Virus record (IMG/VR): IMGVR_UViG_3300034683_000619
Location: 1 to 56,277 of that record
Source: a virus
Lineage: Duplodnaviria > Caudoviricetes
Length of the DNA stretch: 56,277 nt
Strand: one strand, 5' to 3'
The notes under the pieces were generated by a model. That model had not been told where the DNA came from. It did not search any database and saw only the letters and a program-made list of their open reading frames with translations. Below, one piece after another: positions 1 through 56,277 of this stretch (within the stretch, counting starts at the first letter, position 1; each line of letters opens with the position of its first letter). The position numbers and the translations under genes were made by a program.

Positions 1-231
1 CTATAAGTGAGAGTCAACCGGCCGCCACATAATCGCCCTCGGCTCACAGGCTACCGCCAGGGCTGACAACTTGGCTGAGTTCTCTCGGAGCGCCCATTCC
101 CCGAGCAATAGCCGGCCATAGTGGCGGCAATGGTTGACCAGGCCGGGCATGATTCGCTCGCATGCGCGGCAGTTCTCCAGGCCGTGGCAGCGGGCCGGGT
201 CAATCGTCAGTTCGTGGGTGGCTATTTTCAC
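1..231 (-). CDS. Small Cys-rich protein with a ferredoxin-like start (TIDPARCHGLENCRAC)
   Basis: GTG at 231 preceded by AAGGAG; C-x5-C-x2-C motif; stop at 1-3. Confidence 0.55.
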   Translation of the reverse strand: MKIATHELTIDPARCHGLENCRACERIMPGLVNHCRHYGRLLLGEWALRENSAKLSALAVACEPRAIMWRPVDSHL

Positions 232-427
232 TGCCCATCTCCTTTTCGATGGCGTCGGCCCAGCTGGCAGCGATTTGGCCGGCGCCAATCAGCTCCCGGC
301 CATGGATACCCATTTCGCCCATGCCGCCGTAATAGTCCATGGTGGCGCCCAAGGCTATCATTTCTCTGGAGAGTTCGATCAGCTGCAGCGCTATATCTCT
401 TGGGGTGATGTCGGTTTCTTCAGTCAT
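200..427 (-). CDS. Hypothetical phage protein (75 aa)
   Basis: ATGA overlap with the endolysin stop; helical acidic protein. Confidence 0.65.
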   Translation of the reverse strand: MTEETDITPRDIALQLIELSREMIALGATMDYYGGMGEMGIHGRELIGAGQIAASWADAIEKEMGSENSHPRTDD

Positions 428-762
428 TTTGCTCCATCATGCTCCAAGCTGTAATGGTTGCCGTCGCGGAAACGCCCTCCCCATGTGCCCCCCTGGCTCT
501 CCCACCACTCGCCGAGCTGGCGGTGGTCCTCCGAGCGTTCGAGGTATCGCCCGTTGCGAAACAGGTTGAGGTCAATGGCCAGACGGAGCTTGTGGCAACT
601 CCTTCCGGCGCCATAACCTTTTTTCTCCCCGAAAATACCATGCACACGGGCGTCTCGGTAAGCATCGCCCAAGGTCACTTCATAACCCATCTCATAAGCT
701 TTATCGATCAATCGTGCCACCATACGGGCAAACCGGCGCTGTTTTTGGCCGAGTGTTTCCAT
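424..762 (-). CDS. Endolysin, M15-family Zn peptidase
   Basis: Start at 762 after GAAGGAG; motifs YR, SCHKLRLAID (SxH...AxD), WGGRF, DGNHYS. Confidence 0.9.
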   Translation of the reverse strand: METLGQKQRRFARMVARLIDKAYEMGYEVTLGDAYRDARVHGIFGEKKGYGAGRSCHKLRLAIDLNLFRNGRYLERSEDHRQLGEWWESQGGTWGGRFRDGNHYSLEHDGAK

Positions 763-778
763 GTCGCATTCTCTCCTT

Positions 779-1624
779 CTATTGTCTGTAGGATCCCTCT
801 TTTGCCAGGAGCAGGGTTTCAGGGGAAGGGATAGTCCATCCGATCCCATCGGCCACGGTTGAGGTATGCTCATCGTCGCTGCTCGCAAACGCTGTCAGCC
901 TGGCTGCGTACCGGTGGTGCTGGCGCAAAACGTTGTCACCTGCAGCCAAAACCCAGCCCGGCAGATTGTCGAGACTCTGCATGGACCCCCGGCTGATCGT
1001 CCGGTACATGGCATACAGTGTCGCCGTCGCATACTCGCCAGCTTCAAGGGGATAATAGTGGTTCCAGGCGGCTGATTTTCGCCGATACACCGAGAGCAGC
1101 AGTTTCCGCATTTCAAAAAAGAAACGGTCCAACGCCGATCGATCTCCCCGCCAGAAAGCAGCGAAATCAGCGGCCCAGGGGCTGGGGGACTGTTCAGCCA
1201 TAGCGATGGCTCGCTCGATGCGATCGGTGGAGGTGTCCCACTTGAGGTTGGCCAGGACACAGTTCTTTGGGTCGCCGTCAATAAAGACCGATCTCCCTCC
1301 ATCTTTTTCGCCCGCCGGGTCGAATGCCCGCAGCACGGCCAAATGCACAGTGATATTGCCCAGGTGGTGATCACCCACCAGCATTCTCCCCTCCACCCAC
1401 CGTTGCCGCATCAACCGTTCGTGCTCAGATCTGGTTGATTTGATCCGGCCCATGGTCGAAACCAGCAGACCAGGGTGCCCGGCAATTTCGGACCACCGCT
1501 CGCCGGGAAGGTCCTCGATCTTTCGTGGCGAGAGTGTACCGCGCTTCCATTTGTTGTAGTGGCTACGGCAGTACCCGTGTCCGTAGACGGGTTTTCCGCA
1601 TTCATCGATCTTGCAGGTGTTCAT
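779..1624 (-). CDS. Zn-finger + NUMOD4 + degenerate HNH fused to a sigma-70 region-2-like domain
   Basis: C-x4-C-x9-C-x2-H; ERWSEIAGHPGLLVSTMGRIKS (NUMOD4); VHLAVLRAF..VFIDGDPKNCVLANLKW (HNH-like); GDRSALDRFF..AGEYA..GWVLAAGDNVLRQHHR (sigma r2-like); ATGA overlap at 1621-1624. Confidence 0.7.
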   Translation of the reverse strand: MNTCKIDECGKPVYGHGYCRSHYNKWKRGTLSPRKIEDLPGERWSEIAGHPGLLVSTMGRIKSTRSEHERLMRQRWVEGRMLVGDHHLGNITVHLAVLRAFDPAGEKDGGRSVFIDGDPKNCVLANLKWDTSTDRIERAIAMAEQSPSPWAADFAAFWRGDRSALDRFFFEMRKLLLSVYRRKSAAWNHYYPLEAGEYATATLYAMYRTISRGSMQSLDNLPGWVLAAGDNVLRQHHRYAARLTAFASSDDEHTSTVADGIGWTIPSPETLLLAKEGSYRQ

Positions 1625-1986
1625 TGCAGGCCCACCCATCCCCGCCGACCGCCTTTTGGCGCAAACTTGCCGAGCTTTATCGTCACATAGTGCGCCCAGT
1701 AGTAGGGACTGCTGTGTGGTGATTCGGTTTCGTCAGCGAACGTGGCGCTCAGGGTGAAGACCGCTTTGGTATCCGGGGCAACAGTGACGGTACAATCCCC
1801 TGCAGCGGTTTCGGCTCCGGCCCAGTAACAGTTGGCGAGCTTTACCCCGTCTTGATAAAGCTGGAACCCGGTCACCTCCGGTTCCTCCGGAGGCGTATAG
1901 CCCCACTCAACGTGTATTGATCGTGTCTCCGCCCAGGCAAACGCCGAGACAAGCAGCATCACCAGCAGGAGTATCCGTTTGATCAT
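1621..1986 (-). CDS. Signal-peptide protein, FN3/Ig-like
   Basis: MIKRILLLVMLLVSAFAWA signal peptide; W..VTGFQLY..F.LSA..ES.HS resembles an FN3 pattern; ATGA overlap. Confidence 0.7.
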   Translation of the reverse strand: MIKRILLLVMLLVSAFAWAETRSIHVEWGYTPPEEPEVTGFQLYQDGVKLANCYWAGAETAAGDCTVTVAPDTKAVFTLSATFADETESPHSSPYYWAHYVTIKLGKFAPKGGRRGWVGLQ

Positions 1987-3038
1987 GGCCCATGCCCCAC
2001 GCTGAATTTGGTGCCCGATTTGCGGAGTTGGCCTGTACCGTTGGCACGGCCAATCAAGCGTCGGCATGGCTCGGATTCGAGCACCACCAGCTCCGGATCC
2101 GCATCGGTGGCGGTCCAGACGACAGAGCCATCCGTTACTGTGGTATCGATGGCATAGCCGCCCTCGATCTGCTCGGCCACATAGGTGGCGGTAATAGTCA
2201 GCCAGTCCGGGTCAGCCTGGGCGCCGATGGTATAGGTGCCGTCATAGTTGGTTGTTCCGCTAATCGTTACGTCCTGGCCGCTGGCAAAGCCGTGGCCCGG
2301 GCAAGGGATGTCAACCGTGCCGTCGCCATTGTCGATCACTGCACTGTCTGCGATGGCAACAGTTTCTGTCCCGGTAAAGGTCTCTGCGGCATATGTGGTG
2401 GTGATCACCACCACATCAGCACTCCCAAGGGCCTGGTCGGGCAGAGTGTAGTTGCCGTCGTAATTGGTGGTGCCGCTGATCACGACCGACTGTCCTGCAA
2501 AATACGGGTGGCCGGTTACCGGAACACCAACAGTGCCATCGCCATTGTCGACTGCAGCAGAGGCGGCGAGGGTCTTGGCCAACGCCAGCCGAAAACCATG
2601 CTTGGTCGGCCATTCCGGCTCCTCAGTTCCAGTCGTTCCTGCGGTCGAGACCACCATCGAGTAGCGGGAGCTCGGATACATGCCACTGCAGACCTGGTCC
2701 CCGACAGAAACAGCCGTCGATGCCTTCCACGGCCCGCATTCGTAGGCCACCGCCTGGCCGCGGATGTGGGTGATAGGACTGTTGCCCATGTCCACCGAGA
2801 TATTGACCTCTCGATGATCCGGATCGTCCCACACCTCGCCGATCAGCTGGCCGTAAGAGAAAAGCCTGACCGCCAGTCGCCTGGAGGCGGTCACTGACTC
2901 AATCGGCAAATCAAGGTAGGTACCACCCGCTGCCACCTGCCAGGAGGGATCAGGCTGCCAGGTAAGCGTCACGGTGTTGACCGCCGCGAAAGCAGGGGCC
3001 GAGACCAGCAGCCACCAGATGATGATGAGGGCCCTCAT
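1983..3038 (-). CDS. Signal-peptide fibre/appendage-like protein with two GH..G+.V.ISGTTNYDG.YT beta repeats
   Basis: Start at 3038 (MRALIIIWWLLVSAPAFAA); internal repeats resemble E1-FCCH-like modules of phage tail proteins. Confidence 0.7.
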   Translation of the reverse strand: MRALIIIWWLLVSAPAFAAVNTVTLTWQPDPSWQVAAGGTYLDLPIESVTASRRLAVRLFSYGQLIGEVWDDPDHREVNISVDMGNSPITHIRGQAVAYECGPWKASTAVSVGDQVCSGMYPSSRYSMVVSTAGTTGTEEPEWPTKHGFRLALAKTLAASAAVDNGDGTVGVPVTGHPYFAGQSVVISGTTNYDGNYTLPDQALGSADVVVITTTYAAETFTGTETVAIADSAVIDNGDGTVDIPCPGHGFASGQDVTISGTTNYDGTYTIGAQADPDWLTITATYVAEQIEGGYAIDTTVTDGSVVWTATDADPELVVLESEPCRRLIGRANGTGQLRKSGTKFSVGHGP

Positions 3039-3042
3039 GGCG

Positions 3043-3573
3043 TCACCATGTGCTAAGGGCTGCCCGCCGCCAGGTGTTGGTAGCCACGCACACATACCAA
3101 TAGCCGGTGGCGTACCACCATTGCCCGGCGGTACAGGCGTCTGTCGTTGTTGTCGGAGCCACTCCAGATGGCAGAGTCAGCACGATATCAGCGGCCAAAT
3201 TCGCAGGGGCCTTGAGCGTGATTGTGTTGGTCCCATTGTCTGGATCCTCGGGCAGGCCGATTTCGCCGGTCTCGCCACTGGCCGGGTCACCGAAATCAAA
3301 GCCGTCCGCCGTGATCGTGGTAAAAGTCCCTGCTGCTGGCGTGGTCGAGCCAATGACTCCAGGCGATGCCCAATCCACCACCGCAGCCGCGAGACTGGAG
3401 AGTGTGGCGGTTTTGGTCGCTGTCGGGTCAGCACTGTCGATCAACAGCACCTTGTCCGCCGCCACCGGAGAGGACTTCACCGCATAGCTGGTGATCAACG
3501 CTCCCGTAGCCCCGCCAGCCACAGCCGCCACCAACAGGATTGCCGCCCAGAAAATAGAGGTGTTTGTTCTCAT
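3043..3573 (-). CDS. Fibre-like protein with hydrophobic N-terminus
   Basis: IGSTTPAAGTFTT fibre motif; C-terminal G..WY..GYWYVCVATNTWRRAAL motif common at fibre ends. Confidence 0.7.
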   Translation of the reverse strand: MRTNTSIFWAAILLVAAVAGGATGALITSYAVKSSPVAADKVLLIDSADPTATKTATLSSLAAAVVDWASPGVIGSTTPAAGTFTTITADGFDFGDPASGETGEIGLPEDPDNGTNTITLKAPANLAADIVLTLPSGVAPTTTTDACTAGQWWYATGYWYVCVATNTWRRAALSTW

Positions 3574-3872
3574 AAATCTCTCACTCGGAGCTGTACGTCA
3601 TGCTCCCATTTGTTGTCTGTGGTCGTTACACACCGAAAGCTGATCTTGTACGGGCTTCTTGCTTCCTCTCCACCGATAATGGTCACGATCACGCCCCCTG
3701 CCCCATCATTGGTAATGGTCGATTGATTGGTTACTTGGGCCGAAGCGTCAATGCCGTCTTTGTCATAGGCGGTGACGGTCTGGCTCACTATCGCCTCGCC
3801 ATCAGTAAAGTTTCGGTTGAAGTTGACCGATATCGGGAATTCCTCGTACGGTTGTTTTTGTACTTTATCCAT
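3570..3872 (-). CDS. Putative fibre-tail adaptor (100 aa)
   Basis: KQPYEE..VNF..V.IIGG..YKISFRCVT pattern; ATGA overlap with the downstream gene. Confidence 0.65.
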   Translation of the reverse strand: MDKVQKQPYEEFPISVNFNRNFTDGEAIVSQTVTAYDKDGIDASAQVTNQSTITNDGAGGVIVTIIGGEEARSPYKISFRCVTTTDNKWEHDVQLRVRDL

Positions 3873-3877
3873 GATGG

Positions 3878-5275
3878 TTATCTCTCTGGACGGGTGAAGG
3901 TGGTAATGGTCTCTGGACGGGTGAAGGTAAATGCCGGAAAGTATCTGGCCCGTAATCCCACCGAGAAGACCGCCCCACCAGCGAGACAACCTCCGGACAT
4001 GGCCAGGGTGCAGCTTTGGATGGTCGCCGCCACTCCCCCAGTTATGGCTCCGCCATGCCCCGATGCCGTGCGGTGGATGGTTTTGGTGGCAACTCCGCCC
4101 CCCAAGGCGCCACCATGGGTAACGATTGTCCGCCAGACCACATTGACCGACTTCTGAGCAGTAACGCCGCCGGTGACGGACCCGCCGTTTGCCAAACAGG
4201 TAACCGCAATGGATTGCCCGGCTCGGCCACCGATGACCGGGCCGCCCTGGCCTACAAGCGAGAGCGTTTGTAGGCCGCTCGCCGAGATAACCGCAGCGCC
4301 ACCGGACACAAGGCCACCCGTCGGTTGAATGCGGACCGCTTGCGCCACGGAAGCATCTCCCCCGGCGACAGCGCCATCACTGCAAAGATGCCATCGACCC
4401 ACGGCAATCGGGGATCGTCCGCCACAAACAGCCCCGGTGCTGGCCGTGTAGATGGTCGACGCCAGCACAGCGGCCACGCCGCCGGCAACGCAGCCGCCGG
4501 ATCCGGACATTGTGGCAACCTGTAGGCCACTGACAGCTATGGCAGCAGCCCCACCGGCCACCGCACCCCCGGAAAACAAGCCGACCCGCGCCGCCCTGTG
4601 CACGGCTTGGCCGCCGGTCACGGCTCCACTTGTTGCAGAAAGAGCCTCGGATTGCAGATTGACGGCTATGCTCGGTGCCGTGCCACCGGCCAGGCCACCG
4701 CCGGTAACTTGGTGACGAATCGCCCGCAGGCCGGCCCATTGCCCGCCAATGACCGCTCCACCCATAGCGATCTGGGTGGTATAGGCCAGATTGGTGTTGC
4801 TGGAAAGCGCTTCTCCACCGCAAACCGCCCCCCCATCGCCTGTCAAAACAATGGATTGCTCGACAACTCCGCCCTCGGTGGCCACAGCAGCCGAACCAGC
4901 GATAACCGCGCCTCCGGTTCCTTGAAACACCACGACCCTGGCCAACCATTGGCTGGTCTCGATGTACTGCCCGGCCCCATCGAGTATGGGCTCGCCGAGT
5001 CCGTCACGAAGAAGAGAGTCGTGTCCGCAGACCGCCCCGCCATCGCCTGTCAAAACAATGGATTGCTCGACAACTCCGCCCTCGGTGGCCACAGCAGCCG
5101 AACCAGCGATAACCGCGCCTCCGGTTCCTTGAAACACCACGACCCTGGCCAACCATTGGCTGGTCTCGATGTACTGCCCGGCCCCATCGAGTATGGGCTC
5201 GCCGAGTCCGTCACGAAGAAGAGAGTCGTGTCCGCAGACCGCCCCGCCGGCTGCTATCAGCTCAATATAGGCCAT
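3878..5275 (-). CDS. Gly/Ala-rich repeat structural (fibre/appendage) protein
   Basis: Many GGAVxGG repeats; contains a 207-bp duplication and a C-terminal TFTRPE x2 repeat. Confidence 0.75.
   Translation of the reverse strand: MAYIELIAAGGAVCGHDSLLRDGLGEPILDGAGQYIETSQWLARVVVFQGTGGAVIAGSAAVATEGGVVEQSIVLTGDGGAVCGHDSLLRDGLGEPILDGAGQYIETSQWLARVVVFQGTGGAVIAGSAAVATEGGVVEQSIVLTGDGGAVCGGEALSSNTNLAYTTQIAMGGAVIGGQWAGLRAIRHQVTGGGLAGGTAPSIAVNLQSEALSATSGAVTGGQAVHRAARVGLFSGGAVAGGAAAIAVSGLQVATMSGSGGCVAGGVAAVLASTIYTASTGAVCGGRSPIAVGRWHLCSDGAVAGGDASVAQAVRIQPTGGLVSGGAAVISASGLQTLSLVGQGGPVIGGRAGQSIAVTCLANGGSVTGGVTAQKSVNVVWRTIVTHGGALGGGVATKTIHRTASGHGGAITGGVAATIQSCTLAMSGGCLAGGAVFSVGLRARYFPAFTFTRPETITTFTRPER
4833..5248. 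repeat. 207-bp tandem duplication (69 aa, 2 copies)
   Basis: ccatcgcctgtcaaaacaatggattg... at 4833 and 5040; copies appear identical by eye. Confidence 0.95.
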
Positions 5276-5281
5276 TTATCA

Positions 5282-5704
5282 TCAAGCCGGGGTGCCACTG
5301 CTCATCTGGAATTTCGGGGTGATATCCACATGGTCGCCGTCGTTGGCCGGAGTAAAGGGCGCGGTCAGCCGCTCGGCCCAAAGTACGGTGTTGTCGGCGT
5401 CGGTCACGTAATACCCGTAAATGGTGGTGTTGGTGGTCAGGGTGCCGGTGAAGGTGAACACCTGCTGGGCGTAAGTGGCCTCCGAGGGGTCACTGGCCGG
5501 GTTGACCGTCCACGATCCGTTGGCCATGGTCTTGGCGGCGTACCCGCCTCCGGTGGCCTCGGTATAGCTGATACCGGTTTGTGCCGGGGTGACATCGTTG
5601 ACGAACAGCCGCAGGGTAAGGTTGTTGCCGCCGGCAGGACGGGTATTGTTGAAAAAGGTCTTGAGGATTTCGTCGGCGCCGAGATCGGTTAAAATGAGTG
5701 CCAT
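5282..5704 (-). CDS. Phage structural/fibre-associated protein (140 aa)
   Basis: LRLF.ND.TP..EATGGGYA..W..Y..Q.FTF..IYGYYV family pattern; AGGAG RBS. Confidence 0.75.
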   Translation of the reverse strand: MALILTDLGADEILKTFFNNTRPAGGNNLTLRLFVNDVTPAQTGISYTEATGGGYAAKTMANGSWTVNPASDPSEATYAQQVFTFTGTLTTNTTIYGYYVTDADNTVLWAERLTAPFTPANDGDHVDITPKFQMSSGTPA

Positions 5705-5839
5705 GGTGTTGTTCTCCTGTTATTTTTACGGTCAATTAAGCAGCACCGCCACCCTGGCGGAGCGCTGTGGGGTGGCTCGTTGTGCCCATTCGGAGTCGAG
5801 ATCCTGGTGATAGGCCTCTGGCCAGGTTGGTGAGGCGCA

Positions 5840-6106
5840 TCACTTGCCTCCTATTTTTTCGACGATCCCGGCGAAAAGCGCGTAGGCCAGGGCACTCACG
5901 ACGATCCCGGCAAAAACGATTTGCCCTCGGTCCGCGGCTTTGCGCATGGCTTGCCCGAACATGAGGTCTTTCTGAAACTCCTTGACCTGCCTTGGGTCGT
6001 CGATGTCCACGCCAAGGATGGCGAAAACCTGCTTGACGGCCTCTTTCGCCGCAGTCTCCGAATATTTGCAGGTGTCCTCTTGCTGCGGTTTTGTGCACTC
6101 GCTCAT
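5840..6106 (-). CDS. Membrane protein with a C-terminal TM helix (lysis-associated, putative)
   Basis: LGVDIDDP..FQKDL.F pattern, then a hydrophobic helix; ATGA overlap with the holin. Confidence 0.7.
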   Translation of the reverse strand: MSECTKPQQEDTCKYSETAAKEAVKQVFAILGVDIDDPRQVKEFQKDLMFGQAMRKAADRGQIVFAGIVVSALAYALFAGIVEKIGGK

Positions 6107-6279
6107 TTCACACCATTACGGGATTTGACCCAGGCCTCGGTGGAGTAGGCCAGTGTCAACAGGCCGCCGATGATATAGGCTATGGCCTCGATGTGCTCCG
6201 GGCTGAGGTTGTACCCTAGCAGCGCCGCCAGTGGGGTAAGCGCCTTCATTGCCTTGGTGATTATTTCGATATTGGGCAT
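6103..6279 (-). CDS. Putative holin (58 aa)
   Basis: TAAGGAG RBS; two hydrophobic segments and a basic C-terminus; first gene of the operon. Confidence 0.65.
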   Translation of the reverse strand: MPNIEIITKAMKALTPLAALLGYNLSPEHIEAIAYIIGGLLTLAYSTEAWVKSRNGVK

Positions 6280-6296
6280 GTGATTTCTCCTTAGGC

Positions 6297-6363
6297 AAAA
6301 AAAAAGCCCGGAAAGCAGACGCGGGCACGCAGGGTGCCGTGGCGATGTCTTGCTTTCCGGGCT
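6297..6363 (-). terminator. Branched intrinsic terminator/attenuator in the holin-operon leader
   Basis: AGCCCGGAAAGCAAGAC...GTCTGCTTTCCGGGCT, inner hairpin GGCAC/GTGCC, followed by a U-tract. Confidence 0.8.
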
Positions 6364-6371
6364 GGTTAAGC

Positions 6372-6440
6372 TGTCCCCGTGACAGGGAGGCAATCAGTTG
6401 CGGATAAATAAAATATGCTCTAATTTGCGTCGTAAATCAA
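6372..6440 (-). promoter_or_regulatory. Late promoter 2 plus conserved leader box
   Basis: TTGATT(6440-6435)-N17-CATATT(6417-6412); CTCCCT-N5-GGGGACA at 6389-6372, also present in the terS leader. Confidence 0.6.
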
Positions 6441-6475
6441 CAAAGACATGCATGTTCTCACTGACAAACTGCTTA

Positions 6476-9400
6476 TCACTCCATCATTTTGTTGAGCGAG
6501 TCCATTGTTGATCTGATCCTCGCCTCGACATGCTTCACCCGCTCTTTCTCGCCACCCTTGCGCAACAGATCCCTCCGCATCTTCTGGAGCTTTTGCACGC
6601 GCCTGTAGGTGACGGCCGCCCTGCCGATGAGCCGGGCCTCTGGGTTGTCGGCCATGTATTGGCGCACGTCGCCGCGATTCTCGCGCAGACCTTCAACCTC
6701 TGCCGCATGCATGTTCAGCTGTTTGATGTTGCGGTAAAACGCGGTCGACGTTGCTGACGAGTCGGCGCTGTCGCCATAGAACCTGCTGACCAGCGGGATT
6801 TTATACGTCGGCAAATCCTCACCCGTGAACGCTGAACCTGCAGTCTGCATTGCCTTTAACGACTCCCTTCCGACCCCGCCAAGCGCCTGCCCGATCAGGT
6901 AGTCAATCTGGTCTGGCGTTGGCGAGAGTAGTCCTGGGGTGTACTCGTTGCCACCAGTAAGGAAATTCAGCGCCCGTGACAATCCCACACCTATAGCGCT
7001 CGCGGTATCCTTCATCCGTGAATGGCCGGGTGTCGGCTTGAGAGGGTTGAAGTTGGGAAGCGCTATGTTCTTTCCGGTCCAGTCCTTGTTCTCGCTGAGT
7101 GCAATCAACGGATCAATGACCGTCGGGGCGATGGTCTGCACAGAAAACCCGGCATTCCCCACAGGGTTGAACGTCTCCGCAAACGAACTGAGGATGCTTG
7201 CCACACGTTCACCGGTTCGCTCGCCGCCGCTCAGCGCCCACTCGGTCGCAACCCGGGCGAGGTTCGGAATGACGTTGAAGCCCAAGGGCATCGGAATGGT
7301 GGCATACTTCTTGTTGCCAATCGGAACAATGATGCTCCGCTCCTTGATAAAATCCTTCGGCTCGTCGTCACCAAACCCGGCGGCGGCCAACAGCACCGCT
7401 TGCGAGGCACCGAGCAGGAGACCGCCGGCCAGGATCTTTTTACCAGCGGGACCGCGCAGGGTCCGGTACAGCTTTTCCGTGCCTTGCACCGCGGCATTGA
7501 AAAAGGCGTACATTGCCCCGGCTTGCGTGGCCACCTTCCCCTTTCGGTTGAAATTCAGGGTGATGTTTTTGGCTAAACTGGCAGCTCGTTTCCTGGAAAG
7601 GCCCTGGCTACGCGCTTCCATGTACACCGCCAGCCGGGAGGCGTTTTCCATCACGTCGTTATACAGACTCACCTGCTGTTTAACCCAATTGAAACGGTCT
7701 GCTGCCTTGCTGGCTGCCGTTGACAACATGGCCCGCTTGAGATCTTTCGCTCTGGCGTCGGCATCCTCGAACATATCCCGGAAACCGGTGGTCCCGCCTT
7801 CAAGCTGCATCTCCCGCCATGCCCGGCCGATTTCGGTGTTCAACGGTTGGCCCTTTGCATCGGCCCATATCGCCTTGAACAGCGGTCCAATGCTGGTCGC
7901 GATACGCTTGGCCACTTGTTTCTGTCTTCCGGCAAGGGGCGTGTTGGTCAGGTTCAACAAGGCTGCCCCTGCGTCTCTGATCGCATTCACCGGGCCAAAC
8001 ACCAGGTTGTACTGGGTGTTCACCGCGCTGAACCAGCGGGTCAGCATGGCAGAGGTGCGCAGGATCGTACCGAGCTGCTCCACGTCCAGGTTCTTGAGCG
8101 CTTCTGCCAACCGTATACCGCGCTCGCTCCGTTCGTTGAATAGGACCGCTCGTTCCTCGATGTGCCCATTTTCATTGACGAATCGGTGGACCACCGCATT
8201 TGGCTTGTTCTTGTACCCCGGGTCCGGCCGAGAGATTACAAGGCCTGTCACCGGGTCAAACTCGCGGACCATCGGCGGTGTCTCGATTGTCCAAACGTCC
8301 GGATTGGGATTGGCCGCCGCCAGTCCATAGAGCGCCTTGGATATGGCCGCCTTCTCCCCACGGACAATCGCCTTCTCTCGCTGCATGACGATGTGCGCCA
8401 GTATATCGACCACCTTGCGGTTGCTGCCGGTCCGGGCCCGTGTCGCAGAACCTTTCACGGAGAATCCCTGTCCGATCCCTGTGCCGTTGTCCATGTCTTC
8501 GCGATGCAGGGGGACGTAATGCTCGAAGGCCTCCGCCCAGGCTTCAACGACCTCACGGCCTTCCAACTCGTACTGCACCAAAGTGGCGCGGGTCTTGGCG
8601 ATGAAGCGTTGCCATTTCTTCGCCAGTTCCTGGTATTGGCGTCTCCGTTCAACTGGCAGGTTGGCCAGTACCTGTTCAGCCGCCTCGTTACTCATCCCGG
8701 AGAGCGTGGTGTTATCCCCGAGAAACGGCTTGGCGTGCCGTATCTTCCGGTGGCGTTCCCTGGCCTTGACGTACTGCTCGATAATCGGTTCCTCCCGCAG
8801 TCGATTCAATTCCTCGCGCACAACCAACAACAATGAATCATCGGCGTCGCCGGTCTCCACGTCTCGCTCCGCCGTTGCCAACTCGCGCTCCTTCTGGATG
8901 AACCGCTGCACGACAGCGGACTCCTGCAGGCGGTCCCGATCGGCCTTGGCCTGCTCCTTTAGGGCGGCAAGTTCCTCCTCGTTAGGATTGCGGAGTCGCA
9001 AGGATTCGTTCGCCTCCGGAGCGTGCAGGGCGTGCATGTACTCCTCAAACTCAGACAGGTCGCCCCCTTGGATCTCGCCAAGTTCTTTCATCAACGGGTT
9101 GACCTCGGAGATCAGCATATCCTCGGTGCGTTTGGCTGCCCGCTTGTGATAGAGCTCTTCGGCCATGCGCACGTCATGCTCTTCGCTGATTGGCCCCAGC
9201 TCCTGCTCAATGTTGTCCTGAATACGTTTCAGGTCGATCAGTTTGTCCTGGACACTGTACAGAAAGGTATCACGCTTGGAGTCCTGCGGGGTTTGCCATG
9301 CGGGCCCGGTCCCGTTTCCGGTAAGTCCACCAGCCACGGAATAGCGCACATCCGGATTGTCGGCGTCAAACTCCCCGGTGTTGATCTCGGCACTTTTCAC

Positions 9401-12400
9401 CTGATTGGGCTCAAAGACAACCACGTGTCCCTCGTCCTCAAGGATAACCCCATCATGGCCGGCAAGCTGCAGCCGTTTGGCGTGGGCCTTGGCTTCTTCC
9501 ACCGTGCGAAGGTTTGGCAACTGGTGCGCCTGCATCCGCTTTGGATTTTCTACCTTGAGGTAGAAGGCCCGGTTCGCCCCATCGATGCCGGCGTAGCCAC
9601 GCGAGTAGTTGGGGTCCATGGCAAAGAAGAAGCCCAACCCGGCGCCAGGACTGTGCGTCTTCTGGCCGACCTTGTTCGTGTCGAAGGTCCAGAAGGTTTC
9701 CGGTGATCCGTGATACACTGGCTCTGTGATTTGCGAATCACCAAGGAACCGTTTCAGGGCCGGAGAATTAGGGTCGACGGATTTGAACATCTCCCGCACC
9801 GACAACATCGCACTCTGTGCCGCATTGCCCCCACTGGCCGCATTCACAGCAGCCCGAGCGAAAATCACTAGATCCTTATGTGACAGGGTGTCGGGTGAGG
9901 TGATGCCAGCCTTGATCAGCAGCTTCCTGAAGAAAGAAAGTATACGGTCAACGATGGATAATTTGGTATTGGCGTTGTCTTCGACAAGATAGGCCGCAAC
10001 TTCGGACCAGTAGTGTTCCGGTTTGGTATTTTCCGGAACCCGTGCCATGGCTGCGCGGATAGCATCACCAACAATCCCATTGACCTTGCTCCGCTTTTTT
10101 AGGCTGCCCAGGATGGTCTGGTATTCAGCGTCGTCCGTGAACCCGAGCCGGCCGGCATGTTCGCCCATTTCGTGCAGCAGGACCGGAAAAGTTTGGCCTT
10201 TCTCGATACCATCGCGCACCAAGTAGGCTGTTCCGTTGACATAAGCACCCTGGATGGAGCCTGATTTGGAATATTTGACGGATGCGGTCTTTGAGCTGTC
10301 AATAACTCCCCGCATCTCTTCCTGGCTATCGATGATGACGACGCGGCCAGGTTTAAGGAGCCGGCGAGTTCGGATTCCGCCAAGCGATGTGCGTAACTCA
10401 GCCTCGATGTCGGCGCGGTTTTCGGTGGGGACGGTGGTGGTTACTGACAACTGTGCGCCAGTCGTCTGCCCGCTCTCAGTTCCTGCCAGCTCCCGTTCCA
10501 CCTCCACCAGCCGCTCACGCATCCGTTTCAATTCGTCGGCCTTTGAAAATTCAGCGCTTGCCCTGGCCCTGGTCGGATCCAAGTCCCGCTTCGCAATGTC
10601 CAGGCTTTCCTGCAGGAGTTGCACGTTACCAGGAATATTTCTGGTCTTCCTGTTGACCTCTGTAAAAAGTTTGTCCAGCGAGTTGAGGTTAACCTTGTTG
10701 CTTACTCGTATCACCGTGCCTTTTTCAGTGACATTGATACGAAACGGCGCCTGCCCATCCTCCCTTGGCACCTCGGCCTCAAAGTAGAAAAACACTTCCT
10801 TGGTAGGTTCACCGCGGCGATCCCGCCCGGTTTCGGTTTCAACGGACAGATCAAACTCGATACCGTTCACAATCACGGTCCCTACCTTGACCTCGCCCAT
10901 GTCGTCGGGTTTGCCATCCATGGCCTGGTTGGCCAGGTCAGCGATAGCTCTTCTGGCGGCGTTGCGCGAAATAACCAGCTCGCCGTTGACCATCATGTCG
11001 AAAACCAGAGCGTCGCCAAGTTTTTCGTCGATCAGGTTTTCAGCCTTCTGCTTTGATCTCGTCTCTTCTCCGTCAATATTTACCGAGAATTTCCCGTTAT
11101 CTTTTTTTGCTTCATCGTATTTTTCAAGGACATACCTGAACGGGTTGTTATCGGCTCCCGCTTGCCTGAGCGAATCAAACCCAAACACCTTGCCATCAAT
11201 GGTAATAGACCGCTGTGCAGCGTTTCGTTCTGCCTGGTCAATGGCTGTCGTTACCTTGGGAGCCAGCTCTTCGTGTACTGCAATCAGCCCCGGGTACGTT
11301 TCAACAATGTTCGCCAAGCGGTCAGCCTCGTCTTTGACACCCCATTGTTGTCGGTCAAATGCCCGTTGTTGCCTGGTCAGCTTCTTGATCTCCGCATCCA
11401 GCTTGACCCTTTCCAGTTGTAAGGGGTTTCCTGAAGCGATAGCGGCAATCTCAGCCATGCCAACACTGTCCTCGTCATCGAATTCCATGTTGAACTCGCC
11501 TTTATACTGACGAATTCCGTTGATCATCCGCAGCTTGGTAGCGTTCAGGCTCCACAGCTTGGCATCGATGGTGGTCTCAGTTGTGTAGGCCAAGATTTCA
11601 ACCTCGAAATTCTCGAGGCCATATTTCTGCAGAAGTTTGTTTCCCTGACGAATAATGCGCCCTTCCCGCTGCTCGATGTCGCTCGGTTTCCAGGTCACGT
11701 CAATGTGGTGCAATGCAACAAGCCGCTCCTGGACATTGGTACCCGCTCCCATTCGCGGGGTTGAACCAATGAGCACGCGAACAGCCCCGGCATTCACCTC
11801 GTCGAAAAGCGCCTGCTTCTGCTCGTCGGTATTGGCCTCTTGAACGAAACGGATTTCATTTGCGGGTATTCCCATAGAAACCAGCGAATCCTTGAGATGC
11901 TGATACCCGTTCCACCCGCCAGCCTGGGCAATACGCAACTCTTCCATCTCGTTGGTATCGTATTTCTCCAAGGCATCCAGCGCCCGTTGTTCTGCGGCTT
12001 CGTCGCCGGCACGCTCGGCCTCGGCCAGTTTTTCCCGCAGGGCATCATACGCGGCAAGAATCTTTCGGTCGCCCTGAGCCTTTGGGACAGACCTATCAAG
12101 GAAAACAAGCTGGGTACCGCGGTCCTTCTCCCACTGCTTGTAAATGTCATACACCCGTTGCGCCGCCACATCGAGTTTCCCACCCGGCTCTCCCTGTGCC
12201 CTGGGGTTGACGGCGCGCACATCAAGTGACACTTTTCTTGCCTGGTCCATCAGGCGCAGGCGCTTCCTATTACGCTCGGTCACATCTCTCTCGTCAGGCA
12301 GCGCCTCAAACCCGGCAACGATCTGCTGCAGTTCGTTTTCTTGGGCCGGTGTGGGCTGAACATTGACGCTGACTCGCCCACCACCTCTCACCCGGGGGAT

Positions 12401-15400
12401 AGGGAAGTCTCTCCCCTTATCCTCTCGGTACCACCGCTTGATGTCATCATTGGTCACGCTATCGGCGAACGAATAATAGAGATCCATCAGCGCCCGCATG
12501 TTGGACCAGTCCCTCCCTAGACGATTCACCTCCTTGAGTCCCCGTCCTGATTCCGTTGGCTCATACTCAGTAGTGGCGTCGACGAACTGTGCCCGCCATG
12601 CGTCAAAGTGATCCAGCCCCATATCTTGCAACTCGTCAGCGGCCAAGTACCGCATCAAGCCGTACATCTCCACCGCCGAGTTACTGATCGGTGTGCCGGT
12701 CATAAACGCGACTGATCCGCCCGTTTCACGGAGCACCCTGACTTTCAGCCACAAGTCATACGCCTTGGCCGACCCGGCCCGCGGATTCATGCCCCTCGCC
12801 TGCATGTTGGACGAGTAAAAGAGGTTTTTGAATTCGTGGGCCTCGTCCACGGTCAAGTCATCAACCCCCATCTGCTCAAAGGTCAAAAGCCGATCCTTGT
12901 CGGAGGCACGGTCCTGTAACTTTCTCAAGCGTTCAACGATCTTGTCGCGCAAGGCCTCCGCCTGTTTGACCGTCAAGGGTTTTCGGGGCCCATTGAAACC
13001 ATCTTCAATAGCTTGCTCTTCCGCTTCACGAACAGCCGCCTCTGCCGTTTCAAGTTCCGCTTCGAGGTAGCGCGCCTCCGTGACTGGGTCGATTCCAATG
13101 AAGGCAAACGACGAATGCGGCACAATAACCACGTCCCAATCGCCCGTTGCAATCCTGGCGAACAATCGTCGCCGCTTGCTCTTTTCCAGATCTTTCTTGC
13201 TCGCTGCCAGCACCCGGGCGCCGGGATAAAGCCGGTACACATCAGCGGCAAATTGTTCAACCAGGTGATTGGGGACCACAATCATCGGCTTGCGAGAAAG
13301 CCCCATGCGCCGACGCTCGATAGCTCGAGCAATGCCTGTAAAGGTTTTCCCGGCCCCTACCGCATGGTCGTACAGGACAAACCGGTCAACGATCCCCCGC
13401 CAGATCCCGTTCTTTTGATGCCTGCGGAGCGAAATCACTTGATCGGGCACCTTCCCGGGGAACTGTAGATGTTGGCCGTTGCGCTGCCGGTTGACCCTGA
13501 CGTTAAACTTCTTGTTGAACAGGTCGACCAGTAATTTGCGACGCTCGCTGTCTTTGAACACCCACGTTGAGAATTCCTCTTTGATTTCTTCGACCTTGGC
13601 CTTGGCCAGTTCGGTTGCATCGGCATCAAAGGTTACGTTGCCATCACTGTCTTTAGTGTTCACCCTGATACTCTTGCTGTTGAGAAGCGCCTCGAAAAGG
13701 AGCGATACTCCACGGTGCGGGGTGTTCCACTGCTTTGCTGTGCCGGTGCTGTCGTCGCCGTAAACGGAAAAGGTGTTTGATGCCCGCCCAAAACGCACAG
13801 TGCTCCGTGAACCGGTAAGGTGGGTGAGGAAGTCAGCGTATACCGATTCTGGTACCCATGTTGCCCCCGGCATGACCGTCACCTTGTCAGCCCCCCAAGG
13901 CTCGGGTTGAATCTTCTCCAAAGCCGCTATATTTTTTTCTAGGCCTTCGGTGCTGGCTGCATTCAGTTTCTGCGCTACGTTGCCACCGAGGTATTCATCG
14001 GCGGTTTCCCAGGCGCCGGTTTCGGGGTTGCGGTAAATCAACGGCTCGTCACGATTGTCGTGTAGTTCGGCAATGACCCCCTGTTCATCCTTTCCCATCA
14101 GCTCGGCAATGGTCTCAAGATCAACCCGCCCAGTCTCGGACAGGGTGATGGCCAAGGCGTCCTGCGGGTCACTTGTTTTTTCCGGGGCACGGTAGGGGAA
14201 GATGACCCGGCGCGACATGATTGCCGCCAGGTCTGCCGACGCTTCACGCGGTTCCCTGCCAAGTTTTTTTGCTTGTTGCTTGCTGATCGGCTTGGCATAG
14301 GCTTCTTCCAGCGACAGAACAAGTGCACCATCCGGCATGCTTGCCAGGAGCCGAGCGATAGGCGCCGAACTCAGGTGGTACTTGTGCTGTTTGAGGAACG
14401 CATCGTATTGTTGTTTCAACTCCTTGCGGTTGGCCTCAATGTCCCGATCAACCGATTCGGGCGATGTTTCCAGTAAGATCTGCTTTTTCAGCGTTGCCAG
14501 GAGTTTTACTGCGTCGGTCAGCCTTTGGTGGTCCAGTTTACCGAGCCGGTAGTGTACGGGCACCTCGCTGTCGGTGTATCGCTTAATTTCCTTGGCGTTC
14601 AGTCGTCCGACCTTGACTTTGTTCCCCTGCCCGTCAACCTGATCGACCTCTTCAGTCCAGGTACCATCATCCTGCAAGGTCAGCTTGTTGGACCATGGCG
14701 TTTCCGGGGTGAGCTCAACGCGACTCAGGATATAGGATCCCGAATCGGTCATCTTCATTTCCCGCACCATCATCAGTTTGCCGGTCTGCTGATCGATGGA
14801 GATAGACCCTTCCTCGGCTCCGGACAAGGCAATCTCCAAAGCGTCCACCATGGTCTTGAACCGATGCCCGGACACCTCGGTCGTGCTCTGTGTGGACATA
14901 ATCCCTTTCGGTAAAGCCGTGCGAAGAGCTTTGGACAGATCACCTCTGAAATCCTTGCCGTCATAGTGCACGGTGATGTCGCCTTCACGGCGCATCGATC
15001 CTGATCGGTCCATGGTGCCAATGATCATATCAGCACGGGCAGCAAAGTGCGCATTTACCGTCATCGGTTCGCCTGTCATCCGGTCAACCACTTCAACCGT
15101 GTCCAGCCATGACGGCTGTGCGGGTAGTGGTTCGCGCACTGTCTTACCTTCGGCGTTCTGGGTATACCCGGGCTTCCTCAAGATGATAATATCCGTGACA
15201 ACGTCGGTGAGGGCGTTCCCTTTGAAAGCGGATTGTGGGAGCCGGACCGCTGCCAGCAATTCGGCCTGTTTGGCAATCTCTTTGCGAACGGTCGCGTCTT
15301 TGGAGTCCATCAGGTACCTGGACACAACAAAGGCCTGGATGCCTCCAGGTTTCAGGGCCTCGAGCCCGGCCAGGAAGAATTGGTTGTGGATCGAGTGCCG

Positions 15401-18400
15401 GTTGATAGCAGGCAGGTGGGGGAACGAAAGCGAGGTTTGCCCGAACGGAGGATTACCGATCACCAGGTCAAACGAACCGCTGGGCAAGGGAAGTTTTTCG
15501 AATGGTGTGTGAAAAATACCCTCTTGAGGGTAAAGAGCCTGTGCAATGCCGGCGGTGATGCCGTCAAACTCGGCGGCAACGAATTTGGTGGATCCGGATA
15601 ACTCTTGTGGGACCAGGCCTATAAAGTTGCCGACACCGACAGATGGCTCCAGGGTGAGTCCGCCCTTGAATCCCAGGTGCTGCAGGGCGTCCCACATGGC
15701 GGAGACCACCGTTCCAGATGTGTAATGGGCGTTTTGAGTGCTATTGCGGGCTGTTTCCAGCTCGGCAGCCGTCAATAACCCTTCCAGCTCCTCGACGCGG
15801 GCCTGCCAATCCTCCTTGACTTCACCGGTTACGGCGTTGCGGAAAGCGTTGGGGATGCCGCCCCATCCGACGTAACGGGCAAGTATCCGCTGTTCGTCCG
15901 GAGTGGCTCGGCGCTGCTCGGACCACAGTTTCTTAAGGGTGCGGATGGCCTCAATATTGTCGCGGTACTTTTGCACCTGTCCACCCTGGCCAAGGTTTAC
16001 CTCGTCAGTGATGACAAAGTTCTTGGCCGGGATGGTCGCAGGCGCATCGGTCAGCGGTCCGGATCCTCCATTTCTGCTATCACTTGCGGTTCCGGGGGGC
16101 TCAGGATGTATTTTGGGAGAACGACCTCTTCTGCCTCGTGAAGCTGGTACCCGTACTCCATGAGTTCCCTGATTTCCGCGCTTGCCTTTTCCGCTGCGGC
16201 CAGTGCCACGGTCTGCAGGCGGTTCTGCTTGACCAGATCCCGAACGAACTTCGGCCGCCACTGATACCAGTGGTCTATCGCCAGCTCCTTCAACTGCTTG
16301 ACCGTCTTGCCGTAAGGACTGCCCATCGCTTTCCGCGCCTGCGCTGCCGATGTTATCATCTTGCCCCCCTCTTGGTTGTTCCTGCTTCTTATCTACTTGA
16401 TTTATTGTAGATGCTTTTTCAATAACGGTCAAGTCTCCAGCCTTTACATCGGCAAGAAACCTCTGCAGGTAGGGACGGATGGCCTTGCCGAACTGATCGT
16501 GGAGATACTGAATCAACTCCTTGAGCGAATAGCCGACCTGTTTCGCATCATTCCATGCCTTGACGAAATGGGGCTTTGCTTGGGTATAGGTTTCCTCGTC
16601 AAATGTAAGGCCGGAGCCGAGCCGGTTCTTTCCACCAAACAGCTGGCTGAGACCTTCCATAGCCGACTTGACGCCTTCAAGGGCAGCTATGCCGCCTTCC
16701 TTGGTGATCTGGCTGGCGGTTTTCTTGGGCGTCCTTTCCAAACCGCTCGTTTTCACCTCTTCACGCTGTCCGGTTTGTAACGAATGCACGATGAAGGTGG
16801 GGTCATTGTCGCCTTGCTGCTCGGGGTTGGCTGGTGCCTTGGGTTGACCTGTTTGCGCCTTGTCAATAGCTGCTGCGTGAACCTTGGCAACGAAGTTTAC
16901 CAGCATGGCGCCATCAAGAAATTGTGGTGGGGGAGGGCCTTCTCCCTCCATGCCATCGTTTACCCATTGCTCATACCGTTTTGCAAACGCAAGCTCAGAA
17001 GACATGCCAGTAACTGTGACGTTTTGCCACCCTTGCTTTTTCTCCTCTTGCGGACGAGGTGTGGCTTCCATGGCAGGCCACACTCCGGTGTGGCGAATGA
17101 ACTCACTCCTTGTAAACTGTTGGTCAGTTTTTCCAGGCTTCTGCGCCCACAGCCGGTCTTTCCCTCGCACATGAGTATTGACAACCGACAACATCCATTG
17201 GTCAGTGCTCTCGTCACGCCAAATCTTTGTTACCCTGACAAGGCGGGAGCCCATTAAAACAAGGTCACCTACATTGGCCGTCCTTTGATCTTCTCTGACG
17301 ATGTACCGTGGTTGTTCTCCTTGTTGCTGCGTATCATTGTCCTTTGGTTTGGTAAAGACTGCCATCTCAATAGCCCTGGAGATGACTTCTTGTCTGGAAA
17401 ACCCAAAGCCTGGAGGGTACGGCCTGCCAATGGTGTTGCGGTTTCCGTTATTGTCAACCACTTCAAGCACGAAACTGCCGTCATCTGAAGGTGAAGAAAC
17501 AATCTTAAAGCCTTTCCCTGCTTGGTCGGTGGCGGCGCCTTTCCTCTCTATGTCGCTGGCAAATTTCTCCTTCGCTGTCAACCGTTGCTTGGTGGGTGTC
17601 TTGGCCTGAACCGGCTGCTCTTCCTCCCCAAACACATCATCGAGCATGGCGACAAGGTCTTCGTCGGACGTGGCGGCCAATTCTTGTTCAATGGATTGAG
17701 ATCGTGCAGGTAGGCTGGCCTCCGCTTGCGCGGGTGCCGTTGCTGTTTCTGCGCCTGGCAGATCAGCTTTTAAGTTGGCCTCTGGAGTGGTTTGCGCCTT
17801 GGCTTGATCCTCTTTTTCCCTCTCCGCCCTTCTCCTCTGCAGGAAAGCCCCCAGCGACTCACCAGGTTGACGTGTCAGTGGTGCTTTCTCGGTGCCAACA
17901 GCATCACGCCTTATTTGCTGGTCTCGAAGGAATCCTGAAGTGTCAGAAGCAGGTGAGACAAGGTTTGTCTCGTTTTGAGACAAGGTTTGTCGCACCTGTT
18001 GATTGCGAAGGAAAGCCTCTGTTTGGCCGGTTATTTCTGCCGGCCGCGTTGCGCCAAGGTTACGCGGCAGGGATTCTGCTTGATTTGTTGCATTTATCGC
18101 AACATCACTTACCGATTGTTGCTTATCTTCATTATTATACGACGTTTTAAGGCCGGAAAGAGCCTCTCGGTGTGCTGCGCGAAGTCGCGACCGTTGTTCA
18201 GCTGTGTAGGTCCAGTGATCAAGATCCTCCTCGGTGAAACTCTCTGGTCTCCGGCGGATCAGGTCTTCCATACCTGAAACCGCCTCGTCTGGTGCCGGAA
18301 AAACAGAGCCGGCGCGGGTTGTCGCGTAGGTGTTTCCCTTCCACGCCCTGGCCCCCTCCTGGCGCTCGGCCATTCTGTCGAAATAGTCCCCCTGCTCGCT

Positions 18401-20803
18401 TTCAGCGCGTTGCCATTCGTCCAGCTGCTCGCGAATGATCTGCCCGGTCAATTCTTTCTGGGTTCGAGCTTCGGCAAACCGGCGAACCATGGCGTCAAGG
18501 CTTTCGTAGCCCATTTCGTTGGCGAAATCATCTGGTTGGACAGTCCCGACCAAGCTGAGAATTCCAGGGTATCGCCGGTTGATCATGCCGATGGTGTCAC
18601 TGTCGTATGCCTCCCGCATGGCTTCCAGATTGAGTTTGCCACGCTTCTTGGCCTCGGCCATGTGCTGATACACAGGATCCGTCTTGACGATTTCCTGCGC
18701 TTGGCGGCTTGCAGACTGCTTGACCTCATCAGGGATATTCTCATCCTTCATCGCGGCATCGGACGCTGCCTCTCTCTCCCTGAGCGCCTTGATCTGTGTC
18801 TGCCGCCTCTGCGCCGCTCTCTCGCGTTGCACACGCTGCTCGAACGCGGCGGCCTCACGCTCGGTGATATTGCCCTGCGACTTTGGAACAGTTCCAATAG
18901 CCTGGTAGGATTCATTGAAGCGGGCAATGTCCTTCTCTCTCTGGATTTCAGCCTTGGTCTTCTTCGGAGCCTGCGGTGGCGGAGTATTCCTGGCGAGATT
19001 GTAGGCAGCCGCGGCGGTTTCCTGTGCGTCCCATTCCGCCTGCATCTTCCTGTCTTCGATCTCCTTGACCGTTGCGGGCTGCGCCGACATCCACGCCTGG
19101 CGATTCTCCGGGGTGTTATCTTCGTCGTTGTATGCCCGCATGAAGGCCTGCACGGCCGGTGAGGGTTTGCCCTCCTCTTCAGTTTCCGGCCTCACCTGCT
19201 GGTTCTTCTGCTGGTTGTAGGCGGTCGCGTCTCTGCTTTGCCGTGCCCATTCACCCTCCATCCGGTTATCATCGGTGAGGAGTCCGGCTGTTCCGCGGAT
19301 AAGCTCGGTACGGGCATCGTACAGCGGCTCGTTGTACCGCTTCTCCCACGCATCGATTGCGTGCTGCATCGGGGATACAACATCTGCAGGGGATTCCTGC
19401 TGATCTGGCTCTGGCTGTTGCCGGGCCAGCGGTTGATTGCGCCGCTGGTTGTAGGTAAGGGCCTGATCTGTCTGGTTTGCCCACTCCTCGGCCATGCGCG
19501 GGTCGTCAACCGGTGGCGGGACCGCGGCAGTAGCTGTCCCGTACAGTCCAGACTTCCCGATCAGCATGTCAGCGGCTTTGCTCAGTGGGCCTTTTGGCGC
19601 GCCGCTCTCCGGTGTGGCTGCTGATGCCGCGTCCGGGGTATATGCCGCCATGTCTGCGACGTGCACGTCAAGGGGGACGGGTTGGCCTGCGCTGATGTAG
19701 GTCATGGCGGTATCAAGCCATGTTTGCGCTATCTGCCTGTCGGTGGACTGTGCCAACGATCCGGCGACCTGTTTGGCTGCGTCTGCCCGTTCCTCGGCGG
19801 ATCCATCATTCAGCGCTTTGTAGGCCTGGTTGCGCTGGTATGCGGCATGTCCGCCAAGGGTGACACCCATACCGGTGGAAAGAAAGATGGCCGGGATAAT
19901 GGATTCCCGCATTGCCTCACCGGTGGACATTGTCGAGATACCAGCTTCTTTGTCGGCCTCGTTCTGGAAATAGGAGGTCCCGACCTCAGAGCCCACCTCA
20001 AATGGCATATACTTGGCCAACGCCTTGGCCAATGTTTTTACAACGCCAGGGTTTACCAGTTCTTTGAGAATCGCTTTCCCGCCCTTATACAAAGCATTCC
20101 CACCCGGAAGCGTCCTGAAAAAGATTGCCGCCGCTATGTCTCCAGCCCCTTCGCCGCCAGCCTCGGCGAGTGCATGGGTCATAGCGTTCTTGTGAGCAAT
20201 CTGATCTATCTGTTCGCCGTCGAGGTCCGGACGGGTTTCAGCCAATCTCTTGGCAGCATCCTCCTTTTGTTTACCGTATGTCCCCAGACCGAACAGTCCG
20301 AGCATAGTCCCTGCCCCGCCGATAATTCCACCAGCCAGTGCTCCGGCAGCGGTGCCAACTACGGGGACAACTGACCCAAGAGCCCCTCCAGCTGTGGCGC
20401 CGGCAGCAGCACCGCCCCATACCGCTGCGGATTGCGGGGTGGATTCCATAGCCGTGTTCCAGCCGCGCTTGACAATCCCTTCTTCCCCTGCGGCTTCGGA
20501 CTGGTCAGGACGAAGGATAGCATGTTGTTTGGGAAGCTCTTCGGTGAGGTAGTTCGACGCCTTCTTGAGCGTCTCGCTTCCTCCTACCGCCGTATCCAGT
20601 GCATGGACAGCAGAGTCGGCCAGTTCAACACCACCTCTGGCAAGGTGGGATACGGTGTCGCCGAGAAATGAGCGCTCCGCGACGGGTGACTCGTTCTCTA
20701 TCTCGTCAAATATCGCACCAAGTCCGGACCGCTGCGGCTGCTTTGCTGTTAGGGTTGTGGTGGATTCGTTTTCGATCTCTGCGAAGATGTCGGACAGTGC
20801 CAT
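6476..20803 (-). CDS. Giant polyvalent virion protein (4775 aa): DarB-like N6-adenine MTase + SNF2 helicase, zincin-like peptidase, ART-PolyVal-like and LPD38-like domains
   Basis: LEPSVGVGNF (~15645) and GNPPF (~15450); HAVGAGKT (~13350); DEAH (~12840); QREGRIIRQG (~11660); HEMGEH (~10165); YHGS..GFFF..YLKVENP..GHDGVI..FEPNQVKS (~9340-9715); helical C-terminal domain. Confidence 0.9.
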   Translation of the reverse strand: MALSDIFAEIENESTTTLTAKQPQRSGLGAIFDEIENESPVAERSFLGDTVSHLARGGVELADSAVHALDTAVGGSETLKKASNYLTEELPKQHAILRPDQSEAAGEEGIVKRGWNTAMESTPQSAAVWGGAAAGATAGGALGSVVPVVGTAAGALAGGIIGGAGTMLGLFGLGTYGKQKEDAAKRLAETRPDLDGEQIDQIAHKNAMTHALAEAGGEGAGDIAAAIFFRTLPGGNALYKGGKAILKELVNPGVVKTLAKALAKYMPFEVGSEVGTSYFQNEADKEAGISTMSTGEAMRESIIPAIFLSTGMGVTLGGHAAYQRNQAYKALNDGSAEERADAAKQVAGSLAQSTDRQIAQTWLDTAMTYISAGQPVPLDVHVADMAAYTPDAASAATPESGAPKGPLSKAADMLIGKSGLYGTATAAVPPPVDDPRMAEEWANQTDQALTYNQRRNQPLARQQPEPDQQESPADVVSPMQHAIDAWEKRYNEPLYDARTELIRGTAGLLTDDNRMEGEWARQSRDATAYNQQKNQQVRPETEEEGKPSPAVQAFMRAYNDEDNTPENRQAWMSAQPATVKEIEDRKMQAEWDAQETAAAAYNLARNTPPPQAPKKTKAEIQREKDIARFNESYQAIGTVPKSQGNITEREAAAFEQRVQRERAAQRRQTQIKALREREAASDAAMKDENIPDEVKQSASRQAQEIVKTDPVYQHMAEAKKRGKLNLEAMREAYDSDTIGMINRRYPGILSLVGTVQPDDFANEMGYESLDAMVRRFAEARTQKELTGQIIREQLDEWQRAESEQGDYFDRMAERQEGARAWKGNTYATTRAGSVFPAPDEAVSGMEDLIRRRPESFTEEDLDHWTYTAEQRSRLRAAHREALSGLKTSYNNEDKQQSVSDVAINATNQAESLPRNLGATRPAEITGQTEAFLRNQQVRQTLSQNETNLVSPASDTSGFLRDQQIRRDAVGTEKAPLTRQPGESLGAFLQRRRAEREKEDQAKAQTTPEANLKADLPGAETATAPAQAEASLPARSQSIEQELAATSDEDLVAMLDDVFGEEEQPVQAKTPTKQRLTAKEKFASDIERKGAATDQAGKGFKIVSSPSDDGSFVLEVVDNNGNRNTIGRPYPPGFGFSRQEVISRAIEMAVFTKPKDNDTQQQGEQPRYIVREDQRTANVGDLVLMGSRLVRVTKIWRDESTDQWMLSVVNTHVRGKDRLWAQKPGKTDQQFTRSEFIRHTGVWPAMEATPRPQEEKKQGWQNVTVTGMSSELAFAKRYEQWVNDGMEGEGPPPPQFLDGAMLVNFVAKVHAAAIDKAQTGQPKAPANPEQQGDNDPTFIVHSLQTGQREEVKTSGLERTPKKTASQITKEGGIAALEGVKSAMEGLSQLFGGKNRLGSGLTFDEETYTQAKPHFVKAWNDAKQVGYSLKELIQYLHDQFGKAIRPYLQRFLADVKAGDLTVIEKASTINQVDKKQEQPRGGQDDNIGSAGAESDGQSLRQDGQAVEGAGDRPLVSVAAEVRSGSGQAEPPADRGTGRSGKGKRGNQGTHGVRVPASRGRRGRSPKIHPEPPGTASDSRNGGSGPLTDAPATIPAKNFVITDEVNLGQGGQVQKYRDNIEAIRTLKKLWSEQRRATPDEQRILARYVGWGGIPNAFRNAVTGEVKEDWQARVEELEGLLTAAELETARNSTQNAHYTSGTVVSAMWDALQHLGFKGGLTLEPSVGVGNFIGLVPQELSGSTKFVAAEFDGITAGIAQALYPQEGIFHTPFEKLPLPSGSFDLVIGNPPFGQTSLSFPHLPAINRHSIHNQFFLAGLEALKPGGIQAFVVSRYLMDSKDATVRKEIAKQAELLAAVRLPQSAFKGNALTDVVTDIIILRKPGYTQNAEGKTVREPLPAQPSWLDTVEVVDRMTGEPMTVNAHFAARADMIIGTMDRSGSMRREGDITVHYDGKDFRGDLSKALRTALPKGIMSTQSTTEVSGHRFKTMVDALEIALSGAEEGSISIDQQTGKLMMVREMKMTDSGSYILSRVELTPETPWSNKLTLQDDGTWTEEVDQVDGQGNKVKVGRLNAKEIKRYTDSEVPVHYRLGKLDHQRLTDAVKLLATLKKQILLETSPESVDRDIEANRKELKQQYDAFLKQHKYHLSSAPIARLLASMPDGALVLSLEEAYAKPISKQQAKKLGREPREASADLAAIMSRRVIFPYRAPEKTSDPQDALAITLSETGRVDLETIAELMGKDEQGVIAELHDNRDEPLIYRNPETGAWETADEYLGGNVAQKLNAASTEGLEKNIAALEKIQPEPWGADKVTVMPGATWVPESVYADFLTHLTGSRSTVRFGRASNTFSVYGDDSTGTAKQWNTPHRGVSLLFEALLNSKSIRVNTKDSDGNVTFDADATELAKAKVEEIKEEFSTWVFKDSERRKLLVDLFNKKFNVRVNRQRNGQHLQFPGKVPDQVISLRRHQKNGIWRGIVDRFVLYDHAVGAGKTFTGIARAIERRRMGLSRKPMIVVPNHLVEQFAADVYRLYPGARVLAASKKDLEKSKRRRLFARIATGDWDVVIVPHSSFAFIGIDPVTEARYLEAELETAEAAVREAEEQAIEDGFNGPRKPLTVKQAEALRDKIVERLRKLQDRASDKDRLLTFEQMGVDDLTVDEAHEFKNLFYSSNMQARGMNPRAGSAKAYDLWLKVRVLRETGGSVAFMTGTPISNSAVEMYGLMRYLAADELQDMGLDHFDAWRAQFVDATTEYEPTESGRGLKEVNRLGRDWSNMRALMDLYYSFADSVTNDDIKRWYREDKGRDFPIPRVRGGGRVSVNVQPTPAQENELQQIVAGFEALPDERDVTERNRKRLRLMDQARKVSLDVRAVNPRAQGEPGGKLDVAAQRVYDIYKQWEKDRGTQLVFLDRSVPKAQGDRKILAAYDALREKLAEAERAGDEAAEQRALDALEKYDTNEMEELRIAQAGGWNGYQHLKDSLVSMGIPANEIRFVQEANTDEQKQALFDEVNAGAVRVLIGSTPRMGAGTNVQERLVALHHIDVTWKPSDIEQREGRIIRQGNKLLQKYGLENFEVEILAYTTETTIDAKLWSLNATKLRMINGIRQYKGEFNMEFDDEDSVGMAEIAAIASGNPLQLERVKLDAEIKKLTRQQRAFDRQQWGVKDEADRLANIVETYPGLIAVHEELAPKVTTAIDQAERNAAQRSITIDGKVFGFDSLRQAGADNNPFRYVLEKYDEAKKDNGKFSVNIDGEETRSKQKAENLIDEKLGDALVFDMMVNGELVISRNAARRAIADLANQAMDGKPDDMGEVKVGTVIVNGIEFDLSVETETGRDRRGEPTKEVFFYFEAEVPREDGQAPFRINVTEKGTVIRVSNKVNLNSLDKLFTEVNRKTRNIPGNVQLLQESLDIAKRDLDPTRARASAEFSKADELKRMRERLVEVERELAGTESGQTTGAQLSVTTTVPTENRADIEAELRTSLGGIRTRRLLKPGRVVIIDSQEEMRGVIDSSKTASVKYSKSGSIQGAYVNGTAYLVRDGIEKGQTFPVLLHEMGEHAGRLGFTDDAEYQTILGSLKKRSKVNGIVGDAIRAAMARVPENTKPEHYWSEVAAYLVEDNANTKLSIVDRILSFFRKLLIKAGITSPDTLSHKDLVIFARAAVNAASGGNAAQSAMLSVREMFKSVDPNSPALKRFLGDSQITEPVYHGSPETFWTFDTNKVGQKTHSPGAGLGFFFAMDPNYSRGYAGIDGANRAFYLKVENPKRMQAHQLPNLRTVEEAKAHAKRLQLAGHDGVILEDEGHVVVFEPNQVKSAEINTGEFDADNPDVRYSVAGGLTGNGTGPAWQTPQDSKRDTFLYSVQDKLIDLKRIQDNIEQELGPISEEHDVRMAEELYHKRAAKRTEDMLISEVNPLMKELGEIQGGDLSEFEEYMHALHAPEANESLRLRNPNEEELAALKEQAKADRDRLQESAVVQRFIQKERELATAERDVETGDADDSLLLVVREELNRLREEPIIEQYVKARERHRKIRHAKPFLGDNTTLSGMSNEAAEQVLANLPVERRRQYQELAKKWQRFIAKTRATLVQYELEGREVVEAWAEAFEHYVPLHREDMDNGTGIGQGFSVKGSATRARTGSNRKVVDILAHIVMQREKAIVRGEKAAISKALYGLAAANPNPDVWTIETPPMVREFDPVTGLVISRPDPGYKNKPNAVVHRFVNENGHIEERAVLFNERSERGIRLAEALKNLDVEQLGTILRTSAMLTRWFSAVNTQYNLVFGPVNAIRDAGAALLNLTNTPLAGRQKQVAKRIATSIGPLFKAIWADAKGQPLNTEIGRAWREMQLEGGTTGFRDMFEDADARAKDLKRAMLSTAASKAADRFNWVKQQVSLYNDVMENASRLAVYMEARSQGLSRKRAASLAKNITLNFNRKGKVATQAGAMYAFFNAAVQGTEKLYRTLRGPAGKKILAGGLLLGASQAVLLAAAGFGDDEPKDFIKERSIIVPIGNKKYATIPMPLGFNVIPNLARVATEWALSGGERTGERVASILSSFAETFNPVGNAGFSVQTIAPTVIDPLIALSENKDWTGKNIALPNFNPLKPTPGHSRMKDTASAIGVGLSRALNFLTGGNEYTPGLLSPTPDQIDYLIGQALGGVGRESLKAMQTAGSAFTGEDLPTYKIPLVSRFYGDSADSSATSTAFYRNIKQLNMHAAEVEGLRENRGDVRQYMADNPEARLIGRAAVTYRRVQKLQKMRRDLLRKGGEKERVKHVEARIRSTMDSLNKMME
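16051..16359 (-). CDS. Nested out-of-frame gene, TnpV-like (102 aa)
   Basis: AGAGGGGGG RBS and own promoter; YG..HW..RP..L..L..A..EAEEVV..YI pattern; the host frame here is a low-complexity linker. Confidence 0.7.
   Translation of the reverse strand: MITSAAQARKAMGSPYGKTVKQLKELAIDHWYQWRPKFVRDLVKQNRLQTVALAAAEKASAEIRELMEYGYQLHEAEEVVLPKYILSPPEPQVIAEMEDPDR
16391..16432 (-). promoter_or_regulatory. Internal sigma-70 promoter with an overlapping inverted repeat
   Basis: TTGACC(16432-16427)-N17-TACAAT(16409-16404); ATCTAC-N10-GTAGAT at 16391-16412. Confidence 0.65.
17950..17998. repeat. Twin palindromes (GAGACAA-ggt-TTGTCTC, 22-bp period) flanked by CAGGTG/CACCTG
   Basis: caggtgagacaaggtttgtctcgttttgagacaaggtttgtcgcacctg. 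Confidence 0.8.
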
Positions 20804-20816
20804 ATCGAGAACCTTA

Positions 20817-22121
20817 TCAGTTGGGATATTGAGCTTTGAGTGCGTTATATACTTCCGGATCGCTGGCCTTGAGCTGCAGTAGGTATTCCTTCTGTGCGGC
20901 TGGATCAGATTCTAATGCCTCAAGTTCGTTGGCGTACTTCGGGTCAAGAGCCGGCCCCCTTTGCTTCAGATCGCCGGTCTGTTTGTTGTAGATGTCCTCG
21001 CCAATTTTCGTCCCCTGATCATCGTACTTGCCAATAGTGCCATATTGGGCTTCACGTTCAAACTTGCCGATCATGGCGCGGTACTTGGCCTCGTTCTCTG
21101 GCGTTGGATTCTGCATGTAAGCATCTCGGGCTGCTTGAAGAGTTTTCGCTTGTTCAATCTCCATCTGCCCCTTCTGCTGATTCAATGCCTCAGTCCCGAT
21201 ACGGGCCTCGTTTAAGGCCAAATCGCCGGTGAGACGCTGGCGGGCGAGTGAAGTTTCCTGTCCAGCCCTTTTGTCCTGAAGCTGCGCCCGGTAATTGGCC
21301 CCTTGCTCCTGATTTTTGCTATTCATCGCAGACGTTACTGCACGGACATAATCACCATACGCGGCAGCGTTTGCCCGATCCGCTTCTGCCCTTGACTTCC
21401 AACCGCTCCCACCAGTTGCCCTCGGTGGCGGCGCGATAAGCGGCATGGATGAACCCTGCGGTGGCTTGTAACTGAAACGTTCGTCATAAGGGTTGTTTTG
21501 ATCGAAGGGGTTGGCCTTTTGATAGTTTCTGGCTCGGTACTCGTTGTACTCAGGTGAATTATAGTCCACCTTGCCGACCGCTCCCAAGAACCGCTGTGCG
21601 GCATCAGCAGTCGGGCCGGCCAGTGCCTGCCGGGCAGTAGAGCCGCCCGGACGCACCGTCATCTTATAGTACCCGTCCTGCCCTTGGGTGCCCATAGTGT
21701 AGACCTTGCTCCCGTCCGCCATGGGCTGATAGCCGATACCGCTGGCAAGACGCGTCACCGGGTTAACTGGTGAGGTGTTCGGCGGGGCGACCGTCGGCTG
21801 CACTCGGTTGCGTGTCAGATTGGTTATGGCCGGATTTTCCAGTCCCGGCTTGCGCAGCATTCCAGGTCCGCTGGCAGCTGCCTGCTGTTGCGATGCTGCT
21901 GGCATTGATGCCGGCGTCCCTGCCAACTGCTGCCGCGCCTGAACGTTAGCGGGACTGGCGGTGCTCGTGGCGCCTGCTCCGGTTCTCAAACCACCTTCGC
22001 CAAACCACGGCTTAACCGGCTCCACCGGCCTCCCGGCCAAGGAATTCACCACATTGCGCGCATGGCCCCCGAGGTACTCGACAGCCCTTTTATTGAAATC
22101 GTCCTGGTTGTTTTGTGCCAT
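20817..22121 (-). CDS. Putative internal virion/DNA ejection protein (434 aa)
   Basis: Q/A/G-rich and partly coiled-coil; lies directly upstream of the giant protein, as in podoviruses. Confidence 0.7.
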   Translation of the reverse strand: MAQNNQDDFNKRAVEYLGGHARNVVNSLAGRPVEPVKPWFGEGGLRTGAGATSTASPANVQARQQLAGTPASMPAASQQQAAASGPGMLRKPGLENPAITNLTRNRVQPTVAPPNTSPVNPVTRLASGIGYQPMADGSKVYTMGTQGQDGYYKMTVRPGGSTARQALAGPTADAAQRFLGAVGKVDYNSPEYNEYRARNYQKANPFDQNNPYDERFSYKPPQGSSMPLIAPPPRATGGSGWKSRAEADRANAAAYGDYVRAVTSAMNSKNQEQGANYRAQLQDKRAGQETSLARQRLTGDLALNEARIGTEALNQQKGQMEIEQAKTLQAARDAYMQNPTPENEAKYRAMIGKFEREAQYGTIGKYDDQGTKIGEDIYNKQTGDLKQRGPALDPKYANELEALESDPAAQKEYLLQLKASDPEVYNALKAQYPN

Positions 22122-22155
22122 GCTGCACCTTCAAGTAAAAAATGAAATTGTTGAT

Positions 22156-22193
22156 TTATGATACCATATTATGGTATTTTTTTCATATCATAA
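22156..22193. promoter_or_regulatory. AT-rich intergenic palindrome, possible operator
   Basis: ATACCATA-t-TATGGTAT at 22161-22177, plus TTATGATA...TATCATAA. Confidence 0.45.
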
Positions 22194-22204
22194 CATGGAG
22201 CAAT

Positions 22205-22648
22205 TTACCGGCGACCTGAATGCAGCACAACCGGCAGGGCCTGCACCGAATAGAGCGAAAAAAAGGCACCGCCGACGTTCTCAATACTCCATGCCCAATA
22301 GCGGCCTTTATGCGCCCGCGAGATCGGCACGCAAACACGCATATCTCCGTCACAGTCCACCCGGTATTCCCCAGCCAACACATCGTCACAGTAGACCCTG
22401 AGAAGAAGCTGCCCGGTTGCGTACAACCAAAAATAAAAGAACCGGAACCGCTTCATGGCCGGCGTACCCAGGTCAAACAAACCTGATCGTATCATCGCCG
22501 GTATTTCCACACCATTGTCAGATGTTCCGCACATCCGATATAAACCGCTCGATGTCGCTCCGACAAAGGTATTACCAATCCTGCACATGGAATTGAATCG
22601 GGCAGTGGTCTGGGTCGCTGCCCTGTTTTTCAGGTTAAGTTCAAGCAT
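22205..22648 (-). CDS. Hypothetical virion protein (147 aa)
   Basis: AGGAG RBS; beta-rich; lies in the tail module. Confidence 0.75.
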   Translation of the reverse strand: MLELNLKNRAATQTTARFNSMCRIGNTFVGATSSGLYRMCGTSDNGVEIPAMIRSGLFDLGTPAMKRFRFFYFWLYATGQLLLRVYCDDVLAGEYRVDCDGDMRVCVPISRAHKGRYWAWSIENVGGAFFSLYSVQALPVVLHSGRR

Positions 22649-22651
22649 TGG

Positions 22652-24334
22652 TCACTCCTGGAGCATGTCGATTCGCGGATCGTATGGGACAAGGTAGAGT
22701 TTGGGCTTTTTAAGGACATGATCAGTCCTTCGGCTCTGATCGTATTCACCAACCGGGCAAACCGCGCTATACATTGCAGCGAGTGCCGATTCTATTACGC
22801 CGACAGAATTGAATAGCCCTGTTTCTCGGTCACTATGTCGTAAATCAATACTGGTCGCTTCAATGACATAAACATCACGCTCGGCAGTGAGCCAAGATGT
22901 CCACTCGCCAGCAAGGTAAGGAAACAGGAAACTTGACACAGGATCATACGCATCAAGAAGCACATCGTCAGAGTGTGTGGTTGCACCCCTATACTCTTTT
23001 CGCGAGGTTTCAAAATATGATGTCGTAACCCTGACACTCCAATACACATCGAACAGATTGTTTTTGCAGAAATCAACCTCCCTGTCCGTGACAAATGGAT
23101 ATCGTATCAAGCTATCAACAACCCAATCACCACGACGCTTACACTCTGTCACCCAAACATTATACTGGCTGTTCCAGGTCTTGTTATTGACAAGAAGTTC
23201 ACCGTTCTCCATGTTGGCGACCCACTCAGATGTCCATAGCACTTGGTCTGAAACGCTGCCGAACAGGCTGTGCTCTTTGGTGAGTGAATACTTGTTGTCC
23301 CGGTCAGCAAGAATTTCGCTCCCGTACCAATCGTAATAGTCGACATACCCCCAAGACATTTCCCTGTATTTGTCATTGATGGGGCAGAACGCGCCAAGAT
23401 GGTTTGTGCCCTGGTAGACAAACTCTTCATTGTCAGAGGGGCTGAATATGTTCCGTGTGGTGATGGTTATAGTCGCACCAGTGTCACGATCCTGAAAGCT
23501 GATATCACCATTGATGGACCCGAACCTGTTTAATGGGTATTCCGGGTCAGGCTTTGGAAACTGATTGTCCGTTGACCAATTGTTCACGGACAAAGATTTG
23601 AAACAGTCGCCAGATCCGACCTCAACCGACCGACCGAGGAAGGCCCCAATAAGCGCGAACCCCTCTGCAACATCGTCTCCGGAAAACAAGGCCTGAACTT
23701 TTGGCAGGCACCATTCACCCTCACTATCCAATGATGGTACGAACGCTGGCCCACCTGAAACCAAATCGACAAGCATGACAGCCGATGTTACATCGCCAGC
23801 GTTAGAGGTGTAGTACGTCTCAAGCAGCATGAACGGACGATAGGTGGGGAACGCTTTTTCTGTAGGTTCCTGAATATAGTTTGACACATCTGTTTGATAT
23901 ATAATCTGAATCGGACCAGATGGAGGGGAGAAACAACGCTGTACACCAATAACAGCGTGAACAACAAGCTCCATTGTCTCGGCGTCAATGGATGTGAGCG
24001 CCGAGACGTAGCTTGATGATGCTTCGTCAACTCCTGGGAACGGAAACATCAGGGAGGCATCCTTGAAATAATCCTTCAACTGTGCGTGTTCGGCCCCCTT
24101 GAGCATGGCCAATCTGGCCCCGACATCGGTATGAATCCATACCGGCACCGCGTCGTACTGCACCCCGTCAAGCACGATGTCGATATGCTGCCGGTCAGCG
24201 ATGCCAATCACACGCGCCTTTTTCACGCAGCAGTTGCTCAGTTGCTCCTCAGTCAGGCCAATACTTGCCAGATACTTGAAACATCCAGATTCTTGTGCCG
24301 GGAAATTCGGCACGGAGATTTCAAAGTCGCTCAA
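22652..24334 (-). CDS. Hypothetical protein (560 aa), variable tail-region gene
   Basis: TTG start overlapping the upstream stop; long open frame; visibly more AT-rich than its neighbours. Confidence 0.75.
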   Translation of the reverse strand: MSDFEISVPNFPAQESGCFKYLASIGLTEEQLSNCCVKKARVIGIADRQHIDIVLDGVQYDAVPVWIHTDVGARLAMLKGAEHAQLKDYFKDASLMFPFPGVDEASSSYVSALTSIDAETMELVVHAVIGVQRCFSPPSGPIQIIYQTDVSNYIQEPTEKAFPTYRPFMLLETYYTSNAGDVTSAVMLVDLVSGGPAFVPSLDSEGEWCLPKVQALFSGDDVAEGFALIGAFLGRSVEVGSGDCFKSLSVNNWSTDNQFPKPDPEYPLNRFGSINGDISFQDRDTGATITITTRNIFSPSDNEEFVYQGTNHLGAFCPINDKYREMSWGYVDYYDWYGSEILADRDNKYSLTKEHSLFGSVSDQVLWTSEWVANMENGELLVNNKTWNSQYNVWVTECKRRGDWVVDSLIRYPFVTDREVDFCKNNLFDVYWSVRVTTSYFETSRKEYRGATTHSDDVLLDAYDPVSSFLFPYLAGEWTSWLTAERDVYVIEATSIDLRHSDRETGLFNSVGVIESALAAMYSAVCPVGEYDQSRRTDHVLKKPKLYLVPYDPRIDMLQE

Positions 24335-25011
24335 TCAACCACCTCCATCTCTGGCCCATATTTCCACAGCTTCATGCTGGGTAGTATGTGCAACGGGGAA
24401 ATCATCAGCTTGTCAAACCGTGGGTTGCTCAATAAGCAAGGTCGGTCACAATCCAGGGGATATTCCCATTCCTCCATCTCTGTTGCCATGGTCACAAGCA
24501 CGAATTGCCCTACTGCATAACGACCGAAGTTGGCATCCAAAACATCTTGGCAGAGAACGAACTGCTTCCCTGCACACACAGCGACATCGTAGGCAAACCT
24601 AACCGACCGCAAATTCTCCAGGTACGACGCAAGCCTGGTGGCAAATTGCTCTGACGTTTCTTCCATCTCCAGCCCGGTCTCGGGGTTTATCCCTTGCATT
24701 GGCTCGGTTGGCTTGACCACCTTGACCACCCCAAAGGAGAAATGAGGAAAACAAAAACACTCTCGGGTCTGCACGGTCCTTGTCGAACGGCAGGGTTCGC
24801 CGGCAATGATTTCGACCGTACGCATTCCAAATACCTTTGAGCACTTAATCAGGGCGCCGGGATACGGTTCAAACTGCATGGCAAGTTGTTGAAGACCGCG
24901 CAAGCGCATCATGTTCTCTAAGATCAACATAGCTTGCTTGGCGCGGCCAATAAGTGCTTCGCATCTGTCTCGGTCGCCGCGAAAGAGTATGCGGCGCGGT
25001 GATCCTATCAT
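24331..25011 (-). CDS. Hypothetical phage protein (226 aa)
   Basis: ATGA overlap; co-oriented with the module. Confidence 0.75.
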   Translation of the reverse strand: MIGSPRRILFRGDRDRCEALIGRAKQAMLILENMMRLRGLQQLAMQFEPYPGALIKCSKVFGMRTVEIIAGEPCRSTRTVQTRECFCFPHFSFGVVKVVKPTEPMQGINPETGLEMEETSEQFATRLASYLENLRSVRFAYDVAVCAGKQFVLCQDVLDANFGRYAVGQFVLVTMATEMEEWEYPLDCDRPCLLSNPRFDKLMISPLHILPSMKLWKYGPEMEVVD

Positions 25012-27356
25012 GCTGCCGGATCGTGCTCGGCGCTGTGCGACTCGGAGCCGTGGACAGCAACACTGTAGCTCTTGGTTGCACCCTCGCTGCCGCTGTAGCC
25101 AATGCTTGCCCCCGCATGGACGGCCGATAGTAAAGAAGCTGCAACCTGCGCAGCAATCTGTGAGCGGGACTCGGCAATTCGCTCCTTGATGCTGGCCTCG
25201 GATGTGTATGCCTGGATCAGTGCCCCAGCCTCCGCTATCTGTGCTCGGAGATCCATGTCGGCATCGCTGATCTGTTGCTCCAACAACTTGATAGCGGAAT
25301 CATTGCGATCGGCAACGGCCCGCTCGGCGCCGACAAAGCCCTGGACCTCTGCGGAGAACACGTCAGTCAGGCTTTTATTGTAGGAGGTCGCGGCCTCGAT
25401 GCGGGTTTTTAAAGCGTCGTACTGCGCCTTGAAAACGTCGATAAGGCCCGTGTTGGTCGCCACGGCCGCACGAACGCTTTCTGATTTGGCTTGCACCTCG
25501 GCTTTTTTCCCTTCCCATACAGCCTGGAATGCCCGTATTTTCTCGGCGTACTCTTGCACGATAAGAGTCTGCAGCGCCTTGGCGCTCTCCATGGCCCGGT
25601 TGGATTCGCCGTCTCTGGTCTGCCGGATCAACTGTTCAAGGCCGATGGCCCCCTGAATAGCGGCCATGCGCTTCTCGAACACAATCTTGTCAGCGTCAAT
25701 GGTGAGCCTGCGGTCTTCCTGGTCCATCTGCCGGATGGCCTGGCCGATGCGGATATCGTCCTGGTCTGCCCGTCGCGCCTCCACAGCAACGCGGGCCTCG
25801 CCTTGCGAGAGCTCAACATCCCGCTGGGACAGCCTGCGGCCCTCGTATCCTATTTCCAGGTCACGCTGGTCAAGCTTGCGCTCTTCCTGGCTGATACGAA
25901 TAGCCTCCAGCCACAACTTATAATCCTCCTGGTTGATCTGGCGTCCGCCCTGCCCGATACGGATGTCGTCCTGATCTGCACGGCGAATATCGAGGAACAC
26001 GCGGGATGCTTCATTGGACAACTCAACATCCCGCTGCGCCAAGCGCCGGTTCTCCTGGGTGAGTTTGACATCTTCAAGTCCCAGTCGCCGATTCTCCTGA
26101 GCAAGTTTAACGTCTTCCTGATCAAGTTGGCGGGTTTCGCGGGTCAGCTTGTGATCCTCTTGATCAAGCTGGCGGTTGGTCTGGTTCACCCGGTGTGCTT
26201 CAAGGAACAGTTTGTGGTCTTCCTGGTCGGCCTGCCGGTCCGCCTGCCCAATACGGATGTCGTCCTGATTGATGCGGCGAATATCGTGAGCAATGCGGAT
26301 GTCATCCTGATTCATGCGCCGGTTTTCGAGGGAGATTTTTGTTGATGTCTCCACAATCATCGCCTCGATCTCCGCAGACTGCCGAGCCAGGCCGATGCCG
26401 AAATCAGCCAAGATCGATGCAGACACACCCGAAGGAAGCGCGTGCTGTAGATTTGCAATGGCTCCCACCATCCCGTTGTATTCGCTCAAATTCGCGGCCT
26501 GCTGCCGGTTGCGCGAACGGGTATAAATGGCAGACTCAATGTCACCCTGCGCTGTGGCGGTGTCGACCGGCGCGACGGCTGAGGTGTCGATGGATCCCGG
26601 TGCACTGGTCACCGTACCGGGTGCGGCGGTGCTGGTTGAGACAGGGGTAAGGTTGCCTGTCGTCACAGCAGGTGTGCTGGCCGTAGTCACCTGCTCCCCG
26701 CTCGTTTCAATCTCCGCTGATGTGTCAATCGACGTGTCAACCGAAGCGTCAAATGTCTGCGACAGATCAGGTGTTGTCGTGCTGGTGGAAACGAGGTCAC
26801 TTGTGGTGGCGACAGGGCTGATGGATGCCGCACCCGTCTCAACGCTGGCGCTTGACGTAGTGATGGTCCCGTAAGACGGCGGGTGTTGCAGTGCATCGAT
26901 GACCTGTGCTTTCAAAGCGTTGTAAACTTCACTTGGCAGGGACGCTTCCGCCCAGTTCATGGCAACGGAAATATCATCGGGCAGGTCTATGCCAGTGAAA
27001 TCAACGTCAACAGTTGGAACTGATACCAGCGTTGGCGCCGTGTAGGTCTCGTCAGGTGCGGACTGTAGCTCCCCCTTGTTGAAAGTGGGGACAGAGAGTC
27101 CAGATTCAGCAAGCGTCAGGGATGTGTCGATATCCTCAGCAGTGATGGTTGATGAAGGGGACGAACCTAGCGCATCATCCATTTCCCCGAGCAATCCGCC
27201 TGATCCGTCAGTCCCGATGAGCAGTTCGAGAACGTCGGTTGCCTTGTTAATTGTCTGATTGAACCGATCTGTGACGAGGTGGATCGGTGCATAGGGGCTA
27301 TCAATGCTAACTGGATCGCTGTTGATATAATCGCCTTGAAAACTGTATGTACGCAT
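25008..27356 (-). CDS. Coiled-coil virion protein with a Thr/Ser-rich region and 14-aa repeats
   Basis: TAATG overlap at 27354-27358; repeated RR..Q.D unit. Confidence 0.8.
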   Translation of the reverse strand: MRTYSFQGDYINSDPVSIDSPYAPIHLVTDRFNQTINKATDVLELLIGTDGSGGLLGEMDDALGSSPSSTITAEDIDTSLTLAESGLSVPTFNKGELQSAPDETYTAPTLVSVPTVDVDFTGIDLPDDISVAMNWAEASLPSEVYNALKAQVIDALQHPPSYGTITTSSASVETGAASISPVATTSDLVSTSTTTPDLSQTFDASVDTSIDTSAEIETSGEQVTTASTPAVTTGNLTPVSTSTAAPGTVTSAPGSIDTSAVAPVDTATAQGDIESAIYTRSRNRQQAANLSEYNGMVGAIANLQHALPSGVSASILADFGIGLARQSAEIEAMIVETSTKISLENRRMNQDDIRIAHDIRRINQDDIRIGQADRQADQEDHKLFLEAHRVNQTNRQLDQEDHKLTRETRQLDQEDVKLAQENRRLGLEDVKLTQENRRLAQRDVELSNEASRVFLDIRRADQDDIRIGQGGRQINQEDYKLWLEAIRISQEERKLDQRDLEIGYEGRRLSQRDVELSQGEARVAVEARRADQDDIRIGQAIRQMDQEDRRLTIDADKIVFEKRMAAIQGAIGLEQLIRQTRDGESNRAMESAKALQTLIVQEYAEKIRAFQAVWEGKKAEVQAKSESVRAAVATNTGLIDVFKAQYDALKTRIEAATSYNKSLTDVFSAEVQGFVGAERAVADRNDSAIKLLEQQISDADMDLRAQIAEAGALIQAYTSEASIKERIAESRSQIAAQVAASLLSAVHAGASIGYSGSEGATKSYSVAVHGSESHSAEHDPAA

Positions 27357-28624
27357 TATGCACACCTTTCATAATGGAAGGGGGATGGGGTAACGGAATC
27401 CATGGTTGGGATCACTCCGCTGCAGCCACGATCAAATGCGAGATTGTCGAGGGTTTCGTGGCTGTGTCTGGCGATACCATCCGCCGAGAATGTCGAGACC
27501 CGACAAGCAGCTTCGCAGTGCGCGGCGTTGTGTGCGGCGCCGTTGATCTTCAGGCGCTGAATAACCACTGTGGATCTTCCGAAATTGGTGGTGGTCCCGT
27601 TGCCAGTAACCAAGAGTTTTGGGGCGTCCACAACCCCGATGGTGTTGAAGGCTGATACCGCAACGCCCTGGGTCCGTAGACTGGCCATGGCTGTGGTAGC
27701 GGAGACGGGTGGCGATGGTCCATCGGCGTAGCCGTTGCACTGAAAAAGCGGCGCCACGGTGAACACAGAACCCCATTGCGACCGGACAGTTTCCCCGGTT
27801 GAAAGTAGTCGGATCCGGGTATCTCCAGAAACAAGTGCCGGGTTGTCTGCAGAGCCATTGCTGTGCGGGACCGGGATCGTTATTGATCCTTGCGCCAAAA
27901 GGCTAACATGTGCCAATCCAGAGCCCCGCGGTAACGGCAAACTGGCATCCCCGGCACACATGGGCGGGTTGGTTGCCTCACAGTGGACACGCAGAGCGGG
28001 CAATGTTGTCGCACAGGTGACTGCCGACGCGCTCCCGGAAAACCCGGACGCGGCAAAGAGTGGCAACGATACCGACATCCGCCCAAGCCGAAAAGGTGCG
28101 ATTTCGCCACTTGCCTTGAGTTTGATCAGCGTGTCACCGGAAACTAAGTTGACCGTTCCCCCTTCACCTTCACAGGACAAAAGCGGAACCGACGCGCCGC
28201 CATAGTTGCCGGTGACGGCGACTTCACCACTGACCGATAGAGTGGCAAGGGTTGTTTCTACGGTCGCCACATAGGGTGATTCCGCTTTACCGTCCACAGA
28301 CAGAGTGGCAAGGGTTGTTTCTACGGTCGCCACATAGGGTGATTCCGCTTTACCGTCCACAGACAGTTGTATCGTCGCCGCACCATATCCTAGGGTTTTG
28401 GTACGCGCTGACCCCAAACTTTTTGGTAATGGTAAAACAGTCTCGCCCGTGGTCTCGCCAGTGGCAACAGGTTCTCCAGAAGAGCCGTTCAGTGGTCCGG
28501 TGTTGAGCGCTCCAGAGTTGAGCGTTGGCGGTAAAAGCGCTTCTCCAGTGGTGTCGTCAACGGCAACGTCTCTCCCGGAAGAACTGTTCAGGGGCAGCGT
28601 ATTAAGGGGTCCGGTATTGATCAC
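27356..28624 (-). CDS. Repetitive structural/fibre-like protein (422 aa)
   Basis: INTGPLN repeats; ~21-aa periodicity; 63-bp duplication. Confidence 0.75.
   Translation of the reverse strand: MINTGPLNTLPLNSSSGRDVAVDDTTGEALLPPTLNSGALNTGPLNGSSGEPVATGETTGETVLPLPKSLGSARTKTLGYGAATIQLSVDGKAESPYVATVETTLATLSVDGKAESPYVATVETTLATLSVSGEVAVTGNYGGASVPLLSCEGEGGTVNLVSGDTLIKLKASGEIAPFRLGRMSVSLPLFAASGFSGSASAVTCATTLPALRVHCEATNPPMCAGDASLPLPRGSGLAHVSLLAQGSITIPVPHSNGSADNPALVSGDTRIRLLSTGETVRSQWGSVFTVAPLFQCNGYADGPSPPVSATTAMASLRTQGVAVSAFNTIGVVDAPKLLVTGNGTTTNFGRSTVVIQRLKINGAAHNAAHCEAACRVSTFSADGIARHSHETLDNLAFDRGCSGVIPTMDSVTPSPFHYERCA
28239..28366. repeat. 63-bp tandem duplication (21 aa, LSVDGKAESPYVATVETTLAT)
   Basis: agagtggcaagggttgtttctacgg... 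at 28239 and 28302. Confidence 0.95.
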
Positions 28625-28642
28625 TGGCCTTTACCTGGTCGG

Positions 28643-28674
28643 GTTTCAATACTCACCCACGTGTGACAGGGGAC
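28643..28674 (-). CRISPR. Solitary degenerate type I-C-like repeat (no array, no cas genes)
   Basis: 32-nt GTCCCCTGTCACACGTGGGTGAGTATTGAAAC in an intergenic gap; GTC start and ATTGAAAC end. Confidence 0.5.
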
Positions 28675-28714
28675 GTCAAACCTATTATCATGCACAGATG
28701 GCCAATCCTTGGTA

Positions 28715-29410
28715 TCAACCGGGAACCTGCCCAGCACCAAATCCAATTCCAGCAACCATGCAGTACCAATTCGCCCCACCGTTAATTGTCAGAAGCTTGA
28801 TAATGTCAACATTTCCAGCTTGAGACGACAGGGTTGGTGCGGTATTGCCTGGCCAGGCCACCGATGCAGGCCAAATGATAGTTCGCCCACCTGTTGGATC
28901 TTGCTTGAAAATCAATGTGCAGGTGCAAGCAATCGTGCCACTGGGCACGCCCGTAAAAGTCACATTTGTAATGTCCTCTGTCAGCAAGACGTAGTGAACA
29001 TTGGCTCTATAAAAGTCGAACTCAACGGAACCGCTTACAATGTTTGCGCTTCTCCTTGATTCACAGTATGAGCACAGCTCGTGACCGACCATTACTTGCC
29101 CGCCACCCTCAACCTGTACAAAACTTTCCAGCACCTCTGCCGAACACGTCAGCGCAACAGGAGTCCCCGCGTCCCAGGCTGCTGAGTATGGCGCGTCATC
29201 ATAATTCTCCAGCGTGTCACCTATCCGGTTGTGAATCTTCACCACCTCATTGTTCTCGTCGGTCCCGAGGCGAATATAAAAGTATTCTTCATCACCGTTA
29301 ATCTCGGGAAACAAATCACCGGTGCCTGTTGCCAGAGTGAACACTTGGGCTCCAATGTCCACGCTGGCGGCCAAAGTAGAAATCGCGTTATTGCTGAATT
29401 TTTGCAGCAT
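28715..29410 (-). CDS. Tail fibre-type protein (231 aa)
   Basis: NNA.STLAA N-terminus; C-terminal LIFKQDPTGGRTIIWPASVAWPG..PTLS..D..GG.NWY module typical of fibres. Confidence 0.8.
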   Translation of the reverse strand: MLQKFSNNAISTLAASVDIGAQVFTLATGTGDLFPEINGDEEYFYIRLGTDENNEVVKIHNRIGDTLENYDDAPYSAAWDAGTPVALTCSAEVLESFVQVEGGGQVMVGHELCSYCESRRSANIVSGSVEFDFYRANVHYVLLTEDITNVTFTGVPSGTIACTCTLIFKQDPTGGRTIIWPASVAWPGNTAPTLSSQAGNVDIIKLLTINGGANWYCMVAGIGFGAGQVPG

Positions 29411-29413
29411 GGC

Positions 29414-29890
29414 TCACACAAGCGGTACGGTAAGGGTGAAAGAGGAAATCGTGGTTTCAACATCCTGGACGATGACCGGGTTTGTCATGCGCAACTCGAA
29501 GCTGGTCGACGTGCCGATTGCCCCGTCATACCGCTTGGCTGTGGTGCTGGCGCCGGTGGTGTAGTCGTTGGCATAGACCCTGAACCATGTGGCGGTAACG
29601 CCGCTTGCGCCAGCAGCAGCGGTCCCCACACCTTTCCACACATCCCCAGACGGCTTGCTCAAAACCCCGCCAACAGCCGTGTCAAAATTGAGACCATTCG
29701 TCGCCACCCCGCCTGTAAAGGCTCCACCGTCCTTGGTGATCAGGCAGAGCAGGTTGGCACTGCCTTCGGAGTCGTACGCTGTTGCCGGTTGCATGCCGTC
29801 ATAGATGCCGATGACAAAGTTGGGTAAAATGCTGGTGCGGATATTCTCGGCAACTGATTGGACAAAGCCGGTTGAAAATTTTTCAGCCAT
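29414..29890 (-). CDS. Virion structural protein (158 aa)
   Basis: IYDG.QPATA..A.WFR..DG.IG pattern; GAGGT RBS. Confidence 0.8.
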   Translation of the reverse strand: MAEKFSTGFVQSVAENIRTSILPNFVIGIYDGMQPATAYDSEGSANLLCLITKDGGAFTGGVATNGLNFDTAVGGVLSKPSGDVWKGVGTAAAGASGVTATWFRVYANDYTTGASTTAKRYDGAIGTSTSFELRMTNPVIVQDVETTISSFTLTVPLV

Positions 29891-29902
29891 AGTGATACCT
29901 CT

Positions 29903-30850
29903 CTATACTGCCGTGTGAATCACGGTATAATCTCTAATTAAACAAGCGCCCGAACTGTAACCGCTCGGATACTTGACCTTTGCTTTGGTGAGATTGAACA
30001 CCTGCCCGTCATCGGTCCCGATGCAAATCCCTTGTGTACTCGCCCATACCCTGCCGAAACCCGGCAGGTCGAAGCCGATTTCGCCCAACTTGACGCGATC
30101 ATGGGCAAGTGACCACTCAAGAACCGGAGCCGAATCGACCAACTCCTGCCGGTATTGATACCAATCACCGGCCTTGCGGAAGAACCATGTTCGCCGTCCA
30201 TCGGAAGCGAAGAACCCGCCCTGAACAGGGGCCAGCACCGTAACGCGGCCCTCAAAGTTGGCAACGTTGCCCCGGCCCGGATGAAACAGCCCATACTGAA
30301 ACGGCGCATGGTTTGCAAAAATCGAGTTACCCACGGCCAAAAGCACCTGACCGCCAGCCATGAATGCAATGTGTGATGCTGCTGGAATGGCGGTAGCAAA
30401 CTGCATGTCCGCATCCGGTCCATGGTACTCCTGCACCGGCCACGCGACCGACACCCCATCACGGATAAACCCGGTTTGTACACCGTTGCTGTAGAAGGTG
30501 TCTGTGCCCGATTGCGCCCAGGCCATGCGCCGGCCCTGCGACAACCCGGACCTGATCACACTGGTTGAAAGATCACTGTTGACGCGAACGATAGACGCAT
30601 CAGAGGCGCCCTCCTGCACGGCAAAGCATTCGCCGCCATCCACGGAAAACAGCGAATGAAATGAACCCGCTGTTACCAGTGTAGCCCCTTGCCGCAGGGT
30701 GACAAGGCCGCGTTCATCGATGGATACATTGACAGCCTGCGCCATCTCGATGATGCCGGGGTTGTCACGGCTTCCCTGCGAGAGTCTTTGTGGATCCAGG
30801 ACCGTATTAAGCCCGGCAGATCCGTTGTAGAGGGTGACGGGGTTTACCAT
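29903..30850 (-). CDS. Putative tail/DNA-stabilisation (beta-propeller-like) protein
   Basis: GLN...A.NV.ID..G...RQG N-terminal pattern; follows the adaptor gene. Confidence 0.7.
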   Translation of the reverse strand: MVNPVTLYNGSAGLNTVLDPQRLSQGSRDNPGIIEMAQAVNVSIDERGLVTLRQGATLVTAGSFHSLFSVDGGECFAVQEGASDASIVRVNSDLSTSVIRSGLSQGRRMAWAQSGTDTFYSNGVQTGFIRDGVSVAWPVQEYHGPDADMQFATAIPAASHIAFMAGGQVLLAVGNSIFANHAPFQYGLFHPGRGNVANFEGRVTVLAPVQGGFFASDGRRTWFFRKAGDWYQYRQELVDSAPVLEWSLAHDRVKLGEIGFDLPGFGRVWASTQGICIGTDDGQVFNLTKAKVKYPSGYSSGACLIRDYTVIHTAV

Positions 30851-30852
30851 GA

Positions 30853-31494
30853 TTACCACCGCTCCATTCTGGCTATAGGTGGAGGAGGCAAGGAAACACC
30901 CTCGTTGAGGGACAACCACAACTCATCACGCAACCCCGAATACAGCGCCATGTAATAATTGGTATCCACCTTTGTCCCTTCCATGCCTTGCTCGATCATT
31001 GCGAAACATCCCCAGCAGGCATAGTGGACAAAGATATCGTCAAACCCGTCCGGCAAGAGGTCGACCTGTGCTGACAAAGTGATGACCGTCGGCTTGCGTT
31101 GGAATCGCACCGTCAGTGTGGTGTCCGTTGTCGGCGTTGGGGCGTAGACCAGCGACCGCCCTTCCGGTGCCACACCACGAATGTTGACACCTGTGCGCCC
31201 CCAAGGTTCTCCATGATCAACGAGCAACTGTGCCCGGCTGTTATACACCTGAATGGGGTAGCCGGCCGCATTACGGCAATGATACAGGTTGCGTTGATAG
31301 GTCACTGGCAGCGAGACAGAGGATGCCGATGCCAATGCAACAACGTCGGCCTCAGTGTCCAGGGAAGGCAGCACCAGCCTGCGGGAAAGCGCACCAGCGC
31401 ATTCGTTCAGCTTGGTGATTACAAAATCCTCGTCAAAACTTGGGTCCTGGACGATATCCAAGACCTGCTCGGCAATCTCGCTACCGGTGGCCAT
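30853..31494 (-). CDS. Head-tail adaptor protein
   Basis: LP..Y, L...PTP, LP..F....V.YA pattern of podovirus adaptors; start MATGS. Confidence 0.75.
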   Translation of the reverse strand: MATGSEIAEQVLDIVQDPSFDEDFVITKLNECAGALSRRLVLPSLDTEADVVALASASSVSLPVTYQRNLYHCRNAAGYPIQVYNSRAQLLVDHGEPWGRTGVNIRGVAPEGRSLVYAPTPTTDTTLTVRFQRKPTVITLSAQVDLLPDGFDDIFVHYACWGCFAMIEQGMEGTKVDTNYYMALYSGLRDELWLSLNEGVSLPPPPIARMERW

Positions 31495-31501
31495 ATCGCA
31501 A

Positions 31502-31930
31502 TCACTCCCCTTCTGTGGGTGCTGACGAATTGGTAATGGCGAACCACGCCTCTTCCATTTCTTCCTTGGAGACGCGGAATCCGCACAAGGATCCAAGGAC
31601 CCGTAGATTCGGCAAACCTGCCTCGGTAAAATAGCCGTCCTCGGTGGAATCCATCATCTCGTTGATTTTGGCGATGATGATGGGGGATCGATCGGCCCCG
31701 TCCGGAGTCCCTCCACCATTCAAGGAGATGGCCGCCGAAGCTTTTTTGGCATCGGCCTCCAAGTCGGCACGGATGGAATTGTAAAGCTCCTCGGAGACAC
31801 ACCCTTTGGCGAACGCCTCGCTTTCCATGTGCTTAGGGACTTCGGTAAACTCGTCGCCGACCAGGACGATATGACCGCTGGTAGAGGCAAGACGAATGAC
31901 TTCGCCCTTTGTTCGTGCAATAAATTTCAT
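31502..31930 (-). CDS. Hypothetical phage protein (142 aa)
   Basis: Clear ORF; C-terminal FTEAGLP..L..GF.VS.EE...AW helical motif. Confidence 0.75.
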   Translation of the reverse strand: MKFIARTKGEVIRLASTSGHIVLVGDEFTEVPKHMESEAFAKGCVSEELYNSIRADLEADAKKASAAISLNGGGTPDGADRSPIIIAKINEMMDSTEDGYFTEAGLPNLRVLGSLCGFRVSKEEMEEAWFAITNSSAPTEGE

Positions 31931-31951
31931 TTCAAAACCCCTTGTTATGAT

Positions 31952-31973
31952 TACCCGGGGTTATCCCCGGGTA
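31952..31973. terminator. Stem-loop after the decoration gene
   Basis: TACCCGGGG-ttat-CCCCGGGTA; only a weak U-tract. Confidence 0.45.
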
Positions 31974-32004
31974 TAGTGACGGGTGGCAGGGTTAATTCTG
32001 CTGC

Positions 32005-32406
32005 TTATGACTCTGTGGTCGAACTGCGGCCGGAAACGATGTACTCAATGACAACCACGCCTTCCAACGCCGTGGAATTGGCAGCCGATGGTGTAATGCC
32101 AATGACCTTTCCATCACCAGGGCACCCATAATTACTCAGCGCGGCGGTGATAGCTGTTTTTCCCACAGCCGCGACCGATGTGGCGGCAAGCAACCCAGCG
32201 GGTGCAGCTGCGGTGCCAAGAGACAAGGTGAGGGCTGCGCCGGATGGCGTCTTTACTCCCAGGTAGCCCTGGACGATAGCCGCGCCGGCTGGAAGTTTGA
32301 TGCAGGGGGCAAAGGTCCCGGCTGCGAGATCGGCAAAGGTAAACTCTGCCATGGCGAACAGTGAACTCTGTCGCCCTTCGGATCGGATTTGCAATGAAGC
32401 TGGCAT
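32005..32406 (-). CDS. Putative capsid decoration/cement protein
   Basis: LPAGAAIV motif; Ala/Gly/Thr-rich; follows the capsid gene; AGGAG RBS. Confidence 0.7.
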   Translation of the reverse strand: MPASLQIRSEGRQSSLFAMAEFTFADLAAGTFAPCIKLPAGAAIVQGYLGVKTPSGAALTLSLGTAAAPAGLLAATSVAAVGKTAITAALSNYGCPGDGKVIGITPSAANSTALEGVVVIEYIVSGRSSTTES

Positions 32407-32490
32407 GGTGCACTCCTATAATAATGTGGCGGGGTGAGGTTCGAACCAGGGCGCCGGGCGCTCAATCCCGGCGCCATTACTGGTCACTGA

Positions 32491-33585
32491 TTACATGGGC
32501 AGGTGGTGATCAACGGCGATAACGCCGAAATCCTGCTCGGATCCGTCGTAGATGCTGTGGAATTTTGGCTTCAGGAAACCAAACATCTTGTCGACATTGA
32601 TGCCGGTCTGGCTGCCGTATTGAAAGGTTTTCTCGTCCCATTCCGGCTGCCCAAGATCAGCCATGCCGAGAGCCTGGGCTCCACAGAACAGGGAGCGAGT
32701 ACCTTCAATGGCGTTGCCAGCGCCCCACTTGGTGCTTGTCCCAGTCGTTGAGTAGACCAGGTTGTGTTCATGGATAACCACGCCATCGAGGGTGACGGTT
32801 GCTCCGGTGAAGAAGGGGTTATCTTTCCCGGAGGGCGCAGCATTGATAACCGCGTTCTTGTAGTCAGCATCGTTCTTCAAGGCAGCCAGGGTCCCGGGTT
32901 TCACCAGGAGGACGTAGTATTCCTTGCCCCCGCTCATCAGGGGTTTGATGTAGTGATCCTTGGCATAGGCAACCAAGGCGGTAATCATCTTGTAGCTGGG
33001 CAGATACGAGGTGGTGATGTTGCCGGTTGAACTGACGGCCAAGGATGAACCGTTCCACATCAGCGACCGCTTACTCGATGGAGCCGACACATTGCTGGCG
33101 AATGCCAGAGAACTGAAGGCGGTGGACGCCCTGAGAGCGCCGTTGCACATATAGTTGTAGCCAATGCCAGAAAGGGTGAGGAATGCGAGCTGGTCAAGCC
33201 GATTGGCGAGCCAATAAGAGAGTTTGTCCTTGGCGTGCTCACGAAATTTGATGACCGTCTTTTGTTCGGACATCTTACCCTTGTTCTTGACGCCGTGAGA
33301 GATGAGGTCGATAGAGATGATTTGTTCGTAGGACTGCATGTCCTCTTCCATCCCTTCGCGCTCGTTATCACCAACGACGCCATCACCGACCAGGTCGGCA
33401 ACAAGGAACATGATGCACTGCTCACCTTTTTCAGTTTTTGTGAGCTCGGTAATGCGCTGGATCATCGACCCCTCACCGGAGCCGACGAACTTCTTGATAA
33501 ACATCTTGTCGCGAGCTGCTTCCCAGACGTCACGCGACCAGACGAGTTTCTGCTTGGTGGTAAGACCGGCAAAATTTGTAACCAT
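32491..33585 (-). CDS. Major capsid protein, N4-gp56/DUF4043-like
   Basis: WSRDVW..IQRITELTK..GDGVVGD..EG.EE..LFCGAQALG..FG..KP.F..DFGVI; GGAG RBS; start at 33585. Confidence 0.9.
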   Translation of the reverse strand: MVTNFAGLTTKQKLVWSRDVWEAARDKMFIKKFVGSGEGSMIQRITELTKTEKGEQCIMFLVADLVGDGVVGDNEREGMEEDMQSYEQIISIDLISHGVKNKGKMSEQKTVIKFREHAKDKLSYWLANRLDQLAFLTLSGIGYNYMCNGALRASTAFSSLAFASNVSAPSSKRSLMWNGSSLAVSSTGNITTSYLPSYKMITALVAYAKDHYIKPLMSGGKEYYVLLVKPGTLAALKNDADYKNAVINAAPSGKDNPFFTGATVTLDGVVIHEHNLVYSTTGTSTKWGAGNAIEGTRSLFCGAQALGMADLGQPEWDEKTFQYGSQTGINVDKMFGFLKPKFHSIYDGSEQDFGVIAVDHHLPM

Positions 33586-33880
33586 GGTATCTCTCCATTC
33601 TTGAAGGAAAAGGTGGACCTTCCAGGAGTGCTGGACGGGCCGGCTGTTTCTGTCTTTTCCTTGGAATGTCGCTCCCAAGCGGCGGAACGGGTGCTTACGG
33701 CACCGAGACGACCCTGGCTATCGTGCAGGGCGAACAGGTTTTCGCCTTTGTGATGGGGGGCTGTTCCCATCCCCTTCTCTTGGTGCTTCCGGAAATCAAT
33801 GTCCGGAAAAACATAAACGCGGGACAAGGGCGAAGGAGGATAAACCCCCGTCCCGCGCAGGGCCGTAGCCCTGTTTCATT
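33586..33880 (-). promoter_or_regulatory. Structured capsid mRNA leader (multiple hairpins)
   Basis: ~295-nt non-coding gap with at least six inverted repeats. Confidence 0.55.
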
Positions 33881-34966
33881 TCACAACTCGTCGCCCCGGG
33901 CCTTCTTCTTCTCGGCTTCGGAAAGGGCTGCGAATTCAGCCTCGCTCATTTTGGCAATATCCTTGGGTGGCGCTGCCCCGGCGGGTGTCGCGCCTAACCC
34001 CATGGGCGGAGGTTGCTGGATCGATGCCGCGGCCCCTTTTTTCATCGAGGCCTCCTTGCGCAATCGTATTGTTCGCTGTTGAGCTGTTTCACCTTCTGCC
34101 GCTGCCGCACCTGCAGGGGCCGCGAGCCCCACCTTGGCTACAGCCTCTTTCAGTGCGGCAATCCGGTCCATCCCCTTTGCCTTTTGAAAATGATCCGCCC
34201 ACACCATTACCGACTCGTGTTCCGGTGACTTTTCATTGGCTAGCACGGGGTAATCAGTAATGAGCTGCTCCACATAGGCCATGGTCGCGGCTTGGGTTGC
34301 GATAGCTGATTCCTGGTTGCGCTCACGCACCCGCTCTTCCTTGTTGATCTGGCGGAGCAAGGACGCGGCTTCCTTCGTTTCGCCAGCATCGACAAGCTCC
34401 TGGTACTCGATATATTTGGCATCCATGTCCCAGTTTGCCGGATTGGCGGGGTCGTCAGGCTGCAGGGCTGGTTGCTTTTTGGTGGCTGGCGCTTGCTGTC
34501 CAGGTTGGTGGCCAATCGGCTGCAGATCATCAATGGACAATTCCTTGTTGGCGACAGCTTTGACGACCGCATCGTATCCACCGAGTTCGTCTATCAGGTC
34601 GCGGTCGACACTCCCGTCAACCAGTCCCTTGCCGATGGCGACGGCGGCACTTTTGGCACGGGCCACTTCTCCGAGCCGGGAGTGGGGGATGTTACCCCCA
34701 GGGCTTTCAGGATCTCCCTGTTTGCCGTCTCCTTCATCGCCTTCGTCATCCTTTTTCCCACCGCTTTCAGTCTCTCCGGGTCCATCTTTACCGGCGGGGT
34801 TTTCATCGGCTGTATCGCCACCGTCATCATTCGCATCCGGGTCAATAAAATCGTCTCCACGGTCCTCTTTCTCGATGTCACCGGTTCCGCCGATTGTATC
34901 AGCGGTAGATCCATCGTCGTCGCCAATGTCCAATACTTCCAGGTCGTCTGTGTTCTCAGTTGACAT
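33881..34966 (-). CDS. Putative scaffolding protein
   Basis: Acidic disordered N-terminus; IP.SR..EV; C-terminal MSEAEFAALSE..KARGD; lies between portal and capsid. Confidence 0.75.
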   Translation of the reverse strand: MSTENTDDLEVLDIGDDDGSTADTIGGTGDIEKEDRGDDFIDPDANDDGGDTADENPAGKDGPGETESGGKKDDEGDEGDGKQGDPESPGGNIPHSRLGEVARAKSAAVAIGKGLVDGSVDRDLIDELGGYDAVVKAVANKELSIDDLQPIGHQPGQQAPATKKQPALQPDDPANPANWDMDAKYIEYQELVDAGETKEAASLLRQINKEERVRERNQESAIATQAATMAYVEQLITDYPVLANEKSPEHESVMVWADHFQKAKGMDRIAALKEAVAKVGLAAPAGAAAAEGETAQQRTIRLRKEASMKKGAAASIQQPPPMGLGATPAGAAPPKDIAKMSEAEFAALSEAEKKKARGDEL

Positions 34967-35291
34967 GCTGCATATCCTCCTTGGTAAAAACCTCTTCCTC
35001 TTTGCCGGTAATGTCGCGCACAAACTTCCGGCGCAAATCCTTGACCGTCTCCTGCGAGAGCCCTTGAATAACGTGGCGGGCTTCCTCTTTGGCGGCCATG
35101 CGCTTCAGGTGGTCAGGCTGTCCGTTGACAAGCGCCTCACCTTCACACAGGATGATCTCCGCCGTGACCATGAGGCCGTTTATTTCGGTGACGTACTGGA
35201 CGACTGGCCCCTCGCCCTCTTTGCCCTCGATAACCATAACCAACAATTGCTCGCCTCCGGGGAGGTCGTAAAGCGCCGCAAACTTACCCAT
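34956..35291 (-). CDS. Hypothetical protein (111 aa)
   Basis: Overlapping, co-oriented ORF. Confidence 0.65.
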   Translation of the reverse strand: MGKFAALYDLPGGEQLLVMVIEGKEGEGPVVQYVTEINGLMVTAEIILCEGEALVNGQPDHLKRMAAKEEARHVIQGLSQETVKDLRRKFVRDITGKEEEVFTKEDMQHVN

Positions 35292-35544
35292 GGTTCACCG
35301 CCACGGTGGCGTAGGCTGTTGCTGGAAATAAAAATCTCGACATAAAAAAATCGTTCCGTTCCTGTATTTTATCTTCGATTGGCCCACCATCCATGGCCCA
35401 CTTGGGAACCTGATTGGGAAACCTGCCATTTTCAAAATAAGGACAATGTGTCACTATCCTATTCGAGTTCCCGTCACCGATATACACCTCATCATCAGGT
35501 ATATCGCACAGTCTACCTTCCCAAAAAAAATCCTTATCAACCAT
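35284..35544 (-). CDS. Hypothetical protein (86 aa)
   Basis: GGGGAG RBS; AT-richer than its neighbours. Confidence 0.6.
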   Translation of the reverse strand: MVDKDFFWEGRLCDIPDDEVYIGDGNSNRIVTHCPYFENGRFPNQVPKWAMDGGPIEDKIQERNDFFMSRFLFPATAYATVAVNHG

Positions 35545-35558
35545 CGCTCCCCCTTCTG

Positions 35559-37736
35559 TTATTCAATGATCGAAGTCTCAATGCCAGCCTGCAGGCCATC
35601 CGGACCACTGGTGTCGGGAACGGTGCCCGCAAGTTGCGCGGCCGGATTTATCGGCATCGGTGCTGCCGGGGGCTGCACCTCATCGATCGGTAATCCACCA
35701 AGCCCCTGTTGTGCTGCAGGGTCGACCGGCACGCCTGGTGTGCTCGGGATGATCGGTGCCGCGTCTTGGTCTTCAAACCCCGAGGACCGCAACATCTGGT
35801 CCGCCAATGGCGCCAGCATCGGGTTTGTCGCCAGTGTCCCGGCCGCTTGCACGGCGCTGTATTGAGCATCGACTCCCACGTTGACCATCTCGTTTCGCAC
35901 CTTGCCCACGTTGGCCCGCTTCAACTCGGCCGCTGCCTTAAGATCTTCAGCTTTCGCCTCCATCAGTGGGTCAACCTGCGGCGCCTGTTCGGACATGGCT
36001 TTGGCAATCTGGTGCTTCTTGGTGAGGCTGGACATTTCAATGATGGCCGAATCCGGTATGGCCACGCCCTCCTTGCGCATCTCCATGGCTTGTTTGAACT
36101 GGTTGTCCATGAACGTCGCCGGGGTTGGCTGATCGGTGACCACCACGGTATACTCGCCGATGGTCAAGTCGTTGAGCACGTTGCCCGTCTCATCCACATC
36201 ATTCAGGACCAGGGGCTCACTTTTGATTTCTGCAATATCGCTGGTGTCGGTAATCATCAGCACACGGCGCGAAGTGTAGAAATCCTGCACCAGTTCTAGC
36301 AGTTTCTCGGCCGCCATGTGCCGTGTGCGCCCCAGGTTATCCAAGGGCCCGCCCATCTGTGTTTGTCCCATGTACTGCTTGGTGCTGAGAGCCACGCCAG
36401 ACACCTCTGGTCCATTCAACCCCTGCAGTGCATCGCTGATCCCGGAAATGCTTTTGATGGCCAGTTCGTTGCGCTCCAACAGCCGGTCGTGCCCCTCTGG
36501 CAACCTATTGGGCTGGATCTTCTGCGGTGGCGTCGAGCCTTTCTTGTATCCGACGACCACACCGGTCTGGCTGCCATAATCGGCAAGCTGCGCAACTGTC
36601 ATGTTGGTCAGGCTGCCATCTTCGACAATCCACCCGCTGTTGGCCGTGCCGTTGAGAATGTGGACCGTGGCAGAGTGCAGCTTGTTGATCGCGATCTGCG
36701 GAGAGATACAGTTATCGACCATGCCCCTCGAACGTCCCCGGCGGAAATAGGGGAAATAGGGAATGATCGTGTAGGTTCGGTACGGGCTCCAATCATCATG
36801 GAGAAGGACGTCGGCCGTCGAGACAGTCCACCGAATACGCGCAAGATACCTCTTGGCCTTGACTGCCCCGGCAACCTGAGCAGCCTGCTCCTGCTCCGGG
36901 GACATACCAATAGCGGTGATCACCTCACCTGACGGGTAGATATAGGCCTGCTGCATGACCAGGTGACGTGATTGTCGGTCGATGACCAGGACCCGCTTGA
37001 CATGCCGCTCATCCGTGCATTCGCCCATGGCGGTCGTCCCGCCTTCCTGGGCAAAGCCTTCCTTATCCTCCAATTCCGCATCAACATCGGATCGGATCGA
37101 CGATCCAACCGTCTCAAATACCCGGTCAGCCTTGTCTTTGCCGAACAGCTGTTCGATCTCATCAACAGTCAGCCACCGAAGCACGATCACGTCGCCCCAC
37201 TCCCTCGGGTCGTAGCTGGATGCGTCCGGATCCGGGATAACGTGCAACGGATTAAGGGCGGAACAGGTTATGTCCCCATGGATGTTGGTATTGAAGTCCA
37301 TTTTGAATTCAAGGAAGCCGCGGCGCTGAATCATGCCATCGTCGAACGCCTGCGTCTCGTGCCAGCGGAATTTGGTGTCATCGCAGATCTGCATGACAAC
37401 CTTGCCCATGATCTCCGCCGTCTCCTCGCTGGTGCCCTCTTTGGCCGGCCGGAACGCAATGTCAACCCGGCTCTGGAGTTGCAGACCCTTGGCCGTATTG
37501 ACTGCCGGGAAGATAAAATTCTGCTCCATCGCCGGGCGACCAATCAGGTTCAAATAGGCCTTGTCCTGCTCGTTCCACTGAAGCCCGGCCCCCAGGTACA
37601 TATCCTCGCACTCTCGGGCCGCCGTGATGTAATCGTAATGGCCTCGGTCCTTGCCGTACTGGAACCGTTGCCAGTTACGCTCTACGGTTGCAATCTCGGA
37701 TTCCCCGGACCGCTCTTTGTCAATATCAGTCGCCAT
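35559..37736 (-). CDS. Portal protein (P22/N4-like)
   Basis: Y.G.GLQW..GRP...N.I.P, DPDA..YD, PYFPYFRRG..GMV; follows terL. Confidence 0.9.
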   Translation of the reverse strand: MATDIDKERSGESEIATVERNWQRFQYGKDRGHYDYITAARECEDMYLGAGLQWNEQDKAYLNLIGRPAMEQNFIFPAVNTAKGLQLQSRVDIAFRPAKEGTSEETAEIMGKVVMQICDDTKFRWHETQAFDDGMIQRRGFLEFKMDFNTNIHGDITCSALNPLHVIPDPDASSYDPREWGDVIVLRWLTVDEIEQLFGKDKADRVFETVGSSIRSDVDAELEDKEGFAQEGGTTAMGECTDERHVKRVLVIDRQSRHLVMQQAYIYPSGEVITAIGMSPEQEQAAQVAGAVKAKRYLARIRWTVSTADVLLHDDWSPYRTYTIIPYFPYFRRGRSRGMVDNCISPQIAINKLHSATVHILNGTANSGWIVEDGSLTNMTVAQLADYGSQTGVVVGYKKGSTPPQKIQPNRLPEGHDRLLERNELAIKSISGISDALQGLNGPEVSGVALSTKQYMGQTQMGGPLDNLGRTRHMAAEKLLELVQDFYTSRRVLMITDTSDIAEIKSEPLVLNDVDETGNVLNDLTIGEYTVVVTDQPTPATFMDNQFKQAMEMRKEGVAIPDSAIIEMSSLTKKHQIAKAMSEQAPQVDPLMEAKAEDLKAAAELKRANVGKVRNEMVNVGVDAQYSAVQAAGTLATNPMLAPLADQMLRSSGFEDQDAAPIIPSTPGVPVDPAAQQGLGGLPIDEVQPPAAPMPINPAAQLAGTVPDTSGPDGLQAGIETSIIE

Positions 37737-37739
37737 ACC

Positions 37740-39290
37740 TTACGCCACCCCCACGCCTTGGGGACGCATCCCCCCATTCGGTCCAGAATACCGGGAGAGC
37801 CGGTCGCGCCAGGAAACTGCACGCTCAGGCTTTGGAATCAGGGCAGTCTCTCCCTTCAGGGCCACGGCACCGGTACGGAGAGCGTCCGCCCCATGGCTTG
37901 CCCAGTTGTGGAGAGGGGACCGGCGGAACGCGCCTAGCCTCTCGTCCCACTCGCGCCGGTAGTTGTCCAGGCAATCGACCAGCTTGGCGCACCTGGTTTC
38001 ATCGATCACGCAAGTGGAAAGGAACGATCGGGCCGCCTCGATGCCAGCAAGTACCGCCTCGATGTCGCGCGGCCTGGTCACAACCTCGATCGGTTTGATG
38101 CCCAACTCCTCGGCCTTCTCCTGTCGCCGTATGCCGGTGCCCAGTTCCCGGACGTTGGCATCGTGCGGCATGTAGTGCTTGCCGTAGGTGTAACCCCGCT
38201 TGTCCAACTCTCGGGCGTAGAACGCCAGGCCCTCGCCGGACGCCTCCAGGTAATCGATCAGCCGGTTCTGTGCGCCAATCCGCTGGCGAAAAATAATGGT
38301 CATGGAATCATCCATTCCGAGATCCCAAAGGGTGTCCACCGGGTAGCCATCGTCGTAGGGCACGGCGGTGATCCGGCCCTCCTTGCGGATGCGCTGCATC
38401 GCCCGGGCGTAGTAGGCACCCTCGATCGCGGCCTCGAACGCCTCTTCTGGCGTCCCGGGAAACTCTCGCTTCATGTCGTCACCCTGCTGCCGGGACTTTT
38501 TCGCGTACCATGCGCGGGCGTCCGGGTCGATCGGCTCGCCGACCTTGGCCTCTATCCCGTCCAGGTAATCGTGAAGCTCGGCCGGCACAGCCACGGCATG
38601 GGCCGGCAGCCGGTTCTCGGTCCCCATCCACCAGCCGAAAAAATGAAACCTGAAATCCAGCATGGTCAGGGGCGTGCCGGCATCGCGCAGGGCCTGCGCC
38701 TCCTGACACATATCGTAGAACGCGCCTTCCCTGCCCTCGGCAGTGCTCTCGACGATGATGATGTTCCCGGCCCCGACCGTATTGAATGCGCCGGTCCGAA
38801 TCTCCCTGGCCACCTCCGGCTTGCGGGCTGATATTTTGCCGTACTCACTGACATGCAGGATCTGCAGGGTACCACCGCGGTGGCTGGTGCTGACGTCCAC
38901 ACGCGAGCCATTGGCCCACTCCAGGGTCTCTTTAGCGTCAGTGACCAGCGGGACGGCGTCTTTGATCTGGCCTGGCAGGCCGTCGTAGGCGAATCGAATC
39001 TTGTCGAGCTTCTTTTTTGCGTCGGGGAGGGTGATGTCAATGACGCCGGCCTGGGTGTGCGGTGTCCACAGGCAGCTGTCGAGGATGAACATCGCGATAA
39101 GAGTGCTGAACCCGCGTTGCCGGTCCTTGAGAATCACGTTCAGCCACCACATCTCCGACCAAAACCTGGCCTGGGATTCGTTCATCTGGAACGGCACGAC
39201 CTGGCCGGCCTTGTTGGTGATCCGGTACAAGTTGTTCATGCGCCAGTCACGATCGGAGAGCAGATGCTTCAGTTCGGCCGGAGTGGTCAT
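37740..39290 (-). CDS. terL: Terminase large subunit
   Basis: KDRQRGFST (Walker A), LHVSE (Walker B), ESTAEG, WDLG..D, PHDA, SHGADA. Confidence 0.95.
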   Translation of the reverse strand: MTTPAELKHLLSDRDWRMNNLYRITNKAGQVVPFQMNESQARFWSEMWWLNVILKDRQRGFSTLIAMFILDSCLWTPHTQAGVIDITLPDAKKKLDKIRFAYDGLPGQIKDAVPLVTDAKETLEWANGSRVDVSTSHRGGTLQILHVSEYGKISARKPEVAREIRTGAFNTVGAGNIIIVESTAEGREGAFYDMCQEAQALRDAGTPLTMLDFRFHFFGWWMGTENRLPAHAVAVPAELHDYLDGIEAKVGEPIDPDARAWYAKKSRQQGDDMKREFPGTPEEAFEAAIEGAYYARAMQRIRKEGRITAVPYDDGYPVDTLWDLGMDDSMTIIFRQRIGAQNRLIDYLEASGEGLAFYARELDKRGYTYGKHYMPHDANVRELGTGIRRQEKAEELGIKPIEVVTRPRDIEAVLAGIEAARSFLSTCVIDETRCAKLVDCLDNYRREWDERLGAFRRSPLHNWASHGADALRTGAVALKGETALIPKPERAVSWRDRLSRYSGPNGGMRPQGVGVA

Positions 39291-39817
39291 GCCGTTTCGC
39301 CCTCGTCGCCAGGCAACGTGCGCTTGGAGTTGGCCTGGATTTCCGCGATGACCGCGGCTACTGCGTCGGCCGGGTTGCTCTGCTTATTGTCGCGCTCGAA
39401 AATCCCGAGGTGCCGGCCGATGTCGACCAGGGCGGCCCGCTTGTCGGCCAACTTGAATCGGACCTTGTCACCGTCGATGGTGATCTCCTGGATGGCCGCG
39501 GCCTGGTCCCGGGTGAGTTTCTGGATGTCCTGCAGGCTGAACCCATCCTGGAGGTAGTCCTGCATATTCGCGAATCCGATCTTAGCCAGTTCGGCAACCA
39601 CAGCGTCGGCGGTGACCAGTGTCCGTTTCTCCCGATTCGCCATGGCCTTTTCTATCTCGGCGACAACGTGAGTTTTTACGAGCAGTTGCGGACCTATCCA
39701 GCTAGCGGTCTTTGCGCTGTACCCGGCACGGATTGCGGCCTGGGTAGCGTTGAGATCAACAAGATATTCCGAGACAAATATCCGTTGCTTTGGGGTTAGA
39801 GTTCCGCCTCTTGCCAT
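39287..39817 (-). CDS. terS: Terminase small subunit
   Basis: LTPKQRIFVSEYLVDLNATQAAIRAGYS (Terminase_2 signature); start at 39817. Confidence 0.95.
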   Translation of the reverse strand: MARGGTLTPKQRIFVSEYLVDLNATQAAIRAGYSAKTASWIGPQLLVKTHVVAEIEKAMANREKRTLVTADAVVAELAKIGFANMQDYLQDGFSLQDIQKLTRDQAAAIQEITIDGDKVRFKLADKRAALVDIGRHLGIFERDNKQSNPADAVAAVIAEIQANSKRTLPGDEGETA

Positions 39818-39829
39818 TTTCAAAATCCC

Positions 39830-39893
39830 AAAAAAAAACCCCGACCGAACGCAGTACCAGAAATGATCTGGTGTTATCGCGTTTGGTCGGGGT
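39830..39893 (-). terminator. Branched intrinsic terminator/attenuator in the terS leader
   Basis: ACCCCGACCAAACGC...GCGTTCGGTCGGGGT, inner hairpin ACCAGA/TCTGGT, followed by a U-tract. Confidence 0.8.
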
Positions 39894-39900
39894 GATTTCA

Positions 39901-39968
39901 TGTCCCCAATGTAGGGAGTGAATCCAGTGCCGATGGTTTAATTTATCTGCACATGTCTACTATGTAAA
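39901..39968 (-). promoter_or_regulatory. Late promoter 1 plus conserved leader box
   Basis: TTTACA(39968-39963)-N17-TAAATT(39945-39940); CTCCCT-N5-GGGGACA at 39918-39901. Confidence 0.65.
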
Positions 39969-39987
39969 GTTAAATGTAAAAAAAACC

Positions 39988-40182
39988 TTACAAACCACTA
40001 TCTCTTTTTTTAGATCGCACCTTCAGGACCCTGGTATCCTTGACTGTTGGTGTCCGCACACCTCCATCAAGAAAACCTATTTCGATAATGAGCATGCCTG
40101 TGTGTTTCTGGGTGATGCTTTCCTTTGCCAGCTCCCTGGCGGTTTCCAGGGCTTCGTTCACCGCCAGCATCTCGTCGATCAT
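39988..40182 (-). CDS. Small basic protein, YezD/DUF2292-like fold (candidate late regulator)
   Basis: Helix followed by TGMLIIEIGFLDGGVR; GAGGG RBS; last early gene before the late promoter. Confidence 0.6.
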   Translation of the reverse strand: MIDEMLAVNEALETARELAKESITQKHTGMLIIEIGFLDGGVRTPTVKDTRVLKVRSKKRDSGL

Positions 40183-40322
40183 CAGTTATCCCTCTCACGC
40201 CTTGTTCAGTTTTAAATCAAAAACTTCCTGTGTTCCGGTTACGCTTCCGGCGTCGTCGTTTCGGCCCGACCGTTCACCCGCCCGTCAGCGGCGTCTTTCC
40301 CGCGTGTCATTTTTGCAGCCCG

Positions 40323-40379
40323 GCTCAACACGCTTGCCGTGGTATCGCACCGATGCCCCCACTGCTTCGGGTGTTATAT
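40323..40379 (+). other. Degenerate attC-like site
   Basis: GCTCAAC...GCCGTGG...CCACTGC...GTTATAT imperfect palindrome. Confidence 0.4.
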
Positions 40380-40398
40380 GGATCGGGTTAATTGCTTG

Positions 40399-40611
40399 TT
40401 AGCCTTCCGTAATTGCAGCATCGAGCAACTTTAAAAATTCCTCGAAACCATACGCCGCCTTGTAGTTCTCGCCGTCCCTTGTGGTGATGTGCAACGTATG
40501 ATTTACCCCGCAAGACACAGCCACCGAAACGATATGATCCACCCTCATGCAAATTGAATGCGTTTCGGTGTAAATCATTACGAATCCATGCGGTATTTTC
40601 GGTTCACTCAT
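40399..40611 (-). CDS. Hypothetical protein (70 aa)
   Basis: GGGAGG RBS; start MSEPK. Confidence 0.65.
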   Translation of the reverse strand: MSEPKIPHGFVMIYTETHSICMRVDHIVSVAVSCGVNHTLHITTRDGENYKAAYGFEEFLKLLDAAITEG

Positions 40612-41017
40612 TCGGTTTTCCCTCCCACTTATTACCTGCCACCTTGCAATGGCCAACGATGTCATATATCGCGCCCTCGTCGCCGTCTTTCTCAGTGCCC
40701 CATCCGGCCATCCAGTCTATCCAGCGCACCAGGAAAACATTGCTCTCCATCGTGTCAAAAAGGAAATCGTTCTCGTAGATGCGCGTCCCGTACATGTCGA
40801 GTAACCCGGTCCACTGGTCAATCTCGCATGTCACATATTCGGATGGTCCGCCTTCGTCCTCGAAATCAACGAACAGATCGAGAGCGAGGTTACCAAAATT
40901 ATCGACATAGAAATTGGCAGCAGACGGCAGATTCTGCATGTCGAGCATTTTGCCGGTCGCAGTACAAAACGCCCTGAATTTTATAATTCGACCTTCTTCA
41001 TAATGTTTCGACTTCAT
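40604..41017 (-). CDS. YopX family protein
   Basis: IKFRA..M..QWTGLLD..G..IYEND..V.GN.WE signature. Confidence 0.9.
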   Translation of the reverse strand: MKSKHYEEGRIIKFRAFCTATGKMLDMQNLPSAANFYVDNFGNLALDLFVDFEDEGGPSEYVTCEIDQWTGLLDMYGTRIYENDFLFDTMESNVFLVRWIDWMAGWGTEKDGDEGAIYDIVGHCKVAGNKWEGKPNE

Positions 41018-41035
41018 TTTCCCTCCAATAAAATC

Positions 41036-41095
41036 GACTAACAAGCGGGTCAAGCGGACGGCAAACAGCGCCGCCGCTTACCATTGGCGTTAAAA
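41036..41095 (+). other. Integron attC-like recombination site
   Basis: GACTAAC..GT(C)AAGCGG(A)CGGC-loop-GCCGCCGCTTAC..GTTAAAA; two unpaired bases in canonical positions. Confidence 0.7.
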
Positions 41096-41497
41096 CGGCA
41101 CATCGTCGCCAATCGGCGGAGCGTCGCCAAAACCATCGCTGTATTGTGCTCCACCCTGCCGGTCACCTCCCGACTTTCCGGAGAGCATCTTCATCTCCCG
41201 GGCAATGATCTCCATGGTGTACCTGTCGGTGCCGTCCTTTGCCTGGTATTTCCTGGTTTGGATCCGCCCCTCAATGTAGACCTTGCTACCCTTCTGCAAA
41301 TACTCCCCGCAAATCTCTGCCAGGCGCTGCCAACAGATCACGCGATGCCACTCGGTGAACTCCTGCACCTGCCCGTCCTGGCCTTTTCTGCGCTCGGTGG
41401 TAGCGATAGAGAGCGTTGCCACTGGTGTACCGGATTGGGTGTACTTCAGTTCGGGATCAGATCCCAAGTTACCGATGAGAATGACAAGATTTTTCAA
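41090..41497 (-). CDS. ssb: Single-stranded DNA-binding protein
   Basis: N.VILIGNLG.DPE, TEWHRV, KGSKVYIEG, C-terminal DDVPF. Confidence 0.97.
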   Translation of the reverse strand: MKNLVILIGNLGSDPELKYTQSGTPVATLSIATTERRKGQDGQVQEFTEWHRVICWQRLAEICGEYLQKGSKVYIEGRIQTRKYQAKDGTDRYTMEIIAREMKMLSGKSGGDRQGGAQYSDGFGDAPPIGDDVPF

Positions 41498-41928
41498 TTT
41501 CCAAATTCCTTGATTATGGTTGCAGACTCAACCGCTTTAACGGCATCATCCATGGTGATTTTCCTTGAGAGCATGGCCGTTATGTGTGCGACCCGCTCTT
41601 TGTTTCTGGCGATTTCTTCCGGTGTCAAATCGTGCCTGCTGCTGGTGTCTGCGATCTGTAAGGAGTCAGTTGCCTGCAATGTTGGTGGGTTCGCTCGGTA
41701 TTTCGCAACCCCCTCAAGGATATCAGCCACTTTCGGAAAAAACCGGCACGTTTTCACGGAATGACGCACCCCTGCAGAAAATTGCCGTTGTGTGACCTCC
41801 TCTTCGCTCAACAGGTCGAACCAGTCAAAGGCCAGCCTTCCCAGCGTGTTCGAGTTGTGGCCCGACTCCGGGTAGTGGTTGAGCAATTTGGCCAATGCTT
41901 GTTGTACGTCCGTTATTTGCAGTTGCAT
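41494..41928 (-). CDS. Putative helicase loader/replication protein P-like
   Basis: W...L...F......FFPKVADI motif; GGAGG RBS; follows the initiator gene. Confidence 0.65.
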   Translation of the reverse strand: MQLQITDVQQALAKLLNHYPESGHNSNTLGRLAFDWFDLLSEEEVTQRQFSAGVRHSVKTCRFFPKVADILEGVAKYRANPPTLQATDSLQIADTSSRHDLTPEEIARNKERVAHITAMLSRKITMDDAVKAVESATIIKEFGN

Positions 41929-42790
41929 CCATTGCCTCCAGTAGGTTTCCCACGTCCTCCATGTACTTCTGGCGGGGGCTAAGTGTTTGCTTTCGATCGA
42001 AATTCTTGTTGTTTTTTGGCTTTCCCCGTGGAGCAGCAAACCCGTTCCGCAGCGCCTTGATGAACGCCAAATCCCACTCATGGGCGGTTCGCATTCGGTT
42101 TTGCGTGAGCCAGTAGGCGCGGAACTCTCGCAGCGCTGGTTCGAGTTCGTCCAGCGGCGGTGGTTTGAATCCTGCGGTTTCAGCGAGAGGGGGGAAAAAT
42201 TCCGACGGCTGCCAGTCCGGTGTCATCGAGTACGGTGGCGCTGTTTGGTCCGGAGTGCTTTGGTCGGCCTCGCGCGCGTGCGCGGAAGGTGGTGGTGTTG
42301 TATTTGGAGAAGGAGAAGGAGAAGGAGAAGGGGTTGAAGCGCCGTTGGAATCCGTTGAACGCTCGTTAAACGACCGTTGACGTTCCGTTGAAGCGCCGTT
42401 GGAATCCGTTGATTTAACACCTGTTTTCTCTGCCCTTTTTGCAGCTGACGCTTTCCCAGCCTTTGACGCCGCCTCGCTCCTGGCGTTGGCTCCAGCTGCC
42501 CATGGATTGTGTTCTTCCCAATCGTGCAGCTTGTATGATCCGCTTTCTCCATCGAGAAATCCAACTGCTGATAACTGCCCAACAAATGCACCTTCGTCAC
42601 CGGTCCACCCAGCGGCAATCTCTATAGACTCATCATCCATTCCAGAGAGGTCGCCTTCTGGTTTATACTGAGCCACCCAGCCCCACAATTTAACCAGGCA
42701 AAAGAATGAACGATCACCGCACCGGCGCATCAGCTTGATAGTCTTTGGGTTCGAAGTGAGCCCAATGGAAACCCTGAAGTCGGTATTCAA
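41825..42790 (-). CDS. Phage replication initiator with a DnaT-like C-terminal domain
   Basis: N-terminal LW.W..GDL..IE.AAGW..GFLD..LHDWEEHN; iterons; M.PDWQPS..EFRAYW..EW. Confidence 0.85.
   Translation of the reverse strand: MNTDFRVSIGLTSNPKTIKLMRRCGDRSFFCLVKLWGWVAQYKPEGDLSGMDDESIEIAAGWTGDEGAFVGQLSAVGFLDGESGSYKLHDWEEHNPWAAGANARSEAASKAGKASAAKRAEKTGVKSTDSNGASTERQRSFNERSTDSNGASTPSPSPSPSPNTTPPPSAHAREADQSTPDQTAPPYSMTPDWQPSEFFPPLAETAGFKPPPLDELEPALREFRAYWLTQNRMRTAHEWDLAFIKALRNGFAAPRGKPKNNKNFDRKQTLSPRQKYMEDVGNLLEAMDATANNGRTTSIGQIAQPLPGVGPQLEHAGKAGL
42306..42412. repeat. Iteron-like repeats (putative replication origin)
   Basis: GTTGAAGCGCCGTTGGAATCCGTTGA at 42333 and 42387, further CGTT(G/A)A units, and a (GGAGAA)4 tract. 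Confidence 0.8.
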
Positions 42791-43014
42791 AACAGCCTCC
42801 CCTGCTCCACCTTTTGAACTGACAAGGATTCCTTGACAGTTGGAAGCACACCATACTTCTTGCCGAGGTCACATGTTGCGCACTGAGGTGACCCTGCCTT
42901 ACACTGGCGCCGGCACCATTCCCTTGCTGCTTTATCGGAGATTGGGCCTGGGTTGAATGCTTTTGCGGTCTTTGGACACAGGTTCATTTTTTGCCTTCTG
43001 TTTGCCTTATTCAA
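42787..43014 (-). CDS. Small Cys-rich hypothetical protein
   Basis: C-x3-C-x6-C-x2-C; overlaps both neighbours. Confidence 0.6.
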   Translation of the reverse strand: MNKANRRQKMNLCPKTAKAFNPGPISDKAAREWCRRQCKAGSPQCATCDLGKKYGVLPTVKESLSVQKVEQGRLF

Positions 43015-43720
43015 CGTAAACAGGTGTTCCCGTCGCTTCTTGAACCATCCTCTTGAACAGATCAGCGTCGCTGTTGCCGTCCGAAAGGTGCAGGAGGTGG
43101 ATCTGGCGGCACTTGCTCGTATCGTTTGCCTTGAGGAAGTCGAGCACCCGCTCGATGCTCAGGTGATTCTCGCGAACCCGCTTGGCCCTGGCCGGATCGA
43201 TTCTACCAGCGTCAACATTGGCGGCCAGGATCGCCTCTGAGTAGTTGGCCTCGATCATGATAATGTCCATCGGCCTCGGCATCCGGTATTTGCAGTAGGC
43301 GGTATCGGTGATGAACACCATAGACGATTCGCCATTGCTGATAAGAAAACCCATAGGTTCAGCTGCATCGTGCACCAAGTGAAACGGCACAACTATCCAT
43401 CCATTGGCGATGACATGATTGACTGCATGACAGATAACATTGGCCCTATGGTGGCCAGATAGACCTACTGCCTCCAGTGTGCCATGGCTCGCGTAAACAT
43501 CTATCCCTGCATTGGTTAAATCGTGGATAGCCCGGCTGTGGTCTCCATGCTCATGGGAGACCAGGCATCCGTCCAGGTCCGTTGTCTCGAAGTTCAGTTC
43601 ACGCCGGATTGCCCTCCAGGGCAGGCCGCACTCCAGGAGGAGGGACCGCCCCCCAGAAAGGAGGCGGTAGCAATTGCCTGCAGAAGAGCTGCCGAGTGTT
43701 TCTATGGTGATCATGATCAC
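43007..43720 (-). CDS. MBL-fold metallo-hydrolase (recombination nuclease)
   Basis: LGSSSAGN, SHEHGDH, HDAAEP, TDT, EANY, LLHLS. Confidence 0.92.
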   Translation of the reverse strand: MIMITIETLGSSSAGNCYRLLSGGRSLLLECGLPWRAIRRELNFETTDLDGCLVSHEHGDHSRAIHDLTNAGIDVYASHGTLEAVGLSGHHRANVICHAVNHVIANGWIVVPFHLVHDAAEPMGFLISNGESSMVFITDTAYCKYRMPRPMDIIMIEANYSEAILAANVDAGRIDPARAKRVRENHLSIERVLDFLKANDTSKCRQIHLLHLSDGNSDADLFKRMVQEATGTPVYVE

Positions 43721-44574
43721 GCCACCGCAAAGGGTGGTGCGTCAACCGGTGACGCATCGTCACCAATGGTTTCGGATCCAATCACTTCTCCGGTCTGCTC
43801 GTCGATGGTAACCCGGGACCCATCTCTACTCGGAGCCGGCTGCTCCATATCGAAAGACAGGCTATTGGCGTTTGCTCGGTAATCTTCATCAAAATCGTTT
43901 TCCGCCTGCATGCCGTCGGCCATGTCAACCGTCATGAGACCATACTTGCTCAGCAGCTTGCGAAGCATGGTCTTGATCGCCATTTGGTCAAACTCTTTTT
44001 GCCAAGGGGAGCTGTCACGGCCGTAAGCCTTGCTGTACTTCTTGGCATGTTTCTCCATGTCCTCCCGTGTAGAGAAGACCGCCTTCTTGAATCCGTTGAC
44101 GCTCTCGATATAGGCAAAATATCCGATAACGATGTCACTCTGTTTCGTTCCGGTCAGGTCCAGGTCCCCGGTCAGTTTCGAGTACCCCTTGTACTCGCCC
44201 TCATACACAACGTCGGCATTGAGGTATTTGTAGATGCCACTCCGCATGGCAAGCTGGATCATTCCCCGGTAGCCGAGTTGGAATTGCGGGATCTGTTTCC
44301 CCTGTTTATTGTTGTAGGGGACAATGTAGGCGAACCCCAAACTCTTGTTGATCGGCAGTTTGAGCGTAGCCGCCTTTAACGCCTCGGCGACCACCTGGGC
44401 GGGCTCGCACTGCTGCAGATACGTGTCGCTGGCATACAGGTCAATCAGCGATGCCACGAACAGGTTGCTGTTCTTTTCCAGGGCATTCTGAAACTGCTGT
44501 TGAACCGAGGGTGAGGCCATCACCTGTTTGAGCCGATCAACGGGGCGGGTTGCTACTGCGTTTTGTGTGGTCAT
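43717..44574 (-). CDS. recT: RecT family single-strand annealing protein
   Basis: LGFAYIVPY, QFQLGYRG.IQLA.RSG, W...FD.MA.KT..R.LL. Confidence 0.95.
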   Translation of the reverse strand: MTTQNAVATRPVDRLKQVMASPSVQQQFQNALEKNSNLFVASLIDLYASDTYLQQCEPAQVVAEALKAATLKLPINKSLGFAYIVPYNNKQGKQIPQFQLGYRGMIQLAMRSGIYKYLNADVVYEGEYKGYSKLTGDLDLTGTKQSDIVIGYFAYIESVNGFKKAVFSTREDMEKHAKKYSKAYGRDSSPWQKEFDQMAIKTMLRKLLSKYGLMTVDMADGMQAENDFDEDYRANANSLSFDMEQPAPSRDGSRVTIDEQTGEVIGSETIGDDASPVDAPPFAVA

Positions 44575-44601
44575 TATTTCTTTCTCCTTGAGATTGATTG
44601 C

Positions 44602-46533
44602 TTATTGGATCTCGATTCGAAGCGCCTTGTCCGCCTCGCTCACCACCAAACTGATTGTCTGGCAAGGCAACGGGGGAAGGCTGGTCACGCTTTCACGGTT
44701 GTCGATGAATACAGGGGCCAACAGGTTGTAATGATCCTGCAGTACGGCGACAATTTCACAGCCCGCTTGAATCCGTGCTCCATTGTTGACGCTCGGGTAC
44801 GGTACCCCGCCCACCGTGCAAACACATGTTTCCGTGACGCCTCCGTTGATCGCCTGATCAAAGAGTTTGAACCGCACTATCTCAAACCGGTTATTGATTG
44901 CTTCTTCCAAAAGGGAGACCTTCACCCGAATAAACTGCTCGATCAGGAACAAGATTTTCTCTGATTGCTCAAACTGCTTGGCCAGTTCCTTTTCGCGAGC
45001 CTTCAACTCCTCGACGCGGCGGCGCTGCCCTTCGGCACTCTCGATGGCGGTGATCGTCCGGTTGATCTCGTCCAGTTCGGTCCCCTTCTCCAATATCTTG
45101 GCATCGACCTCGGCCAGGGATGACTGATTGCCCGCTTGCAGATCGGCAATTTTTTGTATGATTGCCTGGCGCTGCCCATCCAGCTCCAGATATTCCGGCA
45201 GCGTCTCAAATGGCGGCGGAGTAGCTTTGGACGCGATGATCTTTCTTGTCGAATCAACTTGGTCCCGCAATATGGCGGCCGCCTTCTCATCTGTAACGAT
45301 CTTGCTCTCAAGGGCGACCAGGGATGACTCACATTCCTTCCAGCTTGCCTCGTTGGTTTTGCCATTCTGTACGATTGCTTCAAGCGCCTGCGCCTTGGCC
45401 CGCTTGAAATCAGCCTCCTGCTGATCCACCAAATGTTCCGGGTATTCCTGGCCACACGTCGGGCAGGCTGCGCCGGGGACAAATTGCTTTTTGTTTTGGC
45501 TGATCCATCGGGCAGATATGTCCCTGCTTGCGTCCTTGTATCCCTCTATTTTCTTCCGGAGCATGGACGCCTTGCCCCGATCTGCCTCAACCTGCATTTC
45601 GAGTGTCTGTAGCTGGCTGCCCCACTCGTTGAGCTGCTTTCGCTCCGACTCACACGATGCACCGGCCGCGGCCAAATGCTTGTTTTTCATCACCAGGATG
45701 TGATGATCGATCTCAGACAACTCTTTTTGCAGCTCTGCCGCCTGCCCTCCCGATAGGACCGATAACCGTGCCGCCTTGAGTGGTTCAATCTCCGCAGCAA
45801 TCTTTTGAGCCCTGGTCGCCAACGCTTCCAGGTTACCGGTGGCGTTTCCAGGGATGGCCCTGGTTGCCTCGTCGATCCGTCCCGGGATGGCGTTCAGCTC
45901 ATCGTTAATCTTCTTTCGAGTGGCGGCTTCCACCTTTTTGGCATCATCAACCGTGCGGGTGGAAAGGATCTCTGCGAGAGGCGCCAGCTCTGGATTGCCG
46001 GAGATAATCTCCGCGTCGTCGACCGGTGGGCACAATCCCAGGAGGATCTGTCGGCGATCTTGCCAGGTGAGAAGCTCGTTGAAATAGGTTGGGTTGGTTA
46101 TGGTCATGAACAGCTTTTCCGGGGCGATGTTGTCAACGAACTCCTGATATTCGCCCTTGGACTTCGGCACGCCATCAACAAAATGCTCGGTGATGTGGCC
46201 GGTGAACTCCGCAGCTGAGGCCCCCCGCTTCTTGGTGTACTTCTCCAGATACACACGCTTGAGCGTCACGTCTTTGCCATCGATCTCGAGCACTGCCTCG
46301 ACCGCGTGATCAATCGATGGGATGACGTTGCCGTTCTCGTCGCGGGTTTTTATCTCGAAATCCTTGACGCCAAGGCTGTTTTTTTCGAACAGGAGCCAGA
46401 GGAACGCATTGTAGATGGTGGTCTTTCCTTGGGCGTTGTCGCCGAATATGGAAGTGTCGTGACCGCCTTCAGTGTCCAGGGTGAACGATCGCATCCCTTG
46501 AAAGTTGGTCAGTGTCAATTTTTTAAGCTTCAT
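44602..46533 (-). CDS. SMC/Rad50-like ATPase
   Basis: GDNAQGKTT, coiled coil with CPTC hook, FIDNRES. Confidence 0.92.
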   Translation of the reverse strand: MKLKKLTLTNFQGMRSFTLDTEGGHDTSIFGDNAQGKTTIYNAFLWLLFEKNSLGVKDFEIKTRDENGNVIPSIDHAVEAVLEIDGKDVTLKRVYLEKYTKKRGASAAEFTGHITEHFVDGVPKSKGEYQEFVDNIAPEKLFMTITNPTYFNELLTWQDRRQILLGLCPPVDDAEIISGNPELAPLAEILSTRTVDDAKKVEAATRKKINDELNAIPGRIDEATRAIPGNATGNLEALATRAQKIAAEIEPLKAARLSVLSGGQAAELQKELSEIDHHILVMKNKHLAAAGASCESERKQLNEWGSQLQTLEMQVEADRGKASMLRKKIEGYKDASRDISARWISQNKKQFVPGAACPTCGQEYPEHLVDQQEADFKRAKAQALEAIVQNGKTNEASWKECESSLVALESKIVTDEKAAAILRDQVDSTRKIIASKATPPPFETLPEYLELDGQRQAIIQKIADLQAGNQSSLAEVDAKILEKGTELDEINRTITAIESAEGQRRRVEELKAREKELAKQFEQSEKILFLIEQFIRVKVSLLEEAINNRFEIVRFKLFDQAINGGVTETCVCTVGGVPYPSVNNGARIQAGCEIVAVLQDHYNLLAPVFIDNRESVTSLPPLPCQTISLVVSEADKALRIEIQ

Positions 46534-46826
46534 GCTTCGCCCCCCTCTATTGTTACCGTACCGCCGTGGTGCCCGAAGGCACTATTCGCTTGATATTCCT
46601 TTGCTATTTCAAGAGCTTCCTCGAACGAACCGAACCCAGAGCTATATCTCCATTCGCCACCACGAAGCAGAAATTCGCCACTACGAAGCAGAAATTTGCC
46701 GTCTATGCAGGCGTACCACTTCCACCCGTCATTACCCTTGAGAGGTATGGCGCATGGGCCATCGAAAAACAGCGCTTCCACCCAATTTCTTGGGAAACCT
46801 TCAGGAGGTACAGGTTTATTCATCAC
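46530..46826 (-). CDS. Hypothetical protein with a 21-bp tandem repeat (FLLRxGE x2)
   Basis: ATGA overlaps; repeat at 46652-46696. Confidence 0.6.
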   Translation of the reverse strand: MMNKPVPPEGFPRNWVEALFFDGPCAIPLKGNDGWKWYACIDGKFLLRSGEFLLRGGEWRYSSGFGSFEEALEIAKEYQANSAFGHHGGTVTIEGGEA

Positions 46827-47035
46827 ACCACCTCCGGAGCCGGCAGCATCACCCGTGACGGATAACCAGCTTTGGCAAAGATCATTTCAGCAGACCGGAT
46901 CTTTGCGTTAAACTCCCGCCGCTTCCGTGCTCGCATAACGATCACACCAACCCTGACCTCCAGCTCCACGTCATCCAAGCTGAGTACGTCGCCTTTGTTC
47001 TTGCGCTCTGTTTTTTCCATCGTTATTATCTCCAT
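46823..47035 (-). CDS. Hypothetical protein (70 aa)
   Basis: Co-oriented ORF coupled to the next gene. Confidence 0.55.
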   Translation of the reverse strand: MEIITMEKTERKNKGDVLSLDDVELEVRVGVIVMRARKRREFNAKIRSAEMIFAKAGYPSRVMLPAPEVV

Positions 47036-47050
47036 GTCGTGTAGTTGTTT

Positions 47051-47090
47051 GCCCCCCTTCCTGTTGGCGCAGGGAGAGGGGCGTTTTTTT
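47051..47090 (+). terminator. Intrinsic terminator facing antisense to the early operon
   Basis: GCCCCCCTTCCTG..CAGGGAGAGGGGC followed by T7 on the + strand. Confidence 0.55.
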
Positions 47091-47114
47091 GTTACAACCT
47101 GAATGGGTCACCCA

Positions 47115-47372
47115 TTAGGCCATCTCAAAATCCCTTTCTCTTGCGATCTCGATAATAGCTGTCAGGTCATCAGCCTGTTTCTGAACTTTGTCGAGTTCGC
47201 TTTTGATCTTTGCCTGAGCTGCTTTGACCAACACCCGCCCTTGATCCTTGGAAAATCCGTAGGCGCTGATGGCTCCTTTGACTTTCGCATCCGTGTCCGC
47301 CTTGGCGTCTTCAAGAATCACAAGTGCACTCGTGATCTCCTTCAAACAATCGATTACATTTTGTTTTTCCAC
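47115..47372 (-). CDS. Small helical hypothetical protein (85 aa)
   Basis: GTG start with AGGAG RBS. Confidence 0.7.
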   Translation of the reverse strand: MEKQNVIDCLKEITSALVILEDAKADTDAKVKGAISAYGFSKDQGRVLVKAAQAKIKSELDKVQKQADDLTAIIEIARERDFEMA

Positions 47373-47404
47373 TTATTGCTCCTACGTTTGATTTTTATTG
47401 GTGC

Positions 47405-47899
47405 TTACAACAGCTTTGAAATAGTGATGTGCGCCCCTGGCTGGACGTCATACACCTTCTCGAGGTTGGTGATGACAGACACCTGGGCATCATCCTTCCA
47501 GGCTATCCCGGTGAGCGCGTCCTTGACGCAACGCACCAGCTTGTCCAGGTCTGGCTTTGCGGTGTGATAGGTTGGGGCGGAGGGCTTGACGGTACCGGCA
47601 TTTTTTCCGGTCCCGAAATGTGACTTTGTACGCGGCATGTAAAAGGTGATACCGAGCGCTATTGGTCCGTTGTGGATCATCTCCACTCCTACCTGTTGCG
47701 CCGCATATCCCACTGCCGACGCCCATGGTTTCTGTTTCTCTACGTTATCCTGCACCACGACAGGGAACTTCATGGCTTTACTCATGAATGCTTTCGCTGA
47801 ACCCTTTGGTACCGGTACGCCGGCGACGAAAAACGAGTACATTTCGACCTCAATCTTTTGCAGTGCCCCGGTCTGGCCGGGATCGATGCCGATGATCAT
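47405..47899 (-). CDS. rusA: RusA Holliday-junction resolvase with a RuvC-like N-terminal stub
   Basis: G.PVPKG, KPDLDKL....DAL.G..W.DDAQV; start at 47899 (MIIGIDPG) or 47842. Confidence 0.9.
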   Translation of the reverse strand: MIIGIDPGQTGALQKIEVEMYSFFVAGVPVPKGSAKAFMSKAMKFPVVVQDNVEKQKPWASAVGYAAQQVGVEMIHNGPIALGITFYMPRTKSHFGTGKNAGTVKPSAPTYHTAKPDLDKLVRCVKDALTGIAWKDDAQVSVITNLEKVYDVQPGAHITISKLL

Positions 47900-48255
47900 T
47901 CGGAGACCTCTTGCCACGGGTCGCTGTCCCCAACTACCTGGCCGCAACGTTGCTCTTCAATGACCCCCTCAAGCAACAGCAGGTAATTGATGGAGTCGGT
48001 GATCTTTTCCGCGACCATCTCGGCAGGGACAGCGCCGCAATGGAGGCGGTCCACTATGTCGTCGATAGACACATCGTGTTTGGCCTTCATCCCGAGCAAT
48101 GCCTCGGCAGGCGTGAGGCCCTGTTTCATGGCGGCCCTTTTGAAGTTCCAAAGCCTGTCTCCACCTCGGGAATACTCGTCCCCCTTGGTGGTGAGTGTCG
48201 CCCGGCAATGGGCCAAGCGGTTTTCGACAATCGTGTTGAATTGTGCTGCGTTCAA
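47896..48255 (-). CDS. DUF1599/nucleotide-modification-associated all-alpha protein
   Basis: K..EY...DRL.NF...KH...D.INYL.L pattern. Confidence 0.75.
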   Translation of the reverse strand: MNAAQFNTIVENRLAHCRATLTTKGDEYSRGGDRLWNFKRAAMKQGLTPAEALLGMKAKHDVSIDDIVDRLHCGAVPAEMVAEKITDSINYLLLLEGVIEEQRCGQVVGDSDPWQEVSE

Positions 48256-48259
48256 AATA

Positions 48260-48601
48260 TCATCCTCCCATTTGTCGTTGATAATGCTCCTGCTGGCGCA
48301 CGTTTATGTATCCTCGCCCTTTAAAATATTGGGGTTTGTACTCCTGGCGCTGCCCGCGCCGCTGCCTTTGCTTTGGCCCCCACGAAGAGCTTCGCCGGTG
48401 ATTGCGGTTGAAATAGGCCGTTACCACATCCCGCCCATCAACAATCACGATCAACCCCTCCAGCGAATACCGCCTGATACCGCCGCGCTCGATCGTCATC
48501 TCCCCGGACACCACCACAGCCTCGACCGTTGCCCGACTGATGTCACGCTCCGCCATCCGCTCAAAAGCATGGGTTGTGTATTTCAGGTCAGAGGGACTCA
48601 T
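48260..48601 (-). CDS. DUF4258-like (RelE-fold) protein
   Basis: YTTHAFERMAERDIS..VVTAY; TAATG coupling. Confidence 0.75.
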   Translation of the reverse strand: MSPSDLKYTTHAFERMAERDISRATVEAVVVSGEMTIERGGIRRYSLEGLIVIVDGRDVVTAYFNRNHRRSSSWGPKQRQRRGQRQEYKPQYFKGRGYINVRQQEHYQRQMGG

Positions 48602-49146
48602 TACCGGCACCCCAAAAGCGACCGCTCATAGGCCGTGGGTTGGTATTCAACGTCGTCGATGTTGCGCGGGACCGCTGGCCTGGGCGGCTCATTGTAATTT
48701 CCCTGATGCCGACGAAGCGGTTGTCGCTGCATAGCCGCGAGCTCTTCCCGTGTGATCTCCTCCATGCCGCGAAGCTTCTTGGCGCTCAATGAGCTTGCCG
48801 GCACGTCGAACATCCGAGCAAGATCGGCGGCACGGTAAAGCTCATTGTCCGGCATCAGCCGGATTTTAAAGACTGTCCGCTTGACCGGCTGGGCGACAGG
48901 CTCCTTGGGACGATTCTTGAACCGGGTGTCTCCTGCAGGGGCAAGCAGTTCGGCGGGTATCACGTCAGGGCTCCCCGCCATCCGCCAACGCTTTGAAAAC
49001 GTTTCCTGGTTTATCCTGTGCTCGATAGCTACCCGCTTTAGCCCGCAGAGCTCTCTTGACCCGTCGGGCCGGTCCACCCACACCAGGACTTTGGCATTGG
49101 TGTCATTTTGACTGATCAGTGCCGGGTCAACGTCTTTCCGCATCAT
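48601..49146 (-). CDS. Hypothetical DNA-binding-like protein
   Basis: GGGAGG RBS before MMRKD; HTH-like segments; the upstream extension in the ORF track is probably not real. Confidence 0.6.
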   Translation of the reverse strand: MMRKDVDPALISQNDTNAKVLVWVDRPDGSRELCGLKRVAIEHRINQETFSKRWRMAGSPDVIPAELLAPAGDTRFKNRPKEPVAQPVKRTVFKIRLMPDNELYRAADLARMFDVPASSLSAKKLRGMEEITREELAAMQRQPLRRHQGNYNEPPRPAVPRNIDDVEYQPTAYERSLLGCR

Positions 49147-49271
49147 TCTTCCCGCCCTCCCCTTTAAATGAATCTCATCATTGACAAAATCATCCCGCAC
49201 CAGATCAAAACCACCATCGTCCCGCGTATCATCGCAGAGCCTCCGCAACAATTGCCGCAATCGATTCCCCG

Positions 49272-49466
49272 TCAATTCCCAGCCAAACGAGGTCTTCCAC
49301 CATTCTTGCGATTTCCCACCACAGCATGATCTTTCCCTCCCTTCTGTTGCGCCTGTGCTGATTGCGACTTTCTGAGCAGTGCACCGGCGACAATCTCCAG
49401 TATTTCCCTCGTCCTTGCTTCTGCTTCGGCGGCAGGGATCTGCTTCCAGGTGGTCCGGCTGGTCAT
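49272..49466 (-). CDS. Hypothetical early protein
   Basis: GGAG RBS before MTSRTT. Confidence 0.5.
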   Translation of the reverse strand: MTSRTTWKQIPAAEAEARTREILEIVAGALLRKSQSAQAQQKGGKDHAVVGNRKNGGRPRLAGN

Positions 49467-49480
49467 CTGTCCGCTCCCGT

Positions 49481-49795
49481 TCAATATTCAACTCGTGACT
49501 GCAAAGCCTGCCGCGCCAATGTCGGGTATTCGGCAGCCCATTCCTTCCAGGCAAATTCAAAGTCTTCCTGGTCCTCGTAGTGGCCCGGCATCGGCTCGTG
49601 TGTGCTGATTCCAGAACCGTTTTCCGGGCACCAGGCATTCTGTGCGTTCACCAGGTCGTTAAAGGTGTTGAACCCGGTCAGCTCGACCGTCAACTCATTC
49701 AGCGCGTCGAACCTTGCCTTGAACTCATCTCTGCCTAGGTTGATCTCGATGCTTGTCATGGTAGCCTCGTGGTTGGTGGTATTCTGTGTGGTCAC
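49481..49795 (-). CDS. Hypothetical early protein (104 aa)
   Basis: GTGA overlap with the cro stop. Confidence 0.65.
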   Translation of the reverse strand: MTTQNTTNHEATMTSIEINLGRDEFKARFDALNELTVELTGFNTFNDLVNAQNAWCPENGSGISTHEPMPGHYEDQEDFEFAWKEWAAEYPTLARQALQSRVEY

Positions 49796-50043
49796 TTCTT
49801 CGCTTCTCGCTTGCCTGGCAAACGGCCACGTTTGAAGTTTATCCGACCATAAACCCGCTCAAGTTCACGCCGGATCTCTTCCGGTTTTCCAAAAAGCCAT
49901 ATTCGAATGCCGATACCAGTTATGTGTTCGACTCTTGCAGCTTTTGATGCGGTAAGTCGTTTTTTTCCCTTGAGCATTTTGCTGAAAAGCGCCGGGTCTA
50001 TTCCAAGTCTTTCTGATAACGATTTCTGCGTTGTGATCTTCAT
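49792..50043 (-). CDS. cro: Cro-like HTH regulator
   Basis: TQKSLSERLGIDPALFSKMLKGKKR HTH; divergent from cI. Confidence 0.85.
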   Translation of the reverse strand: MKITTQKSLSERLGIDPALFSKMLKGKKRLTASKAARVEHITGIGIRIWLFGKPEEIRRELERVYGRINFKRGRLPGKREAKK

Positions 50044-50151
50044 GACCACTTAATTATCGTCTAATAGACACCATGTCAAACAGAAAATGGTCTTAAAAAC
50101 TATTTTAATTTCTCGGAATCGCCGTATAATGTTGTCAAGGAGACAATAAAT
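50044..50151. promoter_or_regulatory. Lysis/lysogeny switch region
   Basis: TTGACA on the minus strand (50079-50074); TATAAT on the plus strand (50125-50130); GTC-N5-GAC operator-like palindromes at 50059-50069 and 50133-50145, with a degenerate copy at ~50090-50100. Confidence 0.65.
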
Positions 50152-50901
50152 ATGGGAATAGAGCCGATAAACGAGGTATTTGGGGCGGCCTTTTCGTTCG
50201 CGCTAAAAGGAAGCAAGAGGGGCACGCAGGCGAGAATTGCTACTGAAACTGGCGTGGACCCGGCAAACGTAAGCGCCATGAAACGGTGCGGTAAAGGGGC
50301 TTCTGAGGAGGTGAGAAGGCTTATCTTTTCAAAAATTTTAGAACTTCTCCCCGACTTCCCGGCCAAGACGTACGATGATTTCCTCCACATTGGCCGGTGG
50401 ATCCTGGACGGGCATGACCCGGAGCAGTGGAAGCCACCATTGCGCGACCAGCTTGCCCCGACCATGGCAAACGTACCGGCCAAAATCTCCCCCAACATCT
50501 CCCCCGGTCCGCCGGTGCTGAGCAAGATCCCGATTATCTCATGGGTGCGGGCTGGGGATTGGGCAGAAGTGGTTGACCCGTATCAACCCGGGTATGCAGA
50601 GGAGTGGATTGACACCACCGCCACCAGACACCCAAATGCCTTTGCCCTGGTGGTCCGGGGTGATTCCATGGCGCCTGAATTCATCGAAGGGGAAATCATA
50701 ACCGTCGACCCTGGGCGGGAAGCGGTTAACGGCAGCTATGTCGTTGCCAAGAATGGAGACGAGGCCACATTCAAACAGTTGGTGTTCGACGGACCGAACG
50801 TCTTTCTGAAGCCGCTGAACAAACGTTACCCGATCCGGGATATGACCGGGATCAACTTCCGCATCATCGGCGTGGTGGTGGAAAAGGTGAAGAGGTATTG
50901 A
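50152..50901 (+). CDS. cI: CI-like repressor (HTH + S24 peptidase)
   Basis: N-terminal HTH; VRAG cleavage site; GDSM and ATFK catalytic dyad. Confidence 0.95.
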   Translation: MGIEPINEVFGAAFSFALKGSKRGTQARIATETGVDPANVSAMKRCGKGASEEVRRLIFSKILELLPDFPAKTYDDFLHIGRWILDGHDPEQWKPPLRDQLAPTMANVPAKISPNISPGPPVLSKIPIISWVRAGDWAEVVDPYQPGYAEEWIDTTATRHPNAFALVVRGDSMAPEFIEGEIITVDPGREAVNGSYVVAKNGDEATFKQLVFDGPNVFLKPLNKRYPIRDMTGINFRIIGVVVEKVKRY

Positions 50902-50911
50902 GGGGTGGTTT

Positions 50912-51223
50912 AACGTTGACATCGCCGATTTTCATTGCCGCTATCTGATCGTTGACGACATCTGGATACCCCTTGGCGAATCCCTGCTTATCGCAAAATT
51001 CGATCCTCTTTGGAACAAACTGATCGATGGTTTTGGCAATCACGATCCTGGTAAGGGGCGCCACGCAGGATTCCGTCCACGTTGGGATGTTTTGCATCCA
51101 GGACGGCCTTGGGCCGATAGGTGTCGGCCACGCGAGGAAACTGCTGAACAGATCATCGGTGAAGCCATTGACTACCTTCGCAACAACCCGCCACCAGACG
51201 ATTCGACCATGATTACAACATGA
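50912..51223 (+). pseudogene. C-terminal fragment of an Eco29kI-family (GIY-YIG) restriction endonuclease
   Basis: Startless frame DFHCRYLIVDDIWIPLGESLLIAKFDPLWNKLIDGFGNHDPGKGR..WDVLHPGRPWA; in-frame stop upstream at 50888. Confidence 0.85.
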
Positions 51224-51442
51224 ATGCGAATCTCCGGTCGTCGAAAAAGCGCTGGAATTGGTCGCCAATTCAACCGCGCTCCATTCCTACCGGTGAACAC
51301 CCCTGGTCGTGAAACACCCTTTTCCCGCACCCAGTCCTGTTTCGTTTGATCCGATTGTAACAGGTGTATTCGCACCAATCTTTTGGGTAACATCCCTCCT
51401 GCACATATCCATCAGAAAGCCACATGGCACCCGCATAAATAA

Positions 51443-51523
51443 TTTACGCAGAATTTTGAGTAAAAAATCTTGACTTTTTATTACAGTGAGGGCATATTGG
51501 TTTTACGCAAATATATGCGTATC
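51443..51523 (+). promoter_or_regulatory. Promoter flanked by two operators
   Basis: TTGACT(51470)-N17-CATATT(51493); TACGCA-N6-TG(A/C)GTA palindromes at 51445-51462 and 51504-51521. Confidence 0.75.
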
Positions 51524-51549
51524 GACTTAACCACAACCCGGAGGAGACT

Positions 51550-51909
51550 ATGAAAACATTCGGAGAAGCGTTGAAGGAGGCACGCAAGGCCAGTCGGCTG
51601 ACCCTTCGCCGGATAAGTGAAATTGTTGGTTTGTCAGTAAGTTATCTTAGCGACATTGAACAAGGACGGCGACGAGCACCAGCCGATGATATTGTAGGGC
51701 AGCTTGAAACAGCGTTAAACATAACAGATGGTTCATTGAAAAGACTAGCCGAGCGAGCCAGAAATGTAGCGCCGAGAATGATTGCGCATAAAATAGCGTC
51801 CACGCCTAAGCTCTCTGAGGTGTTAATGCGGGCCGATGACGACCTGACAGAAGCAGAATTCAAAGATCTTATGGATTTTTATGAAGAAATCAAACTGAAA
51901 AGAGGATAA
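51550..51909 (+). CDS. XRE-family HTH regulator (CapH/ImmR-like)
   Basis: FGEALKEAR..TLR..GLSVSYLSDIEQGRR; GGAGGAG RBS. Confidence 0.92.
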   Translation: MKTFGEALKEARKASRLTLRRISEIVGLSVSYLSDIEQGRRRAPADDIVGQLETALNITDGSLKRLAERARNVAPRMIAHKIASTPKLSEVLMRADDDLTEAEFKDLMDFYEEIKLKRG

Positions 51910-51914
51910 CGCCT

Positions 51915-52502
51915 ATGGGAGGAAAGATTGTGCCAGCTCGGGCTCGAAGTGGTGCTGAAATCGACTTGATCGCTTTCAAGATCATCAAGATCACGCAACC
52001 GGAAGTGTTGCAAGAGCCTCAACCTTTTCGCGTTGAAGAATTTTTTGAGTTTGACATGGAGGACATGACCGGCATACGAACCAACTACGATCATCTTCCT
52101 CCCGGTATCCATGGCGTTACAGACTCCGAAAGAATGACATCGTCAGTTGAAATAGGTCTACTTAGCGACTCTAACCAATTGGAATTTGCCAGGTCAACCA
52201 TCGCCCATGAATGTGGACATGGCGTGATCCATGTCCCTGAATTTAGATCAATGAAACAAGTGCTTCGTTCAATTCAAGACACGGATGATGTACAACTGAA
52301 AATGTACAGGAAAGAGCAGGTACCTGTTTATAGAAACCCAGAATGGCAGGCGCATCGATTTGCGGGAGCACTGCTGGTGCCGGAGACGACACTGAGAACA
52401 GCTTGGGTGAAATGCCAAGATGTTAATAGGTTAGCGCAGATATATCAGGTATACCCCGCATTTATGCGATCAAGGCTGAGAGCGTTGAAGCTGGTAGATT
52501 GA
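51915..52502 (+). CDS. ImmA/IrrE-family metallopeptidase (CapP-like)
   Basis: RSTIAHECGH and EWQAHRFAGALLVP motifs. Confidence 0.92.
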   Translation: MGGKIVPARARSGAEIDLIAFKIIKITQPEVLQEPQPFRVEEFFEFDMEDMTGIRTNYDHLPPGIHGVTDSERMTSSVEIGLLSDSNQLEFARSTIAHECGHGVIHVPEFRSMKQVLRSIQDTDDVQLKMYRKEQVPVYRNPEWQAHRFAGALLVPETTLRTAWVKCQDVNRLAQIYQVYPAFMRSRLRALKLVD

Positions 52503-52693
52503 GAAGAGGGTATTGCGAGTACCCTCTTTCTCTAAGGCGGATCATTAACCTAGAACGGGCCTTGATTAATGATAAGTTGTCTTTGGATCAAGCCAAAGAA
52601 ATCGGCCGCCACATGCAAACGGAATTAGTTTTTATAGTTTTGCTATGCCGAAAAGTCAACGAAAAACAGTCCGCCGGAAAACGGAGATTGGAT

Positions 52694-52828
52694 ATGAAAA
52701 AAAATATCCAAAATCATCCAAAGATTACCGGGTACATATTCCGACCTTATATCACCAGAAATGGTGTGAAGGTATGGGCTCGCCAATACGGCCTAAAGGC
52801 TTGGCGAATTCCAGTGTACGAGTATTAA
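52694..52828 (+). CDS. 44-aa basic/aromatic microprotein
   Basis: GGAG RBS; YIFRPYITRNGVKVWARQYGLKAWRIPV. Confidence 0.65.
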   Translation: MKKNIQNHPKITGYIFRPYITRNGVKVWARQYGLKAWRIPVYEY

Positions 52829-52997
52829 TTGGTAATCAAGCGGATCGTTGAGATTTTACATGTCTCAACCGGGTTAGTTTTACCTGGGAACAGAAAAAAC
52901 AAAGAAGGGAGTGCTTTTGTGGGCTCCCTTCTTGCTTATTGCTTTTAATAAGCCTATTGCAAAACCGTTTTAAATGGACTCCAAAAACACGGCAGAA

Positions 52998-53022
52998 AAA
53001 AGGCGGCCATTGGCCGCCTTTT
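52998..53022. terminator. Bidirectional intrinsic terminator
   Basis: AAAAGGCGGCCA-t-TGGCCGCCTTTT. Confidence 0.75.
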
Positions 53023-53135
53023 GAGCATTTTGCAGCAACCAGGATCTTCGAGAGGATGAGAATCTCGTTAATTGATCTGTATCGGGAACAAGAGAATGAG
53101 GGAGGCAAGGAAAACCAAGAGAAACGGGTTATGTA

Positions 53136-53849
53136 ATGCTCAAGATCATTGAAAAAATACACACGAAATGGCTGACAATTGTTTTGTCATTCATTCTTTT
53201 CCCTGCACTTTCCTATGCCTGGTCAGGGAAAGTCGTCAACGTGGCCGACGGCGATACAATCACTGTCCGCCCTGAAAACGGTCCCCAAATAAAAGTCAGG
53301 CTGTATGGTATCGATTGCCCGGAAAAGGCCCAACCATATGGCCAAAAGGCGCGGGATTTCACAGCATCAATGGTCGCAGGAAAATTCGTTGATGTCGAAG
53401 TGAAAGCCACCGATCGATACAAACGAACCGTTGGTTTGGTGTCTATCAATGGCGTCAACCTCAATGAATCGATCGTCAAGAATGGCTACGCCTGGGTTTA
53501 TCGGCAATACTGCAAAGAAAGCTTTTGCATGGACTGGAGCAAATTGGAGTCAGTCGCCAGACAACAGAACAATGGCATGTGGGCAGATCCGCATATTATT
53601 CCACCCTGGGACTGGCGGCACTCAGGTGGAAAAAAGCAAGTTTCCGGGGCATCATACTCAGGGAAAACCGGTAACGACCAGACTCAACAAAATGACGCAG
53701 CCGGGGTGTATCATGGAAATGTGAACAGCCACAAGTTCCACCGGCTTGGATGCAAGCATTATAACTGCAAGAACTGCACAGCCACCTTTGGATCAAAAGA
53801 GGATGCCGTGGCGGCCGGGTACTCGCCGTGCGGGATATGTAGGCCGTGA
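53136..53849 (+). CDS. Secreted thermonuclease (SNase) with an Ada-like Zn-binding C-terminus
   Basis: Signal peptide; DGDT, RLYGIDCPE, DRYKR, GYAW; FH..GC..GYSPCGICRP. Confidence 0.92.
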   Translation: MLKIIEKIHTKWLTIVLSFILFPALSYAWSGKVVNVADGDTITVRPENGPQIKVRLYGIDCPEKAQPYGQKARDFTASMVAGKFVDVEVKATDRYKRTVGLVSINGVNLNESIVKNGYAWVYRQYCKESFCMDWSKLESVARQQNNGMWADPHIIPPWDWRHSGGKKQVSGASYSGKTGNDQTQQNDAAGVYHGNVNSHKFHRLGCKHYNCKNCTATFGSKEDAVAAGYSPCGICRP

Positions 53850-54015
53850 ACTGAGGCTACGATAATCGAGAACACACCCGATAAATATGGACTTGTTCAT
53901 TTTTTGGCCGGCTCGTTCGATGAATGATTATTGGAACAAGATAATATTCAAACTAGAATATCATGCGTTCAAGCCGCATATGTATGGGTTAGCGTAACAC
54001 GGAAACCAAGGTACA

Positions 54016-54891
54016 ATGATGAGATATAGAAAAATAACGCCACCAAACACAATAAATCTTGATGATTCAATAATCATGGAAGGCGATGCCCTGCACGCCA
54101 TCAGATTACTTCCATCTAACTCCATCCAGTGTGTAGTTACTTCCCCTCCCTATTGGGGGCTGCGTGACTATGGAATCGATGGCCAAATCGGACTTGAAGG
54201 CACCTTGCCGCAGTTTATCAATCATTTAGTTGCGATTTTTAACGAAATAAAACGAGTTCTTCGTGACGATGGTACTCTGTGGGTAAACATCGGTGATGGT
54301 TACACAAGCGGCAACCGGGGGTATCGTGCAACTGATAAAAAAAATCCAGCTCGCGCAATGGCAGTCAGGCCGGACACGCCAGAAGGTATGAAACCAAAGG
54401 ATCTGCAAGGGATACCGTGGAGGTTGGCATTTGCCCTTCAAGATGACGGATGGTATCTCAGGAGTGACATTGTTTGGCACAAACCAAATGCCATGCCGGA
54501 GAGCGTAAAAGATCGACCAACACGGGCGCATGAATACCTATTCATGCTTACAAAATCAGAGCGGTATTTCTACGATTATGAGGCCGTAAAGGAGCCTGGT
54601 TTGAATGGTAAGCTAAGGAATCGCAGGAGCGTATGGGATGTTAATACGCAGCCATTTGCGGAGGCGCATTTCGCAACTTTCCCCCAAAAACTTATTGAAC
54701 CTTGTATTCTCGCATCCACAAGACCAGGGGATTATGTGCTTGACCCATTCTTTGGGTCTGGAACAGTTGGAATTGTCTGCGCAGAACAACAAAGATTATA
54801 TGTTGGAGTAGAGCTTAATCCTGAATATGTGGCCATTTCAGCGAAGAGGCTAAATGCCGCGAAAGACATAATTATCAAGGTGGCTGCGTAA
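54016..54891 (+). CDS. N4-cytosine DNA methyltransferase, beta class (XcyI/Cfr9I-like)
   Basis: TSPPYW motif IV precedes DPFFGSGT motif I; coupled to the REase gene. Confidence 0.92.
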   Translation: MMRYRKITPPNTINLDDSIIMEGDALHAIRLLPSNSIQCVVTSPPYWGLRDYGIDGQIGLEGTLPQFINHLVAIFNEIKRVLRDDGTLWVNIGDGYTSGNRGYRATDKKNPARAMAVRPDTPEGMKPKDLQGIPWRLAFALQDDGWYLRSDIVWHKPNAMPESVKDRPTRAHEYLFMLTKSERYFYDYEAVKEPGLNGKLRNRRSVWDVNTQPFAEAHFATFPQKLIEPCILASTRPGDYVLDPFFGSGTVGIVCAEQQRLYVGVELNPEYVAISAKRLNAAKDIIIKVAA

Positions 54892-55865
54892 TGCCAAGCA
54901 TCAATATCCCAATTCCAGAGCTTCAAATAGATTTCTCTTTTGCTCTTGGCCAGATTCGCAGCCTTTACTTGCAGGATGCTCTTTATAAAACGGTCGAGGA
55001 CATCGATCTTGCAGAACTAGATAGGGAGCTTTCGGCCTATGTTCCACAGGTTGGCTTGAAGACTTTGGCTAAACATGGGTTGCGTGGTGAATTGGTATTT
55101 CCGGTTCCTTGTTTGCTTAAAGCTAATCCCTACCTGCTTGGGTATTACAGGCTTTTGCTTGGATTTAGCCAGAAGGAATTTTATACCACCAAATTTGGTG
55201 TATCTGGTTTTAAATCGATGGAAGTAAAGGGCATCCTTACCAAAAAGAACTATAACGCATTACCTGATCTTTGCCGGGGATTGATTGGAAGTGCTATTGC
55301 CCTTGTCGATGGTGTTGGCATTGACAGAGTTAGCAAAGATATTCTTGACGATTTGACGTTGCTAACGGTTGGTCCACAGTTGCGCGGTGGTGCCAATGTT
55401 AAGAAAGGGGTTGCTGGTATTGTTGATGTGTTCCAAGCAATTCACGACATTATTGAACATGCAGCAACCTCTTCAAGTGCAAGCAAGATAGAAATAGAGA
55501 ACGCAGCCGGTCGAAGAGTCCTGATTGAGTTTGCCCCTGACCCAGACATTGTCATCCGTGAAGAGTTTAGTAAGGGGAAGCATCGCAATATTATTGCTAT
55601 CGAGGTTAAAGGGGGAACCGACTTCTCAAATATTCATAACCGAGTCGGGGAAGCTGAAAAGAGCCATCAAAAAGCACGAGCAGCCGGGTATGTGGAATGC
55701 TGGACTGTGGTAAATGTAGATCGTATCGATATGGATATGGCGCGAAGAGAATCACCATCAACAAACACATTTTATCGGTTATCTGCACTGAAGCTGGCTG
55801 ATGGCGACGAATACCAAGACTTCAAAGATCGAGTAATTTCGCTGACGGGAATACGCAATGGCTAA
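54891..55865 (+). CDS. Type II restriction endonuclease, XcyI-like (family recognises CCCGGG)
   Basis: YYRLLLG.SQKEFY, F..DPD, IAIEVKGG.D.SNIHNR.GEAEKSH.KA; TAATG coupling. Confidence 0.8.
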   Translation: MPSINIPIPELQIDFSFALGQIRSLYLQDALYKTVEDIDLAELDRELSAYVPQVGLKTLAKHGLRGELVFPVPCLLKANPYLLGYYRLLLGFSQKEFYTTKFGVSGFKSMEVKGILTKKNYNALPDLCRGLIGSAIALVDGVGIDRVSKDILDDLTLLTVGPQLRGGANVKKGVAGIVDVFQAIHDIIEHAATSSSASKIEIENAAGRRVLIEFAPDPDIVIREEFSKGKHRNIIAIEVKGGTDFSNIHNRVGEAEKSHQKARAAGYVECWTVVNVDRIDMDMARRESPSTNTFYRLSALKLADGDEYQDFKDRVISLTGIRNG

Positions 55866-56082
55866 ACACATGCACACCCGAACGACCCGGTTATCCTGAC
55901 GTTTCATTCATACAGGCTGGAGTTTGGAGTTTCAGCCCGGCGTAGTGCCGGGGCGTTTTACTGGGGATGCCCAGAAAAAAATTTAAAAAATCATTGACAT
56001 GGCTGCCAAAAGGCGGCAGCCGCGCTTTCTTTAGAAAGCGCGGCCTTCAGAAGAGAACAATTTCACTCTTCTGGAGGCCGCC

Positions 56083-56277
56083 ATGGGAAACAAGGGATAT
56101 GGCAGTATCCCCGGAACCCTGTTTGAATGTATCACATTCCTTGCCAGGGCTCTACCGGTTCGTTCCGTTCCAACTTTTATCGAACTGCTGATCGGTGCCA
56201 TGCTGACCCAAACCGGTTTTGTCACCGGAGCATGGATGGCGATCAATCCGTTGCGGAGTTGGAGCGCTTATTTTTAA
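56083..56277 (+). pseudogene. N-terminal fragment of an IS701-like transposase
   Basis: GGAGG RBS; TFIELLIGAML..GFVT.AW..R.W..Y resembles these N-termini; stop after 64 aa at the window edge. Confidence 0.45.

Follow-up and report, generated by a model that had tools for sequence, protein, structure and literature searches.

The window analyzed here, a 56,277-bp IMG/VR provirus record with an estimated completeness of 92%, has a lambdoid layout. An S24 LexA/CI-like repressor is encoded on the plus strand (50152-50901) and a Cro-like helix-turn-helix (HTH) protein on the minus strand (49792-50049). The early operon, also on the minus strand, encodes RusA, an SbcC-like protein, RecT, an MBL hydrolase, a replication initiator, SSB, and YopX; toward its 3' end come a 70-aa ORF, a 217-nt gap (40183-40399) with no unusual fold (z +0.5), and a 64-aa ORF, orf64 (39988-40182, minus strand). 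The gene order then continues with terS (39287-39817, minus strand; Pfam Terminase_2, E 2.9e-39), terL, a P22-type portal gene, and the capsid gene. The last gene of the structural operon is a 4775-aa "polyvalent" DarB-like ORF (6476-20803, minus strand) with N6-methylase/Eco57I, SNF2-helicase, ART-PolyVal, and LPD38 domains, and the C-terminal 400 residues of this giant protein have 129 relatives in IMG/VR at 48-58% identity. A second minus-strand late block comprises a 58-aa ORF, tail-like proteins, an HNH endonuclease, and an endolysin-like ORF. The subject of this study is a pair of leaders, of which leader 1 stands directly before terS and leader 2 between the giant gene and the second late block.

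Several other features were observed in the same record. Two repressor-type modules adjoin each other, the S24 LexA/CI-like gene at 50152-50901 and an HTH_31 protein with an M78 (ImmA/IrrE-like) peptidase at 51550-52502, both on the plus strand. The right end (54016-55865, plus strand) carries a Type II restriction-modification pair, an N6_N4 methylase and an XcyI-family endonuclease (E 5.5e-115). Within the second late block, the ORF at 779-1639 (minus strand) resembles HNH/NUMOD4 homing endonucleases. A wastewater-metagenome contig matches positions 5286-5727, covering the 140-aa ORF at 5282-5704, with 6 differences in 442 nt; because the flanks of this match do not align, the 140-aa ORF is probably a separately travelling module.

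Leader 2 occupies positions 6440-6297 of the minus strand. It begins with a promoter-like site, TTGATT (6440-6435), a 17-nt spacer, and CATATT (6417-6412), which agrees with the consensus at 8 of 12 positions and is therefore absent from the list of our promoter scan, whose threshold was 9/12. Six nucleotides separate the -10 hexamer from a 34-nt element, the box (ATCCGCAACTGATTGCCTCCCTgtcacGGGGACA, 6405-6372), which would span approximately +1 to +34 of the predicted transcript and is made up of a linear tract (ATCCGCAACTGATTGC) and a hairpin, UCCCUG-UCA-CGGGGA (6388-6374). After an 8-nt spacer, an interrupted hairpin of 59 nt with an apical 5-nt loop (6363-6305) runs into nine U residues (U9, 6305-6297) to form an intrinsic terminator; the terminated RNA is predicted to be 109 nt long. 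A ribosome-binding site (AAGGAG, 6292-6287) and the 58-aa ORF follow (6103-6292, minus strand, with its ATG at 6279), and the codon score favors this frame. No function for the 58-aa ORF was returned by Pfam or PHROGs, and its identification as a holin is not supported.

Leader 1 has the same architecture on the same strand. Its promoter-like site, TTTACA-N17-TAAATT (39968-39940), agrees with the consensus at 9 of 12 positions and was listed by the promoter scan. Five nucleotides lie between the -10 hexamer and the box (39934-39901), which consists of ATCGGCACTGGATTCA and then the hairpin UCCCUA-CAU-UGGGGA (39917-39903). A spacer of 7-8 nt leads to the terminator hairpin (39893-39838, apical 5-nt loop) and its U9 (39838-39830), and the RNA predicted to end there is 105 nt long. 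The ATG of terS at 39817 lies 12 nt beyond U9. ORF callers placed the start of terS at 39901, inside the leader 1 box, because the frame stays open through the leader; the real start is at 39817, where the Terminase_2 match and the MARGG start place it. An open frame running from the box through the terminator and U9, in frame with the downstream start, is present in both leaders (6393-6279 and 39901-39817, minus strand), and may have arisen by chance.

In both leaders, a G+C-rich hairpin is followed by a U tract (U9), which predicts intrinsic termination. The leader 2 terminator folds at -36.9 kcal/mol (z -6.5) and that of leader 1 at -33.4 kcal/mol (z -6.9), and none of 200 shuffles was as stable. 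Folding of the sequence that precedes each run of at least five T residues, on both strands, gave 53 candidates in the window, of which the two leader terminators were the strongest (-34.7 and -31.6, with the next at -22.4); the only nine-T runs on the minus strand are those of the two leaders. The first-pass annotation had described the terminator as branched, which is wrong: each consists of one long, interrupted stem. Another G+C-rich hairpin (-22.4 kcal/mol), with T7 behind it, was seen at 47052-47090 of the plus strand, where it falls between two small ORFs and is antisense to the early operon. Because terS and the second late block have their start codons only 12-20 nt beyond U9, there is no room for another promoter. 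With strong terminators directly before essential late genes and no space for a promoter behind them, some form of induced read-through must, on this prediction, be required for expression of these genes.

The first-pass annotation had held that the terS leader, 33 kb away, keeps the order and spacing of leader 2, and that the box is kept while the stem sequences differ. Reading both leaders bears this out: the order is the same, the spacing is nearly identical, and a 34-nt box is common to two leaders whose terminator sequences are unrelated. In an ungapped 34-nt comparison of the two intergenic regions, the box gives the best match, with 23 of 34 positions identical, a value reached by none of 300 shuffles (maximum 22). 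This raw similarity is modest, and it is the pattern that carries the weight. CTCCCT-N5-GGGGACA is exact in both boxes, ATC-GCA and GATT are common upstream of it, and in both leaders all these motifs are in the same register with respect to the terminator and the -10 hexamer. The core occurs exactly twice in the window and not at all in the reversed control. A covariance model of the box scored 45.6 and 45.4 bits at the two sites, with the next match at 17 bits, and found no further copy in the window and 99 of 119 related loci (the other 20, mostly near-duplicates, lay outside this search). Neither leader had a blastn match among 50,697 phage records, and the core pattern had no match in IMG/VR. 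The 28 matches to the core pattern in GTDB species genomes and 41 in metagenome contigs are chance occurrences, since all of them lack both the upstream tract and a downstream T-run. A search of the whole window against Rfam 15, including its cis-antiterminators and phage RNAs, gave no match at the gathering threshold; the sub-threshold matches were only terminator-like, the best scoring 24.4 bits against a cut-off of 80. Two other readings of the box were rejected: as a sigma-54 promoter, because, by eye, one of the two elements is missing from each copy, and as a pac or cos site, because the second copy lies 33 kb away in the same promoter-terminator frame.

No RNA run was listed among the sequencing runs that contain this phage. 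The conservation of leader 2 was assessed by aligning contigs from four DNA runs to positions 4500-8500. One of these, a 33.5-kb contig from a soil metagenome, could be aligned over positions 8500 to 6296 and showed 208 differences and a single gap (approximately 9.4%). Among the differences listed (40 of 333; those of the soil contig run in positional order from 6335 to 6773, and we take them to be complete over that span), only 2 fall in the 147 nt of 6297-6443, as against 6 substitutions and 1 deletion in the 32 nt of 6444-6475 and 32 differences in the 298 coding nt of 6476-6773; for the listed differences, the contrast between the leader block and these flanks gives Fisher p values of 9e-5 and 2e-4. 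The conserved block extends from the -35 hexamer to U9, and the promoter stretch and the box are identical. One of the two changes lies between the -10 hexamer and the box (6408), and the other converts an A-U pair of the apical terminator hairpin to G-U (6335). The cassette is thus kept in a relative, with the whole of leader 2 nearly unchanged next to a gene that differs by approximately 10%. The homology of the soil contig ends exactly at 6296, right after U9, and other DNA lies beyond; the high conservation could also reflect recent recombination at a mosaic junction.

A second junction was found at leader 1. In a relative whose terS is 84% identical (locus L003), nucleotide homology to the window starts at 39846, in the 3' arm of the leader 1 terminator, and the sequence upstream of the equivalent position cannot be aligned to the window. 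L003 has a leader of its own before terS, comprising TTGCAA-N16-TATAGT, a different 5' hairpin of 9 bp, a strong terminator, and U9, and its box pattern occurs only in its own contig. Because the genes upstream of this leader are divergent, polymerase could come only from the leader promoter, and transcription of terS in L003 would have to start there and pass the terminator. A T9 hairpin directly before terS was seen only in L003 among the 33 listed of 35 terS-relative loci, a comparison that scored T9 hairpins and not weaker terminators. Among the 80 relatives retained of the 129 for the giant-protein C-terminus, the gene is in most cases the last of its operon, with no leader 2 behind it; terL is absent from five complete relatives that have the giant protein, and the relatives of the 70-aa ORF (4 loci) lie in other contexts. 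Mosaic junctions thus coincide with both terminators, at 6296 in the comparison with the soil contig and at 39846 in that with L003. Such a placement is what would be expected of a self-contained regulatory module.

What is read in the box may be the nascent RNA, the DNA immediately behind polymerase, or both. In favor of an RNA reading, whole-leader folds contain the box hairpin in both leaders, in the minimum-free-energy as well as the centroid structure; the two copies have U-G as the fifth pair of this hairpin, and the pair that closes its loop is G-C in leader 2 and A-U in leader 1. For a DNA reading, the sequence of the stem is kept while the loop varies, and the TCCC and GGGA halves lie one helical turn apart. 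The stems are identical and the loops differ (gUCAc versus aCAUu), which is not the usual signature of an RNA hairpin recognized by a protein. The suggestion that selection has acted on RNA structure was not borne out. The similar shape of the two long terminators is generic, and the only structure-preserving changes are the replacement of G-C by A-U in the box hairpin between the copies and that of A-U by G-U in the relative. Covariation is nearly absent, because there are only two paralogous copies of the box and one near-identical orthologue.

We propose, with about as much belief as doubt, that the two leaders are a processive-antitermination cassette of the Q or AlpA type, comparable to lambda PR'-tR', in which the box is the loading site. 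A moderate promoter of the sigma-70 type would fire at each leader. Unmodified RNA polymerase would stop at the long hairpin and U9 and yield only an RNA of 105-109 nt. In the presence of a phage-encoded factor, which we infer to come from the early operon, polymerase moving past the box at +1 to +34 would become terminator-resistant and would proceed into terS and the structural genes from leader 1 and into the second late block from leader 2. The box could act as a nut-like loading site in nascent RNA (a linear tract with a 6-bp triloop hairpin), as DNA, or as both. Processive modification loaded at the box is favored over a local switch between alternative structures, because the box does not overlap the terminator and the two terminators are unrelated. 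A shared loading site upstream of arbitrary terminators would also account for a box that is kept ahead of terminator sequences that are unrelated. The leaders had earlier been interpreted as a shared attenuator that blocks the late genes until a trans factor acts; the part of this view that stands is that read-through must be induced, and a classical attenuator is less likely, since the box and the terminator arms do not overlap.

The trans factor of that interpretation was not found in the record by family searches. Six-frame searches of the whole 56,277-nt record returned no match at E<=1 to the antiterminator families Q21 (PF06530), Qlambda (PF03589), and Q82 (PF06323) or to Phage_AlpA (PF05930), Pfam scans of the ORFs likewise gave none of the Q families, and comparison of the early ORFs with Pfam, PHROGs, and NCBIfam revealed no regulator family beyond the repressors. 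The gene for the factor could lie outside the record, because the record is estimated to be 92% complete. Within it, our guess at the factor, from position alone, is orf64, the last gene before leader 1. It occupies the place of Q as the last early gene and lies within the portion of the leader 1 region that L003 does not share. Its codon score (+0.29, against -0.80 and -0.53 in the other frames) fits a coding sequence. Three relatives with 55-58% identity were found among 1.84 billion representatives (P0003-P0005, on contigs of 1-2.3 kb), and the core of the family is EIxFLDGGVRxPTVKE. There were no relatives in IMG/VR, a word-indexed protein search returned only orf64 itself, and no family matched. 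The AlphaFold model has a pLDDT of 66, and a Foldseek search of the PDB with it returned nothing at E<=0.001. A lead from the Atlas to DUF6894 was rejected because its score of 0.81 was below the bar, and a PDB profile match to LRP4 was spurious. Both orf64 and the box are rare among neighbors with many relatives, which fits, weakly, a linked pair.

The cassette resembles the late control of lambdoid phages by Q in having a promoter with a strong intrinsic terminator approximately 100 nt further on, directly ahead of the late genes, and in the short terminated RNA predicted as the default product. It likewise stands where the early operon ends in a prophage of the cI/cro type, in a module bounded by mosaic junctions. 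Unlike the lambdoid systems, the phage encodes no Q-family protein and has two cassettes per genome rather than one, and the element that is conserved carries a hairpin and belongs to the transcribed part (+1 to +34), not to the promoter spacer. A conserved -10-like, sigma-dependent pause element, which in lambdoid late control stands in the initially transcribed region beside a Q-binding element, was not seen by eye in both boxes; TACATT is present only in the loop of the leader 1 box, and no hexamer of the TAnnnT type is common to both. The three Q families are described as mutually unrelated in sequence and as analogues only (PMC9388147), and a further unrelated antiterminator family is plausible for this reason.

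AlpA of Pseudomonas aeruginosa is reported to be a small antiterminator that works at two promoters, both with an intrinsic terminator behind them, and to have the site GGGACG-N5-GGTA in the interval that separates -35 from -10 (PMC7969949). The phage described here likewise has two putative target promoters, each with an intrinsic terminator before the first gene. The sequence of the terminator is irrelevant to the action of AlpA, and the terminators of the two leaders are likewise unrelated. Unlike the AlpA system, the record has no Phage_AlpA protein, and GGGACG-N5-GGTA is absent by eye from both leader promoter spacers. AlpA and Qlambda bind the promoter spacer, and the two spacers here (TACGACGCAAATTAGAG and TAGTAGACATGTGCAGA) are unlike each other by eye, agreeing at 6 of 17 positions. 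These unlike spacers, together with the missing factor, the absence of a shared pause element, and a hairpin whose stem is kept and whose loop varies, count against antitermination.

The lambda N/nut system offers a third comparison. In nut sites, the boxB loops are conserved and are recognized by an arginine-rich peptide, and boxA adjoins. As with nut, there are two copies per genome, each a linear tract with a short hairpin, early in the transcript and upstream of terminators. Unlike nut, it is the stem that is kept between the copies and the loop that changes, contrary to boxB-type recognition; neither leader box contains a boxA-like tract, the sites serve late rather than early operons, and no arginine-rich N-like protein was noticed.

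A different reading is that the cassettes are small-RNA genes, each giving a stable RNA of approximately 105-109 nt whose 5' box is a seed or binding region, with the late genes reached by antiterminated read-through from upstream. Each leader is a complete unit from promoter to terminator, a strong hairpin with U9 is the usual 3' module of Hfq-type small RNAs, and conservation lies in the 5' part and not in the terminator. There is a precedent in StxS of Stx phages, a working small RNA from the terminated PR' transcript of a lambdoid late promoter (PMC7547250). StxS has no sequence relation to the leaders, and its likeness to the short transcripts predicted here, which end at a strong terminator, suggests that these could be by-products with a function of their own in the lysogen. 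Because short PR' transcripts can acquire such a function, the small-RNA reading is partly compatible with antitermination. By itself, it does not explain why the cassettes stand exactly before terS and the second late block, and L003 has no co-directional upstream operon to supply the read-through. Part of the conserved box is also locked in a hairpin, and no Rfam family matched; we consider small-RNA genes an unlikely explanation.

Alternatively, the box could be a DNA operator in which TCCC-N7-GGGA near +25 binds a phage repressor or regulator that would block or clear the late promoters, with the terminators only as insulators. The phage does encode HTH proteins (the S24 CI-like repressor, the Cro-like protein, and HTH_31 with the M78 peptidase), and stem halves that are kept around variable central bases, with half-site centers 11 bp apart, typify a site bound by a dimer. 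The symmetry, though, stops at 4 bp, and the conserved flanks (GATT upstream and ACA downstream) are asymmetric. The fifth pair, T/G, pairs only as RNA on this strand, and the outer loop positions co-vary (G-C versus A-U). No similar site stands near the early promoters; a search allowing up to three mismatches gave 20 matches, in line with the 18.5 expected by chance. The terminators would still need to be passed, and an operator is distinctly unlikely to be the explanation.

The box could also be a cis-acting antiterminator RNA of the kind of HK022 put, Tn916 canT, and EAR, with timing set by promoter activity only. These elements, like the box, are transcribed upstream of heterologous terminators in mobile elements, and the position of the box at the 5' end of the transcript, ahead of unrelated terminators, agrees with this, as does the failure to find a protein factor. 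HK022 put has two stem-loops. The box has 34 nt and a single 6-bp hairpin, and it is far smaller and simpler than put, canT, and EAR; the terminator follows immediately behind it, and there is no Rfam match. Processive RNAs that act in cis are reported from mobile elements, and for canT the length needed is given as at least approximately 340 nt (PMC11658703). If the box worked constitutively, moreover, a very strong terminator 8 nt behind it would be pointless, and we regard a cis-acting RNA as very unlikely. That the similarity is a leftover of duplication or recombination, with no shared role beyond promoter and terminator, is highly improbable: mosaic junctions do lie at both terminators, and the PeSL cassettes of T4-type phages are likewise small, repeated, and regulatory and mark points where gene modules are exchanged (PMC4122927), but PeSL has a terminator and then an early promoter in many copies, the reverse of the promoter-box-terminator order found here twice in a temperate phage. 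A stretch of 34 nt in which 11 positions mismatch would also recombine poorly, and a box that alone is kept between fully diverged flanks argues for selection on the box. Each of these explanations accounts for less of the placement than antitermination does or leaves the problem of the terminators unsolved.

Returning to antitermination, a gain of a smaller kind lies in annotation, where strong hairpin-U9 leaders before terS may flag late-control modules that have no recognizable Q. The more specific possibility is that a 34-nt 5' element and orf64, a tiny protein of a rare family that the element would recruit to make host RNA polymerase terminator-resistant, form a previously undescribed system of late antitermination that is read in RNA like the N system, acts at late promoters like Q, and is swapped at the terminator as a portable module; we consider this unlikely. 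If the antitermination reading itself is right, a textbook arrangement of a promoter-proximal terminator and induced read-through would be built from parts unlike any known antiterminator or loading site, in a compact, portable, terminator-gated cassette whose factor is perhaps only 64 aa long. The phage would have two late entry points instead of one, and the cassette would be another independent solution to late gene control beside at least four unrelated ones (Qlambda, Q21, Q82, and AlpA).

Follow-up and report, generated by a model that had tools for sequence, protein, structure and literature searches.

A leader pair with a covarying stem suggests an undescribed late-gene switch in a temperate GP4/SU10-like podophage

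Genes and features at the locus

The DNA analysed here (termed the window) is a provirus record of IMG/VR with a length of 56,277 bp, and its phage genes are on the minus strand. The genome is that of a temperate GP4/SU10-like podophage, and the nearest named phages have TerL sequences that are less than 50% identical. Positions of the main features are shown in Table 1. The leftward early operon displays the gene order RusA, RecT, metallo-beta-lactamase-fold protein, DnaT-like replication protein, SSB, YopX and an 88-aa open reading frame, followed by a spacer of 216 nt and a 64-aa open reading frame. The 64-aa gene ends 20 nt before the −35 hexamer of a promoter (late promoter 1), which is followed by a short leader and the late genes.

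Table 1. Positions of genes, leader elements and predicted RNA structures in the window.
Feature	Positions	Strand	Remarks
Late block 2, 58-aa holin-like open reading frame	6103–6279	−	opens late block 2; ATG at 6279; weak PHROG match
Intrinsic terminator 2	6362–6297	−	57-nt hairpin 6362–6306 and 9 U 6305–6297; directly after the 4775-aa gene
Predicted antiterminator stem, leader 2	6404–6356	−	with A6405 as 1: P1 2–5/47–50, P2 9–11/42–44, P3 13–14/39–40 and 15–16/35–36, P4 18–23/27–32
Box copy 2	6405–6372	−	match to the consensus
Late promoter 2, putative	6408–6440	−	two registers, TTGATT-18-ATATTT or TTTACG-17-TTTTAT; read from the sequence and the leader alignment
4775-aa giant open reading frame	6476–20803	−	stop codon at 6476; last gene of late block 1
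terS	39287–39817	−	Terminase_2, E = 2.9e-39; first gene of late block 1; ATG at 39817
Intrinsic terminator 1	39892–39830	−	54-nt hairpin 39892–39839 and 9 U 39838–39830
Predicted antiterminator stem, leader 1	39933–39887	−	with A39934 as 1: P1 2–5/45–48, P2 9–11/40–42, P3 13–16/35–38, P4 18–23/27–32
Box copy 1, 34 nt	39934–39901	−	ATCGGCACTGGATTCACTCCCTACATTGGGGACA; transcript nt about +1 to +34
Late promoter 1, putative	39968–39940	−	TTTACA-17 nt-TAAATT, sigma70-type; −35 39968–39963, −10 39945–39940
64-aa open reading frame	39988–40182	−	last early leftward gene; AGAGGGA ribosome-binding site; candidate trans-factor
Cro-like HTH gene	49792–50049	−	opposite the S24 repressor
S24 repressor	50152–50901	+	faces the Cro-like HTH gene

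Late block 1 begins with terS and continues with terL (matching the terL PHROGs), a P22-type portal gene (P22_portal, E = 7e-92) and capsid and SU10-type adaptor genes; it ends with an open reading frame of 4775 aa. The late block length is 33 kb. An NPPF methyltransferase motif and SNF2-like helicase motifs are seen by eye in the 4775-aa sequence, and going by these motifs the protein presumably resembles the “polyvalent” injected proteins.

Late block 2 opens with a 58-aa open reading frame, for which “holin” is a label that we infer from size and position. This block also carries tail/fibre-like genes, an HNH/NUMOD4 gene and an M15 peptidase. The initial annotation had named an “HNH-sigma fusion” as a possible late regulator. 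The N-terminus of this protein is of the NUMOD4/HNH type, and its C-terminal 140 aa display neither a Pfam match at E <= 0.1 nor a sigma domain; the name is not retained here.

Other features of the genome can be mentioned. In the early operon, positions 48260–48610 (minus strand) encode a protein with a DUF4258 (toxin-like) domain and a long basic tail. A strong hairpin followed by T7 at positions 47045–47090 (plus strand, −23.9 kcal/mol) lies in antisense orientation to the early operon, between the open reading frames of 85 and 70 aa. No gene precedes it on the plus strand, and an antisense RNA may end here. The record has, at its right end (positions 53136–55865, plus strand), genes for a staphylococcal-nuclease-like protein, an N6/N4 DNA methylase and an XcyI-type restriction endonuclease.

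The 88-aa and YopX genes (positions 40394–41053) are found with high identity in contigs from runs of other studies, e.g. record 26 of run X8, which shows 4 differences over positions 40394–40825. These contigs diverge past ~40394–40406, i.e. at the stop codon of the 88-aa gene, which points to a mosaic module boundary there. Contig cover is absent over bins 39934–40176 in runs X4, X8 and X15 and is present over 39772–39933 in X4 (this concerns contigs only and is not counted as evidence).

The two leaders

The promoter, box, hairpin and run of nine U that had been reported before terS are all present on the minus strand. The terminator, previously described as branched, is instead one long hairpin with internal loops. 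Late promoter 1 was read from the sequence and is also listed by a promoter scan; as the scan overall is at chance level, this promoter is assigned from its position. Late promoter 2 is absent from the scan list. Its −10 hexamer and start are ambiguous, and of the two registers only TTGATT-18-ATATTT puts the RNA start at the box.

The initial annotation had also pointed to a box common to this leader and the one before the holin-like gene, and this is borne out. The box consensus matches exactly two sites in the window, both with 0 mismatches where up to 3 were allowed, and has no match in 100 dinucleotide shuffles. Folding of leaders 1 and 2, compared with shuffled sequences, gives z values of −5.1 and −4.3. 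A scan of T-runs preceded by hairpins yields just these two sites with a hairpin and T9 in the window.

The distance between the T-run and the ATG of the following gene is 12 nt for terS and 17 nt for the 58-aa open reading frame. These distances leave no space for a promoter, and thus transcription of both late blocks has to pass through a strong terminator. Since the late blocks can be reached only through terminators, some control of read-through is required, as had been proposed for both late operons.

An AUG at position 39901, located 2 nt past the P4 hairpin of leader 1 (Table 1), is in frame with terS through the terminator and would give a 28-aa N-terminal extension. A leader peptide starting at this AUG was considered and rejected, as the AUG is absent from copy 2.

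A predicted antiterminator stem

The two boxes differ at 11 of 34 positions. All 5 positions of the n5 loop segment of the consensus are among those that differ, and the chance of this is 0.0017 for 11 random changes among 34. The sequence used for folding began at the presumed leader start and included the initial 12 nt of the terminator arm, i.e. the RNA present before the 3′ arm. Independent minimum free energy folds show the same extended stem (P1–P4) in both copies. The box forms the 5′ half and the tip of this long imperfect stem of ~47 nt, whose single apical hairpin closes on a loop of 3 nt. The terminator itself supplies the 3′ strand of P1, namely nt 3–6 of its 5′ arm in copy 1 and nt 4–7 in copy 2. 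The 3′ segment of copy 2 is equivalent in position to that of copy 1 but differs in sequence, with the 5′ positions as in copy 1.

All 17 pairs are canonical in both copies. Six of these show double compensatory changes (G-C/C-G, U-A/C-G, G-C/U-A, C-G/G-C, A-U/C-G and A-U/G-C), one shows a single-sided change, and ten are unchanged. When the partners are slid by 1–3 nt, just 2–6 of 11 pairs are kept. Every one of the 11 variable box positions is either unpaired or compensated. In both copies, the 3′ segment is paired with the same nine 5′ positions, which was not reached in any of 2000 shuffles of the segment (mean 1.9). The fold energy of the stem is not exceptional; the fraction of shuffles at least as good is 0.10 and 0.21 for the two copies. 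With just two copies of the box, a single paralogous pair carries all of the covariation. The retention of G-U pairs speaks for an RNA rather than a DNA operator.

Forcing P1–P3 removes the bottom 6–7 pairs of the terminator beside the U-tract, at a cost of +13.4 kcal/mol in leader 1 and +12.6 kcal/mol in leader 2. It should be noted that P1 requires an RNA start at or before box nt 2, and that one reading of promoter 2 starts at nt 5. The cassette of promoter, stem and terminator is present twice in this genome, and its stem covaries.

Searches for further copies and for known regulators

The 17-base box pattern gave no matches in IMG/VR scans. The 5′ half of the box yielded 52 matches and the hairpin half 53, which is at chance level, and none of them has the layout of a hairpin plus terminator. 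One IMG/VR contig of 2.4 kb (L165) is identical to copy 1 at 20 of the first 21 box bases, 10 nt after TTATAAT; no hairpin or terminator follows, and with 52 pattern matches overall this match is compatible with chance. No site with 5 or fewer mismatches out of 23 was found in 1.58 Mb of related loci, and blastn gave no match in 50,697 phage records. Rfam searches of the whole window showed no match at or above the gathering threshold, and only sub-threshold ones on the terminators.

The absence of a recognisable Q-like regulator, noted earlier, is upheld in the records of the window phage and three relatives described below. A six-frame HMM search of these four records with three Q families (Phage_antitermQ, Antiterm and Phage_antiter_Q) gave nothing above cut-off, and the sole match (15.9 bits) is inside terS of relative G002. 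In the same four records, CAT_RBD (PF03123) has no match at E <= 1, and neither a PRD protein nor an ANTAR domain (PF03861) was found. An early open reading frame of 70 aa (positions 46823–47035, minus strand) has an arginine-rich segment, RARKRRE, reminiscent of N-type arginine-rich motifs; it matches no family and is an alternative candidate for an RNA-binding factor. A description of promoter/hairpin/terminator cassettes in phage late control was not found in the open-access literature.

Leaders in related phages

A hairpin with a T-run of at least 7 before terS is found in 3 of 80 TerL-related viral loci. The relatives' records are termed G001 (59.5 kb), G002 (58 kb) and G003 (13 kb, TerL 90% identical), and the phage of the window is G000. 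G001 and G002 share with the window phage TerL, the portal, some structural genes and the giant gene (homologues of 4360 and 4730 aa). There are three cassettes in G001 and two in G002. One cassette in each is directly after the giant gene, as in the window, so that the sites in the relatives match those in the window, i.e. before terS and right after the giant gene. In addition, G001 has a bidirectional terminator (A7-hairpin-T7) right after the portal gene, at positions 21283–21330 (about 6876–6923 of locus L015), with no counterpart in the window.

All eight leaders display a promoter-like site, a small hairpin, an A/U-rich spacer, a large hairpin and 7–9 U. Pairing of a 5′ leader segment with nt ~4–7 of the terminator arm is found in six of the eight, and the second and third leaders of G001 show no clear P1. 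Cognate arms pair with a mean of −4.85 kcal/mol, compared with −3.27 kcal/mol for swapped arms (permutation p = 0.008); the tests of single leaders in the relatives are weak (0.03–0.72).

When the 28 leader pairs were compared, only the pair from the window phage was significantly alike (z = 4.7). The other four same-phage pairs, from G001 and G002, have z values of −1.1 to 1.5, which are not significant. A motif ACTGR, seen in several leaders across the phages, was dropped, as leader similarity is non-significant outside the window phage. Neither the leaders within G001 nor those within G002 are significantly alike in sequence, and thus a sequence-specific factor would not be general to the group. 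The architecture is conserved across the group and the shared sequence box is particular to the window phage.

The 64-aa protein

The 64-aa open reading frame is preceded by a good ribosome-binding site, and 1.84 billion representatives include three relatives of its product (55%–58% identity, 19 invariant columns); it is therefore a real gene. All three relatives are on contigs of 2.3 kb or less. The initial annotation had described the product as a basic protein with a helix and a beta-hairpin that resembles YezD/DUF2292. The topology agrees with an AF2 model of low confidence (pLDDT 66), in which a helix is predicted at aa positions 2–24 and strands at 31–37 and 47–55, but the overall basic character of the protein is weak (pI 8.1, net charge +1), its N-terminal half being acidic and its C-terminal half basic. 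The resemblance to YezD/DUF2292 did not hold: none of the four proteins (the 64-aa protein and its three relatives) matches such a profile at E <= 10, by Pfam or NCBIfam.

The protein has no Pfam, PHROG or NCBIfam match and displays no known RNA-binding motif or nucleic-acid-binding signature. Foldseek gave best E-values of 3.8 (PDB) and 1.9 (BFVD), i.e. no fold match. A top score of 0.81 in the Atlas (DUF6894) is at chance level, and a PDB profile match to LRP4 (E = 5e-5) was judged spurious. The word-index search returned only the protein itself, and homologues were found neither in the viral-contig scan nor by tblastn of phage records at E <= 10. Two loci from a metagenome scan proved to be translated tRNA genes.

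In G001, a 70-aa open reading frame has a stop codon that overlaps the −35 hexamer of the terS leader promoter. It is predicted to have a helix at aa positions 11–24 and strands at 31–39 and 45–53 (pLDDT 68), an order which is the same as that in the 64-aa protein. Sequence similarity between the two is not significant (blastp E = 0.006 over 22 aa; hhalign probability 1.5%; no HMM match). The last early open reading frame of G002 (79 aa) resembles the 64-aa protein by eye only, and a minus-strand cassette separates it from the terS leader. Both the 70-aa and the 79-aa proteins are orphans. G002 and G003 have no same-strand small open reading frame directly before the terS leader; in G003 the genes upstream of the leader are divergent.

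The ties between the 64-aa protein and the box are thus two: its position, and the G001 70-aa protein of like topology in a like spot. By position it is the leading candidate for a trigger, which is a tentative and rather doubtful assignment.

Proposed mechanism and alternatives

The overlap between the box stem and the terminator arm fits a local RNA-level antiterminator (RAT/BglG-like) better than a Q-type loading site. The logic of a local stem also explains why each terminator has its own box at a fixed distance. We infer that termination is prevented by the stem, which a phage protein would stabilise. In the proposed process, the sigma70-type promoter would fire and produce a leader of ~105 nt that ends at the strong intrinsic terminator abutting the first late gene. 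P1 of the antiterminator stem would borrow nt 3–6 (copy 1) or 4–7 (copy 2) of the terminator 5′ arm. If the stem is held, the terminator hairpin would lose its bottom 6–7 pairs and RNA polymerase would continue into terS or the holin block. The terminator fold alone wins by ~13 kcal/mol, and a trans-acting factor must therefore bind and stabilise the stem. This factor would be made late in the early programme. Its most plausible contacts would be the P4 arms, which are invariant, and the unpaired bases that do not vary, among them C6, A7, A12, C17, C33 and A34. The logic would be that of BglG/LicT-RAT, with local action and one site for each terminator.

That each late block is gated in this way by a factor-dependent attenuator, in which the leader stem competes with the terminator and a phage trans-factor stabilises the stem, is a proposal for which we consider the chances about even. 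A wider proposal sees in the 64-aa protein the founding member of a new class of RNA-binding phage antiterminators of very small size, which would clamp a ~47-nt stem at every late-operon terminator, each phage having its own fast-evolving protein/leader pair; this we regard as unlikely, though worth stating. Overall, the leader pair suggests an undescribed late-gene switch whose protein trigger is possibly the 64-aa protein.

The layout can also be read as processive antitermination of the Q/AlpA, N-nut or put kind, where the box, as DNA or nascent RNA, would load a factor onto the polymerase, which then ignores terminators generally. A constitutive-looking promoter, a promoter-proximal terminator and an upstream gene slot of regulator size make up the lambdoid PR′-tR′-Q layout, and the box start at about +1 and the 33-kb late block are in accordance with this. 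It is nevertheless improbable, as no Q-family protein is encoded, the hairpin loop is variable (unlike boxB), and the covariation extends into the terminator arm; moreover, a factor loaded at leader 1 needs no second box with a fixed spacing to terminator 2. The promoter spacers are identical at 8 of 17 positions and the box has no shared ANNNT hexamer, as judged by eye with presumed start sites. Both terminators are, on the other hand, also at the 3′ end of an upstream operon (after the 64-aa gene and after the giant gene), where ordinary leaky terminators or insulators might be found, the common box then being a remnant of duplication. This is the least probable of the explanations considered. 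The order is promoter, terminator, ATG, with no promoter space after the terminator; the likeness of the leaders ends exactly at the terminator, with differences confined to loops (including all 5 n5 positions, at the chance of 0.0017 given above) and compensated pairs; and the cassette positions are kept in three relatives.

A further explanation is that the leaders themselves are the product, i.e. small RNAs of ~105 nt in the lysogen with the box as seed or body, and that late read-through depends on a site-independent factor of the Xp10 p7 kind, perhaps the small protein. Hfq-binding small RNAs have a 3′ end with a small hairpin, an A/U-rich single strand, a terminator hairpin and a U-run, and all eight leaders show this order with 7–9 U. 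A terminated-leader small RNA is found in Stx phages, where the PR′-tR′ RNA is StxS. The lack of a common box in the G001 and G002 leaders would also fit a factor that needs no specific site. We consider this quite improbable, since no target was found within the phage (the best duplex, at the start of the portal gene, does not exceed chance for copy 2), no solved antiterminator matches the 64-aa protein in sequence, and the covariation of variable box positions with the terminator arm is left unexplained. The fold order of p7 (beta-sheet then helix; PMC6624301) is also opposite to the predicted helix-then-hairpin. Lastly, the stem may be real but owe its stability to a host protein, a metabolite or a kinetic effect, with the 64-aa open reading frame an unrelated accessory gene. 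The support for the stem is independent of any protein, G002 and G003 have the cassette without an adjacent same-strand small open reading frame, and the 64-aa protein is without a nucleic-acid-binding signature. However, phage late timing normally needs a phage-made signal, the leaders show no Rfam family or riboswitch-like match, and the stem has no obvious ligand pocket; this explanation thus appears very improbable.

The textbook case of late-gene timing in temperate phages is lambda Q; to our knowledge, such timing is not known for most environmental podophages. Repeated cassettes of promoter, antiterminator stem and terminator, without a known antiterminator protein and in four related phages, represent a concrete design that is open to mutational tests. 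With the 64-aa protein as the trigger, few known sequence-specific antiterminators would be as small, and the system would provide a compact, orthogonal protein-RNA switch. Should the protein be unrelated, the leader stem with its covariation is still an uncatalogued cis-regulatory RNA. Should the proposed new class be real, GP4/SU10-like temperate podophages would have a late switch that is Q-less, local and multi-site.

Comparison with known systems

The BglG/SacY/LicT-RAT systems display the closest logic. There, as here, an imperfect antiterminator stem overlaps the first bases of the terminator 5′ arm, it is stabilised from outside, and there is one site for each terminator. The stem described here is longer than RAT (~47 nt), no CAT_RBD or PRD protein is present in the four records, and the genes controlled are phage late genes rather than sugar operons. 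The only Rfam contact is a sub-threshold match of the bglG element on the terminator part (24 bits, with a cut-off of 80). In size, the CAT RNA-binding domain alone is ~55 aa. The RNA target of ANTAR proteins is a dual hairpin with hexaloops, and the leader structure, with its one apical hairpin and 3-nt loop, lacks such dual hexaloop hairpins.

HK022 put and lambda nut are likewise paralogous cis RNA elements at the start of two phage transcripts, upstream of terminators. The put element consists of two stem-loops and is factor-independent, and nut depends on the conserved boxB loop. In contrast, the leaders of the window have a single stem with a variable loop that reaches into the terminator itself, and have no Rfam match.

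Xp10 p7 is similar to the 64-aa protein in size, being a phage protein of ~7 kDa that suppresses intrinsic termination. According to PMC6624301, p7 needs no RNA or DNA site, has an N-terminal beta-sheet and a C-terminal helix, and is an example of a 7-kDa protein that blocks terminator hairpins. The 64-aa and 70-aa proteins differ in that they are predicted (by low-confidence models) to have a helix followed by a hairpin, and they have no sequence similarity to p7.

The lambdoid Q system (PR′-tR′) shares the regulator slot at the end of the early operon, followed by a promoter, a short terminated leader and the late genes. PMC6606751 and PMC9371919 describe this layout as a promoter with a promoter-proximal terminator and the regulator gene upstream. 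According to the same papers, Q and AlpA are HTH proteins with an all-helical fold and a length of at least about 140 aa; known QBE/ABE sites are located in the −35 to −10 interval, and a −10-like pause element follows shortly downstream. BrrG is presented as a Q analogue in bioRxiv 10.1101/2024.11.20.624540. In the window, by contrast, the conserved element is transcribed (+1 to +34) rather than located between −35 and −10, no shared −10-like pause element is seen by eye, and where the lambdoid genome has a single cassette, the genomes of this group have two to three.
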